A stretch of DNA of 24,802 nt. It comes from a virus. Lineage: Duplodnaviria; Heunggongvirae; Uroviricota; Caudoviricetes. The notes beneath the pieces are model-generated. The model had not been told where the DNA came from. It searched no databases and was given only the letters and a program-made list of their open reading frames with translations. A program made the translations under genes and the position numbers. Within the stretch, counting starts at the first letter, position 1. The number at the start of each line of letters is the position of its first letter. The DNA is taken from IMG/VR virus record IMGVR_UViG_2778261420_000001, positions 1 through 24,802 of that record. The stretch is one strand, 5' to 3'. Positions 1 to 24,802 of this stretch are shown here, in pieces.

Positions 1-621
1 ATGCGCCAGAATGCGCTGTTGCTTGAGCGAAAACCTGCTGTACCGCCATCGAAACGGGCACATACAGGCAGAGTGGCTGTGAAAGAAAGTAATCAGCGAT
101 GGTGCTCTGACGGGTTCGAGTTCCGCTGTGATAACGGAGAAAAACTGCGAGTCACGTTCGCGCTGGACTGCTGTGACCGTGAGGCACTGCACTGGGCAGT
201 CACTACGGGCGGCTTCGACAGTGAAACAGTACAGGACGTAATGCTGGGAGCGGTGGAACGCCGCTTCGGCAACGAGCTTCCGGCGTCTCCAGTAGAGTGG
301 CTGACGGATAATGGTTCATGCTACCGGGCTAATGAAACACGGCAGTTTGCCCGGATGTTGGGGCTTGAACCGAAGAACACGGCGGTGCGGAGTCCGGAGA
401 GTAACGGAATAGCAGAGAGCTTCGTGAAAACGATAAAGCGTGACTACATCAGTATCATGCCTAAACCAGACGGGTTAACGGCAGCAAAGAACCTTGCAGA
501 GGCGTTCGAGCATTATAACGAATGGCATCCGCATAGTGCACTGGGTTATCGCTCGCCACGGGAATATCTACGGCAGCAAGCCAGTAATGGGTTAAGTGAT
601 AACAGGTGTCTGGAAATATAG
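1..621 (+). CDS. insD: IS3-family transposase OrfB (IS2 InsD-like) C-terminal fragment, 5' partial
   Basis: Track ORF 1-621 translates to an integrase-core (DDE) domain with ...[12 protein letters not shown]...[19 protein letters not shown]...[12 protein letters not shown], characteristic of IS3-family OrfB. The first ATG is internal; the real start lies upstream of the window. Confidence 0.85.
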
Positions 622-632
622 GGGCAAATCCA
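1..632 (+). mobile_element. IS2 (IS3 family) right-hand portion, cut by the window start; element ends at ~632
   Basis: Sequence 1-632 matches, from memory, the 3' part of E. coli IS2 including the terminal ...TGGAAATATAGGGGCAAATCCA right end at ~611-632; the ORF inside is an IS3-family DDE transposase. The left end and any target duplication are outside the window. Confidence 0.8.
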
Positions 633-838
633 ACCAGTAACACCGCTGTTCCGTTCGTTCCCGTGAAGTAATGACACCCGGCCAGTGCAAACCGCTGGCC
701 GGAGCAGTATCAGGATTTTTTAGTATGCCGTTCTCACAAAAAAACCGCTTGCCATGCCGCAATCAGTCAGGTTACATTTTCGCTGCACCTCATAAAACGG
801 GTGCCGGGTTTCGCAGCCTGCTGACAACCAAAGCGCAC

Positions 839-860
839 AACCGCGCCAGCGGTTTTTTTG
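839..860 (+). terminator. Terminator-like hairpin followed by a T7 run
   Basis: ACCGC-GCCA-GCGGT stem-loop followed by TTTTTTT at ~839-858, inside the non-coding stretch between IS2 and the first phage ORF. The stem is short, so this is weak. Confidence 0.3.
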
Positions 861-1038
861 TGCGTACTGTATTGCCACGTTTTTTTCGCGTCAGAATTAT
901 GGCGGGGCGTACGGGGCCGACTTCGGTCGGGCCGGGTTCTTTGGTTGCCGGTACTGCGAACCCCGTACGTCTCGCCACCCACAGTTTCGCAGCTCTGGAT
1001 GGTGAGTTTTCAAAACTTACAACCAAAGAGGCCACACC

Positions 1039-1269
1039 ATGGCAAACCGCAAACAGCACCGCGCTATCGCGGAGCGTCGTCACATCCAGACTGAAATCAA
1101 CCGCAGACTTTCCCGCGCATTCCGCGTCGCTAAAATCATGCACATCAATATGCTGCATGAGCGTAGCTGCGAACTTTCAAACCTCTACTCATCCGCTGTT
1201 TTCAGTTATCTGGCGGATGATCTGCGCGAGCTTCAGCAGCTCATCCAGCAGCAAAACAAACTCCATTAA
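1039..1269 (+). CDS. Hypothetical small protein (76 aa), phage early region
   Basis: Track ORF with a canonical AAGAGG Shine-Dalgarno about 8 nt upstream of the ATG, co-oriented with the downstream replication gene. No recognisable domain. Confidence 0.5.
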   Translation: MANRKQHRAIAERRHIQTEINRRLSRAFRVAKIMHINMLHERSCELSNLYSSAVFSYLADDLRELQQLIQQQNKLH

Positions 1270-1341
1270 TTCCTGTTCCGGGCCTTTCCTGCACCTTGCG
1301 GCAGGAGGCCTTCGCACATCTGTAACAAGAGGATTGCCGCA

Positions 1342-1707
1342 ATGATTCTCGCCAACGACTTTCTTGAATACCTGCTCAACACAGAGCGTGATCTTGCCGT
1401 TCGCGTGCGTGAACGTTATGACATGTACCTGAAATCCCTGCCTGTACCGCAGCTCGCTGACGGAAAGATTGTTATTGATGGTCGCTACATGATTGACAGC
1501 CACGAGGGAAATTACAGGCTTTACCGCATTGAAGGTGGCACTCCGTCCGTTATTGGCATTTACCAGCGCCCACCCTCTGCAATCGTCGATGTGATTGCCG
1601 ACAGCATCCGCATCACACATCGCTATGCCGACACAGAAGACACCGTGCTGGAAATTCAGCGGCTGGCTGCCGTTTGCCGTGACACCCTGAACGGTATGAC
1701 GCAGTAA
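1342..1707 (+). CDS. Hypothetical protein (121 aa) immediately upstream of the replication gene
   Basis: Track ORF with AAGAGGA Shine-Dalgarno before the ATG, ending 7 nt before the gpA start. Position matches the small early ORFs (orf80-83 region) that precede gene A in P2-like phages. Confidence 0.6.
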   Translation: MILANDFLEYLLNTERDLAVRVRERYDMYLKSLPVPQLADGKIVIDGRYMIDSHEGNYRLYRIEGGTPSVIGIYQRPPSAIVDVIADSIRITHRYADTEDTVLEIQRLAAVCRDTLNGMTQ

Positions 1708-1713
1708 ATCAGT

Positions 1714-4536
1714 ATGACGACAGAGTACATCAGGGACTGGCAACAACCGCGCCACGCAGTGGGGCGTGAAGGAACGGGGATCCCCGCACCTGAATCCGCG
1801 CTTTCCTCCTGGCTGGATGCCTACCAGGCAGAGAACGAGCGCCGACAGGAAAAGGCTGATGCGGCGTTCTCTGCCACGCCACTGGGCAACCTGATTAATA
1901 AAAGCCTGGACGCACAGGAAAAACAGGACAAAACCATCACGCTGGCAGGAGACGCCAGAAGACAGGCACGCGGCGCGGTGGATGAAGCCATGGCCTCGCT
2001 GCGCCTGCTGCCGTCCTATCTGCGCGATCCGCTTATTCGCCACCTCTCCTTCCTGCGCAAAAAACAGGAAGTCGATCGCCGGAAAGGCAAAAAGAGCTGG
2101 CAGGCAGAACGCTATGCACGCGGAACCCTGCGCAAAATATTCGAACGTCTGGATCGCACTGACGGACACTGGCTGACACCGGGTTATCGCTCCCTTGCCG
2201 GACGCGAACGCCTGGACGATTTGCTTTACCTGCCGCAGCTCAACAAACACCAGATACAGACGCTGGCCACCATGACGGCGGCGATGTTCAGCAGCACCTT
2301 CGAAAAACTCTGCGATGGCTTTGGTGCGACTGATGGCGAGCTGACCATGGATGTAACGCTGAAGGCGTATCAGATGCTGGCCCGCATGGCGTTACACCTG
2401 CACGCCATGCCTCCGCATTATGACGCACTGACAACAGACAAAGGCCGGAGGAACGAACCAGACACGGAGCTGCTGCCGGGCGCAATCCTTCGCCTGACCT
2501 GTGCGGAATGGTGGAAACGCAAACTGTGGCTGTTACGTTGCGAGTGGAGAGAAGAACAACTCCGCGCCGCCTGTCTGGTTTCCAGAAAAACATCGCCCTA
2601 TCTGAGCCAGGATGCGTTAAGCGAGTTTCGCGCACAGCGCGAGAAAACACGCGATTTCCTGAAAAGTTTCATGCTGGAAAACGAAGACGGGTTCACGATT
2701 GATCTTGAGACAGTGTATTACGCGGGAGTAAGTAACCCGGTTCACCGTAAGGCAGAAATGATGGCCACCATGAAGGGGCTGGAACTTCTGGCCGAAGCCC
2801 GTGGCGACAGAGCGGTGTTTCTGACTGTCACCTGCCCGTCAAAATACCACGCAACAACGGAGAACGGTCATCCGAATCCCAAATGGAACGGGGCCACTAT
2901 GCGCGACTCCAGCGATTACCTGGTTAACTCGTTTTTTGCGGCGGTCCGCAAGAAACTGAACCGCGACGGCCTGCGCTGGTATGGCATCCGCACGGTGGAG
3001 CCTCACCATGACGGCACCGTGCACTGGCATATGATGGTCTTTGCTCATCCGGAAGAAATCGACACCATTGTGTCCCACACCCGCGATATTGCCATTCAGG
3101 AAGATCGTCACGAGCTGGGTGATGATATTACCCCACGCTTTAAGGCAGAGTACGTCGACGGCTCAAAAGGCACACCGACCAGCTACATCGCCACCTACAT
3201 CGGAAAGAACCTGGACAGCCGCGCCGTGGATGGTATCGACCCGAAAACGGGCAAGCCACGCGTTGACCACGAAACCGGAAAATCAATGGCCGAGAGCGTG
3301 GAGCGCGCCATCGGCTGGGCGCGCCTTCACCGGGTCCGCCAGTTCCAGTTCTTTGGCATCCCCTCCCGTCAGGTGTGGCGTGAACTGCGCCGCCTTGCCA
3401 GCCAGATGGCACGCAACCCGGAAGGCCCGCAACGGCTGAAGGATGACGCAATGGATGCAGTGCTCGCTGCCGCTGATGCCGGGTGTTTTGCCTCCTACAT
3501 AGAGAAACAGGGCGGCGTACTTGTTCCACGCCAAGACTACCTGATTCGCACCGCCTACGACCTCGCAGATGAGCTGAACGATTACGGCGAACAGAGCGTA
3601 CAGATTTACGGGATCTGGTCACCACTCATCGGGGAGTCTTCCCGTGTGTGCACACATCCGGATAACTGGAAGCTGGTAAGACGTAAACCGGAAGCGGAAG
3701 ACAGCGCCCGCGAAAATGGTTTTGACCTTCAGGGCGGCCCTGCCGCCCCTTGGACTCGTGGCAATAACTGTCCCCGTGTACAGGAAACGGACAACAACGG
3801 GACAGAACAGCCGGAAGAACGGCCAGCACCGTGGCCGCAGCTCCCTGACGGCGTTGAAGTGAACGAATGGATGCGCTCACTGAAACGGCACGAACGCCGG
3901 GCGCTGATGCGTTCGCTTCGTGACAAACAGGCAAAAAACAGCAGTGATGAAATGCAGAACTGGACACAGAGCCGCAAACAGTCACAGCCTTTGCCTGATA
4001 ACCACGAATTACTCGCTAAAGAATGGCGGGAATCTGCCGAATCTCTCGGCCTGCATATCGGTGAACAGCAGATGCAGCACCTGTTACGGGGCGGCAGCCT
4101 GTACGTTGACGGCAGCATCATTGCACCACAGGGATTTGAAATTGTACGTAAACCGGATACCCGCCCGGACAGCCGAATCACGCAGCTCTGGCAGCACCTG
4201 AGCCGTAATCACGGCGTAAGCAGCACGGAGATCCGCCATAATCCGGTCGCCAGCTATCTGGCACAACTGGGGGCATCAGACCCCGAAGCCGCCGCACGTC
4301 TGGCATCCACACTTCAGCAGGACCAGAACACCATGAAAACCCCCGTTACCGTGCTTTCTGACATGCTGCGCGCCATCCGTGACGCAGAGCACGCACAGAG
4401 AATCAGTGAAACAACTGAACGCGCCCGCCGCAAAGCAGACCTGCTGCGGGGTGGCCTGACCAGTAGAAACAAAAAACAGACAGAAACGGGATTCACAAAT
4501 CCCGTAAATGAGCAAAAAACGCGCCGCGATATATGA
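1714..4536 (+). CDS. A: Replication initiation protein, phage gpA family (rolling-circle nickase), 940 aa with a long C-terminal extension
   Basis: Track ORF contains hallmark gpA motifs: VFLTVTCPSKYHA, the HWHMMVF histidine pair, and SYIATYIGKNLD carrying the catalytic tyrosine region. It is roughly 180 aa longer than P2 A as I recall it; the extra C-terminus is rich in Q/R/E/K. Confidence 0.9.
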   Translation: MTTEYIRDWQQPRHAVGREGTGIPAPESALSSWLDAYQAENERRQEKADAAFSATPLGNLINKSLDAQEKQDKTITLAGDARRQARGAVDEAMASLRLLPSYLRDPLIRHLSFLRKKQEVDRRKGKKSWQAERYARGTLRKIFERLDRTDGHWLTPGYRSLAGRERLDDLLYLPQLNKHQIQTLATMTAAMFSSTFEKLCDGFGATDGELTMDVTLKAYQMLARMALHLHAMPPHYDALTTDKGRRNEPDTELLPGAILRLTCAEWWKRKLWLLRCEWREEQLRAACLVSRKTSPYLSQDALSEFRAQREKTRDFLKSFMLENEDGFTIDLETVYYAGVSNPVHRKAEMMATMKGLELLAEARGDRAVFLTVTCPSKYHATTENGHPNPKWNGATMRDSSDYLVNSFFAAVRKKLNRDGLRWYGIRTVEPHHDGTVHWHMMVFAHPEEIDTIVSHTRDIAIQEDRHELGDDITPRFKAEYVDGSKGTPTSYIATYIGKNLDSRAVDGIDPKTGKPRVDHETGKSMAESVERAIGWARLHRVRQFQFFGIPSRQVWRELRRLASQMARNPEGPQRLKDDAMDAVLAAADAGCFASYIEKQGGVLVPRQDYLIRTAYDLADELNDYGEQSVQIYGIWSPLIGESSRVCTHPDNWKLVRRKPEAEDSARENGFDLQGGPAAPWTRGNNCPRVQETDNNGTEQPEERPAPWPQLPDGVEVNEWMRSLKRHERRALMRSLRDKQAKNSSDEMQNWTQSRKQSQPLPDNHELLAKEWRESAESLGLHIGEQQMQHLLRGGSLYVDGSIIAPQGFEIVRKPDTRPDSRITQLWQHLSRNHGVSSTEIRHNPVASYLAQLGASDPEAAARLASTLQQDQNTMKTPVTVLSDMLRAIRDAEHAQRISETTERARRKADLLRGGLTSRNKKQTETGFTNPVNEQKTRRDI

Positions 4537-4583
4537 AGCGCGCACAAAACAGGCGAAAACGGGATTTAAAAATCCCGTAAACG
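4469..4583. repeat. Two ~40-bp direct repeats, each containing an 8-4-8 palindrome ACGGGATT-N4-AATCCCGT; candidate operator or centromere (parC-like) site
   Basis: Copy 1 core ACGGGATTCACAAATCCCGT at ~4486-4505 (inside the last codons of gene A) and copy 2 ACGGGATTTAAAAATCCCGT at ~4558-4577, with similar flanks (AAACAG.C..AAACGGG ... CCCGTAAA). Copy 2 lies about 35 bp upstream of the parM-like start codon. Confidence 0.5.
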
Positions 4584-4612
4584 ATTAATTAATCAACATA
4601 AGGAAAAGCGAC

Positions 4613-5572
4613 ATGAAAATTTGTATCGACGACGGCTCCACCAACATCAAGCTGGCATGGACTGAGAACGGCGAACGCCGCAACGCCATCAGCCCGAACA
4701 GCTTCAAGTCGGAATGGTCTGCGCCGTTCGGTGGCACGCAGCCCGCGAACTACATGCTTGATGGCGTGCGCTATGGTTTTGATCCGGTCAGCGATCGCTT
4801 TGTCCAGACGACCGACACGCAATACCAGTACAGCGATGTGAATGTAATCGCCATTCACCACGCGCTGGTCAAATCAGGCATCACACCACAGGAAGTGGAT
4901 GTGGTTGTTACCCTGCCACTGAGCGAGTATTTCGACACAAACGCACAGCCGGACATGGCCAACATCAACCGCAAAAAAGCGAACGTTATGCGCCCGGTGG
5001 AGTACCAGAACGGCGAGGCATTCACTATCCGTAACGTGCGGGTTATGCCTGAATCCATTCCGGCTGGTTTTAAGGCACTGGCTGACATGAGTCCGTTTGA
5101 ATCCCTGCTGATTGTGGATTTGGGCGGAACCACGCTGGATGTGGCAAAGGTTCAGGGGCAACTGGCAGGTATCAGCCAGGTGTTTTGCGATCCACACGTA
5201 GGCGTTTCTCTGATGGCCGATGCCGTGCTGTCGGTGATGGCCACCAACGGTATGCGCACCAGTCACCACATCGCCAATACCATTATCGAACATCGCCACG
5301 ATGAAGCCTGGCTGCGCCAGCACATCCACAATGACGCGCATTACGCCAGCCTGATGGCAGTTATTCGTGAAAAGGAGGAAACACTGAAACAACGCGTGAT
5401 CCGCGCGCTGGCGGTTTTTTCGGGTTACGGGCGGGTGATGGTTGTAGGTGGAGGAGCGGAGATTGTGGCACCCGCTATCCGCGAAGCCTGCGGAGTTAAT
5501 GCGACTTTCATCGCGGACGGGGTGCCACAGTTTGCTCTGGTTAATGGGCTGTACGCAATGGACAAGGAGTAA
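4613..5572 (+). CDS. parM: ParM/StbA-family actin-like segregation ATPase (319 aa)
   Basis: Track ORF aligns along its whole length, from memory, with plasmid R1 ParM: N-terminal IDDGSTNIKL phosphate motif, YSDVNV..HHAL, VMPESIPAG, L.IDLGGTTLD, VMV.GGGAE and C-terminal LVNG.Y. Shine-Dalgarno AAGGAAAAG upstream. Confidence 0.9.
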   Translation: MKICIDDGSTNIKLAWTENGERRNAISPNSFKSEWSAPFGGTQPANYMLDGVRYGFDPVSDRFVQTTDTQYQYSDVNVIAIHHALVKSGITPQEVDVVVTLPLSEYFDTNAQPDMANINRKKANVMRPVEYQNGEAFTIRNVRVMPESIPAGFKALADMSPFESLLIVDLGGTTLDVAKVQGQLAGISQVFCDPHVGVSLMADAVLSVMATNGMRTSHHIANTIIEHRHDEAWLRQHIHNDAHYASLMAVIREKEETLKQRVIRALAVFSGYGRVMVVGGGAEIVAPAIREACGVNATFIADGVPQFALVNGLYAMDKE

Positions 5573-5576
5573 ATCA

Positions 5577-5891
5577 ATGACGACACCAACCAGACGGATA
5601 AGTTTCTATCTGAAGCCCGCCGTCGTCAAGAGCGAACGGGAGGCGTGCAGTTACCTCGACAGCCTGCCAGCCTCCGAACGCAGCCGCGCACAACGCGCGG
5701 CTTTTCTGGCTGGACTGGCTCTTATAAAACGCACCCCCGCGTTGGCGTATTCGCTGGCAGAATGGTCAGAAGACGAAATACGGATGCCACCGCTACCAGT
5801 ACAGCCTGAAAAACCGGCGCAACCAGCAGCAGACAGCGCCCCCCATATGCAGCAGGTGAAAAAGAATATTCAGGCGTTTTTCCCGAAGTGA
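5577..5891 (+). CDS. parR: ParR-like ribbon-helix-helix centromere-binding protein / operon repressor (104 aa)
   Basis: ATG at 5577 with AAGGAG Shine-Dalgarno embedded in the end of parM, 4 nt after the parM stop. N-terminal segment ISFYLKP...SYLDSLPASERSRAQRAAFLAGLAL resembles R1 ParR (…TLDSIPQGERSRLNRAALTAGLAL). The track ORF 5448-5891 extends upstream into parM and is taken to be an artefact. Confidence 0.8.
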   Translation: MTTPTRRISFYLKPAVVKSEREACSYLDSLPASERSRAQRAAFLAGLALIKRTPALAYSLAEWSEDEIRMPPLPVQPEKPAQPAADSAPHMQQVKKNIQAFFPK

Positions 5892-5905
5892 AAACAGGAG
5901 TAACT

Positions 5906-6193
5906 ATGTCCACCATTACCAAAGAATGGTTACAACGTAAAATCACAGAGTTTAAATCGTGGCGCGAAGACATCCCGTTCGGTCTTGATGAAGACGATCA
6001 CAATATGTTAATCGCACTGGAAATCGCACTTGCATCACTGGAAGCAGAGCCAGTGGCATGGATGCACGCAAATAATCCTATTGGAATACCGGCGATAACA
6101 AGAAGTAAAGATGTTGCAGACAGCTGGCGCTCTAAGGGATGGAATGTATTGCCTCTTTATTCACTGACCCGCCCCATCAATTTATGCCATTAA
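5906..6193 (+). CDS. Hypothetical protein (95 aa), cargo gene of unknown function
   Basis: In-frame ATG at ~5906 preceded by CAGGAG Shine-Dalgarno, starting about 15 nt after the parR stop. It sits at the point where the sequence becomes visibly AT-richer. No recognised domain. Confidence 0.55.
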   Translation: MSTITKEWLQRKITEFKSWREDIPFGLDEDDHNMLIALEIALASLEAEPVAWMHANNPIGIPAITRSKDVADSWRSKGWNVLPLYSLTRPINLCH

Positions 6194-6204
6194 TGGAAGT
6201 AATC

Positions 6205-6564
6205 ATGATGAAAGATAATTCCGGAAGCCAGCGTGCATCAGTTGCAGTTATGGTAATGATTAAATTTGTGAAACAGTACACCGGAAAGCCAATCTCACTC
6301 CGGCAATTAAGCAAAGAAACCGTTTCACTGTCATATCTGGAGCAAATATTCAGATATTTACGGGAAAGTAGCTTGGTAAAAGCCACACGCGGCCCGGGTG
6401 GTGGATATATCCCGACAAAAGAAAATTACAGTGTTGGTGATATTGTCCGGGCAATGAAATGTTCCGGATTATATACACAGCACGTTATTCTGGCTGCACT
6501 GGATAATATTTCTTTAACCAGCCTGCAGGAAGACACAAATTATCAGTTGTCTGCCATTGAATAA
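6205..6564 (+). CDS. Rrf2-family-like winged-helix transcriptional regulator (about 119 aa; start uncertain, 6184-6208)
   Basis: Contains the Rrf2 wHTH signature ISLRQLSKETVSLSYLEQIFRYLRESSLVKATRGPGGGY. No Cys cluster, so probably not Fe-S binding. AT-rich relative to its flanks and directly abuts the preceding ORF. Confidence 0.6.
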   Translation: MMKDNSGSQRASVAVMVMIKFVKQYTGKPISLRQLSKETVSLSYLEQIFRYLRESSLVKATRGPGGGYIPTKENYSVGDIVRAMKCSGLYTQHVILAALDNISLTSLQEDTNYQLSAIE

Positions 6565-6569
6565 GAAAA

Positions 6570-6610
6570 CCCGGAACGGGTGCGCAAATTCTTTGTGCGC
6601 CCGTTCCGGG
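6570..6610. terminator. Long GC-rich hairpin between convergent genes (bidirectional intrinsic terminator candidate)
   Basis: CCCGGAACGGGTGCGCAAA - TTC - TTTGTGCGCCCGTTCCGGG: a near-perfect ~19-bp inverted repeat starting 6 nt after the Rrf2-like stop and ending about 20 nt before the convergent Ogr-like gene's stop. Confidence 0.6.
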
Positions 6611-6632
6611 TTGGACAAGCGAAGCGCGTCAG

Positions 6633-6890
6633 CTATCCGGCCTGCAACAACTCCAGAGCCATTTGTTTTTCTTCCGGACGCATCCGCTCAATCAACAGCT
6701 TTAACACACCATTCTCCAGCCCGCTGGGCACCAGTGTGTGCGAGTAGGTCAGATTCATCACCCAGGTATGTCCGCACTCGAGACGGGTGCAACGGTAATA
6801 CACATCAGCAAACTGATCGGTTTTCCAGGCTGTTTTCTCAATCACTGCATGTGCACCGCAGCAATGACATCGCGCTTTCTGTCTGCGCAT
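6633..6890 (-). CDS. Ogr/Delta-family zinc-finger late-gene transcriptional activator (about 85 aa)
   Basis: Start moved to the internal ATG (MRRQKARCHCCG...) which has a GGAGGTGGAAA Shine-Dalgarno. Cys spacing C-x2-C-x22-C-x4-C matches P2 Ogr / P4 Delta exactly, and there is a ...VPSG... segment like Ogr. Confidence 0.7.
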   Translation of the reverse strand: MRRQKARCHCCGAHAVIEKTAWKTDQFADVYYRCTRLECGHTWVMNLTYSHTLVPSGLENGVLKLLIERMRPEEKQMALELLQAG

Positions 6891-6955
6891 TTTCCACCTC
6901 CCGGAACAGCGTTTTACTGCCACCGATTTTACCCGCTCTTTCCCCATACCGCACA

Positions 6956-7990
6956 TCACTCCATGGGTTCATCAAAATCAAGAATAAATTTCACCTCCCC
7001 CAGTCGTCTGATATCCGGGTCGCTGTTGATCCCCTCCATAATCAGGCGGCGCATCGGGATAACCTCATCCCTGTAATATGCCTCGCGGGATTTCAGTGGG
7101 TCACCAAGCCCGGCCGTATTTGCGGGAATGATGCCGGCAAGTCCGGGTGGGAAACGGTGCGCGACGAGCTGATCCTGGGCACTGATGGTTTTTATATTCA
7201 GGAACTCATCTTTTGTACCTGAATCCCCGATAGGGATCACCTTAACGCCTTCTTTGTCTCCGCCCGGTATATTGATAAACATGGATTTAAAATTGCCCGC
7301 CCCTTTTGACGCCTCTATCTTTTTACGGAATTCCGCCTCGAGCTCGGGATCCATGTCCGGGTCAGTGGAATACAGGATATAACCAAGATGTGCGCCGTTC
7401 TTGTAATACTTGCGGCGAAAGCGGGTGGCATCCACATTCAGCATGGCGGATTCCATCCCGTGAATATAATCCGGTACACCGTAAACCTGCTGTTGCGGGT
7501 CATAAATGGCCACGAACACCACTTCGCCTGGCGGGTAAACGAGATCTTCCAGTGCCGCCTGCACAATCACCGTGCCACCCTCGTTGTTACGCCGCAGGTA
7601 CAGCGACGGCAGTGTGTGCAGGCGCACTACCAGACCGAAGCCATTGCGCACTTTAAGCAGACCCATATCCCCGAATATCAGCAGATTGGTCACCGCTGCC
7701 GCCATGGCGGCGTGTGTCATACCACCGCCCCCCCTAAAACCCTGCATGATCATATTGACGCGCGCACGCAATACCGCGCCGTGATACGGTGCGATATTGG
7801 CCAACATAGCGAGATCCATGCGCTCAATGGGCGGCGTGTACCAGCCGTTATAGCCATCCCAGAGCGAGCCGTAATAACAGCCCCATGCAGCGACTGGTTC
7901 CGGGTCACCAAATTCAATAAACGTCATTTTGCTGGCTGTTTTTTTTGCCACGCCATCGTGTAGCACGGGGGATTTTTTCTTTTTACTCAT
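6956..7990 (-). CDS. Q: Portal protein, P2 gpQ-like (344 aa)
   Basis: Same length as P2 Q and positioned immediately downstream of, and overlapping by 8 nt, the terminase ATPase gene on the same strand, as in P2. Confidence 0.85.
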   Translation of the reverse strand: MSKKKKSPVLHDGVAKKTASKMTFIEFGDPEPVAAWGCYYGSLWDGYNGWYTPPIERMDLAMLANIAPYHGAVLRARVNMIMQGFRGGGGMTHAAMAAAVTNLLIFGDMGLLKVRNGFGLVVRLHTLPSLYLRRNNEGGTVIVQAALEDLVYPPGEVVFVAIYDPQQQVYGVPDYIHGMESAMLNVDATRFRRKYYKNGAHLGYILYSTDPDMDPELEAEFRKKIEASKGAGNFKSMFINIPGGDKEGVKVIPIGDSGTKDEFLNIKTISAQDQLVAHRFPPGLAGIIPANTAGLGDPLKSREAYYRDEVIPMRRLIMEGINSDPDIRRLGEVKFILDFDEPME

Positions 7991-9770
7991 CTGACAGGAT
8001 CCATGTTGATTTGCGCTTGTGCTTATAGTTCAGGGGTTCATTACTTGCGGCATGAGCTATGGCAAAGAAGATGTCTGCGTGCCCGGTTTTTTCGCTACGT
8101 TCGGCGGTGAAAGTGACTTTATTGCCACTGTTAGTGGACTCCTGACGAATGGCCAGGAACGATGCCGGAATATCTGTGGCTTCTTCATCCCACTCAATAC
8201 GGTTGGCGTAAATCAGATCCAGCATCTTCATCACCAGGCGGTTTTTGGATTCAACGCTGTAATGAATGGCCACTGTTTCACGGCGGGCAAATCCCTGAAC
8301 CAGCTCAAAGACACCGTAGCCAAGACCGGTGACGTCAATGCCGATAAATGTCATGTTATAGCGCGCCTTAATGCTGCGGATACGCTCTGCCATAAACTGG
8401 AATGACATACTGCGCCAGTGGTGTTTTTCCAGCACGCGGAATCGTTCTGCCGAAACCAGCGGCGGTGCCAGCACCACAAACGTGGCGTTATCGCCGGAGC
8501 GCGCAGGGTCAAAGCCACCCCACACCTCACGGTTACCAAATGGCATGGGTTCTTCCGGGTGAAAATCCTCCCACGTACTGACATCAACGCCACAGCGCAC
8601 GAGGTCATCGAATTTAAAGACGCTCTCTTTGTCATCCACAAACACACACATAAACAGCATATTGAACGCTGTTTCGTTGTATCGCTCGCGCAGCTCGTTG
8701 ATGTCAGCAAGGTTAAAGCCGCCGGCAATGGCATCTTCCAGCGTAACCACATAGCGCCACTGACCGTCCGGGCATTCGCGCCCGCCATCACGCAGTTCAT
8801 CAAAGGACGGAAACTCAACCCCTTTTCGTTTCGGATCACCTTTGCGCCATTCATCGCCAGACCAGAACGGATAACCCTGGTGTGTTTTGGATGACGGCGT
8901 GGAGAAATAGGTAATGCGCCAGTGTTTATGGGTGGCCATCCCTGACGCCACTTCATTGAGACGGCGAAAACCGGGGATCCACAGGTATTCGTCAATGTAC
9001 AGGTGGCCGCTGTTTGACTGTGCCGTGTTGCTGTTGGTCGCCAGAAAATACAGTTCAGCCAAATTACTTAACTTAACCGGATTGCCTTTAATGGGAATGC
9101 CAAACTCTGTTTGTGCAATTTTTACAATATAAGTACGGAACACTTCGGCCTGACGTTTTGATGCCGATAAAAATATCTGTGTGTCGCCGGTTAATACCGC
9201 ATCTTCAAACGCCTCAAACGCGAAGTAATACGTCGCCCCAATCTGACGGGATTTAAGCAGGTTGCGTACACGGCGGAATTTGTTTTCACGCAGGCGCAAC
9301 TGATAAGCAAACAACTTCTTCGTAAACGGCTCAAAACTTTCAGCAGTCAGTCCGGAAACGTCATTAGTTTTGCGGGGACGCTCTTTCTTACCTGCACCTT
9401 TTTCTCCGCGTTCTTCTTTTCCATAACGGCCCGGCTGGGGGATGTCCACTCCCATTCGCGCAATCTCAGCCATTCGTTCCGTGTGCTTGTTTCTGACCGA
9501 CATTAGTTTGACGTGATGACCAATCAGGCGGTCGAGTTCATCGTGTTCTTCCGGCGTTTTATGGTCACGCTCCGCCAGTACAGCGAGACGCCGGGCGATA
9601 ACATCCTCCACACCTTCCGTATTGAGCTGCGTGTACCACTCAAACTTTGTCGCCCAGTAATAAACAATTCGCGGGCTGTTCAGTCCGAGTTTCTTTTGTA
9701 TTTCTTTTGGTGTGTGCCTTTTCAGATAGAGCGATTTTGCAGCAGCAATCACCTCATCAGAATACGCCAT
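7983..9770 (-). CDS. P: Terminase large (ATPase) subunit, P2 gpP-like (595 aa)
   Basis: Shares the gpP-type segments KSRQIGATY.FA.EAF, GMAT...W..TYFSTPS, VWGG.DP.R.GD...FV..APP and GYGVFELVQ. Transcribed divergently from the O-N-M-L operon, as in P2. Confidence 0.9.
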   Translation of the reverse strand: MAYSDEVIAAAKSLYLKRHTPKEIQKKLGLNSPRIVYYWATKFEWYTQLNTEGVEDVIARRLAVLAERDHKTPEEHDELDRLIGHHVKLMSVRNKHTERMAEIARMGVDIPQPGRYGKEERGEKGAGKKERPRKTNDVSGLTAESFEPFTKKLFAYQLRLRENKFRRVRNLLKSRQIGATYYFAFEAFEDAVLTGDTQIFLSASKRQAEVFRTYIVKIAQTEFGIPIKGNPVKLSNLAELYFLATNSNTAQSNSGHLYIDEYLWIPGFRRLNEVASGMATHKHWRITYFSTPSSKTHQGYPFWSGDEWRKGDPKRKGVEFPSFDELRDGGRECPDGQWRYVVTLEDAIAGGFNLADINELRERYNETAFNMLFMCVFVDDKESVFKFDDLVRCGVDVSTWEDFHPEEPMPFGNREVWGGFDPARSGDNATFVVLAPPLVSAERFRVLEKHHWRSMSFQFMAERIRSIKARYNMTFIGIDVTGLGYGVFELVQGFARRETVAIHYSVESKNRLVMKMLDLIYANRIEWDEEATDIPASFLAIRQESTNSGNKVTFTAERSEKTGHADIFFAIAHAASNEPLNYKHKRKSTWILSDE

Positions 9771-9857
9771 AAATAAACCTCACCTGCTGATGCAATTTTA
9801 ATTTATGCATTTTCAGCAAAGGCTTTTTTAAAAACGAATATCGCTTTTCGGTATTTT

Positions 9858-9881
9858 TCGGATATATACGCATATCCGAAA
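9858..9881. promoter_or_regulatory. Perfect 9-bp inverted repeat TTCGGATAT-N6-ATATCCGAA in the divergent P/O late-promoter region
   Basis: Located in the ~190-bp AT-rich intergenic region between the divergently transcribed terminase and scaffold genes. A second dyad, ATGCA-N11-TGCAT, lies at ~9795-9815. Candidate binding sites for the late activator or another regulator. Confidence 0.3.
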
Positions 9882-9964
9882 GTACCGGAAATTAATCAGA
9901 TGACGACATTTTTATTTCTCCGTTAAATAACGCCAGTTTAATTTTTATCAGCGGGTTAATTCAG

Positions 9965-10855
9965 ATGTCGAAACTGAAAACAGACTGGGTGGTCGTAGCC
10001 ACTTCAGGCCCCACCATCGACGGTCGGGAAATTGATCCAAAGTGGCTGACGGATGCCGCCGAGGTTTATAACCCGGACGAACACACCGCCATGCTCTGGC
10101 CGTTTCATGCCAGCGCCGGCTGGCGTGCTTTCACCAATAACTATGGTCTTGTTGATGCACTGAAGGCGGAAAAAGTCGGTGATAAAGTGCAGCTGAAAGC
10201 CCGCCTGATACCCAACCGCTTTCTGACCGAAGCCAACGAGGCTGGACAAAAACTTTTCACCTCCATAGAGGTAAAGGAAAACTACCTGGGAACAGGCAAA
10301 TTCTTTGTATCCGGTATCGCTGTGACTGACACACCGGCCAGCATCAACACCACCCGCCTGCAATTTTCGCAGGGAGATTCCATTCACATGGGGAATGCAG
10401 AAGAACTGAATTTCACGCTGCAGTCTGACGACGAGCAGGCCAAACGCAGTTTCTTTTCCGGCCTTTTCTCCGTGGGACGCAACAAACAGGAAAACGATAT
10501 GAACGAAAAACAGTTCAGCCAGTTGATGGACGCTATCAACAAAACCGGCGAACGCCTGGACAAACTGGAAGAAAACGTCGCGCAGTTCAGCGCGAAGGAT
10601 GCCCCGAAAGATACCTGTGATAACAAGCCGGAAGGCAGCACCGGCGATCAGGGGCAGGACAACGCAGAACAGAACAACAAGGACGACAAAACCTTCACGC
10701 TGACCACCGAGCAGGGCGAAAAGCTGTTCTCCACAGTGAACGCCATCGCGGAGAAGGTTACCAGTATGGAAACCGCATTTGCTGAACTCAGCAAGGACGC
10801 CACGAAGCTGCCGGGCAACAATCCGGCCGGTGGCGAAACTTTTAACCTGGTGTAA
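9965..10855 (+). CDS. O: Capsid scaffolding protein, P2 gpO-like (296 aa)
   Basis: First gene of the rightward head operon; the N-terminal region resembles gpO (...VDGREI...L.AEK...; ...GIAVTDTPAS...) and the C-terminal half is a charged coiled-coil-like stretch. Confidence 0.8.
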   Translation: MSKLKTDWVVVATSGPTIDGREIDPKWLTDAAEVYNPDEHTAMLWPFHASAGWRAFTNNYGLVDALKAEKVGDKVQLKARLIPNRFLTEANEAGQKLFTSIEVKENYLGTGKFFVSGIAVTDTPASINTTRLQFSQGDSIHMGNAEELNFTLQSDDEQAKRSFFSGLFSVGRNKQENDMNEKQFSQLMDAINKTGERLDKLEENVAQFSAKDAPKDTCDNKPEGSTGDQGQDNAEQNNKDDKTFTLTTEQGEKLFSTVNAIAEKVTSMETAFAELSKDATKLPGNNPAGGETFNLV

Positions 10856-10869
10856 CCGGAGAGAACGCA

Positions 10870-11883
10870 ATGAACATGACACCAGAAGCACAAAAGCTGG
10901 TTAATCAGTACATCAGCGAACTGCAAAAAACATTCAGTGACTGCGGGAAATCAAGCGATCGTTTCTTTTCGCTGACCGAGCCACGCAGTATTGCTCTGCG
11001 TAAAGCCCTGCTGGAAAGCACGGAGTTTCTGAGTTTCATCACCTGCATGGACGTTCCGCACCCGCAGGGGCAGGTCGTCACCGTGGGCGAATCCACACTG
11101 CGCACCGGTCGCGTGAAAAGCGGTCGTTTCGCTAAAGGTTCGGGCATCAAAGGCAACGAATTTAAACTCGTTGAAACTGATTCCTGCTGCGTGATCACCT
11201 GGGAACAACTCGCCATCTGGGCGAATGCCGGCAGCCCGCAGGAATTTTTCAACCTGATGAACTCCGCCGCCGTTACCAACTTTGCGCTGGATATGCTGCG
11301 CATTGGCTTTAACGGTAAAACAGCAGCGGAAAACTCTGACCCGGAAAGTCACCCGAACGGCGAAGACGTCAACATCGGCTGGCATGAAATCGCCAAAAAG
11401 TGGGGAGAACAGCCCGGCAATACCTCCCGTATTCTGACAGACGCCGTTACCCTGGGCGAAGGCGGCGATTATGTCGGTCTTGATGCCATGGCCTCAGACC
11501 TGATCCGCACTTACATCCCGGCACAGTATCACAACGACCCACGACTTACCGTACTGGTCGGCGCAGACCTTGTGGCTGCTGAAGAACTACGCCTCTACAA
11601 CAAAGAGGATAAGCCTACCGAAAAAGTGGCCGCACAGTTGCTGACGAAGAACATTGCAGGCCGCAAGGCCATCATTCCGCCGTTTATGCCGGGCAAACGT
11701 ATGGTGGTGACCATGCTGCCAAACCTGCAGATCCTGACGCTGAAAGGCTCCCGCCGCCGCAAGGCAGAAGATGTGGGCGATCGCAAACAGTTCGAAAACT
11801 CATACTGGCGTTACGAGGGGTACGCCCTGGGCGATCCGGATTTATATGCTGCCGTAGATGAGTCTGCGGTCACCATCGCCTGA
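10870..11883 (+). CDS. N: Major capsid protein, P2 gpN-like (337 aa)
   Basis: GGAGAG Shine-Dalgarno then ATG. Shares gpN-type motifs (GFNGKTAAENSD..., GEGGDYVGLDAM, NDPRLTVLVG). Lies between the scaffold and terminase small-subunit genes. Confidence 0.85.
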   Translation: MNMTPEAQKLVNQYISELQKTFSDCGKSSDRFFSLTEPRSIALRKALLESTEFLSFITCMDVPHPQGQVVTVGESTLRTGRVKSGRFAKGSGIKGNEFKLVETDSCCVITWEQLAIWANAGSPQEFFNLMNSAAVTNFALDMLRIGFNGKTAAENSDPESHPNGEDVNIGWHEIAKKWGEQPGNTSRILTDAVTLGEGGDYVGLDAMASDLIRTYIPAQYHNDPRLTVLVGADLVAAEELRLYNKEDKPTEKVAAQLLTKNIAGRKAIIPPFMPGKRMVVTMLPNLQILTLKGSRRRKAEDVGDRKQFENSYWRYEGYALGDPDLYAAVDESAVTIA

Positions 11884-11900
11884 TAAACGGAGCGCACGGT

Positions 11901-12611
11901 ATGCCAACGCCAATGCAGCGACAACGTGCCCGACAGATGGATGAGCGCCGTGCGGCGCTCATGACCAGAACGGACGGGAGCGCCATCAGCACAGAGAGTC
12001 AGCACATTAAGCTGCTGGCACTGGATAACGACATCAGACAACTGCACAACATGGAGCTGCTGTCTGACAAGCTGGAATTCAAACGGAACACGCTGCTGCC
12101 CCGCTGGCTGCCACACGCACAGGCTTATCTGGAGGGGGAACGCGTCTATCAGAATCCCATTCTGGTGTACTGCATCATCTGGCTGTTCGATACCGGGCAG
12201 TTTGAGATGGCGCTGCGGTGGGCTGACATTGCCATTGAGCAGGGGCAAAAGACGCCGGAGAACTTCAAAAGCGAGCTGCCAACGTTTGTGGCCCATTTCA
12301 TTCTTGAATGGGCAGAAACCGAAGCTGAACGCGGGAACAGTATCGCGCCATATTTTCAGCAGGTGTTTGAAAAAATCCGTGACAAATGGCGCGTGAATGA
12401 ACGCCTTGCTGCCCGCTACTGGCGCTTTGCAGGCGTCCTGCTGCTGCGCGGCGATGACGGTAAACCGCTGGCCAGTGCAATTAACGATCCGGAGAGACTG
12501 CAACAGGCCGACCAGTGTCTGGAACAGGCTGCCTGGCTGCATCCAAAAATTCAGGTGAAAACCCTGCGCCAGCGCATTGCCGCAAGACTGCGCGCGTTGC
12601 AGGGCACGTAA
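11901..12611 (+). CDS. M: Terminase small / endonuclease subunit, P2 gpM-like (236 aa)
   Basis: Conserved Q-P-O-N-M-L synteny, gpM-like size, and an N-terminal MPTPMQRQRARQM... segment similar to P2 M as I recall it. Confidence 0.8.
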   Translation: MPTPMQRQRARQMDERRAALMTRTDGSAISTESQHIKLLALDNDIRQLHNMELLSDKLEFKRNTLLPRWLPHAQAYLEGERVYQNPILVYCIIWLFDTGQFEMALRWADIAIEQGQKTPENFKSELPTFVAHFILEWAETEAERGNSIAPYFQQVFEKIRDKWRVNERLAARYWRFAGVLLLRGDDGKPLASAINDPERLQQADQCLEQAAWLHPKIQVKTLRQRIAARLRALQGT

Positions 12612-12709
12612 ACGACTCCCAACAACCGGGCGGGCGCGGTGGAGGTGTGCCGGCAAAAGCCATCAGCACACTGCGGAAACCGGTCAGCCCGCCTTTCCCC
12701 GGAGTGAGC

Positions 12710-13204
12710 ATGTTTGACGGGAAAAGCATTCACTATCAGCAGGCCATTATTCAGAACGATGGATTCTGGCCGGATATTGATGCCGGCGATTTTGAAAAGA
12801 GCCGCAGCATCCCCGCCGTCACGTCACACGAAACGGTGCTGACGGCGCTGCTTTGCGCGGTAACAGAGATTAACACTGAACTGGCTGCACGCCGTGAATA
12901 CTGGCAGGAACAGGGCTACATCCGGGCCGCTGATATTCCGGGTTACACCGTGTTGCAACCAGAGCCGCGCAATACGGATGCACAACCTGAACAGATGCAG
13001 AACCACATTACAGCACTGTACACCAAGGCTGTGTATGCACGCGCAAAGGCTGATCTTTTGCCGGAATCTGCCAGCGTGGGGCGACGCGAGGCGCAGCCCT
13101 CATCAGAAGCCAGCGAGAGCCGCCGGACGTTGCTGGCTGAAGCGGCAATGGCGGTGCGGGCGCTGCTGGGCCGACCGCGTGCATCCATCGCGCTGATTGA
13201 TTAA
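12710..13204 (+). CDS. L: Head completion/stabilisation protein, P2 gpL-like (164 aa)
   Basis: Start taken at the ATG after a GGAGTGAG Shine-Dalgarno; the track ORF begins upstream at 12515. Contains a gpL-like FWPDIDAGDF motif (P2: FFPDIDPK). Confidence 0.8.
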   Translation: MFDGKSIHYQQAIIQNDGFWPDIDAGDFEKSRSIPAVTSHETVLTALLCAVTEINTELAARREYWQEQGYIRAADIPGYTVLQPEPRNTDAQPEQMQNHITALYTKAVYARAKADLLPESASVGRREAQPSSEASESRRTLLAEAAMAVRALLGRPRASIALID

Positions 13205-13213
13205 GGAAATGGT

Positions 13214-13687
13214 ATGACGCAACTCGCCAGCCTGACGGCATTCATTGAAAACAATCTGCCGGCACGCGCACGCATTCCGTTCACCAGTGACATGGATGAC
13301 ATAACGCTCCTTCCGTTTACGAAGTCGCTGGGGCACGGGCAGTTATGTACGCAGGTCCGAAAATATACAGCTTTTCTGCGATGGGACGCATGGCCCTATC
13401 GTCAGCTCAATCCGGATTTGGTGTTTTCTCTGGTTGAAGCCTGGCTGGCAGACAACGCCGGCGACCTGCGCCAGCGCCTGGCACCGGATGCGCCAGCCGT
13501 TGACGTCGAAGTGGATGATGAAAATGAAGTTGCATGGTTGGAAATCAGTCTGCCGCTGGTTGATCCCATCACCCTGGTTGAGGATGAAAACGGCCCCATC
13601 CCCAGAGGCGGGAAACGTTACCAGCTGGAAAAGCCTGAAATCTGGGTGGCTCAGGCGCATCAGCTTCACTGTCAGGTGATGCCATGA
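13214..13687 (+). CDS. Hypothetical virion protein (157 aa), possibly a head-tail joining component
   Basis: AAGGAAA Shine-Dalgarno then ATG, tightly packed between gpL and the next gene with an ATGA stop/start overlap. Acidic C-terminal half. Function inferred from position only. Confidence 0.45.
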   Translation: MTQLASLTAFIENNLPARARIPFTSDMDDITLLPFTKSLGHGQLCTQVRKYTAFLRWDAWPYRQLNPDLVFSLVEAWLADNAGDLRQRLAPDAPAVDVEVDDENEVAWLEISLPLVDPITLVEDENGPIPRGGKRYQLEKPEIWVAQAHQLHCQVMP

Positions 13688-14397
13688 CGCGCCCAGTGAT
13701 TAACGAGTCACAACTCCGGCAGGTTCGTCGCGCCATCAGAGAGGCAGAACTTCCGCCGGCAAAGGCCAGAAAGCTGCTGGTTCGCATTGCGAAATACGGC
13801 CTGATACCGGTTGCACGACGCAATGTGAAAGCACAGCGAACACCGGAGGGGGCAGCCTGGGCACCACGAAAAAGACCGGATAAAGCCAGCGGCAGGTATA
13901 AAAACAAAATGCTGCTGGGACTGCCGAAACTGCTGGCCATCAGGGTTGACGGCAGCGGGAAAAGTGTCCGCCTTTTCTTCAAAAAAGGGGATTACAACAC
14001 CGGCTCTCATGGTGGGGCGGTCGCGTGGGTGCAACAGCACGGCGCAACCATCAAAGGCCGCGCCACAAAACGCCGGGACAGCGAAGCCATGCGCACCCGT
14101 CCCGCCACACGACGGCAGGCAGAACGCCTTCTTTCTCTGGGCTTTCGCGCCCCCGTCGGCGCAGTCAGCAAAAAAACCGGACGCAGGGGACGCAGAAAGC
14201 CTTCTCTGAAATGGATTATGGAAAACATGAGTATGGCGCAGGCCGGACTGGTGATCAGCATTCTGAAAGGCGAGCAGAAAAAACGTGTATGGGAAATCAA
14301 AATCCCCTCCCGCGCATTTCTGGGAGCCAGCGATGCTGAATTTGCCCGCATTCTGGAAGCGCAGCTGCGCAGCCTGCATTACGGCGGCACGAGATAA
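13684..14397 (+). CDS. Putative virion morphogenesis / tail completion protein (237 aa)
   Basis: Translationally coupled to the previous ORF and lying between the head module and the sheath-like gene. Basic, Arg/Lys-rich protein. Assignment is positional. Confidence 0.4.
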   Translation: MTRPVINESQLRQVRRAIREAELPPAKARKLLVRIAKYGLIPVARRNVKAQRTPEGAAWAPRKRPDKASGRYKNKMLLGLPKLLAIRVDGSGKSVRLFFKKGDYNTGSHGGAVAWVQQHGATIKGRATKRRDSEAMRTRPATRRQAERLLSLGFRAPVGAVSKKTGRRGRRKPSLKWIMENMSMAQAGLVISILKGEQKKRVWEIKIPSRAFLGASDAEFARILEAQLRSLHYGGTR

Positions 14398-14416
14398 CAA
14401 AATCAGGAGACAAACC

Positions 14417-15565
14417 ATGACATGGCCATCTGTCACGATTGAACAGTACAACACATTCAGCAGTTCACCGGACGGCGTGGAAAATACGCTGCTGTTTGTG
14501 GGCAATGCACAAAACAACAAAGGTAAGGTTCTGCCGGTTAATACCAACAGCGATCTGGATGAACTGCTGGGAACAAACGCCAGCCCGCTGAAGAACTTCC
14601 TTCAGTCTGCGCTGACCAATGCCGGACAGAATGCCTTTTTCTATGTTGCCGTTCTGCCGGAAGCCGGCAAAGGCAAAAGTGTAGCGCCAGCCTACCAGGT
14701 ATGGCAGAACGCCATACTGGCGGCTCAGGAAACTGTATCAGTTGAAGGCGTGGTGATCACCGAGCCGGTCAGCACGAAGGATGACATCAACGCCATACAG
14801 GCGTTACGTCAGACCATCATCAATAAATATCAGCGCCGCATCTGGTTCATCCTGACCATCGCCGCCAACGACAACAGTAAAACCTGGGCGGAATACGTTG
14901 CCGAACTGACCGCGCTACAGAAAGGCATTGCTGCTCCGCAGGTCATGCTGGTTCCGGAGATTTTTGGATTTGAACCGGGCGTTCTTGCCGGTCGCCTGTG
15001 TAACAGCGCTGTTACCATTGCTGACAGTCCGGCACGTGTGGCAACCGGGCCCCTGTCCGCACTGAAAACCACAGAACGCCCGAAAGACAGCACAGGGCAG
15101 GCAATTGATCTCGACACTCTGCAGGCACTGGCAACCGCCCGCTACAGCGTGCCCATGTGGTATGCCGACTATGACGGCCTTTACTGGGCTGACGGTGTAA
15201 CACTTGAGGTGGAAGGCGGGGACTACAACGTCATTGAGCATGTCCGCATTGCTGATAAGGTGGCGCGCCGCGTGCGGCTGATGGCCATCCCCAAGATTGC
15301 CGACCGCTCGCTGAACAGCACGCCGGGCAGCATTGCCGCACATGAAACGCTGTTTGCCCGCCCACTGCGTGCCATGGCGAAATCCATGCAAATTAACGGC
15401 ATCACGTTTCCGGGCGAAGTGAAATCGCCCCGGAAAGGCGACGTGGTTATCACCTGGCAGGACGAAAAGACGGTCAGCATCAGCATTGTCGTCCGCCCTT
15501 ACGCCTGCCCTAAAACCATCAAAGTGGGCATTCAGCTGGATAAATCTCTGGAGGAAAACGCATGA
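14417..15565 (+). CDS. Putative tail sheath protein (382 aa), not P2 FI-like
   Basis: CAGGAG Shine-Dalgarno then ATG at ~14417; the track ORF starts further upstream at 14285. It is the first large gene of the tail cluster and is followed by a tube-sized gene, chaperones and tape measure. I could not align it to P2 FI from memory. Confidence 0.5.
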   Translation: MTWPSVTIEQYNTFSSSPDGVENTLLFVGNAQNNKGKVLPVNTNSDLDELLGTNASPLKNFLQSALTNAGQNAFFYVAVLPEAGKGKSVAPAYQVWQNAILAAQETVSVEGVVITEPVSTKDDINAIQALRQTIINKYQRRIWFILTIAANDNSKTWAEYVAELTALQKGIAAPQVMLVPEIFGFEPGVLAGRLCNSAVTIADSPARVATGPLSALKTTERPKDSTGQAIDLDTLQALATARYSVPMWYADYDGLYWADGVTLEVEGGDYNVIEHVRIADKVARRVRLMAIPKIADRSLNSTPGSIAAHETLFARPLRAMAKSMQINGITFPGEVKSPRKGDVVITWQDEKTVSISIVVRPYACPKTIKVGIQLDKSLEENA

Positions 15566-16017
15566 CGACCCGCATTAACGGCATGGCGTTTGACACTTTT
15601 ATCGGTGGAACGGATATCCATGTGAAAAGCATCTCACTGGACATCAGCGATGAAAGCGCCGTTGCCAAAACCCGTGGCATCCCTGACGGCAAACTGCGCG
15701 GCCCTGTCAGTGCCGAAGGTGAAATCGAAATGAGTACCCGCAGCTTTAACCAGCTCGGGGAAGTGGCTGCTCAGGCGGGATCGTGGCGTGACCTGCCGCC
15801 AATGGATTTTGTGTTTTACGCCAACACGGGCACTGAAGAAATCCGCGTTGAAGCCTTCGGTTGTGAGCTGATGCTTTCCGGCCTGTTAAGCATTGACACC
15901 GAAAGCGCAGATCTGACCACGCACAAAATCAAGTACGTGGTGGCAAGCCCTGACTTTGTGCGTATCAACGGCGTGCCCGTTCTCTCAGAGAACGACGTGC
16001 GCGGACTGATGGGGTGA
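15562..16017 (+). CDS. Putative tail tube protein (151 aa)
   Basis: ATGA overlap with the sheath-like gene; size and position are typical of a contractile-tail tube protein. Confidence 0.45.
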   Translation: MTTRINGMAFDTFIGGTDIHVKSISLDISDESAVAKTRGIPDGKLRGPVSAEGEIEMSTRSFNQLGEVAAQAGSWRDLPPMDFVFYANTGTEEIRVEAFGCELMLSGLLSIDTESADLTTHKIKYVVASPDFVRINGVPVLSENDVRGLMG

Positions 16018-16020
16018 ACC

Positions 16021-16317
16021 ATGCAGGAGCATGAGCGCACCATTATCACCCTGGGCATTCTGGGTGGAATCGCTGCCGCAAGTCGGGTGCTGGCTGGCGC
16101 AGAGCCGATTACGTTGCGGTTGTTTGTGGGTCGAACCCTGCTGGGGAGCGCGCTGGGTGTTTCTGCCGCTGCCCTGCTGGTTCGTTACCCGAACCTTGAC
16201 CCACTGGCCATTGCCGGCGCAGGCACTGCAATGGGCGTTGCCGGTTACCAGATTGTTGAAATCTTCCTGCGTCATATGCGCCGGAAGCTGGGCGAGAAAG
16301 AGAACAAAGAGGAGTAA
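16021..16317 (+). CDS. Holin-like small membrane protein (98 aa)
   Basis: Three predicted hydrophobic helices (IITLGILGGIAAASRVLAG, TLLGSALGVSAAALLV, LAIAGAGTAMGVAGYQIV) followed by a charged C-terminus (RHMRRKLGEKENKEE); lies immediately upstream of the endolysin. Confidence 0.55.
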   Translation: MQEHERTIITLGILGGIAAASRVLAGAEPITLRLFVGRTLLGSALGVSAAALLVRYPNLDPLAIAGAGTAMGVAGYQIVEIFLRHMRRKLGEKENKEE

Positions 16318-16322
16318 CAGCA

Positions 16323-16430
16323 ATGCTGTCCCGCAGGGAACAAAAAGCTGCTGCCATTGCCTGGAAAATTATCCGGGCACTGTGGTACTGGCTGCGCAAA
16401 CCTCAGCAACCTCATAAGGAGCAAAAATGA
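16323..16430 (+). CDS. Small ORF (35 aa) between holin and endolysin; possible lysis-cassette accessory peptide
   Basis: Not in the supplied track because it is under 60 aa. ATG at ~16323 with a strong AAAGAGGAG Shine-Dalgarno; its stop overlaps the endolysin start (ATGA). Peptide MLSRREQKAAAIAWKIIRALWYWLRKPQQPHKEQK is amphipathic and Trp-rich. Confidence 0.4.
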   Translation: MLSRREQKAAAIAWKIIRALWYWLRKPQQPHKEQK

Positions 16431-16768
16431 AACTCTCCGATAAGCAACAACAATTTACCGTCATGATCGGAAAACTCATCCAGTTTGCCCATCAGCGCGG
16501 TTATGGCCTGACGTTCGGTGAGGCGTACCGCACGCCAGAACAGGCAAAACTCAACGCACAAAAGGGATCCGGCATTGCCAACAGCCTGCACTGCCAGCGG
16601 CTGGCCGTGGATTTTAATCTGTTTATTAACGGTGAATATCAGACCCACACAGAGGCCTACCGCGAGCTGGGCGAGTACTGGGAATCCCTTGGTGGCGCAT
16701 GGGGCGGTCGTTTTAAAAACCGCCCGGATGGCAATCATTTCAGCCTTGAGCACGACGGCGTGCGCTGA
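16427..16768 (+). CDS. Endolysin, peptidase M15-type (VanY-like, probable L-alanyl-D-glutamate endopeptidase), 113 aa
   Basis: AAGGAG Shine-Dalgarno then ATG. Zn-ligand pattern H-x6-D ... H (LHCQRLAVDFNLF ... DGNHFSLEH) and overall size are typical of small M15 phage endolysins. Confidence 0.75.
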   Translation: MKLSDKQQQFTVMIGKLIQFAHQRGYGLTFGEAYRTPEQAKLNAQKGSGIANSLHCQRLAVDFNLFINGEYQTHTEAYRELGEYWESLGGAWGGRFKNRPDGNHFSLEHDGVR

Positions 16769-16774
16769 TTTTAC

Positions 16775-16806
16775 GCTTAATAAGCCTTCCTGCAGGCTTA
16801 TTAAGC
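16775..16806. promoter_or_regulatory. 12-bp-stem inverted repeat GCTTAATAAGCC-N8-GGCTTATTAAGC after the lysis cassette (terminator or protein-binding site)
   Basis: Perfect inverted repeat 7 nt after the endolysin stop and about 27 nt before the chaperone start. The stem is AT-rich and is not followed by a clean T-run, so a regulatory site is as likely as a terminator. Confidence 0.3.
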
Positions 16807-16832
16807 CCTCTTATTCTTGACTTTAAAAGGAA

Positions 16833-17126
16833 ATGATGATGAACGATAAAAACACCCAGACTACCGCAGAGAACACCATCACTTTACAGGTCGGCGAGCA
16901 TGAACTGACGTTTATCCCGACCGTAAAAGCCTACAACGACCTGCAGAACGACTTCATGCCGGATAACAAAATCGCGCCGCTGAAAAACTACCTGCGCCGT
17001 ATCGTGATTAAAGAGCACCGCGATCTGCTTAACCAGTTGCTGGAAAAACCAGGAATGCCGGCCAGCCTGGCAACAGCCGTGAATAACGAGTTTGTGCCGG
17101 AAGTGGAAATCACCGTAAAAAAATAA
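16833..17126 (+). CDS. Tail assembly chaperone, short form (97 aa; lambda G / P2 E analogue)
   Basis: Small ORF directly upstream of the tape measure gene, ending ...EITVKK-stop with an A7 slippery run across its last codons. Confidence 0.6.
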   Translation: MMMNDKNTQTTAENTITLQVGEHELTFIPTVKAYNDLQNDFMPDNKIAPLKNYLRRIVIKEHRDLLNQLLEKPGMPASLATAVNNEFVPEVEITVKK

Positions 17127-17314
17127 AAAGCCATCTGGGGGCCATTGATCGCAATGACCTTACCCGGATGCTGATCCTGCGCCGCCACTGGCTGCCCGGC
17201 GAGGATGACTCGCCGCAGTCACTGGCTGCCGCCGTCTGGCTGGATAACCACTACTGGGAAAATATGAGCATCGCCGTCAATAACGGCATTATCCGTGCTT
17301 TTAAGGGATCGTAA
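16833..17314 (+). CDS. Tail assembly chaperone, long form made by programmed -1 ribosomal frameshift (lambda G-T / P2 E+E' analogue), ~160 aa
   Basis: Slippery heptamer A_AAA_AAA at ~17117-17123 in the zero frame (gtA AAA AAA Taa). The -1 frame is open from there for about 64 codons (…KKIKSHLGAIDRNDLTRMLILRRHW…AFKGS) and its stop overlaps the tape measure ATG (TAATG at ~17312-17316). Confidence 0.55.
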
Positions 17315-19410
17315 TGTCACAACAGCGCCTTGAATTACTTCTTGAACTGACAGACCGCCTGACAAGGCCGTTGCGTGCAGCCGGGCGACAGGTTCAGGGA
17401 TTTGCTGCAACAAGTCGGGGAGCCTTTCGGGACATTGCTACCGGAGGCGCTGCGCTCTGGGGAGTGGGTGCAGCCATTCAGGGGGCACTGATGCCAGCCA
17501 TTGAAATGGACAGGGCGCTCGGTGAGGTGAAATCACTGGGCGTCGCAGAGTCCGGATTGCGTAAACTCAGCCGCGCCGCCGTTGATTTCACTATGGAATA
17601 CGGCGGGGCTGCGCAGGATTTTGTGCGTGCTTCTTACGACATCCAGTCAGCCATTGCCGGGTTAACTGACGATGAGCTGTCCCGCTTCACCACCGCATCA
17701 GCAACGGTGGCAGCAGCAACCAAATCCAGCAGCCAGACCATTACCGCCTACATGGGCACCATGTACGGCATCTTTAAAGACCAGGCTGATGCCATGGGAA
17801 AAAGCAAATGGGTGGAGCAGGTCGCCGGGCAAACCGCCACCGCCGTGCAAATGTTTAAAACAACCGGCGATAACATGTCAGCAGCGTTCACCACGCTGGG
17901 TGCCAGTGCAAAAGCGGCCGGTATTGATGCGGCTGAACAGTTCGCCGTGCTGGGACAACTACAGGCCACCATGAGTGGCAGCGAGGCCGGGACAAAATAC
18001 AAGGCATTTCTTGCCGCAGTAGGCAGCGCCCAGAAAAAGCTGGGGCTTAATTTCGTGAATAAAGACGGCACGATGAAAAGTGTTGTCGAGATCATGAAAC
18101 TTATCAGGGGTAAATTTGGTGATCTGTCAAAAGTGGCTGATTCCGATTTGCTGAAAAGCGCCTTTGGCTCCGATGAAGCTGTGGCCATGATTAAATTACT
18201 CAATGCGGACATTGGCGGACTTGAAAAGAATATCGCCACGCTGGGCAATATCAAAGGTATGGATAAGGCTGTCGAAATGGCGCAGGCCATGGCTGATCCA
18301 TGGGAACAGGCCGCCGCAATTATTAACGGCATTCGCATCGAAATCGGCACGCAGTTGCTGCCTGTTCTGTACCCGTTTATCCAGAAAAGCAACGAAGGCG
18401 GTAAATCCTTTGTTGCCTGGTTACGTCTGTATCCCAATATCACACGGGCTATTGGTTTACTGTCTGCCGCCCTGCTGGGCATTGCCGCAGTGGGTGCCGT
18501 TGTCAACATTATGGTGGGTGTGGCGAAGTTTGTCTGGACAGGACTGCGGCTGGTCTGGCTGGCAGCAGTTGCACCCCTGAAGATTCTCATTCTGCTGAAA
18601 CGCACACTGACGGCTACCATGTGGGCATTCACTGTAGTTGCCCGAACGGTCAGGGCGTTGTATCTGGCCATGTCCATTGCTATGGGAACATACAACGTCA
18701 AAGCAAAAATTCAGCTGGCGCTGCTGAAATTACAGCGCGCCGGACTCTGGCTTTATTCTGTTGCGCTGGGTGCCGCCGGCATAGCAATGAAAATCTACAC
18801 CGCAGTCACCAGCGGAGCTGCAATTGCAACACAGTTACTTTTCAGCCCCATCACATTAATCATCCTGGCACTGGCTGCGCTGGGCGTGGGCATTTATTTC
18901 CTGATCACCCGCTGGGATGAGATTAAAGTCGCGCTGATGGATACTGCCGCCTTTCAGTGGGTGGCTGAAATGGTCGGCAGTATGGGGGCATGGTTCGGCA
19001 ATGCATGGAACACAATCCAGGACGGCTGGAATGCACTGGTTAACTATTTTTCCACGCATTCACCACTGGATGCCCTGAAGGATCTCGCGGGCGGCATCCT
19101 GAATATTTTCAGTAACCTCTGGGAACTGGTGAAACAGTCCTTCAGTGATTCATGGGGCTGGATTGTAGGCAAGCTCAACATGATCCCCGGCGTCAATATC
19201 GACACACCGGAAAGCACAGGAAGTGGCGAAGGCTCCGTATTAACCGGCGGCAAAGCCATCAGTGCGGGACCGGGCGGCATTGCGGCAGAGATGCAGAACA
19301 ACAGCGAAAACCAGACCACCATCGACAACTCCCGTCGTGTGGTTAACGTCAATGTGCAGGATCCATCCCCTGCCCGTCTTAACGAGTGGATGGAGCTGCA
19401 TGCATACTGA
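17314..19410 (+). CDS. Tail tape measure protein (698 aa)
   Basis: Large gene immediately after the frameshifted chaperone pair. Ala/Gly-rich helical N-terminal half and a central block of hydrophobic segments (residues ~380-520), typical of tape measure proteins. Confidence 0.85.
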   Translation: MSQQRLELLLELTDRLTRPLRAAGRQVQGFAATSRGAFRDIATGGAALWGVGAAIQGALMPAIEMDRALGEVKSLGVAESGLRKLSRAAVDFTMEYGGAAQDFVRASYDIQSAIAGLTDDELSRFTTASATVAAATKSSSQTITAYMGTMYGIFKDQADAMGKSKWVEQVAGQTATAVQMFKTTGDNMSAAFTTLGASAKAAGIDAAEQFAVLGQLQATMSGSEAGTKYKAFLAAVGSAQKKLGLNFVNKDGTMKSVVEIMKLIRGKFGDLSKVADSDLLKSAFGSDEAVAMIKLLNADIGGLEKNIATLGNIKGMDKAVEMAQAMADPWEQAAAIINGIRIEIGTQLLPVLYPFIQKSNEGGKSFVAWLRLYPNITRAIGLLSAALLGIAAVGAVVNIMVGVAKFVWTGLRLVWLAAVAPLKILILLKRTLTATMWAFTVVARTVRALYLAMSIAMGTYNVKAKIQLALLKLQRAGLWLYSVALGAAGIAMKIYTAVTSGAAIATQLLFSPITLIILALAALGVGIYFLITRWDEIKVALMDTAAFQWVAEMVGSMGAWFGNAWNTIQDGWNALVNYFSTHSPLDALKDLAGGILNIFSNLWELVKQSFSDSWGWIVGKLNMIPGVNIDTPESTGSGEGSVLTGGKAISAGPGGIAAEMQNNSENQTTIDNSRRVVNVNVQDPSPARLNEWMELHAY

Positions 19411-19750
19411 TAAACCGCTTTACATTGATTTGCTCATCACCGGCCGCAATCTCACGCTGAACAGCGCCAGTGAGCCGGTGTTATGCAACAACAGGGAAAG
19501 TATTGCCCAGGACTGCCAGCACGCCATCATTGAGAGCGGACTGGCAACGCGCCTGCTGGCTGAAAAAAGCCCGACACTTCGTGCCGACATCATGATGCAG
19601 ATGACACTGCTGATTGAAGATGATGAGCGCATCACACCCGGCACGGTCAGTGTGACAGAAGAAACCCCGCTTTCTGGTCGCCTGCTGATTAGCGCCCACA
19701 CCGAAGATTTTTTTGAACCCCTGACTTTTACGGTATCTCTTGATGATTAA
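19400..19750 (+). CDS. Putative baseplate assembly protein (GPW/gp25-like), 116 aa
   Basis: ATG at ~19400 overlapping the tape measure stop. Size and position (just upstream of the baseplate J-like gene) fit gpW; resemblance to P2 W is weak. Confidence 0.4.
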   Translation: MHTDKPLYIDLLITGRNLTLNSASEPVLCNNRESIAQDCQHAIIESGLATRLLAEKSPTLRADIMMQMTLLIEDDERITPGTVSVTEETPLSGRLLISAHTEDFFEPLTFTVSLDD

Positions 19751-20927
19751 CGGCAAACCCACCGCAGATTACGAGCGCATTCTGGCTGATAACGGCATGC
19801 CGGTAACCGAAGAACAGGCACGCGCTGAATTTGAAGCCATTGTCAAAGACGAAGGGCTTATCACCAACACATCCCGCATGTCGCCGTTCTGGCGACTGAT
19901 TACAGCCATCACCACAAAACCCGTGATGTGGCTGAAAGATGCGCTGGTTAATGTGGTGATGAAAAACCTGTTTCTGGCCGATGCCAGCGGTGTATTCGTT
20001 GATGTTTTTGCCTGGGCGGTAAACCTGCAACGCAAGGCCGCCACGCACGCAGCCGGCGTGATTCGTTTCACCAAGAACGACATTGATCGCGCAGTTACAG
20101 TGCCGGCCGGTACGCAGATTCAGACAGAACGCATTAACGGCGTGATTTATACGCTGACCGTTGTCAGGGATACCGTTATTCCGGTAGGAACACTCAGCAT
20201 GAACATCGATGTTTCTGCGGAACAGGCCGGAGCCGGCTTTAACCTTGCGCCGGGATATTACCGCATCCTTCCGGTGGCGATTGATGGTATTGCCGGCGTT
20301 GAGAACGATGAAAACTGGCTGACCACACCGGGTGCCAACGAAGAAAGCGATGACGAGCTGCGTGATCGTGTTCGCAATCAGTTTAATCTTGCCGGCGCTT
20401 ATCACACAGATGCTGTTTACCGGGGATTAATTGCCGGCGTTGCCGGCATCAGTGCCGACCGCATCTATTTTCTGCATGACGCACCACGCGGCCCCGGCAC
20501 AGCAAATGCTTACATTCTGCTGGATACCGGCATCGCATCCGAACCGTTCGTTGATGCCGTAAACGCATTCATTAACGATGAAGGTCATCACGGACACGGT
20601 GATGATCTGCGCTGTTTTTCCATGCCTGAAACACGCCACACCCTGACCGTGACACTCTGGTTATATGCAACACTGAACCTCAGCGATGAGGAAATTCAGA
20701 CGTTATTGCGCAATGTGGAAAATCTGGTTCGCTGTGCATTTCGAGAAAACAGCGATTATGACGTTCAGAAAACATGGCCGTACAGCCGTTTCAGCATGTC
20801 CAGACTGGGCGAAGAGATCCACCAGGTATTTCCGCAGGTGGAGTCGGTTACATTTTCTCTTCCGGATATTCTCAGTGATCTGGCTGTTCCTCGTCTGGAA
20901 TCCCTTACTGTGGAGGTGAGCGCGTGA
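19743..20927 (+). CDS. Baseplate J-like protein (gpJ / gp47 family), ~394 aa
   Basis: Size and position, following a small W-like gene and preceding a gpI-like gene, match the myovirus W-J-I baseplate wedge triad. Start taken at ATG 19743; the track starts at TTG 19740. Confidence 0.75.
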   Translation: MINGKPTADYERILADNGMPVTEEQARAEFEAIVKDEGLITNTSRMSPFWRLITAITTKPVMWLKDALVNVVMKNLFLADASGVFVDVFAWAVNLQRKAATHAAGVIRFTKNDIDRAVTVPAGTQIQTERINGVIYTLTVVRDTVIPVGTLSMNIDVSAEQAGAGFNLAPGYYRILPVAIDGIAGVENDENWLTTPGANEESDDELRDRVRNQFNLAGAYHTDAVYRGLIAGVAGISADRIYFLHDAPRGPGTANAYILLDTGIASEPFVDAVNAFINDEGHHGHGDDLRCFSMPETRHTLTVTLWLYATLNLSDEEIQTLLRNVENLVRCAFRENSDYDVQKTWPYSRFSMSRLGEEIHQVFPQVESVTFSLPDILSDLAVPRLESLTVEVSA

Positions 20928-21559
20928 AACTTCCGGAGATCCCTGAATTCCCGCTCCCCACCTGGATGAATAAAGGCGAGCCGTTAACGCTGGCACATTC
21001 ATCGCATCGCTACTGGGAAAAGGTATACAGCTGGCTGACGTGGCCACTACAGCAGATTGATGTCGACACCTGCGCAGAGCCTTTACTTAACCTGCTGGCT
21101 TATCAGCGCAATATCACCCGATTTAAAGGTGAGCCGGTTTCGTTATTTCGCTTAAGAGTGAAACACGCGTTTATTAACGCTCAGGACTCTGGCGAACGCG
21201 CCGGCTTCGAACGCATCTTTAAGCGTCTTGGCGTGGGAGACGTTAAAACACTGGAACGGCAACTGCAGCATGACTGGGACGTTATTTTACTGCGCATTAA
21301 TGACACCCAGTTAAGTGAAAACAACGCGCTGATGATGCAGCTCGTGCGCCAGTATGGTCGTACCTGCAGGCGCTATTTCTTTCAGGTAATCAATACAACC
21401 ACTGCCCGGCTGACAGCCGGCACATTTGATGGTCATTACAGGTATCACACAGCAGAAGCAACGGTGAGAAAGGACACCATCTGGTTAACCGCTTCGCTAC
21501 AGGCAGGACATTACGGCCTGTCCGTGGAGCATTACACATTACAGGCAGACGAAGCATGA
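20924..21559 (+). CDS. Tail protein I-like (baseplate wedge component), 211 aa
   Basis: GTG start overlapping the J-like stop; it sits between the baseplate J gene and the tail fibre gene as P2 gene I does. Confidence 0.55.
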   Translation: MKLPEIPEFPLPTWMNKGEPLTLAHSSHRYWEKVYSWLTWPLQQIDVDTCAEPLLNLLAYQRNITRFKGEPVSLFRLRVKHAFINAQDSGERAGFERIFKRLGVGDVKTLERQLQHDWDVILLRINDTQLSENNALMMQLVRQYGRTCRRYFFQVINTTTARLTAGTFDGHYRYHTAEATVRKDTIWLTASLQAGHYGLSVEHYTLQADEA

Positions 21560-23256
21560 GCACAATTATTACTGAACAGTACGAACACTGGTGTGCGAAT
21601 CAGCTCATCAGTGGAAAACCTGCGCGCCCGGATACATTTGTTTTTGCATATATTCCGGGACAGGATGAATCCGCAGAGATCCCCCGCGATGAGATACTCC
21701 CTGATGAATCCATGATTCAGTATCGTGCGCCGGTCACCCAGTACGGCCTCCTGTCGCCGAACGCGACCGCGTTTTCCATCATTCTGGACACGACAGTCGG
21801 CGACTTCGAATACAACTGGATCGGTCTGCTGAACGAAGAAAGCGGCGTGCTCTGCATGATTGCACACACACCTCGTCAGCAAAAAATTAAAACAGCGAAC
21901 GGCGTGCAGGGAAACAACCTGATCCGCACATTTTCCATGGAGTTTGACGGCGCGGCCGCAGCAATGCATATCGATGTCAGCGCCGATGTCTGGCAGATTG
22001 ATTTCACTGCGCGCCTTGCAGGAATGGATGAGGCCCGCCGGCTGCTGGCGTTTGATCACTACGGTGAAGCCGCTTTTCTGGGGGATGGTTTTCAGGTCAG
22101 CTATCAGGATGGTACCGCTACTGTTGCCGCCGGCGTGGGTTATGTGGGAGGTCTGCGCGTCAGTCTGCGCAAACCTTACAGCCTGCCGGCTGCGGTCGGG
22201 GATACCCTCTGGATTGATGCAAGCTGGCAGGGATTTGTTACCGGCGAATGGAATACCGTTTTTACGTTCTGCGCCCGCCAGGAACATGCGTCTTATACAG
22301 ACGGTAACGGCTTCCGACACTTTGTCGCGCCACTTGCAAAAATGACAGGAGACGGCCCACAGGACCTGCGCCCGGAGACACCCGACGAGGAACAGAGCAA
22401 TGCACTGGCAGAGCACGAAAAATCCCGCCATCATCCGGATGCAACACTGAAGGAGAAAGGCTTTGCGCAGTACAGCAACTCCACCGACAGCGACGCAGAA
22501 GACCGCGCCGCCACATCAAAGGCAGTAAAAGCTGCAATGGATAAAGCAAAAGACGCTGTTGAGCGCGACGGCGACACCATGACCGGGGAGCTGAAAATCT
22601 GTGGTGTTAATGCACTGAGGATTTTCAACGAAGCTTTTGGCCTGATTTTTCGTCGCTCTGAAGAGTGCCTGCATCTTATTCCCACCCGGGAAAATCAGGG
22701 CGAAAATGGCGATATTGGTCCCCTGCGTCCGTTCACTATTAATCTGCGGACGGGTGAAATATCCATGTCGCATAAAGTGTCTGTTGGTGGCGGCTCTCAG
22801 GTGAATGGTGCGCTGGGTATCGGCGTTCAGAACGCGCTGGGCGGAAACTCAATTGCTTTCGGGGATAACGATACCGGCCTGAAACAGAATGGTGATGGCC
22901 TGCTGGATGTTTATGCCAATAGCGTGCATGTGTTGCGTTTTCAGAGTGGCAGCATTCAGAGCAATAAACCTGTAAACGTTACCGGGCGGGTAACACCGTC
23001 AGACTACGGAAACTTTGATGCCCGTTACCAGACCAAAACAGGCGGCGTGCAGGATGTGCGTTATGGTTCCGAAATGTATTACAACCCGGGAGGTAACCAG
23101 GTATCCTGGACATTTCGCTCACCTTCAGGCCATGGATTATCTGGTATTAATGTGCAGGAAACCGGAAGTAATTCGGCAGATAACATCGGCGGCGTGTATT
23201 ACCGACCGCTTCAGAAACTGATTAACGGCACCTGGTATAACGTGACGAGTGTTTAA
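21556..23256 (+). CDS. Tail fibre protein (566 aa)
   Basis: Central segment AEHEKSRHHPDATLKEKGFAQYSNSTDSDAEDRAATSKAVKAAMDKAKDA resembles the conserved P2 gpH-type region (HEQSRRHPDASLTAKGF...TPKAVKAA). Followed by a tail fibre assembly gene. Confidence 0.85.
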   Translation: MSTIITEQYEHWCANQLISGKPARPDTFVFAYIPGQDESAEIPRDEILPDESMIQYRAPVTQYGLLSPNATAFSIILDTTVGDFEYNWIGLLNEESGVLCMIAHTPRQQKIKTANGVQGNNLIRTFSMEFDGAAAAMHIDVSADVWQIDFTARLAGMDEARRLLAFDHYGEAAFLGDGFQVSYQDGTATVAAGVGYVGGLRVSLRKPYSLPAAVGDTLWIDASWQGFVTGEWNTVFTFCARQEHASYTDGNGFRHFVAPLAKMTGDGPQDLRPETPDEEQSNALAEHEKSRHHPDATLKEKGFAQYSNSTDSDAEDRAATSKAVKAAMDKAKDAVERDGDTMTGELKICGVNALRIFNEAFGLIFRRSEECLHLIPTRENQGENGDIGPLRPFTINLRTGEISMSHKVSVGGGSQVNGALGIGVQNALGGNSIAFGDNDTGLKQNGDGLLDVYANSVHVLRFQSGSIQSNKPVNVTGRVTPSDYGNFDARYQTKTGGVQDVRYGSEMYYNPGGNQVSWTFRSPSGHGLSGINVQETGSNSADNIGGVYYRPLQKLINGTWYNVTSV

Positions 23257-23258
23257 CA

Positions 23259-23810
23259 ATGTTGCATTTAAAAAATATTACTGCGGGCAATCCGAAAACC
23301 GCAGAACAATATCAGATGACAAAACAATATGGTGTCACCTGGCTTTTTTCGGAAGACGACAAAAACTGGCATGAAGAACAGAAGAACTTTGCCAGCGACA
23401 CAATAAAAATGGTTTACACCGGGGACGGGCGCGTGGTGTGGGTCGGTAAGGATGTGACAGGCATTGAACCCCGTAATGCCAGTGTTATTGAAGTTCCGGA
23501 TATTACCGCTAATCGCCGTATTACCGTGCCTGGTTACTGGTTTTACCGCGATGGCAATTTTATCTTCGACTACAAACTTAAAGCGGAAGATGAGCGTGAT
23601 GCACTGTTAAAACAGGTCAGCATCATGACCAGCGAATGGGAAAAAGACCTGCTGCTGGGATTAATCAGCGACGAAGACAGGGAAAAACTGAAAGCCTGCC
23701 GTATTTATACAAAAACGTTACGGGAGATGACATTCAGCCAGGTTACAGATAAAGCATCGTATGCCGCGATTGTATGGCCAGAATTACCGCAGAACATTAG
23801 CGAGAATTAA
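23259..23810 (+). CDS. Tail fibre assembly chaperone, P2 gpG / Tfa-like (183 aa)
   Basis: N-terminus MLHLKNITAGNPKTAEQYQMTKQYGVTWLFSEDDKNWHEE closely matches the gpG N-terminus ([21 protein letters not shown]...WYEE); the C-terminus has the typical ...IVWPELPQ motif. Confidence 0.85.
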   Translation: MLHLKNITAGNPKTAEQYQMTKQYGVTWLFSEDDKNWHEEQKNFASDTIKMVYTGDGRVVWVGKDVTGIEPRNASVIEVPDITANRRITVPGYWFYRDGNFIFDYKLKAEDERDALLKQVSIMTSEWEKDLLLGLISDEDREKLKACRIYTKTLREMTFSQVTDKASYAAIVWPELPQNISEN

Positions 23811-23816
23811 GAAGTA

Positions 23817-24674
23817 ATGAGCGCACTGTTGACGAAAGCATTTGAGAAATGGGTTGCTGAATGCACCGCCAGTAATTTACCGGCACGCCCTGACGCTATT
23901 GTTTTTGCACTGATGGAGAGAGAGCCTTCCAGAGATGATACGATTATTCCTCCTGAAAAAATCACGCACAGGGTAAATAACCTACATTATGGAAAACTGG
24001 ATCAAAACAGCATTGTGTGTAGTGCCATTGTTGCTGATAACGAAAATTTCAACTACGACTGGATTTGCCTGGTTCATCAAGCCAGTAACACATTGTGCGG
24101 AGTTATAAGTGGTCCTGTTCGACATAAACACACAGGAGAAACTATCATCCGGAATTTCGCCATCATTTTTAGCGGACTGCCACAAATCGCTCATATTACT
24201 ACTCCGCCACAAAGCTGGCAGGTAGATTTTTTTTCTGAATTAAATAACAAGGCTCCTCTGGAAAGCCCGTCGTTTTCCGGAGCGCCAACCACTCCAACAC
24301 CACCAAATGATGCAGCGGGTCTTGAGATTGTTAATGCCAAATTTGTACGAATGTTGATAGCTGAGGCAATGGCTCCTCAGGAAAAACCTGCCCTCCCACC
24401 GGAAACACCAAAGCCCGCTTTGCAAATCAGCAGAGTACTGCTTCAGTCCGGGGAACAGACAAGGGGGCCTTTAACAATTAATAGAAAATTTGTTCAGTCA
24501 GGGCGCACCATCCACGAACCGATAACCATTAACAACATACAATTACAAACCGGACGTCTGATGAGCGAGCCGGTAACAGTTAACAGGGGCTTATTTGTAC
24601 CAGCATATCAAACCAATGAGCCACTGACAGTAGCTCGGGCAGTACTGCAGTTTGCGGTTTTATCTGCTGCTTAA
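23817..24674 (+). CDS. Second tail fibre-like protein (285 aa) with a divergent AT-rich C-terminal half
   Basis: Its N-terminal ~130 aa parallel the N-terminus of the first fibre (KWVAECTASNLPARPDAIVFAL vs HWCANQLISGKPARPDTFVFAY; NFNYDWICLV vs DFEYNWIGLL). The C-terminus carries four ~17-aa repeats with core (E/G)P(L/I/V)T(I/V)N. Confidence 0.6.
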   Translation: MSALLTKAFEKWVAECTASNLPARPDAIVFALMEREPSRDDTIIPPEKITHRVNNLHYGKLDQNSIVCSAIVADNENFNYDWICLVHQASNTLCGVISGPVRHKHTGETIIRNFAIIFSGLPQIAHITTPPQSWQVDFFSELNNKAPLESPSFSGAPTTPTPPNDAAGLEIVNAKFVRMLIAEAMAPQEKPALPPETPKPALQISRVLLQSGEQTRGPLTINRKFVQSGRTIHEPITINNIQLQTGRLMSEPVTVNRGLFVPAYQTNEPLTVARAVLQFAVLSAA

Positions 24675-24698
24675 TAGAAACTAAATAAGGGGAATATT

Positions 24699-24802
24699 TT
24701 GAATATTATTAATCTGGAAGGGTTCCGACAAATTCCGGCGAATGAGGGATTGTGCGAGAACTATTATTCAACAAATATTATTTCAGCACTGAACGAAAAC
24801 GG
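24699..24802 (+). CDS. 5' part of an ORF running off the window end (possible chaperone for the second fibre); start codon uncertain
   Basis: AAGGGG Shine-Dalgarno, then an open frame from a TTG at ~24699 (MNIINLEGFRQIPANEGLCENYYSTNIISALNEN...) to the end of the window. AT-rich like the preceding gene. Confidence 0.25.
   Translation, partial: MNIINLEGFRQIPANEGLCENYYSTNIISALNEN

Follow-up and report, generated by a model that had tools for sequence, protein, structure and literature searches.

Why should a phage that integrates carry the segregation machinery of a plasmid, and does that machinery form a single unit with the genes that follow it? The question is raised by the gpA-gpQ interval of a P2-like Escherichia coli prophage, in which parM, parR, a 95-aa open reading frame and a short Rrf2-type gene lie one behind the other, all on the + strand. 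The window analyzed here is the whole stretch of DNA, 24,802 nt (24.8 kb) in length, that contains this interval. The gpA-gpQ hotspot has been catalogued by Rousset et al. (2022, PMC9122126), who found many anti-phage systems there; in P2 the same interval holds old/tin. The exact five-gene arrangement appears in Table S5A of that study, whose authors filed the partition system under "other functions" and speculated that such P2-like phages might have a phage-plasmid lifestyle (PMC9122126). The parMR cassette of P2-like phages is common, has been annotated before and has been noted in the literature. The initial annotation of this DNA had taken neither a phage-plasmid nor a defensive reading to be a described feature of P2-like phages, a claim overtaken by the description in Rousset et al. 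It had also allowed that the operon might prove a common, characterized module of the group: common and described it is, experimentally characterized it is not.

The locus and its P2-like setting

The features of the locus, in the order in which they occur, are the following.

1714..4536, + strand: replication gene A, 940 aa, P2 gpA-type rolling-circle initiator (Pfam Phage_GPA, 2.1e-130; PHROG 91, "nicking at origin of replication")
4470..4511, no strand: parC-like repeat 1, one 42-nt unit of a direct repeat, within the coding sequence of gene A, with the 20-bp palindrome ACGGGATTCACAAATCCCGT at 4486-4505
4543..4584, no strand: parC-like repeat 2, a 42-nt unit 83% identical to repeat 1, with the palindrome ACGGGATTTAAAAATCCCGT at 4559-4578
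4613..5572, + strand: parM, 319 aa, actin-fold partition ATPase of the R1 ParM/StbA type (Pfam StbA_N, 1.8e-82, and ParM C-terminal domain, 6.3e-69; PHROG 691, "partition protein")
5577..5891, + strand: parR, 104 aa, predicted ribbon-helix-helix-type centromere-binding adaptor (Pfam Plasmid_stab_B, 1.9e-24)
5906..6193, + strand: orf95, 95 aa, low-GC cargo, Ead/Ea22/Eaa-type N-terminal module family of enterobacterial prophages (PHROG 660/60)
6205..6564, + strand: short Rrf2/IscR-type winged-helix protein, 119 aa, low-GC cargo (Pfam Rrf2, PF02082, 2.2e-13, 50.9 bits against a cutoff of 30)
6568..6612, no strand: hairpin with a perfect 21-bp stem, between the convergent Rrf2-like and ogr genes (dG -39.7 kcal/mol, z -7.4)
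6633..6959, - strand: ogr/Delta-type zinc-finger late activator (Pfam Ogr_Delta, 1.4e-12; RefSeq annotation, RefSeq start 6890)

The four + strand genes are thus preceded by replication gene A and followed by ogr and portal gene Q; ogr, on the - strand downstream of Q, bounds the variable slot on its right side. The P2-like context is correct, because the flanking genes are by Pfam and annotation those for gpA, Ogr_Delta, portal, terminase, GPO scaffold and P2-family capsid, and these flanks, together with the open reading frames, confirm the placing of the four genes between gpA and gpQ. The genes are tightly packed: the gap from A to parM is 76 nt, and the spacers between parM, parR, orf95 and the Rrf2-like gene are 4, 14 and 11 nt. 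Shine-Dalgarno sites had been placed inside the upstream genes, which holds for parR, but those of orf95 and the Rrf2-like gene are in the spacers. The G+C content of parMR (55-58%) is the phage's own, and it falls to 42-44% exactly after parR. The hairpin at 6568..6612 is terminator-like, with its T-run on the - strand. An IS3-family element lies about 1.1 kb upstream of gene A in the prophage copy under study.

The parC-parM-parR cassette

The parM product aligns end to end with ParM of plasmid R1 (PDB 1mwk; 314 bits, E 8e-93), and in this full-length alignment the nucleotide-binding motifs DDGSTN, MPESIPAG, DLGGTTLD and GGGAE are kept, so that it has the phosphate-1, phosphate-2, catalytic Glu and adenosine motifs of the actin-fold ATPases of type II partition systems. 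A degenerate ParM, which the initial annotation had named as a possible outcome, is not what the alignment reveals. Against its relatives the gene has dN/dS values of 0.01-0.18, which indicates strong purifying selection, and amino-acid identity is 99% at about 95% nucleotide identity.

The adaptor gene follows directly, after a 4-nt spacer. In its product a hypervariable linker joins a conserved N-terminal domain of the ribbon-helix-helix type (residues 1-63) to a C-terminal tail, KNIQAFFPK, that is likewise conserved; residues 6-62 match ParR/StbB of pB171 (2jd3) weakly, with an E of 0.009. Plasmid ParRs share both the Plasmid_stab_B N-terminal domain and the tail with the phage protein, and even in comparison with those of IncI and IncF plasmids the domain and the tail residues N97 and F102 are kept, while the linker varies freely. 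A tail motif, (K/R)xN(I/A)xxxF(P/G), appears from the alignment to be common to the phage and the IncI/IncF plasmid ParRs. These domain matches, with the 1mwk alignment, substantiate the ParM/StbA and ParR-like identities originally proposed.

The two palindromic repeats reported ahead of the cargo genes are real, although the first is within the 3' end of gene A and not upstream of that gene; the second occupies the spacer between A and parM, at a distance of 34 nt from the start codon of the latter, and the two units are 73 nt apart. The palindrome matches only these two places in the 24.8-kb window, and at least two matches were reached in none of 100 shuffles. Both repeats are conserved in Sakai Sp13, 1070/13, P88 and pZ1323, and the arrangement recurs in a Plesiomonas relative whose ParM is 62% identical: there are two repeats, 72 bp apart, of which the first again falls within the 3' end of A. 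They would constitute a putative parC of two sites only, just upstream of parM. The parC of R1 has roughly ten iterons, far more than the two candidate sites here. Both palindromes also resemble intrinsic terminators on the - strand, and they may therefore serve another purpose. Between A and parM there is no + strand terminator; a scan of this stretch with the sigma-70 consensus alone found no sigma-70-like promoter (the best candidate matched 8/12 and overlapped the start codon), so a weak or activator-dependent promoter could still be present.

The order of repeats, parM and parR is that of R1 ParMRC (parA/stb), the StbAB systems of IncF/IncI plasmids and par1 of pB171. The differences are nonetheless considerable. 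The plasmid ParMs are only 46-52% identical to that of the phage, and the phage ParR, at 104 aa, is some 35 residues shorter than its plasmid counterparts (138-140 aa). In place of an AT-rich array of many short iterons, the candidate centromere of the phage has two 20-bp GC-containing palindromes, one of them in the upstream gene, and unlike the R1-type system its repeats contain no recognizable promoter. Finally, the replicon that carries the cassette is an integrating phage and not a plasmid. Judged by its sequence, the parC-parM-parR cassette is intact, is under selection and belongs to the type II partition systems like ParMRC of plasmid R1.

Constant and variable parts of the interval

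The parMR cassette is found in 1304 of 5426 complete E. coli genomes, and 1442 of its 1444 places in them are chromosomal; all four genes occur together in only 37 of the 1304 parMR-positive genomes. The P88-like (Xuanwuvirus) phages and prophages P88, P884B11, vB_EcoM-569R5, phiSM and Sakai Sp13 (as stbA) have the same module at the same position after A, with ParM identities of 95.6-99.7% and no essential difference from the parMR described here. The present prophage differs from P88 itself in its distal cargo (orf95 and the Rrf2-like gene), in the position of ogr and in its HP1-type tail module. The synteny of A, parM and parR is retained in Hafnia, Plesiomonas, Serratia and Enterobacter at 54-62% ParM identity, and the genes after parR are different there (HicAB, a KAP NTPase and unknowns). 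The phage ParMs form a discrete clade: its members share at least 95% identity, no plasmid ParM in PLSDB exceeds 52% identity to them, and the ParM of phage-plasmid D6 reaches 48%. From one relative and one genus to the next the cassette is constant; it belongs to the conserved part of a large P2-like sub-lineage (the P88/Xuanwuvirus type, with relatives across the Enterobacterales) and not to the variable cargo.

The two distal genes behave otherwise. They are swapped for others in Sakai Sp13, 1070/13, P88 and pZ1323PEC0009-2, as well as in the relatives from the four other genera, and they are not kept as a pair outside the present context. In Sakai Sp13, IS629 stands directly after parR. 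The orf95 product has no match in Pfam, NCBIfam or PADLOC; its homologues carry names such as Eaa or DUF551-containing, and its AlphaFold model (pLDDT 82.7) has no PDB match and resembles only uncharacterized phage proteins. The Rrf2-like identity of the fourth gene was borne out above the Pfam cutoff, with the match confined to the winged helix-turn-helix (residues 8-88), and the RGPGGGY wing is shared with the Rrf2 regulators IscR, NsrR and CymR. In contrast to these, a deletion of about 26 residues takes out the loop of Fe-S cluster ligands: in the alignment the Cys-rich sensor loop of the IscR/NsrR/RsrR subgroup is absent and a single Cys is left. The protein falls far below every equivalog cutoff, with 59 bits against 207 for IscR (TIGR02010), and for TIGR00738 its 53.5 bits are below the cutoff of 73.3. 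Its close homologues come from P2-like loci of E. coli and Salmonella only. This sensor-less Rrf2/IscR-type protein most likely regulates transcription constitutively, with phage or host genes as its targets. The idea of a single four-gene cargo operon must accordingly be abandoned: parMR is constant and has the G+C content of the phage, and orf95 with the Rrf2-like gene (5906-6564) is independent, variable low-GC cargo in the known gpA-gpQ hotspot.

Possible roles of the cassette

On balance, we consider it somewhat more likely than not that an early-expressed ParMRC segregates transient extrachromosomal circles of the phage, as srpMRC does for the SXT/R391 ICEs, the distal genes being separate cargo. 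Since neither a + strand terminator nor a recognizable promoter separates A from parM, the cassette is probably read through from the early operon, so that its expression would follow infection or derepression and be lacking while the phage is integrated and repressed; because of the IS3-family element upstream of gene A, this read-through may be broken in the present copy. ParR dimers would bind both palindromes, whose spacing of 73 bp is about seven helical turns, and the conserved ParR C-terminal tail would capture the ends of ATP-ParM filaments, whose growth could push sister circles from gpA-driven replication to opposite halves of the cell. Both daughters would in this way inherit the transient extrachromosomal form, which would not be diluted out before integration or after excision.

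The srpMRC system, which reduces the loss of SXT/R391 elements (Carraro et al. 2015, PMC4489591), is likewise of type II and belongs to a normally integrated element that replicates by an HUH-type/rolling-circle initiator once excised (PMC4489591). SrpM and SrpR are, however, only distantly related to the R1 ParMR proteins, of which the phage proteins are close homologues; moreover, the carrier is an ICE and not a phage, and the function demonstrated for srpMRC is here a proposed one. By analogy with another system, the benefit might instead be a better spatial organization of lytic replication. AlpAC of the integrated prophage CGP3 of Corynebacterium glutamicum is induced early and needed for efficient replication of the phage DNA (Donovan et al. 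2015, PMC4446434); with alpS it too comprises a prophage-borne actin-like protein and a DNA-binding adaptor, has its sites upstream of the operon and acts on circular phage DNA (PMC4446434). It differs in its family of actin-like protein, in having the adaptor gene first, in its Gram-positive host and in its measured role, which is replication efficiency and not inheritance. That ParMR does nothing but position or spread replicating genomes for efficient replication and packaging, with no role in inheritance, agrees with this precedent and with the probable early co-transcription of a cassette straight after gene A; we nonetheless regard it as rather unlikely, given that its proteins, ParR tail included, are closely homologous, in structure as in sequence, to a segregation machine and that replication proceeds without any such cassette in P2 itself and in about three quarters of the P2-like phages (PMC9122126).

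A true phage-plasmid lifestyle, in which parMR would serve a long-term, autonomously replicating and actively partitioned plasmid prophage, has already been suggested in print (PMC9122126), and a canonical, intact and selected partition cassette agrees with it. So do two stand-alone records of phage size: pZ1323PEC0009-2, a complete circular "plasmid" record of 34,461 bp (34.4 kb) that is a whole P88-type genome, and a 32,167-bp (32.2-kb) Plesiomonas contig that ends about 140 bp past int. In long-read assemblies, spontaneous excision is a frequent source of circular phage genomes, which weakens this reading. In complete E. coli genomes the cassette is almost exclusively chromosomal, with pZ1323PEC0009-2 as one stand-alone circle; the larger "plasmid" matches are replicons of 227 kb to 1.4 Mb that carry an inserted copy. 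The closest full-length relative (L001) is integrated beside pheA/pheL, and integrase, C-type repressor and Cox are kept in it, in the circular record and in relatives. In place of the dedicated replication module, usually without integrase, of a phage-plasmid there is gpA alone, with no separate plasmid replicon in sight. In P2 biology gpA is the only replication function, inside a repressor-controlled early operon. The phage-plasmid reading of the initial annotation fits these facts poorly, and we judge it quite improbable, although pZ1323PEC0009-2 and the Plesiomonas contig fit a longer-lived plasmid state as well as they fit the transient circles that we favor, and to that extent count against the latter.

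Still less credit can be given to the proposal that other phages, satellites or plasmids are excluded by the actin-like system, be it with or without the help of orf95 and the Rrf2-like protein. The hotspot is rich in anti-phage systems (PMC9122126) and both distal genes are typical low-GC morons, yet parMR is the constant and not the variable part of the locus, the distal pair is not conserved as such, and effector domains of the nuclease, toxin or NTPase kind are absent. PADLOC models gave no match to any of them at E up to 1, and hence no known defence family, and the category to which Rousset et al. assigned the partition system is that of "other functions" (PMC9122126); a defensive role is accordingly very improbable. 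Decay of a captured plasmid module to a remnant without current function is scarcely credible. The IS element in the early region of this copy and IS629 behind parR in Sakai Sp13 could be cited in its favor, but the low dN/dS of parM, the amino-acid conservation in excess of that of the nucleotides, the intact ATPase motifs, the synteny across genera at 54-62% identity and the distance to the closest plasmid ParM (at most 52%) all contradict it, and the selection and synteny data effectively refute it.

An extension of the reading that we favor, transient circles segregated by an early-expressed ParMRC, is possible if doubtful: the clade would have a minimal two-site centromere overlapping the end of gene A, and ParMRC would give an integrating phage family a heritable, facultative and actively partitioned plasmid-like phase coupled to gpA rolling-circle replication. 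If this were true, phages of the ParMRC clade could outlast a failed integration or an excision that does not lead to lysis; they would be the phage counterpart of the srpMRC strategy of SXT/R391, and the line between integrative prophages and phage-plasmids would be blurred.

Gene Content between Gene A and the Head Module

Four closely packed ORFs occupy the + strand at 4469-6564, with intergenic spacers of only 4, 14 and 11 nt, and the genes around them are of P2 type (gpA, Ogr_Delta, portal, terminase, GPO scaffold and P2 capsid), which upholds the initial annotation's placement of the locus in a P2-like context between gene A and the head module.

Features of the locus
4486-4505 and 4559-4578: two 20-bp palindromes, one in each 42-nt direct repeat, 73 nt apart
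4613-5572, + strand: parM (gene 1), 319 aa; Pfam StbA_N 1.8e-82, ParM C-terminal domain 6.3e-69
5577-5891, + strand: parR (gene 2), 104 aa; Pfam Plasmid_stab_B (ParR/StbB family) 1.9e-24
5906-6193, + strand: orf95 (gene 3), 95 aa; no Pfam, NCBIfam or PADLOC match
6205-6564, + strand: Rrf2-like gene (gene 4), 119 aa; Pfam Rrf2 2.2e-13, winged helix-turn-helix only
6568-6612: hairpin between the convergent Rrf2-like and ogr genes; perfect 21-bp stem, GC-rich, -39.7 kcal/mol, z -7.4

The ParM and ParR identities first read from the sequence agree with these profile matches. The parM product aligns over its full length with the ParM of plasmid R1 (PDB 1mwk; 314 bits, E 8e-93), and all its nucleotide-binding signatures (DDGSTN, MPESIPAG, DLGGTTLD and GGGAE) are kept in that alignment, which speaks against a degenerate remnant. 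The parR product gives a weak match to the solved structure of pB171 ParR (2jd3); it shares an N-terminal domain and a tail motif (N97, F102) with the ParRs of IncI/IncF plasmids but is ~35 residues shorter. In an NCBIfam scan of the four proteins, ParM and the Rrf2-like protein matched below threshold only.

The initial annotation had taken these genes for a single cargo operon, a view that their distribution does not bear out. Of 5426 complete E. coli genomes, 1304 (about a quarter) have the stretch running from the end of gene A through parM and across most of parR, and just 37 of those 1304 have all four genes. The shared segment also occurs in phages P88, Xuanwuvirus P884B11, vB_EcoM-569R5, Citrobacter phiSM and others, where the parMR copies already carry the annotation ParM or partition protein, and in prophage Sp13 of E. 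coli O157:H7 Sakai, where it is annotated stbA. The sequence 3' of parR differs from case to case: IS629 in Sakai, two unrelated ORFs in strain 1070/13, four small ORFs in P88 and one 135-aa ORF in the pZ1323PEC0009-2 record. The G+C content falls from 55-58% in A, parM and parR to 42-44% in the two distal genes. Judged by distribution and composition, the four genes are two units and not one, with parMR a conserved module rather than cargo, a distinction that is new here. A break in homology within parR (~5729-5774) was considered as a recombination junction and rejected, because the protein alignment reveals a hypervariable linker flanked by a conserved N-terminal domain and a C-terminal tail that is again conserved.

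The presence of parMR in P2-like phages, as the Sp13 and P88 annotations indicate, is a known feature. Rousset et al. (2022; PMC9122126) analyzed the gpA-gpQ locus of these phages as a hotspot, and among their entries are WP_000104417 and WP_000211287, under which orf95 and ParR, respectively, are recorded in the identical E. coli genome. Both the parMR observation and the plasmid hypothesis also appear there. Thus the module, this gene arrangement and the phage-plasmid idea were already in the literature, contrary to the initial supposition that such roles were undescribed in P2-like phages. The module is both common and described; in the literature on parMR of P2-like phages (including Xuanwuvirus, P88 and Peduoviridae), we found no experimental test of its function.

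The Phage Partition Cassette and Its Candidate Centromere

Against four relatives parM has a dN/dS of 0.01-0.18, and the parMR cassette is evidently under strong purifying selection. The phage ParM copies share 95.6-99.7% protein identity, whereas the plasmid ParMs in PLSDB reach at most 52% identity to them (six records with the same prophage excepted) and that of phage-plasmid D6 reaches 48%. By this measure the phage ParMs form a discrete phage-specific clade, a point that is new here. A 98%-identical ParM was also encountered on a 226-kb contig labelled "Vagococcus sp. WN89Y" (NZ_JBQPOM010000071.1). Vagococcus is a Gram-positive genus, and the contig is most likely an enterobacterial one wrongly labelled, or a contaminant.

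The search of genome contigs for ParM returned only near-identical copies; the more distant relatives came via protein search and were traced to contigs of Hafnia and Plesiomonas (62% identity), Serratia (58%) and Enterobacter ludwigii (54%). In Plesiomonas and Serratia parM-parR lies directly downstream of gpA, and in Hafnia and Enterobacter one or two small ORFs intervene. In all four, parR is followed by a variable slot and then by (ogr and) the portal gene. This slot holds a HicA/HicB toxin-antitoxin in Serratia, a KAP-family NTPase in Enterobacter ludwigii and unknown genes elsewhere, contents that are consistent with a defence/addiction hotspot starting only after parR. The linkage of parMR to the phage replication gene, as far as these contigs reveal it, is kept across several enterobacterial genera, and on these comparisons the cassette is intact, under selection and in conserved synteny with gpA.

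The palindromic repeats reported ahead of parM are also confirmed. The pattern has only two copies in the whole window, a number that 0 of 100 shuffles reach, and the first copy lies within the 3' end of gene A. Plesiomonas has the same layout: its two 26-nt repeats lie 72 bp from each other, and the 3' end of A again contains the first. No other repeats are present at the parMR locus, and a search for further half-sites (AACGGGATT, 1 mismatch) gave no excess over the two palindromes (12 versus 5.9 expected, with 3 of 100 shuffles reaching 12). The candidate centromere has only two palindromic sites, one of them inside gene A, an arrangement that is new here. On the - strand a T-rich tract follows each palindrome, and the two look like intrinsic terminators (a terminator search flags the first); they could also block antisense transcription into gene A. 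On the + strand, the A-parM interval has no terminator and no sigma-70-like promoter, and neither a sigma-70 scan of 4200-7100 nor a relaxed scan of 4380-4640 gave anything usable upstream of parM.

Possible Roles of parMR

We favor the interpretation that parMR segregates a transient extrachromosomal stage of the phage. Transcription would reach the cassette from the early operon, which the repressor controls; by analogy with the established ParMRC mechanism, ParR would bind the two palindromes, its tail would cap ParM filaments, and the growing filaments would push the gpA-made phage circles apart. Precedents exist: srpMRC stabilizes the excised, relaxase-replicated form of the SXT/R391 ICEs (PMC4489591), and AlpAC of prophage CGP3 is induced early and is required for efficient phage DNA replication (PMC4446434). 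An integrating element is thus able to use such a partition system. An AlpAC-like function, in which parMR organizes phage replication, is a close second to segregation.

The initial annotation proposed instead an actively partitioned phage-plasmid or, alternatively, a defence or exclusion system; its observations stand, and its interpretation is only partly supported. A stable plasmid lifestyle is disfavored since 1442 of 1444 places in E. coli are chromosomal, integrase and immunity genes are kept both in the closest full-length relative and in other relatives, and no second replicon is present; that replicon counts argue in this direction is a point new here. The plasmid reading nonetheless stays alive, at low probability, on account of pZ1323PEC0009-2, a 34,461-bp circular "plasmid" record that still has int, and of a phage-sized contig of Plesiomonas shigelloides (WEKF01000002.1; 32,167 bp) that ends ~140 bp past int, either of which could represent an excised replicative form or a plasmid state. 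A Shigella 26.8-kb "plasmid" match was rejected as evidence of this state, being a linear, IS-ridden fragment. The suggestion of defence finds no positive support: a PADLOC scan of all four proteins gave 0 matches.

If parMR does segregate transient circles, this would account for the way in which some P2-like phages escape abortive lysogeny or are not lost once excised. Plasmid-type partition, among integrating elements so far a matter of ICEs, would then extend to phages. The cassette lies inside an integrating prophage in about one in four complete E. coli genomes.

Source Prophage, Mosaic Late Region and Distal Genes

The segment 4400-6650 is 100% identical to a prophage in the E. coli E200139 chromosome; its insertion site adjoins pheA/pheL, and it has an integrase, a C-type repressor and Cox. 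The window opens within a transposase gene of the IS3 family (positions 1-632; rve and rve_3 domains), with P88-type phage sequence from 633, and so the early end of this prophage copy is not seen; the 632/633 junction is in no complete E. coli genome. An IS thus lies in the early region of this copy, ~1.1 kb upstream of A, where it may separate A-parMR from the early promoter. For the late region (6565-24802), megablast against 50,697 phage records gave no match; its head genes are P2-type and its tail genes HP1-type (Phage_HP1_Orf24, DUF2586 and DUF2590). The window is a mosaic of a P88-like early region and a different late module; ogr, which is near the tail end in the P88-type pZ1323 record, here sits after Q. 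The hairpin at 6568-6612, probably a bidirectional terminator, stands between the + strand genes and ogr-Q-P, which run towards them. A search with the P2 cos sequence at <=3 mismatches did not locate the cos site expected nearby.

No Pfam, NCBIfam or PADLOC profile matched orf95, and its AlphaFold model (pLDDT 82.7) matched no solved structure when Foldseek was run against the PDB and only uncharacterised phage proteins in BFVD. It falls into a large family of small proteins from enterobacterial prophages, which have in common an Ead/Ea22/Eaa-type N-terminal module, often fused to DUF551. The Rrf2-like protein keeps an IscR-type DNA-binding domain without the Cys sensor loop, and probably acts as a regulator that binds DNA constitutively. 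Close homologues of it are confined to this P2-like context in E. coli and Salmonella; its one distant relative (51%) comes from a replication region of lambdoid type where no orf95 homologue is present, and hence the two do not form a conserved two-gene system and are best read as independent morons. RefSeq starts the Rrf2-like gene at ATG 6139 (141 aa; 55-nt overlap with orf95), and the 119-aa form from 6205 is favored by Salmonella contig gene calls and a 202-member protein cluster.

Follow-up and report, generated by a model that had tools for sequence, protein, structure and literature searches.

Paired inverted-repeat dyads upstream of parM are a candidate centromere of a type II ParMRC module in P88-like prophages

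A ParM and ParR gene pair in a P88-like prophage

The stretch of DNA analysed here (the window, 24,802 bp) is a P88-like prophage (Xuanwuvirus, P2-like) with the gene order gpA, parM, parR, variable cargo and portal (Table 1). The gpA gene serves as context and lies outside the par module. The cargo genes 3′ of parR, Rrf2 in this prophage, vary from locus to locus, leaving parM and parR as the only constant partners. PADLOC, run on parM, parR and the three downstream open-reading frames, gave no defence-system match, and a role of parMR as a defence system was rejected as unsupported. The element is present in 24% of complete E. coli genomes, where it was chromosomal in 1440 of 1442 places, a location that leaves no obvious partition substrate in the lysogen. 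One circular record of 34,461 bp corresponds to the whole phage genome, and P88 has been flagged as a possible phage-plasmid on the basis of gene content alone (PMC7969092).

Table 1 Features of the gpA–parM–parR region, with positions numbered from the first base of the window
Feature	Position	Strand	Description
gpA	1714..4536	+	P2-type replication endonuclease, 940 aa; PF05840 (2.1e-130); stop codon TGA at 4534-4536; 3′ end overlaps dyad 1
Direct-repeat unit 1 (extended)	4470..4511	+	42 nt, repeat family D1; holds dyad 1
Dyad 1 (distal), ACGGGATT-CACA-AATCCCGT	4486..4505		Candidate ParR site of two inverted half-sites; within the last 16 gpA codons
Inter-dyad spacer	4506..4558		53 bp; contains the gpA stop codon; the more variable part in the population
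Direct-repeat unit 2 (extended)	4543..4584	+	42 nt, repeat family D1; holds dyad 2; 83% identical to unit 1
Dyad 2 (proximal), ACGGGATT-TAAA-AATCCCGT	4559..4578		Candidate ParR site; 34 nt lie between it and the parM ATG
Most conserved non-coding block, TTAATTAATCAACATAAGGAAAA	4585..4607	+	Near-invariant across 63 haplotypes
parM	4613..5572	+	Actin-like ATPase, 319 aa, full length; PF06406 (StbA_N, 1.8e-82) and PF21523 (ParM C-terminal domain, 6.3e-69)
parR	5577..5891	+	StbB family, 104 aa; PF10784 (Plasmid_stab_B, 4.4e-24); starts 5 nt after the parM stop

The parM product is 47-52% identical to plasmid ParM proteins and matches phrog_691, annotated as 'partition protein', at 1.7e-90. Nucleotide diversity in parM is 0.007 at codon positions 1 and 2 compared to 0.069 at fourfold-degenerate sites, and the gene, intact across thousands of genomes, is under strong purifying selection. 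The ParR protein consists of an N-terminal strand, MTTPTRRISFYLKP, which is the putative DNA-binding element, a linker that varies and a conserved NIxxxFP tail at the C terminus; in an alignment of 26 diverse sequences, residues N97, I98, F102 and P103 of this tail were invariant despite the hypervariable linker. The only solved structure matched by ParR was that of pB171 ParR (PDB 2JD3), a weak match at E 0.009, and an AlphaFold model of the monomer, of low confidence at pLDDT 60, showed the helices that were expected, preceded by an N-terminal strand without structure. The pair is genuine, one gene encoding a ParM and the other a ParR of StbB type. Several of the parts by which a type II ParMRC system is recognised are found at the locus, namely a ParM, an adjacent downstream ParR, candidate repeats 5′ of parM and a ParR tail motif predicted to engage ParM, and at least five P2-like lineages retain parMR at this place.

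Two perfect dyads, and only two, precede parM

The initial annotation of this DNA had pointed to two ACGGGATT-N4-AATCCCGT palindromes, the first in the last codons of gpA and the second about 35 bp upstream of the parM start codon at 4613. Both are real and perfect and lie where they were described. The spacing had been put at about 72 bp, which is near the 73 bp measured start to start for the dyads and for the 42-nt direct repeats that hold them. A search of the 24,802 bp with the ACGGGATTNNNNAATCCCGT pattern, allowing up to three mismatches, returned exactly two matches, dyad 1 (ACGGGATTCACAAATCCCGT) and dyad 2 (ACGGGATTTAAAAATCCCGT), with 0 mismatches each; two or more matches occurred in none of 100 dinucleotide shuffles (mean 0.13). 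Further copies, which the annotation had named as the sign of a generic repeat, were found neither in the window nor in the complete P88 genome, which holds the same two, and generic REP-like dispersed palindromes were ruled out on this basis. Scanning IMG/VR with CGGGATT-N6-AATCCCG, a pattern that specifies only 14 bases and whose matches are thus uninterpretable, matched unrelated contigs at isolated single sites. Only four half-sites are present, in inverted orientation, an observation counting against a centromere, as the ParR proteins characterised to date bind direct repeats (PMC9426499).

It had also been suggested that both copies could encode the same peptide in the gpA frame. Copy 1 does read TGFTNPVN in that frame. 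Copy 2 gives TGFKNPVND* only in a frame of its own and is hypothetical in this prophage, because the 73-bp offset is not divisible by 3 and because the copy lies beyond the gpA stop codon. A natural variant (L028) carries a 73-bp deletion that fuses the repeats, leaving one dyad through which gpA reads, so that the remark on the second peptide is realised in nature. The lack of one dyad in this variant counts against a centromere. The accompanying idea that a duplication had helped to create the gpA tail did not hold for any recent event, as the two-copy layout is older than the divergence of the phage lineages of E. coli, Plesiomonas and Hafnia. In the compared sequences, the upstream open-reading frame simply runs into the site, in differing frames and from differing genes.

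A-tracts in the window showed a significant 10.6-bp periodicity (0 of 2000 shuffles) that was absent in the Plesiomonas (L009) and Hafnia (L006) loci; A-tract phasing was dropped as evidence and is probably a by-product of the 73-bp repeat.

Dyads accompany one type of ParR across P2-like phages

Relatives of the locus were gathered by protein search and contig look-ups, together with a metagenome scan; a ParM scan of species-representative genomes yielded three near-identical loci only. At the Plesiomonas and Hafnia loci, ParM is 62% identical to that of the window and the ParR strands, TRRISFY and TRRVSFY, respectively, are of the same TRR[I/V]SFY type. Both loci carry paired GGG-N10-CCC dyads at nearly the same distances from the parM ATG (-131/-59 in Plesiomonas, -128/-55 in Hafnia and -125/-52 in the window), the two dyads of a pair being 72, 73 and 73 bp apart, respectively. 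In an alignment of the three lineages, conservation is confined essentially to the dyad cores, ATTAATCAA (4588-4596) and the Shine-Dalgarno sequence AAGGA (4600-4604), the last two of which are conserved columns common to the Hafnia and Plesiomonas loci, and the flanks have diverged. The near-invariant block that includes these elements is possibly a -10 or leader element of parM.

Between the three lineages, neither the gene that lies upstream nor the frame in which copy 1 would be read stays the same. In Hafnia, where gpA is 34% identical, a 167-aa open-reading frame separates gpA from the dyads and the GGG falls in another reading frame. A Serratia phage has a closer gpA (57%) with a different ParR and is without the dyads. 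More generally, in Serratia and Enterobacter relatives, whose ParR strand is NRKISFY, no such dyads were found at that position and a 14-21-nt inverted repeat with ATTTTTCT stands in their place, while plasmid relatives have a classic parC there, with 11-bp direct iterons around a promoter. In these comparisons, the dyads travel with parMR and not with gpA.

The same observations bear on whether the dyads might bind a protein other than ParR, such as gpA, another phage regulator or a host factor, with their adjacency to parM being incidental. The location of copy 1 within gpA, and of the site as a whole at the 3′ end of the early operon, would fit such a protein. The dyads, however, follow the TRR[I/V]SFY type of ParR rather than the type of gpA, being kept in Hafnia and missing in Serratia, and the downstream cargo differs between loci with parM and parR as the sole constant partners, and we consider this explanation improbable.

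Core positions are less diverse than neutral sites in the P88-like population

Among 65 distinct P88-like sequences, diversity in the CGGGA/TCCCG cores was 0.023, as compared to 0.069 at the fourfold-degenerate sites of parM and 0.17 in the loops. Conservation of the arms is not strict, with 4492 T/C in 35%, 4559 A/G in 40% and 4576 C/T in 21% of haplotypes, and whole-arm diversity (0.051) is only slightly below the neutral value. Across 85 P88-like loci, the ParR β-strand was invariant, variants were shuffled by recombination, and no covariation was visible between dyad variants and the two alleles of the ParR N-domain. The variation in the arms and this lack of covariation count against a centromere.

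The dyad pair could in principle be the functionless remnant of a local tandem duplication, that is, a generic repeat, since the 42-nt units are direct repeats, 83% identical, that can recombine, as in the variant with the 73-bp deletion. The low diversity of the cores relative to loops and neutral sites argues against this, as do the restriction to two copies per phage genome and the retention of both copies and their spacing where the flanks have diverged past recognition. A mere remnant is therefore very improbable.

The conserved property is a spaced DNA motif rather than an RNA element

In the window, each dyad can form an 8-bp hairpin on either strand, at approximately -11 kcal/mol and with z from -2.9 to -3.9, and a T-rich tail follows both hairpins on the minus strand, where copy 1 alone is flagged as terminator-like. 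These features would be expected if the palindromes acted as RNA, either as stem-loops that stabilise or process the gpA-parM transcript or as intrinsic terminators of leftward antisense transcription entering gpA from the cargo. Several results point the other way. The Plesiomonas and Hafnia sites keep only the GGG and CCC and fold no better than shuffled sequences (z -1.0 to +0.3 for three of the four sites and -2.2 for copy 1 in Plesiomonas), and the upstream A-tracts are missing from both. Common variants, such as 4492 T>C, break pairs without compensation, and a search of Rfam gave a sub-threshold chance match only. No terminator was found on the plus strand between gpA and parM in the three lineages, with no T-run after either plus-strand hairpin, and a Rho-independent terminator was rejected on this ground and on the loss of hairpin stability in Plesiomonas and Hafnia. 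An RNA role is accordingly unlikely. As the hairpin is stable in the E. coli lineage only (z about -3.8), the property that is conserved is a spaced double-stranded DNA motif.

Scanning for sigma-70-like promoters between gpA and parM found none at any of the three loci compared (window, Plesiomonas and Hafnia), an absence that carries little weight because the scan also misses the promoter region of R1-type parC; in two plasmid relatives (L099 and L107), the scan placed a sigma-70-like site between the iteron blocks. Expression of parM probably results from read-through of the early operon through gpA, to which a weak promoter overlapping dyad 2 may add. If there is a promoter at dyad 2, ParR would also repress its own synthesis.

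This raises the alternative that ParR binds the dyads only as an autoregulatory operator, segregation having been lost or never having been present in an integrating phage. The almost exclusively chromosomal location of the element fits this alternative, as do the number of half-sites, four compared to the ten iterons of R1, and a weak candidate promoter read by eye (TTTAAA-17-ATTAAT), the -35 of which dyad 2 would overlap. Against an operator alone stand the intact ParM, held under strong purifying selection in thousands of genomes, the invariance of the predicted ParM-binding tail of ParR next to a linker that is free to vary, the retention of parMR in at least five P2-like lineages and the lack of a convincing promoter conserved at the site. 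We assign a low probability to this explanation.

The dyads as a minimal parC

The identities of the genes, the anatomy and conservation of the repeats and their travel with parMR are established by this analysis. Together they support the view that the two 20-bp dyads are most likely the centromere (parC) bound by ParR in a type II ParMRC module of the P88-like prophage, in line with the original proposal that these repeats are a ParR centromere. This reading is favoured because the offsets and the 72-73 bp spacing are kept in three diverged lineages that share the ParR strand while the surroundings change, because other repeats replace the dyads where ParR differs, and because the phage genome has no other copies.

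For ParR binding, its stoichiometry, looping and biological role, we infer the following. The half-site would have the core (A)A(T/A)CCC(G/A), two of which are inverted in each dyad with the GGG and CCC centred 13 bp apart, and each dyad would bind a pair of ribbon-helix-helix ParR dimers. A separation of 73 bp is approximately seven helical turns, which places the dyads on the same face of the DNA, where four ParR dimers could form a small segrosome by bridging the spacer or wrapping it. The C-terminal NIxxxFP tails, clustered in this manner, would capture the ends of growing ParM filaments, and the captured filaments would push circular phage genomes apart or position them. The module could serve the upkeep of a non-integrated or excised circle, or the positioning of replicating DNA as in the AlpACS system of prophage CGP3.

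A broader reading, which we hold tentatively and consider possible rather than likely, is that an entire clade of integrating P2-like phages (of E. coli, Plesiomonas, Hafnia, Serratia and Enterobacter) has, as a conserved core module, a ParMRC whose centromere is minimal and made of inverted repeats, co-transcribed with the replication gene, and that positioning or partitioning of the circular genomes is an active process in these phages. If this is true, it could take place in the lytic cycle, while rolling-circle replication and packaging from circles go on, or in an overlooked episomal carrier state that alternates with integration, and the fast change of the ParR linker, together with lineage-specific sites, would reflect the avoidance of cross-talk among co-resident prophages.

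Significance

Type II partition is a textbook mechanism of bacterial DNA segregation and, to our knowledge, is known almost only from plasmids with direct-iteron arrays. The partition machinery described here is the known part; what is new is that, as read from the DNA, two inverted-repeat dyads appear to replace the direct iterons, and do so in an integrating phage. Roughly one in four complete E. coli genomes contains this prophage, whose candidate centromere consists of two dyads that overlap the end of the replication gene. Should ParR bind, it would be able to use half-sites in inverted orientation and very few sites in all, a fragment of approximately 95 bp would be at hand for the minimum number of ParR dimers that engage ParM, and an episomal or actively positioned state of 'integrating' P2-like phages such as P88, long suspected, would become testable. 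If ParR does not bind, the conserved pair would be an unexplained regulatory site bordering the P2 cargo hotspot.

Comparison with known partition systems

A close plasmid counterpart is the parMRC system (parA/stb) of R1/NR1, which has the same order of repeats, parM and parR, a ParM that is approximately 47% identical, a ParR N-domain approximately 43% identical over 63 aa, the NIxxxFP tail (NILRSLFP in R1-type ParR) and a similar Shine-Dalgarno context, ATAAGGA. ParR proteins bind repeats directly 5′ of parM (PMC9426499; PMC5016525). In contrast to the R1-type parC, where 5 + 5 direct 11-bp iterons surround the promoter (PMC5016525), the phage site has four inverted half-sites in two 20-bp dyads, there is no recognisable promoter between the dyads, dyad 1 lies inside the upstream gene, and the replicon is an integrating phage rather than a plasmid. 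Between the phage half-site AA(T/A)CCC and the R1-type iteron core AAACCC there is a loose likeness that is suggestive only. A matrix built from the ten iterons of an R1-type parC (L303) was scanned over the window and three further loci (Plesiomonas, Hafnia and L011); it ranked the best window arm 89th, a result that counts against a centromere, and the half-sites are not claimed to be R1-type iterons.

Inverted half-sites are compatible with a ribbon-helix-helix protein. Dimers of the ribbon-helix-helix repressors Arc and Mnt of P22 can bind dyad operators of about 20 bp as a dimer of dimers, and omega of pSM19035 binds direct and inverted heptads equivalently. Arc and Mnt are repressors and omega is a type Ib centromere-binding protein, and unlike ParR, none of them works with a ParM.

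For the small number of sites and the 20-bp unit, precedents are found among ParR proteins, as that of pB171 reportedly needs just two 10-bp repeats, located 5′ of parM, and that of pSK41 occupies units of 20 bp as a dimer of dimers (PMC9426499; PMC5016525). The repeats of pB171 par1 and pSK41 are direct and contiguous, whereas the phage units are palindromic and 53 bp apart.

In function, the nearest likeness is to AlpACS of the C. glutamicum prophage CGP3, in which an actin-like protein is paired with a DNA-binding adaptor that binds repeats 5′ of its own operon (PMC4446434). This system, likened here by description, differs in its gene order (alpA-alpC) and in the phylum of its host, and descriptions of the alpS repeats do not present them as paired dyads. 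AlpACS is required for efficient replication of the phage DNA after induction (PMC4446434) and, by analogy, provides the best precedent in function for an integrating phage that carries a ParMRC-like module.

Dyad architecture and genomic context

Exactly two occurrences of ACGGGATT-N4-AATCCCGT were found by pattern search of the window, a count reached in 0 of 100 shuffles, bearing out the initial annotation of two palindromic copies upstream of parM, the first in the last codons of gene A. Each dyad lies at the centre of a 42-nt direct-repeat unit; the two units are 83% identical and their starts are 73 bp apart. As the gpA stop lies at 4534-4536, copy 1 falls inside the final 16 gpA codons, while copy 2 stops 34 nt short of the parM ATG. 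The proposed search for further copies returned none beyond these two, the complete P88 genome carrying the same pair. The looser pattern GGG-N10-CCC also matches TCGGGATAACCTCATCCCTG inside the portal gene, which has CGGGAT and ATCCC in common with the dyads; with a chance frequency of about 1 per 2.7 kb, this match is probably a coincidence. The portal gene of the Plesiomonas locus L009 has TCGGGATAAC... at 6729, at a codon position non-homologous to that of the window. AAA tracts in window 4465-4590 recur with a period of 10.6 bp (0 of 2000 shuffles), a pattern that suggests intrinsic curvature, is partly a result of the 73-bp repeat, and is absent from the homologous Plesiomonas and Hafnia regions.

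Features of the window around the parMR locus
Feature	Position	Remarks
IS-type integrase-core fragment	1-621	
Ash-family ORF	671-1345	
ACAAAAAAACCGC inverted pair	736-748 (+), 849-861 (-)	within Ash-family ORF
gpA, replication endonuclease	1714-4536	PF05840, 2.1e-130
Dyad 1 (copy 1)	4486-4505	
Dyad 2 (copy 2)	4559-4578	
Candidate weak promoter, TTTAAA	4565-4570	17-nt spacer
Candidate weak promoter, ATTAAT	4588-4593	
Conserved block	4585-4607	most conserved non-coding stretch
parM	4613-5572	
parR	5577-5891	StbB-type
Variable cargo	5888-7222	
Three small ORFs	between parR and portal	one Rrf2-like regulator (6139-6564)
Portal gene	6956-7990	minus strand; large terminase and late genes beyond
TCGGGATAACCTCATCCCTG	7054-7073	inside portal gene

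The window was identified as a P2-family prophage by ORF listing and Pfam scans, and across the gpA-parM junction it shares 96-97.5% identity with Escherichia phage P88 and further Xuanwuvirus records. P88 carries integrase, C and Cox and is therefore an integrating phage; published work describes it as a prophage that is integrated and can be induced (PMC5285337; PMC7969092), and its partition genes led to its being flagged as a possible phage-plasmid (PMC7969092). A search of 5426 complete E. coli genomes found the 200-bp region in 1303 of them, at 1442 places, of which 1440 are chromosomal. NZ_CP148288.1, recorded as a circular 'plasmid' of 34,461 bp in an E. coli isolate, comprises an entire P88-like phage genome; the circle may be an episomal form of the phage or DNA from its induction in the culture.

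The window begins within an IS-type transposase ORF with rve and rve_3 integrase-core domains, and its position upstream of the Ash-family gene indicates an insertion sequence in or beside the prophage early region. The ACAAAAAAACCGC pair came to light solely as the top match of the A-rich R1-iteron matrix, and L009 and the Hafnia locus L006 also have an 11-13-mer of it in their early regions. Between parR and portal, the cargo comprises a 101-aa ORF, the Rrf2-like regulator and a 221-aa ORF without a family match, and elsewhere (L010, L011, L012, L177) DUF3800, HicAB, KAP NTPase, or HTH plus M78 peptidase genes lie downstream of parR. PADLOC gave zero matches on the window's ORFs. The segment looks like the P2 hotspot for cargo or defence genes, and parMR forms its fixed left border.

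Conservation of the dyads with parMR

Copies of the junction in phage and plasmid collections were near-identical only, and intermediate relatives were obtained via a protein search with ParM. Contig look-ups showed that several further P2-like phages carry parM-parR in the gpA-portal interval, with ParM identities of 62% in Hafnia (L006-8) and Plesiomonas (L009), 58% in Serratia (L011, L094) and 54% in Enterobacter-type loci (L012, L013, L095, L096, L180); further loci, plasmid-type and lacking gpA, came from a metagenome scan. The ParR N-terminal strand reads TRRISFYLKP in the window, TRRISFYLNP in Plesiomonas and TRRVSFYLKP in Hafnia, and all three lineages (E. coli, Plesiomonas, Hafnia) have two GGG-N10-CCC dyads shortly before parM, at -125/-52 in the window (spacing 73 bp), -131/-59 in L009 (72 bp) and -128/-55 in L006 (73 bp). 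In a four-way alignment, invariant columns cluster at the dyad cores, ATTAATCAA and the Shine-Dalgarno/ATG, the remainder having diverged. Plesiomonas copy 1 likewise lies within the final gpA codons. In Hafnia, gpA and parM are separated by a 167-aa ORF that spans both dyads in a different frame, and gpA identity is down to 34%, indicating that the sites track parMR and not gpA or a reading frame. The dyad pair is real, specific and evolutionarily maintained along with parMR, and its retained position and spacing in three lineages lend support to the annotated candidate, a ParR-binding centromere; the dyads probably constitute a minimal one, of unusual inverted-repeat design.

Population variation

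Among 79 P88-like loci (65 distinct sequences), nucleotide diversity in parM was 0.069 at 4-fold sites, against 0.007 for the first two codon positions, indicating strong purifying selection on ParM. At the dyads it was 0.023 in the CGGGA/TCCCG cores, 0.051 in whole arms and 0.17 in loops, which fits core constraint without constraint at the centre, few sites being counted; several arm positions are polymorphic (21-40%). Some variants alter both dyads alike (L056, a P88-like locus, has ACAGGATT in both, and L085 the same T altered in both), suggesting gene conversion or shared constraint. In the P88-like locus L028 (IMGVR_UViG_2657245439_000011; L028:3900-4000), an exact 73-bp deletion between repeat units leaves one dyad, through which gpA runs on to a stop codon 25 nt upstream of parM.

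ParR has 46 alleles in 85 loci, with the strand MTTPTRRISFYLKP and tail NIxxxFP invariant and the linker hypervariable; covariation of these alleles with dyad variants was not visible in the 85 loci. This diversity is striking among otherwise near-identical P88-like prophages (L014-L093), in which ParM is ~99% identical throughout; there are two N-domain types, the linker spans ~residues 64-95, and diversifying selection or frequent recombination may be responsible.

Predicted DNA site and transcription

An RNA role was weighed on a hairpin of 8 bp (-11 kcal/mol, z about -3.8), which is confined to the E. coli lineage; in Plesiomonas and Hafnia, the homologous sequences retain hardly more than GGG...CCC, and their folding is no better than that of shuffled sequences. 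Common population variants disrupt stem pairs and compensating changes were not seen, no + strand T-run occurs at the dyads, the one terminator-like call there is on the minus strand, and Rfam has no family for the region. The dyads therefore read as a predicted DNA site, not an RNA element.

In all three lineages, scans of the stretch from the upstream gene to parM found neither a sigma-70-like promoter nor a + strand terminator, the simplest reading being that parM is co-transcribed with gpA from the early promoter. The promoter scan returned nothing on R1-type parC either, leaving room for a weak promoter, and the TTTAAA-17-ATTAAT candidate would overlap dyad 2.

Comparison with known ParR sites

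GGG-N10-CCC was not found in the Serratia and Enterobacter phages (ParR strand NRKISFYLKP), where its place is taken by a 14-21-nt inverted repeat whose arms lie 24-28 bp apart, GAAATAGAAAAAT...ATTTTTCT[A/G]TTTC. These candidate parC sites (L011:3887-3978, L012:3883-3969, L095, L096, L180) have a long inverted repeat, GGGAAC-N5-AGAAAAAT ... ATTTTTCT-N5-GTTCCC, then a GCCGTTTAAACGGC-type palindrome, with two additional ATTTCATGACC direct repeats in L011. Plasmid relatives show the textbook arrangement of iterons around a promoter: in L099, 11-bp GTTCTCAAAT-type iterons at spacings of 11, 11, 49 and 11 with TTGATT-16-TACAAT in the gap, and in L107, TTATTTTTCT iterons surrounding TTTACT-17-GATAAT. 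The ParR beta-strand alone fails to predict the iteron, as L179 and L107 share NRKCSFYIYP and differ in iterons.

In the literature, ParR proteins act as RHH adaptors, and the repeats to which they bind lie upstream of parM, namely 11-bp iterons in R1, two 10-bp repeats in pB171 and 20-bp units in pSK41 (PMC9426499; PMC5016525). The phage half-sites AA(T/A)CCC(G/A) bear a loose likeness, a hint only, to the core of the R1-type locus with its 5+5 AAACCC iterons, and the R1-iteron matrix fails to single them out. Neither PMC7969092 nor PMC5285337 mentions a parC site. For an integrated phage served by an actin-like module, the AlpACS system of the CGP3 prophage offers a precedent (PMC4446434). 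Direct repeats are the binding sites of every ParR protein characterised (PMC9426499; PMC5016525), whereas the window's candidate sites are inverted repeats.

Follow-up and report, generated by a model that had tools for sequence, protein, structure and literature searches.

The cos-proximal interval between the gpA and gpQ genes was described in the Rousset et al. 2022 study as the variability hotspot of the P2 family and as a reservoir of defense systems, and the supplementary table of that study already contains, as uncharacterized, the gene arrangement with the proteins WP_000974052 and WP_000104417 that is considered here (PMC9122126). The described cargo of this hotspot, including old, tin, and the systems of Rousset et al., has the same cos-proximal location and low GC content and is exchanged between related prophages. 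Another comparable category is represented by the morons of lambdoid phages, which are likewise extra DNA segments of deviant composition located between genes that are adjacent in relatives.

Among the regulators of the Rrf2 family the reference protein for the present locus is E. coli IscR (162 aa; PDB 4HF0, 4HF1, 4CHU), in which S40, E43, and Q44 are the base-contacting residues, C92QGKGGC98 is the cluster motif, and the apo form binds type-2 but not type-1 sites (PMC5411485). The Rrf2 winged helix without an Fe-S cluster is represented by CymR (PDB 2Y75, 3T8R), which possesses a YLEQ recognition helix, a wing of the sequence RGAYGGY, and H in place of IscR S40. CymR has a full-length dimerization helix and a canonical N-terminus, is encoded on the chromosome, and works with CysK. 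Recognition helices of the YLEQ type are found in other Rrf2 subfamilies as well, of which CymR is one example, and sequence alone cannot give the specificity of such a protein.

The present analysis concerns a stretch of 24,802 nucleotides from a Caudoviricetes virus record (IMGVR_UViG_2778261420_000001), designated below as the window, and a cassette of two genes located in it, namely, orf95 and the gene of a short Rrf2-like protein, mini-Rrf2. As hotspot cargo the cassette is ordinary and of a well-described kind. What is new is that its regulator gene is no isolated oddity but a member of a widespread truncated, cluster-less IscR-derived family distributed over three unrelated phage architectures.

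Organization of the Locus

The window is a hybrid E. coli prophage of the P88-like type (P2 family). Its early arm up to mid-parR shares 93–97% identity with P88 and further phages of Xuanwuvirus/Peduoviridae, its late arm is of a different type, and a near-identical prophage adjoins pheA in E. coli strain 700481. The plus strand carries a co-directional array of the early genes (1–1707), the gene of the replication endonuclease gpA (1714–4536), parM (4613–5572; Pfam StbA_N 1.8e-82 and ParM_N 6.3e-69), and parR (5577–5891, 104 aa; Pfam Plasmid_stab_B 4.4e-24). Between the parR stop codon and a backbone hairpin this array is continued in the same direction by the AT-rich cassette (5885–6565), which consists of orf95 (5906–6193, 95 aa) and the mini-Rrf2 gene (6205–6564, 119 aa). 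Then the hairpin (6568–6612) and an invariant 19-mer GACAAGCGAAGCGCGTCAG (6614–6632) are followed by the convergent minus-strand genes of an ogr/Delta-type zinc-finger late activator (6633–6890; Pfam Ogr_Delta 1.4e-12), portal protein Q (6956–7990), and terminase P (7983–9770), the order at the locus being gpA, parM, parR, cassette, hairpin, 19-mer, ogr, and Q.

In strain 700481 the PGAP annotation designates orf95 as “hypothetical protein” (WP_000104417) and the second gene as “RrF2 family transcriptional regulator” (WP_000974052). The 119-aa PGAP start was adopted for mini-Rrf2, as the 141-aa ORF of the mechanical list begins too early; the PGAP start of ogr is at 6890, and its longest ORF extends to 6959. 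Both cassette genes are preceded by a Shine-Dalgarno sequence, which in the case of orf95 is AGGAG, 7 nt upstream.

Composition, Exchange, and Distribution of the Cassette

In the original prediction, made from the sequence by eye, a drop in base composition at about 5900–6565 was taken as the sign of a separately acquired module at a variable locus; the drop is confirmed by computation, and the acquisition is supported. The GC content of 5906–6564 is 42.6% versus 53.2% for the whole window, and equally low values are found in only 0.11% of segments of the same size, the minimum of 42.2% starting at 5859. The shift is also evident at third codon positions, where GC3 is 0.43 in orf95 and 0.39 in the Rrf2 gene, compared with 0.63–0.66 in gpA, parM, and parR and 0.60–0.61 in ogr and Q.

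The distribution was surveyed in 5426 complete E. coli genomes with a query comprising the parM end, parR, the cassette, and ogr-Q. A match was obtained in 1279 genomes, nearly all of which cover the parM/parR part only, and the pair of cassette genes was matched in 45 genomes, 37 of them over most of its length. Comparison of the A-to-Q interval, which had been suggested as a check, shows the pair to be missing from ~97% of E. coli prophages with this parMR (45 versus 1279 genomes). Since homology with most P88-like phages ends inside parR, the majority of parMR matches breaking off at 5729 or 5774, the variable zone begins in the 3′ third of this gene.

The borders of the cassette are defined by four E. 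coli genomes of one type (L096), where homology to the window runs up to 5884 and returns at 6566, from which an extent of ~5885–6565 was deduced. Between flanks identical to those of the window these genomes carry 1.07 kb of unrelated cargo with 44% GC, including a 0.75-kb non-coding leader that contains TTGACA-17-TAGGAT. In Escherichia sp. E3659 (L010) parR is separated from the pair by two genes, one of the Ead/Ea22 type and one of 65 aa, and homology resumes at 5891. In five Salmonella loci (L005–L009) a 209-aa minus-strand gene is inserted past the 19-mer, at the ogr stop codon (6633/6635), and both the hairpin and the 19-mer remain on the cassette side of the inserted gene. The pair, swapped for other cargo in the L096 type, is found in three different local arrangements among relatives.

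The late arm in which ogr adjoins Q was present in only 43 E. coli genomes, which are nearly the same set as the carriers of the pair. Outside this correspondence are the L096 type and a relative of 79% identity that carries Ea22-type cargo. Tightly linked to one late arm, the pair within E. coli is largely a marker of one hybrid phage lineage and not a freely moving element. Many ETEC and STEC isolates are included among the carrier strains.

Hairpin, 19-mer, and Transcription Signals

The two genes had been supposed to end at a strong hairpin terminator at ~6570–6610. The hairpin is indeed stable (6568–6612; 21-bp stem, dG −41.9 kcal/mol, z −6.8), but its attribution to the cassette was rejected, as the U-tract faces ogr and the structure is kept with other cargo. 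Since the U-tract is confined to the minus strand (UUUUCUUAUU), and UUGGAC follows on the plus strand, the hairpin is predicted to be a canonical intrinsic terminator for the minus-strand ogr gene and a U-less stem for the plus-strand operon. The hairpin is kept with 100% identity both beside the different cargo of L096 and in L005 with the inserted 209-aa gene; as it stays when the cargo is swapped, it belongs to the phage backbone.

The adjacent 19-mer GACAAGCGAAGCGCGTCAG is found with 0 mismatches in P88, vB_EcoM-569R5, the O104:H4 prophage, and four further relatives (L096, L097, L005, and L010), each copy having a hairpin before it (in two different hairpin sequences) and unrelated DNA to the right. 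The cohesive ends of P2-family phages are 19 nt long, and this 19-mer is probably the cos core, which would make the cassette cos-proximal. The P2 cos 19-mer itself gave no match at ≤3 mismatches.

The genes of the operon are tightly packed, with intergenic gaps of 4 nt between parM and parR, 14 nt between parR and orf95, and 11 nt between orf95 and the Rrf2 gene. No promoter-like site was detected upstream of orf95 by a crude consensus scan, which a weak internal promoter could escape, and scanning revealed no plus-strand terminator-like site from 5179 to the hairpin. Upstream of parM two 42-nt repeats with 20-bp palindromes are located, and no sigma-70-like promoter was found by the scan of 4400–4612. 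The designation of the cassette as a moron is consequently applicable only in part: it is deviant DNA between genes that are adjacent in relatives, but, in contrast to the morons of lambdoid phages, the scan gave no promoter belonging to it, its genes follow gaps of only 14 and 11 nt, and the hairpin that follows is that of the backbone and not its own terminator.

Relation of Mini-Rrf2 to IscR

The suggestion that the second gene encodes an Rrf2-like winged-helix protein is supported concordantly by the Pfam profile, the sequence match to IscR, and the fold. The Pfam Rrf2 model (PF02082) matches with E 3.9e-13 and 50.1 bits at a cut-off of 30, the match spanning residues 30–112 of the 141-aa ORF and profile positions 2–87 of 132. 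The score of the NCBIfam rrf2_super model, 53.5, is below its cut-off of 73.3 because the C-terminal half is absent, and the best NCBIfam model is IscR, far below the cut-off in both versions (TIGR02010, 59.3 bits versus 207.55; PRK10857, 46.3 versus 275). The AlphaFold2 model (pLDDT 84.6) gave in a Foldseek search of PDB 36 top matches that are all Rrf2 proteins, apo-IscR 4hf0 being the best one with TM 0.72. Among solved structures the best sequence match is also E. coli IscR (4hf0, 4hf1, 4chu; E 8e-11), and the match to CymR is weaker (E 9e-8).

The similarity to IscR, comprising the winged-helix fold, the recognition helix, and the wing, is concentrated in the DNA-reading part. Mini-Rrf2 and E. 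coli IscR have the same recognition helix (SLSYLEQ) and the same wing (RGPGGGY), with the equivalents of IscR S40, E43, and Q44 and of the wing R59–Y65 kept. The difference is the sensory part: a gap of ~28 alignment columns removes the Cys-X5-Cys-X5-Cys loop of cluster ligands completely and the dimerization helix over its first half, so the region of the IscR ligands Cys92, Cys98, Cys104, and His107 is deleted, and neither the single Cys nor the single His of mini-Rrf2 is at an aligned cluster-ligand position. The canonical Rrf2 N-terminal motif (MxLTxKGRYA; RLTSKGRYA in IscR) is absent too. Tested against the Rrf2 fold, the protein, which is basic (pI 9.3), has the winged helix and only a partial dimerization helix. 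Owing to the missing N-terminal motif and the halved helix, dimerization and DNA binding could have changed or disappeared.

Strong purifying selection acts on the mini-Rrf2 gene, as the comparison with the Salmonella copy gave a dN/dS of 0.06 (9 synonymous and 2 non-synonymous changes). No operator was found when the type-2 IscR box consensus AxxxCCxxAxxxxxxxTAxGGxxxT (PMC4169559) was scanned: there is no enrichment either in the window (1 match versus 3.1 expected) or in 12 phage loci with family members (11 matches versus 25 expected), which speaks neither for nor against targets in the host.

A Family of Short IscR-Derived Phage Proteins

A word-indexed search with the Rrf2 protein gave near-identical relatives and one homologue with 51% identity (L004). 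With HMMER against 1.84 billion representatives ~18 divergent clusters of short proteins (95–135 aa) aligning from end to end were obtained, and the scan of IMG/VR with a narrow family alignment resulted in 177 confirmed viral stretches. All 80 of the 80 IMG/VR loci retained carry the short gene, with ORF calls mostly of 104–125 aa. Named family members originate from Mixta, Lelliottia, Klebsiella, Klebsiella phage Kp4865-4, and Citrobacter phage Chris1, in the last of which the gene is annotated as “iron-sulfur cluster regulator”. Throughout the short family S43, Y44, E46, and G63–Y68 are invariant, and the best conserved segment outside the winged helix is the consensus VLxALDxVxIxxL, aligned to the C-terminal IscR dimer helix, with an invariant L99. 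Mini-Rrf2 can accordingly be assigned, on sequence grounds, to a coherent family of short, cluster-less IscR-derived winged-helix proteins of temperate Enterobacterales phages. In the literature searched for Rrf2 or IscR-like regulators in phages nothing relevant and no paper on the short family was found, and the family is apparently undescribed so far.

The family gene is found in three settings. In lambdoid phages (four loci, including that of the 51%-identical homologue) it is located after O-like and DnaC-like replication genes and a DUF1627/phrog_630 winged-helix gene and before nin-type genes. In Rac-like phages (six loci, including Chris1) a leftward operon carries it in second place after the repressor, directly upstream of the RecE-type exonuclease, xis, and int, and in the window phage it stands last in the gpA-parMR array. 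In each of these settings the gene is co-oriented and tightly packed in an operon that is expected to be expressed early in lytic development; the protein is, unlike IscR, phage-encoded in early operons.

The orf95 Protein and Its Relation to the Regulator

The product of orf95 is an acidic protein (pI 5.5) in which a helical hairpin precedes a small alpha/beta domain. The PHROGs that it matches (phrog_660 and phrog_60) have no assigned function, and it has no Pfam match, the DUF551 domain itself being absent. The known proteins closest to it are the lambdoid accessory proteins of the Eaa/DUF551/Ead-Ea22 type: its N-terminal helical hairpin and the motif ALASLEAEPVAW are common to hundreds of prophage proteins named Eaa or DUF551, and some relatives are wrongly named valyl-tRNA synthetase. 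The profile and structure searches that had been proposed for both proteins, which led to IscR in the case of mini-Rrf2, place orf95 by sequence with the Eaa/DUF551-N type, and its structural model (pLDDT 86) gave only unspecific PDB matches and, in BFVD, uncharacterized phage proteins. Therefore orf95 would be a lambdoid accessory protein of this type, i.e., a common phage filler gene, although it differs from Eaa/DUF551 proteins by the lack of the DUF551 domain and by its location in a P2-family phage and not in a lambdoid ea or nin region. The gene has a dN/dS of 0.2–0.8.

The original prediction treated the two genes as a functional pairing of a small protein and a regulator, which is contradicted by their distribution. 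An orf95-type gene is adjacent to the short Rrf2 gene in only 10 of the 80 viral loci, all near-identical to the window, and none of the 70 more distant loci has an orf95-type neighbour, a weak match in a few of them being kilobases away on the other strand. Orf95-type DNA is present in 657 E. coli genomes, and Rrf2 DNA only in the 37 holding the pair, which leaves ~620 genomes with orf95-type DNA and no Rrf2 gene. By this comparison orf95 and mini-Rrf2 are independent genes and not a conserved two-gene system. In the locus of the 51%-identical Rrf2 homologue (L004) the gene upstream was examined as a candidate orf95 relative, and it is not one. A toxin-antitoxin reading was set aside, as there is no toxin-like fold, the two genes do not occur together in distant relatives, and no promoter-operator region belonging to the pair was found.

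Functional Interpretation

The explanation that is preferred here, and which as a whole has a chance slightly better than even, is that of an imported accessory cassette at the tail of an early operon, encoding a signal-blind IscR-like DNA-binding protein and, separately, orf95. Two genes typical of lambdoid early regions were imported as a block into the hypervariable gpA-gpQ locus. Their position suggests that transcription reaches them at the end of the co-directional gpA-parM-parR early operon, and the products would be made after induction or infection, as in relatives located in lambdoid PR-type and Rac-like PL-type operons. Mini-Rrf2 has the fold and the reading head of IscR and has lost the sensor, which points to a constitutive, signal-blind protein that would bind DNA at operators probably resembling the CC-containing IscR type-2 site. 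The target is the weakest step of this explanation: a common host site (IscR type-2-like) seems likelier than a phage-specific operator, since phages of three unrelated architectures have kept one and the same reading head. The orf95 product would be a separate accessory protein and not an obligate partner. Against the explanation counts that the gpA-gpQ locus is rich in anti-phage systems, many of which are absent from current models, and against early-only timing that the parMR promoter could be active in lysogens. If the family binds host IscR sites, phage development would be linked to host Fe-S and iron regulation by a protein that has discarded the sensor and borrowed the reading head.

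The most far-reaching form of this explanation, which we regard as fairly unlikely, is that phages carry a dedicated sensor-less mimic of apo-IscR, which is made early and occupies host type-2 operators regardless of the Fe-S status. In that case, for example, suf would be switched on and other IscR-controlled genes would be reset, the phage gaining control, to its own advantage, of iron-sulfur homeostasis in the host or of surface and virulence traits governed by IscR, and the virus would have copied nothing but the DNA-reading head from a global regulator of its host.

Two other explanations are unlikely to about the same degree, and both are related to the original suggestion of a lysogenic-conversion or exclusion function, which is not indicated by the location of the relatives in early lytic operons and by the PADLOC results. 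According to the first, one or both of the genes constitute an uncatalogued anti-phage defense or superinfection exclusion determinant, which the prophage would express in the manner of old and tin, the P2 genes located at the same locus. In favor of this are the low GC content and the exchangeability of the cassette and the documented role of the gpA-gpQ interval as a defense reservoir (PMC9122126). In addition, a 2026 study reported that 15–32% of P2-like phage proteins of unknown function are scored as antiviral by machine learning and that 6 of 8 unknown loci from P4-like satellites protected against phages in its tests (PMC13586616). The cassette resembles hotspot cargo in its position between the replication endonuclease and portal genes, next to cos, and in its variability among relatives; however, it differs from known cargo in that neither old and tin nor the PADLOC families are homologous to it (neither protein is matched in PADLOC-DB v2 at E ≤ 1) and in having no detected promoter of its own, and no enzymatic or effector-like domain was found in either protein. 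Moreover, in lambdoid and Rac-like phages the relatives of both genes belong to early lytic operons that are not part of any hotspot, and the alternative cargos at this site in parMR-type phages are small lambdoid accessory genes (Ead/Ea22) and unknowns, among which PADLOC and Pfam revealed no recognizable defense system.

The second explanation considers mini-Rrf2 as a lysogenic-conversion regulator, produced by read-through from an autoregulated parMR promoter and mimicking apo-IscR at host promoters for Fe-S biogenesis, fimbriae, and other functions. It is consistent with the reading head shared with IscR, with the palindromic repeats upstream of parM, and with the many ETEC and STEC isolates among the carriers; the parMR genes of plasmid R1 have a promoter of their own, that of parC. 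What makes it improbable is that the scan upstream of parM gave no sigma-70-like promoter and that elsewhere the family members are placed in PL- and PR-type operons, which are repressed in lysogens.

It is quite improbable that mini-Rrf2 acts as a poison subunit forming mixed dimers with host IscR or another Rrf2 protein and inactivating or retargeting its partner. The conserved half of the dimer helix with its invariant L99 and the loss of the N-terminal DNA-backbone motif would fit such a role, but the DNA-reading residues and the wing, needless for a pure poison, are invariant across the family, and the protein is basic. Finally, that the cassette is decaying, functionless hitch-hiking DNA is scarcely credible and already disfavoured: orf95 is fast-evolving (dN/dS up to 0.8 on 12 changes) and in one strain a deletion begins inside it, but the Rrf2 gene is constrained, both ORFs are intact in all ten copies examined from E. 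coli, Escherichia sp., and Salmonella, and a divergent family with invariant motifs exists.

Hybrid structure of the prophage

The prophage in the window is a hybrid, in which the early arm is P88-like and the late arm (6633–24802) has a different distribution: about 1279 of the 5426 complete E. coli genomes carry the P88-like early arm, while the late arm, with ogr adjoining the portal gene Q, was found in 43 genomes only and had no near match in 50,697 deposited phage records. Besides the cassette of orf95 and the short Rrf2 gene, two further low-GC stretches were detected in the window, one of 43.2% at 23599–24257, a host-range region that takes in the gene for tail-fibre assembly and another tail-fibre gene, and one of 44.3% at 9303–9961, which is the divergent P/O promoter region.

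The comparison of P88-like relatives revealed an invariant 19-mer, GACAAGCGAAGCGCGTCAG (window 6614–6632), that was unchanged in all the relatives examined. A hairpin lies immediately 5′ of it in every copy, and the DNA beyond its other side is unrelated between relatives. The 19-mer probably forms the core of the cohesive ends (cos) in the P88-like phage group. The P2 cos 19-mer itself gave no match within 3 mismatches.

Partition region

Two 42-nt direct repeats (window 4470–4511 and 4543–4584) are spaced 73 nt apart, across the 3′ end of gpA and the intergenic gap that precedes parM. Both include a 20-bp palindrome, ACGGGATTnAnAAATCCCGT, which makes them candidates for the parC sites to which ParR of the phage parMR system would bind. 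The parR gene (5577–5891) is characterized as allelic and mosaic, because its similarity to most P88-like phages stops within the gene, at 5729 or 5774, and because identity between the window and L010 (Escherichia sp. E3659) falls from 97% in parM to 78% in the 5′ half of parR. This state perhaps reflects partition specificity.

Related loci

In the Salmonella relatives (L005–L009; 551–3594) gpA is called as 872 aa and 142 aa, versus a single 940-aa ORF in the window, and an additional minus-strand gene, encoding a 209-aa product with a weak DUF6338 match, is located beyond the probable cos core, on its far side. The copy in E. coli STEC307 (L012) is a degraded prophage with a frameshifted gpA and a deletion which starts inside orf95, after window position 6091, and ends in the tail-fibre genes, forming an 84-aa chimeric ORF.

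At the site of the cassette the E. coli ECL27977 type (L096, 1930–3000) carries an alternative cargo, comprising a long non-coding leader with a promoter-like TTGACA-17-TAGGAT, a Cys-rich ORF without annotation (MGIKICKNSH...), and an unknown 95-aa protein. This cargo looks like a self-contained moron, in contrast to the window cassette.

In one lambdoid relative, L025 (6700–9676), a gene for a 394-aa protein comes after the short Rrf2 gene, and then two minus-strand genes. The 394-aa protein matches the PADLOC candidate PDC-M34B (5e-8) and, weakly, a Swt1-like HEPN domain; this segment may be a defence insert in the nin region.

Follow-up and report, generated by a model that had tools for sequence, protein, structure and literature searches.

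We analyzed a window of 24,802 nucleotides (positions 1 to 24,802 of IMG/VR virus record IMGVR_UViG_2778261420_000001), part of a prophage that sits between pheA/pheL and raiA in the E. coli chromosome. At least 80% of the window was present in 41 complete E. coli genomes, at identities of up to 99.4%. Its virion genes begin with a portal–terminase pair on the minus strand, followed on the plus strand, where all later features lie, by the scaffold, capsid, small terminase, head adaptor, gpR terminator, gpS, sheath, tube, lysis cassette, chaperone with a −1 frameshift, tape measure, gp25-like sheath initiator, gpJ, gpI, fibre, and fibre chaperone. From portal to fibre chaperone, this order is identical to that of orf15 to orf32 in Haemophilus phage HP1 (Hpunavirus, Peduoviridae), and when the genes were compared by BLASTP with those of HP1 and of Salmonella phage SI7, each one matched its positional equivalent best.

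BLASTP identified the portal (6956..7990, minus strand; P2 gpQ/HP1 orf15), called “phage portal protein” by PGAP in the L001 copy of the prophage, with 54% identity to HP1 orf15 versus 37% to P2 Q, and the large terminase subunit (7983..9770, minus strand; gpP/orf16), with 53% identity to HP1 orf16, 55% to SI7 gp02, and 43% to P2 P. It likewise identified the capsid scaffold (9965..10855; gpO/orf17; HP1 38%, P2 34%, partial alignment), the major capsid protein (10870..11883; gpN/orf18; SI7 gp04 48%, HP1 31%, P2 29%), and the small terminase subunit (11901..12611; gpM/orf19; HP1 40%, P2 25%). The head completion or head-to-tail adaptor gene (12710..13204, its start taken from the PGAP call in L001; gpL/orf20) matched the Pfam family Phage_GPL (E = 8e-28), as well as phrog_71, “head-tail adaptor Ad1”. 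The first-pass annotation had recognized this Q-P/O-N-M-L series as P2-like in order and size, which proved correct. Because the head genes are nonetheless, on these identities, themselves HP1-type and nearer to HP1 than to P2, we do not regard 13204/13214 as a recombination joint.

The two genes after gpL, previously listed as unknowns, are homologs of P2 gpR and gpS. The tail terminator (13214..13687, 157 aa; HP1 orf21) matched Pfam P2_Phage_GpR (PF06891, E = 6.8e-16); its PHROG match was phrog_65, “tail terminator” (E = 1.6e-21), and it is 45% identical to SI7 gp07 and 23% to HP1 orf21. The tail completion protein (13684..14397, 237 aa; HP1 orf22) matched Phage_tail_S (PF05069, E = 3.1e-8) and phrog_26 (E = 8.6e-24); a 108-aa alignment with P2 S showed 31% identity, and identity to HP1 orf22 was 28%. 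The sheath-sized and tube-sized genes that follow were placed as the earlier reading had them, and profile searches identified the first as an HP1 orf23-type contractile tail sheath (14417..15565; Pfam DUF2586, E = 6e-128; phrog_907, “tail sheath”, E = 2.8e-147; 47% identity to orf23) and the second as an HP1 orf24-type tail tube (15562..16017; Pfam Phage_HP1_Orf24, E = 1.1e-50; 51% identity to orf24). By tblastn, sheath homologs were found in 76 phage records, every one at less than 60% identity.

Inside the tail cluster, as originally noted, lies a lysis cassette of holin, small ORF, and M15 endolysin. The holin (16021..16317) belongs to the P2 gpY family (Pfam Phage_holin_3_2, E = 5.5e-28; 39% identity to P2 Y), and the endolysin (16427..16768; Pfam Peptidase_M15_4, E = 3.9e-11) is 80% identical to SI7 gp12. 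Between them, a 35-aa cationic amphipathic ORF (16323..16430, MLSRREQKAAAIAWKIIRALWYWLRKPQQPHKEQK) is preceded by a Shine-Dalgarno sequence, GAGGAG, 8 nt upstream, and its stop codon overlaps the endolysin ATG; its product has a net charge of +7 and a helical hydrophobic moment of 0.62. The ORF occurs on at least 1000 contigs, labeled “hypothetical protein” by some annotators. No recognizable spanin was found in this lineage, which carries the small ORF instead, and across 80 related loci the ORF and a spanin were mutually exclusive. In SI7, by contrast, the endolysin gene is followed by one for a spanin (gp13), and no small ORF separates it from the holin gene. The place of the spanin gene in relatives is occupied here, between endolysin and chaperone gene, by a hairpin with a 13-bp stem (16775..16806), the strongest terminator-like site within 13000–24802. 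The 35-aa product may be an outer-membrane disruptor standing in for the absent spanin. It resembles phiKT gp28 “disruptin” (bioRxiv 10.1101/515445), a short cationic peptide in the lysis cassette of a spanin-less E. coli phage, in physicochemical properties and context only; the two share no sequence similarity.

Downstream, the tail assembly chaperone (16833..17126; HP1 orf26, 40% identity), a functional analog of P2 gpE, matched Pfam Phage_TAC_10 (E = 1.6e-26). The frameshifted chaperones proposed earlier were supported by a −1 frameshift site with extension (17117..17314): a slippery run, A AAA AAA, lies at 17117–17123, and from 17123 the −1 frame runs uninterrupted to a stop at 17312–17314, with the extension including DUF6890 (E = 3.5e-24). 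Frameshifting here would yield a long chaperone form analogous to P2 E+E′. The tape measure (17314..19410; Pfam PhageMin_Tail, E = 7.5e-29; phrog_28, E = 1.3e-89) aligned over its full length with HP1 orf27 at 38% identity. Next comes a 116-aa protein (19400..19750; HP1 orf28), described in the first pass as W-like; its family is DUF2590, and its predicted fold matches gp25/gpW sheath initiators. Because genes abut or overlap here, there is no room for gpD, gpV, or gpU between tape measure and J, as the earlier reading had stated. The J-like, I-like, then fibre order was also confirmed. The gpJ/gp6-family baseplate wedge gene (19740..20927; Pfam Baseplate_J, E = 3.3e-31) is 55% identical to HP1 orf29, and the gpI-family wedge or fibre-attachment gene (20924..21559) is 48% identical to HP1 orf30, matching phrog_1228 (E = 9e-82) and, above the curated cutoff, Pfam Tail_P2_I (E = 7.4e-5). 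These are followed by a tail fibre with a gpH-like N-terminus (21556..23256; HP1 orf31; Phage_tail_fib, E = 3.5e-29, and Phage_fiber_2), a P2 gpG-family fibre assembly protein (23259..23810; Caudo_TAP, E = 8e-22; 40% identity to P2 G), and a second, short fibre-like gene (23817..24674) with the baseplate-attachment N-terminal domain only (Phage_tail_fib, E = 4.7e-9 over residues 3–138), which has no equivalent in HP1 or SI7. The window ends within a 352-aa gene, of which it holds the first 34 codons (24699..24802), translating as the L001 35965–37023 product.

Amino-acid identity to HP1, gene by gene, was 23–57%. The two layouts agree in the lysis cassette between tube and chaperone and in gpR and gpS directly after the head adaptor. 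The present element differs from HP1 in that hol/lys give way to a P2 gpY-type holin and an M15 endolysin, the Rz-like spanin (orf25) is missing, the short fibre-like gene and the 352-aa gene precede orf33, and ParM/ParR, ogr, and Cox are encoded in an early region that resembles P2/186. The closest sequenced phages were SI7 (Irrigatiovirus), Cronobacter phage ESSI-2, and the Escherichia ESSI2_ev phages (sheath ~55–56%, J 60%, orf35 48%, M15 endolysin 80% identity), which share the late-gene order, including an ogr-like gene adjoining the portal, but differ in their early regions. At the nucleotide level, no phage record covered more than 4% of the region by megablast. Enterobacteria phage P2 (Peduovirus) shares the head order and the functional parts list of the tail, and homologs of its R, S, Y, T (partial), H (N-terminus), G, and A were found. 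However, its sheath, tube, U, D, V, W, J, and I had no BLAST-level match in the present element, which is not divided into the P2 tail blocks X-lysis-R-S, V-W-J-I-H-G, and FI-FII-E-T-U-D and, unlike P2, has no separate gpD hub, gpV spike, and LysM glue protein gpX.

In the 99.4%-identical E. coli copies, as detailed here for one genome, the operon runs on past 24802 with homologs of HP1 orf33 (249 aa, window-equivalent 25790–26539; 25% identity), orf34 (191 aa, 26511–27086; Pfam HP1_ORF34, “baseplate complex protein”, E = 5e-53), and orf35 (565 aa, ~27083–28780; 38% identity; phrog_2258, “baseplate protein”, E = 3.6e-234). They were present in 83/83, 83/83, and 81/83 loci, respectively. Because the window stops at 24802, orf33–35 of the source genome are extrapolated from these copies, and they probably follow there as well. 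We searched an AF2 model of a 97%-identical orf35 homolog with Foldseek, obtaining 47 matches at E ≤ 1e-3. Hubs or hub-spikes of contractile systems made up nearly all of the top ranks, at probability 1.00, including VgrG-like hub-spikes of eCIS, PVC, Afp, and T6SS (E = 1e-16 to 1e-13), and the model also matched the hubs Mu gp44, pyocin R2 hub, and T4 gp27. The likeness to fused hub-spikes (T6SS VgrG, Pvc8, Afp8, AlgoCIS) covers the hub domains and OB fold, with matched VgrG, Pvc8, and Afp8 chains of 504–645 residues similar in length to the 565-aa protein, although identity is only ~9–14% and orf35 is a phage virion protein rather than part of a secretion system. An OB-fold motif, GxxVxVxFxxGxPDxPxI, aligns to VgrG1 and Pvc8. 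Since the model is confident only at ~residues 1–250 (pLDDT <50 at 353–448), the spike half rests on this motif and on full-length, high-rmsd Foldseek alignments; for the C-terminal beta-helix or tip the model is uninformative. Independently, published HHpred analysis of HP1 orf35 matches its N-terminal part with gpD and its C-terminal part with gpV. The predicted fold thus indicates that orf35 is a single VgrG-like polypeptide fusing the hub (gpD/gp27) with the OB-fold spike (gpV/gp5). At the sequence level, neither orf33 nor orf34 could be linked to gpU, to gpX, to the tube protein, or to any solved structure, and a LysM (gpX-like) domain was found nowhere.

The first-pass annotation had interpreted the region as a mosaic with no hub or spike genes, leaving open that the missing components lay beyond the window, were fused into other proteins, or were lacking from an unusually minimal tail. 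Within the window their absence holds, because HP1-type phages place hub and spike after the fibre genes; past 24802 the hub-spike gene starts after ~2.3 kb, so the first of these options was correct and a minimal tail is not supported. That annotation had also named, as contrary to its reading, a standard arrangement with hub/spike genes shortly past the window edge, and orf33–35 are indeed placed as in HP1 and SI7. A P2-type head recently joined at ~13210 to a foreign contractile-tail block, with dedicated hub and spike lacking or their functions fused within the window, would account for the lack of any gpD, gpV, or gpU signature there, for a divergence from P2 that is far greater in the tail genes than in the head genes, and for the failure of P2 FI, FII, U, D, V, W, and X to give a tblastn match in the whole prophage. 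We consider it highly improbable nonetheless, as the portal shows the head to be HP1-type too, the same head and tail are paired in HP1, SI7, and 76 phage records, a VgrG-like hub-spike gene follows past the window, and the joints left by recent recombination lie at the early/late boundaries rather than between head and tail. Identity of the early region to an E. coli element with a P2-type virion module is 96%. Head and connector modules are common to the HP1 and P2 subgroups, whose tail modules are very divergent (PMC10612066), and both this deep tail split and the gpD–gpV fusion in HP1 have been published (Viruses 2023;15:2061). Modular exchange of the tail block therefore stands only as an ancient, family-level event, not as a feature of the present element, and “non-P2” describes the tail at the BLAST level only, as it is of the known HP1 type.

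There are two further alternatives. The present copy could be a decaying, non-inducible remnant that no longer builds virions, with genes beyond the window or their function lost: an IS3-family transposase fragment occupies 1–661, where other copies have early genes, a near-identical copy, H23, carries an IS66 insertion, and the lineage has no recognizable spanin. This seems unlikely, given that every late ORF of the window is intact and of full length relative to HP1 and SI7, that the IS3 fragment lies at the left window edge, within the early region and well clear of the late genes, and that the prophage is kept at 98–99% identity in the 41 complete genomes, and also in many IMG/VR viral contigs, with orf33–35 present. 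Alternatively, the 565-aa protein could be another baseplate or lytic protein and not the true hub and spike of HP1-type tails. Its sequence-level matches are weak (Phage_base_V, E = 0.019; PDB phmmer, E ~0.7), in line with such a reading, as is the low-confidence C-terminal half of the model, but the structural matches, the published HHpred mapping, and database names, among them “phage baseplate assembly protein V” and also “Gp5/Type VI secretion system Vgr protein OB-fold”, make it highly improbable.

Homologies, synteny, and predicted folds form the basis of the HP1-type reading, under which 13214–21559 and the head genes very probably constitute a complete, standard, prophage-borne virion module of HP1-subgroup Peduoviridae (P2-like phages). 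By gene content and order, its layout is the canonical HP1-subgroup late-gene layout rather than a new mosaic. The virion would be expected to assemble an ordinary contractile tail with a trimeric hub-spike. There would be six wedges of gpJ2-gpI with the DUF2590 sheath initiator, and the rest of the baseplate core would come from orf33, orf34, and orf35, encoded after the fibre genes in HP1-type phages, with orf34 tentatively as tube initiator; tube and sheath would polymerize along the tape measure, and gpR and gpS would cap the tail.

The gene order of the window was checked by ORF listing together with Pfam and PHROG profile searches, and the order that the first-pass annotation had given for 13214–21559 proved accurate within the window. 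The head-completion gene (12710–13204; Phage_GPL) is followed by two genes that had been listed as unknowns; profile searches identified them as homologues of P2 gpR (13214–13687; Pfam P2_Phage_GpR, E = 6.8e-16; PHROG 'tail terminator') and P2 gpS (13684–14397; Phage_tail_S, E = 3.1e-8). Straight after these come an HP1-type sheath (14417–15565; DUF2586, E = 6e-128; PHROG 'tail sheath', E = 2.8e-147) and tube (15562–16017; Phage_HP1_Orf24, E = 1.1e-50). The lysis cassette, consisting of the holin (16021–16317) and the M15 endolysin (16427–16768), lies between the tube, which ends at 16017, and the chaperone (16833–17126; Phage_TAC_10). The tape measure (17314–19410) leads directly into the DUF2590 gene equivalent to HP1 orf28 (19400–19750), J (19740–20927; Baseplate_J), I (20924–21559; Tail_P2_I), the fibre (21556–23256), the fibre assembly protein or fibre chaperone (23259–23810) and a second, short fibre-like gene (23817–24674). 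From the tape measure through I, adjacent genes abut or overlap, leaving no room there for a hub-, spike- or gpU-sized gene; the earlier observation that no gene of gpD, gpV or gpU size lies between the tape measure and J is therefore upheld. A 128-aa ORF in another frame over the holin (16031–16417) was dismissed as a mechanical ORF, having no homologue and being left unannotated in the PGAP copy.

The division of P2-like phages into HP1 and P2 clusters is of long standing, and the genes at 13214–21559 form a standard HP1-type Peduoviridae virion module, an architecture already known since the genome of Haemophilus phage HP1 (U24159/NC_001697). Megablast of 13214–21559 against phage genomes returned two short patches only (4% and 1% of the query), indicating that there is no close sequenced phage at the DNA level and that a protein-level search was needed. 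In gene-by-gene BLASTP of the window proteins against HP1, Salmonella phage SI7 and P2, every window protein matched an HP1 and an SI7 protein at the equivalent position. Identity to HP1 was 47% for the sheath (orf23), 51% for the tube (orf24), 38% for the tape measure, 57% for the DUF2590 protein (orf28), 55% for J (orf29) and 48% for I (orf30). The head proteins were likewise closer to HP1 than to P2, at 54% versus 37% for the portal, 53% versus 43% for the large terminase and 40% versus 25% for the small terminase; the portal and large terminase genes are divergently transcribed and adjoin those for the scaffold, capsid, small terminase and head adaptor. Exactly the late-gene order of the window is seen in the annotated HP1 and SI7 genomes; in HP1 it runs orf15(Q)-orf16(P) | orf17(O)-orf18(N)-orf19(M)-orf20(L), orf21-orf22-orf23-orf24-hol-lys and then orf25-orf26-orf27-orf28-orf29-orf30-orf31-orf32-orf33-orf34-orf35. 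A tblastn search with the sheath recovered 76 phage records, all Peduoviridae-type temperate myoviruses, including the Cronobacter/Escherichia ESSI-2 group, Salmonella SI7/SW3/SW5, Yersinia vB_YenM_324, Aeromonas phiO18P, Pasteurella F108, Haemophilus HP1/HP2 and Pseudomonas phi3.

The chaperone gene ends in GTA AAA AAA TAA, with a slippery A AAA AAA at 17117–17123. From the slippery run, the −1 frame remains open across a DUF6890 segment up to 17312–17314, where it overlaps the tape-measure ATG (17314). These are features of a programmed −1 frameshift chaperone pair, as in P2 E/E+E′ and lambda G/GT, and point to a predicted frameshift.

The stretch is part of a chromosomal E. coli prophage; a search of 5426 complete E. 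coli genomes found at least 80% of the window in 41 of them, with identity reaching 99.4%. In the near-identical copy in NZ_CM128548 (locus L001; window coordinate = L001 coordinate − 11266), the late operon goes on past the window end with genes for 352-aa, 249-aa, 191-aa and 565-aa products in succession, the last three being homologues of HP1 orf33 (25%), orf34 (40%) and orf35 (38%). The 191-aa product matches Pfam PF25759 'HP1 ORF34 baseplate complex protein' (E = 5e-53) and the 565-aa product phrog_2258 'baseplate protein' (E = 3.6e-234). Homologues of orf33, orf34 and orf35 were present in 83/83, 83/83 and 81/83 related loci, respectively. The three genes follow the fibre genes in the 99.4%-identical E. 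coli copies and presumably do so in the source genome as well.

The 565-aa orf35 homologue gave a weak match to the Phage_base_V OB domain, and its motif GxxVxVxFxxGxPDxPxI aligns to VgrG1 and Pvc8; the 1116 homologues collected include entries titled 'phage baseplate assembly protein V' or 'Gp5/T6SS Vgr OB-fold'. A structure predicted for a 97%-identical member, rather than for the 565-aa protein itself, had a mean pLDDT of 67, with residues 1–250 at ~80–95 and low confidence after residue 350. Its best Foldseek matches in the PDB were the fused hub-spikes AlgoCIS, T6SS VgrG, PVC Pvc8 and Afp8 (E = 2e-16 to 4e-13), followed at lower rank by the stand-alone hubs Mu gp44, MuSo2 43-kDa protein, pyocin R2 hub and T4 gp27. 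This predicted model is consistent with a gp27/gp5 (VgrG-type) hub and an OB-fold spike in one chain, and the independently run fold search agrees with the published gpD–gpV fusion (PMC10612066). Taken with the position of orf35, the fold matches indicate that hub and spike are present as one VgrG-type gene at window-equivalent 27083–28780, ~2.3 kb past the window end in the near-identical copies. The apparent lack of hub and spike genes in the first-pass annotation was thus an artefact of where the window ends. Its suggestion that the missing parts might lie beyond that end was right, although its interpretation is otherwise mostly superseded by the standard HP1-type module.

The 'W-like' label given earlier to 19400–19750 is supported at the fold level. 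The DUF2590 gene has the features of a gp25/gpW sheath initiator, namely a gp25 fold, a size of ~100–130 aa and a position directly upstream of the gpJ/gp6 wedge gene; Foldseek alone was marginal for this protein, and the fold comparison names diffocin, phiCD508 and Afp9. The P2 baseplate core also holds the tube initiator gpU, whose pyocin homologue is 'Ripcord PA0626', and the LysM 'glue' protein gpX (bioRxiv 10.64898/2026.09.14.750843). The module contains no detectable LysM domain. The orf33 and orf34 homologues (L001 37056–37805 and 37777–38352; window-equivalent 25790–27086, past the window end) invariably accompany the hub-spike gene; at the sequence level, neither shows a detectable relationship to P2 gpU, P2 gpX, tube proteins or any protein of solved structure. 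By hhalign, the orf33 and orf34 profiles gave probabilities of <1% against both P2 gpU and the window tube protein. Profile searches with a 16-sequence orf33 and a 10-sequence orf34 alignment against PDB sequences yielded noise only (E > 0.5), as did a Pfam scan of all orf33 family members, and single-sequence phmmer of orf34 against the PDB yielded nothing. The gpU relatives from viral contigs were useless for building a profile, since none of the 80 loci fell below 98% identity to P2 gpU. Published work (PMC10612066 supplement) links HP1 orf34 to PF06995 (gpU) by HHpred at 15% identity, flagged 'uncertain', and reports that mass spectrometry of phage ACA1 virions detected that phage's orf33 homologue. 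We infer that orf33 is a virion protein, and orf34 is probably the tube initiator. For these two proteins of HP1-type baseplates, no P2 counterpart was recognised.

Other readings of the tail cluster fare less well than the HP1-type module. An ordinary P2 arrangement should contain detectable FI, FII, U, D, V, W and X; in tblastn of these P2 proteins against the whole 48-kb locus, the best E was not below 0.1, and the P2-subgroup tail order, V-W-J-I-H-G and FI-FII-E-T-U-D, differs from that of the window. As none of U, D, V, X, W, FI and FII finds a match anywhere in the prophage, there is also no second, P2-type set. A Mu-like tail might be read from the Mu gp44 match, yet that match is at the fold level only, via the hub domain, and both the gene order and the families differ from those of Mu. 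A tailocin or PLTS is ruled out by the full head module, the integrase and the replication genes.

The L001 copy lies between pheA/pheL and raiA and carries a P2-like integrase, repressor, Cox, gpA-type replication endonuclease, ParM/ParR and an ogr-like gene. In the window, an actin-like ParM (StbA_N, E = 1.8e-82) is encoded at 4613–5572 and a ParR/StbB-type partition protein at ~5577–5891; the rep-parMR block also occurs at 95–96% identity on E. coli and Salmonella records filed as plasmids, which suggests that episomal maintenance of this ParMR prophage lineage is also possible. At the left edge of the window, an IS3-family transposase fragment (1–661), of which many E. coli plasmids carry copies at 97% identity, replaces early-region sequence present in the L001 copy, so the early genes of this copy may be disrupted. 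At its right end, past the window (L001 40874–42649), the prophage encodes a Hok/Gef toxin and, in a Mu mom-like regulatory layout, a DNA methyltransferase under Com regulation, just before raiA. Beyond the main fibre, the short gene at 23817–24674 encodes a baseplate-attachment N-terminal domain only. The first 34 codons of the 352-aa gene (phrog_8291) are window 24699–24802, and the gene continues in L001 (35965–37023); only 3 of ~84 related loci have it, and HP1 and SI7 lack it. These two genes may constitute an accessory or alternative receptor-binding module.

The early region is 89–96% identical at the nucleotide level to pZ1323PEC0009-2 (NZ_CP148288), a 34.5-kb (34,461-bp) circular E. 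coli record. The match covers window 728–5729, with rep and ParM at 96%, and the right-end com/methyltransferase block is 95% identical. pZ1323PEC0009-2 carries a P2-subgroup virion module (L-X-holin-endolysin-R-S-V-W-J-I-H and FI-FII-E-T-U-D); the two elements have no nucleotide similarity anywhere in the late region, and identity between their head proteins is only 23–37%. A shared backbone with late regions dissimilar at the nucleotide level indicates that the unit of exchange is the entire ~22-kb virion block, portal through orf35. Its joints lie at ~5730–6950 of the window and downstream of orf35. With head genes nearer to HP1 than to P2, 13204/13214 is not a joint of differing ancestry in this element. 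The first-pass annotation had instead proposed a P2-type head joined to an exchanged, non-P2 tail block at 13214–21559; the head genes are also HP1-type, and the tail difference is an ancient, family-level feature. The head and connector modules of the HP1 and P2 subgroups share a common ancestor whereas their tail modules are far more divergent, and this tail dichotomy and the gpD–gpV fusion have been published explicitly (Viruses 2023;15:2061, PMC10612066). An ogr/Delta-like zinc-finger late activator (6633–6890, − strand) adjoins the portal, as in SI7, whereas in P2 and pZ1323PEC0009-2 the ogr activator stands after gene D; here the ogr-like activator seems to move together with the HP1-type late module.

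HP1 and SI7 encode an Rz-like spanin 3′ of the endolysin, a position at which this prophage has a 64-nt gap with a 13-bp-stem hairpin (16775–16806). No spanin was detected in the whole prophage by homology or lipobox scan, and tblastn with P2 lysA/B/C, HP1 orf25 and SI7 gp13 gave no credible match across it. Between holin and endolysin sits a 35-aa ORF (16323–16430) with a good Shine-Dalgarno sequence and a stop codon overlapping the endolysin ATG; its peptide has a net charge of +7 and a hydrophobic moment of 0.62, compatible with a strongly amphipathic helix. We surveyed 80 viral contigs with a related M15 endolysin and found a SI7-type spanin and no small ORF in 58, other two-component spanins in 3, and a small cationic ORF in the holin-endolysin position with no spanin in 19, making small ORF and spanin mutually exclusive (19 versus 61 loci). 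The 19 loci are one lineage and thus represent one or two evolutionary events only. One of them, a more divergent relative (L183), has a different peptide sequence with the same net charge of +7 and a hydrophobic moment of 0.61. The peptide is annotated 'hypothetical protein' on at least 1000 contigs, with 61 allelic variants, those listed being 33–35 aa, and a PHROG search found no family. The spanin-less phage phiKT encodes the 'disruptin' gp28 (bioRxiv 10.1101/515445), and the 35-aa ORF is likewise small, cationic, amphipathic and located in the lysis cassette of a spanin-less phage. By this analogy, the ORF could tentatively be regarded as a functional outer-membrane disruptor, translationally coupled to the M15 endolysin and present only in the lineage that lost the Rz-like spanin, a doubtful but possible role.

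When HP1-type prophages in Enterobacteriaceae are annotated, DUF2586 can be taken as the sheath, Phage_HP1_Orf24 as the tube, DUF2590 as the sheath initiator and the last large gene after the fibres as the hub-spike. If functional, the 35-aa ORF would represent a second 'disruptin'-type way of completing lysis, unrelated to the first and carried by a temperate P2/HP1-like E. coli phage. An HP1-type virion module on a backbone 96% identical to that of a carrier of a P2-type module represents a clean, recent swap of the whole late region within Peduoviridae.
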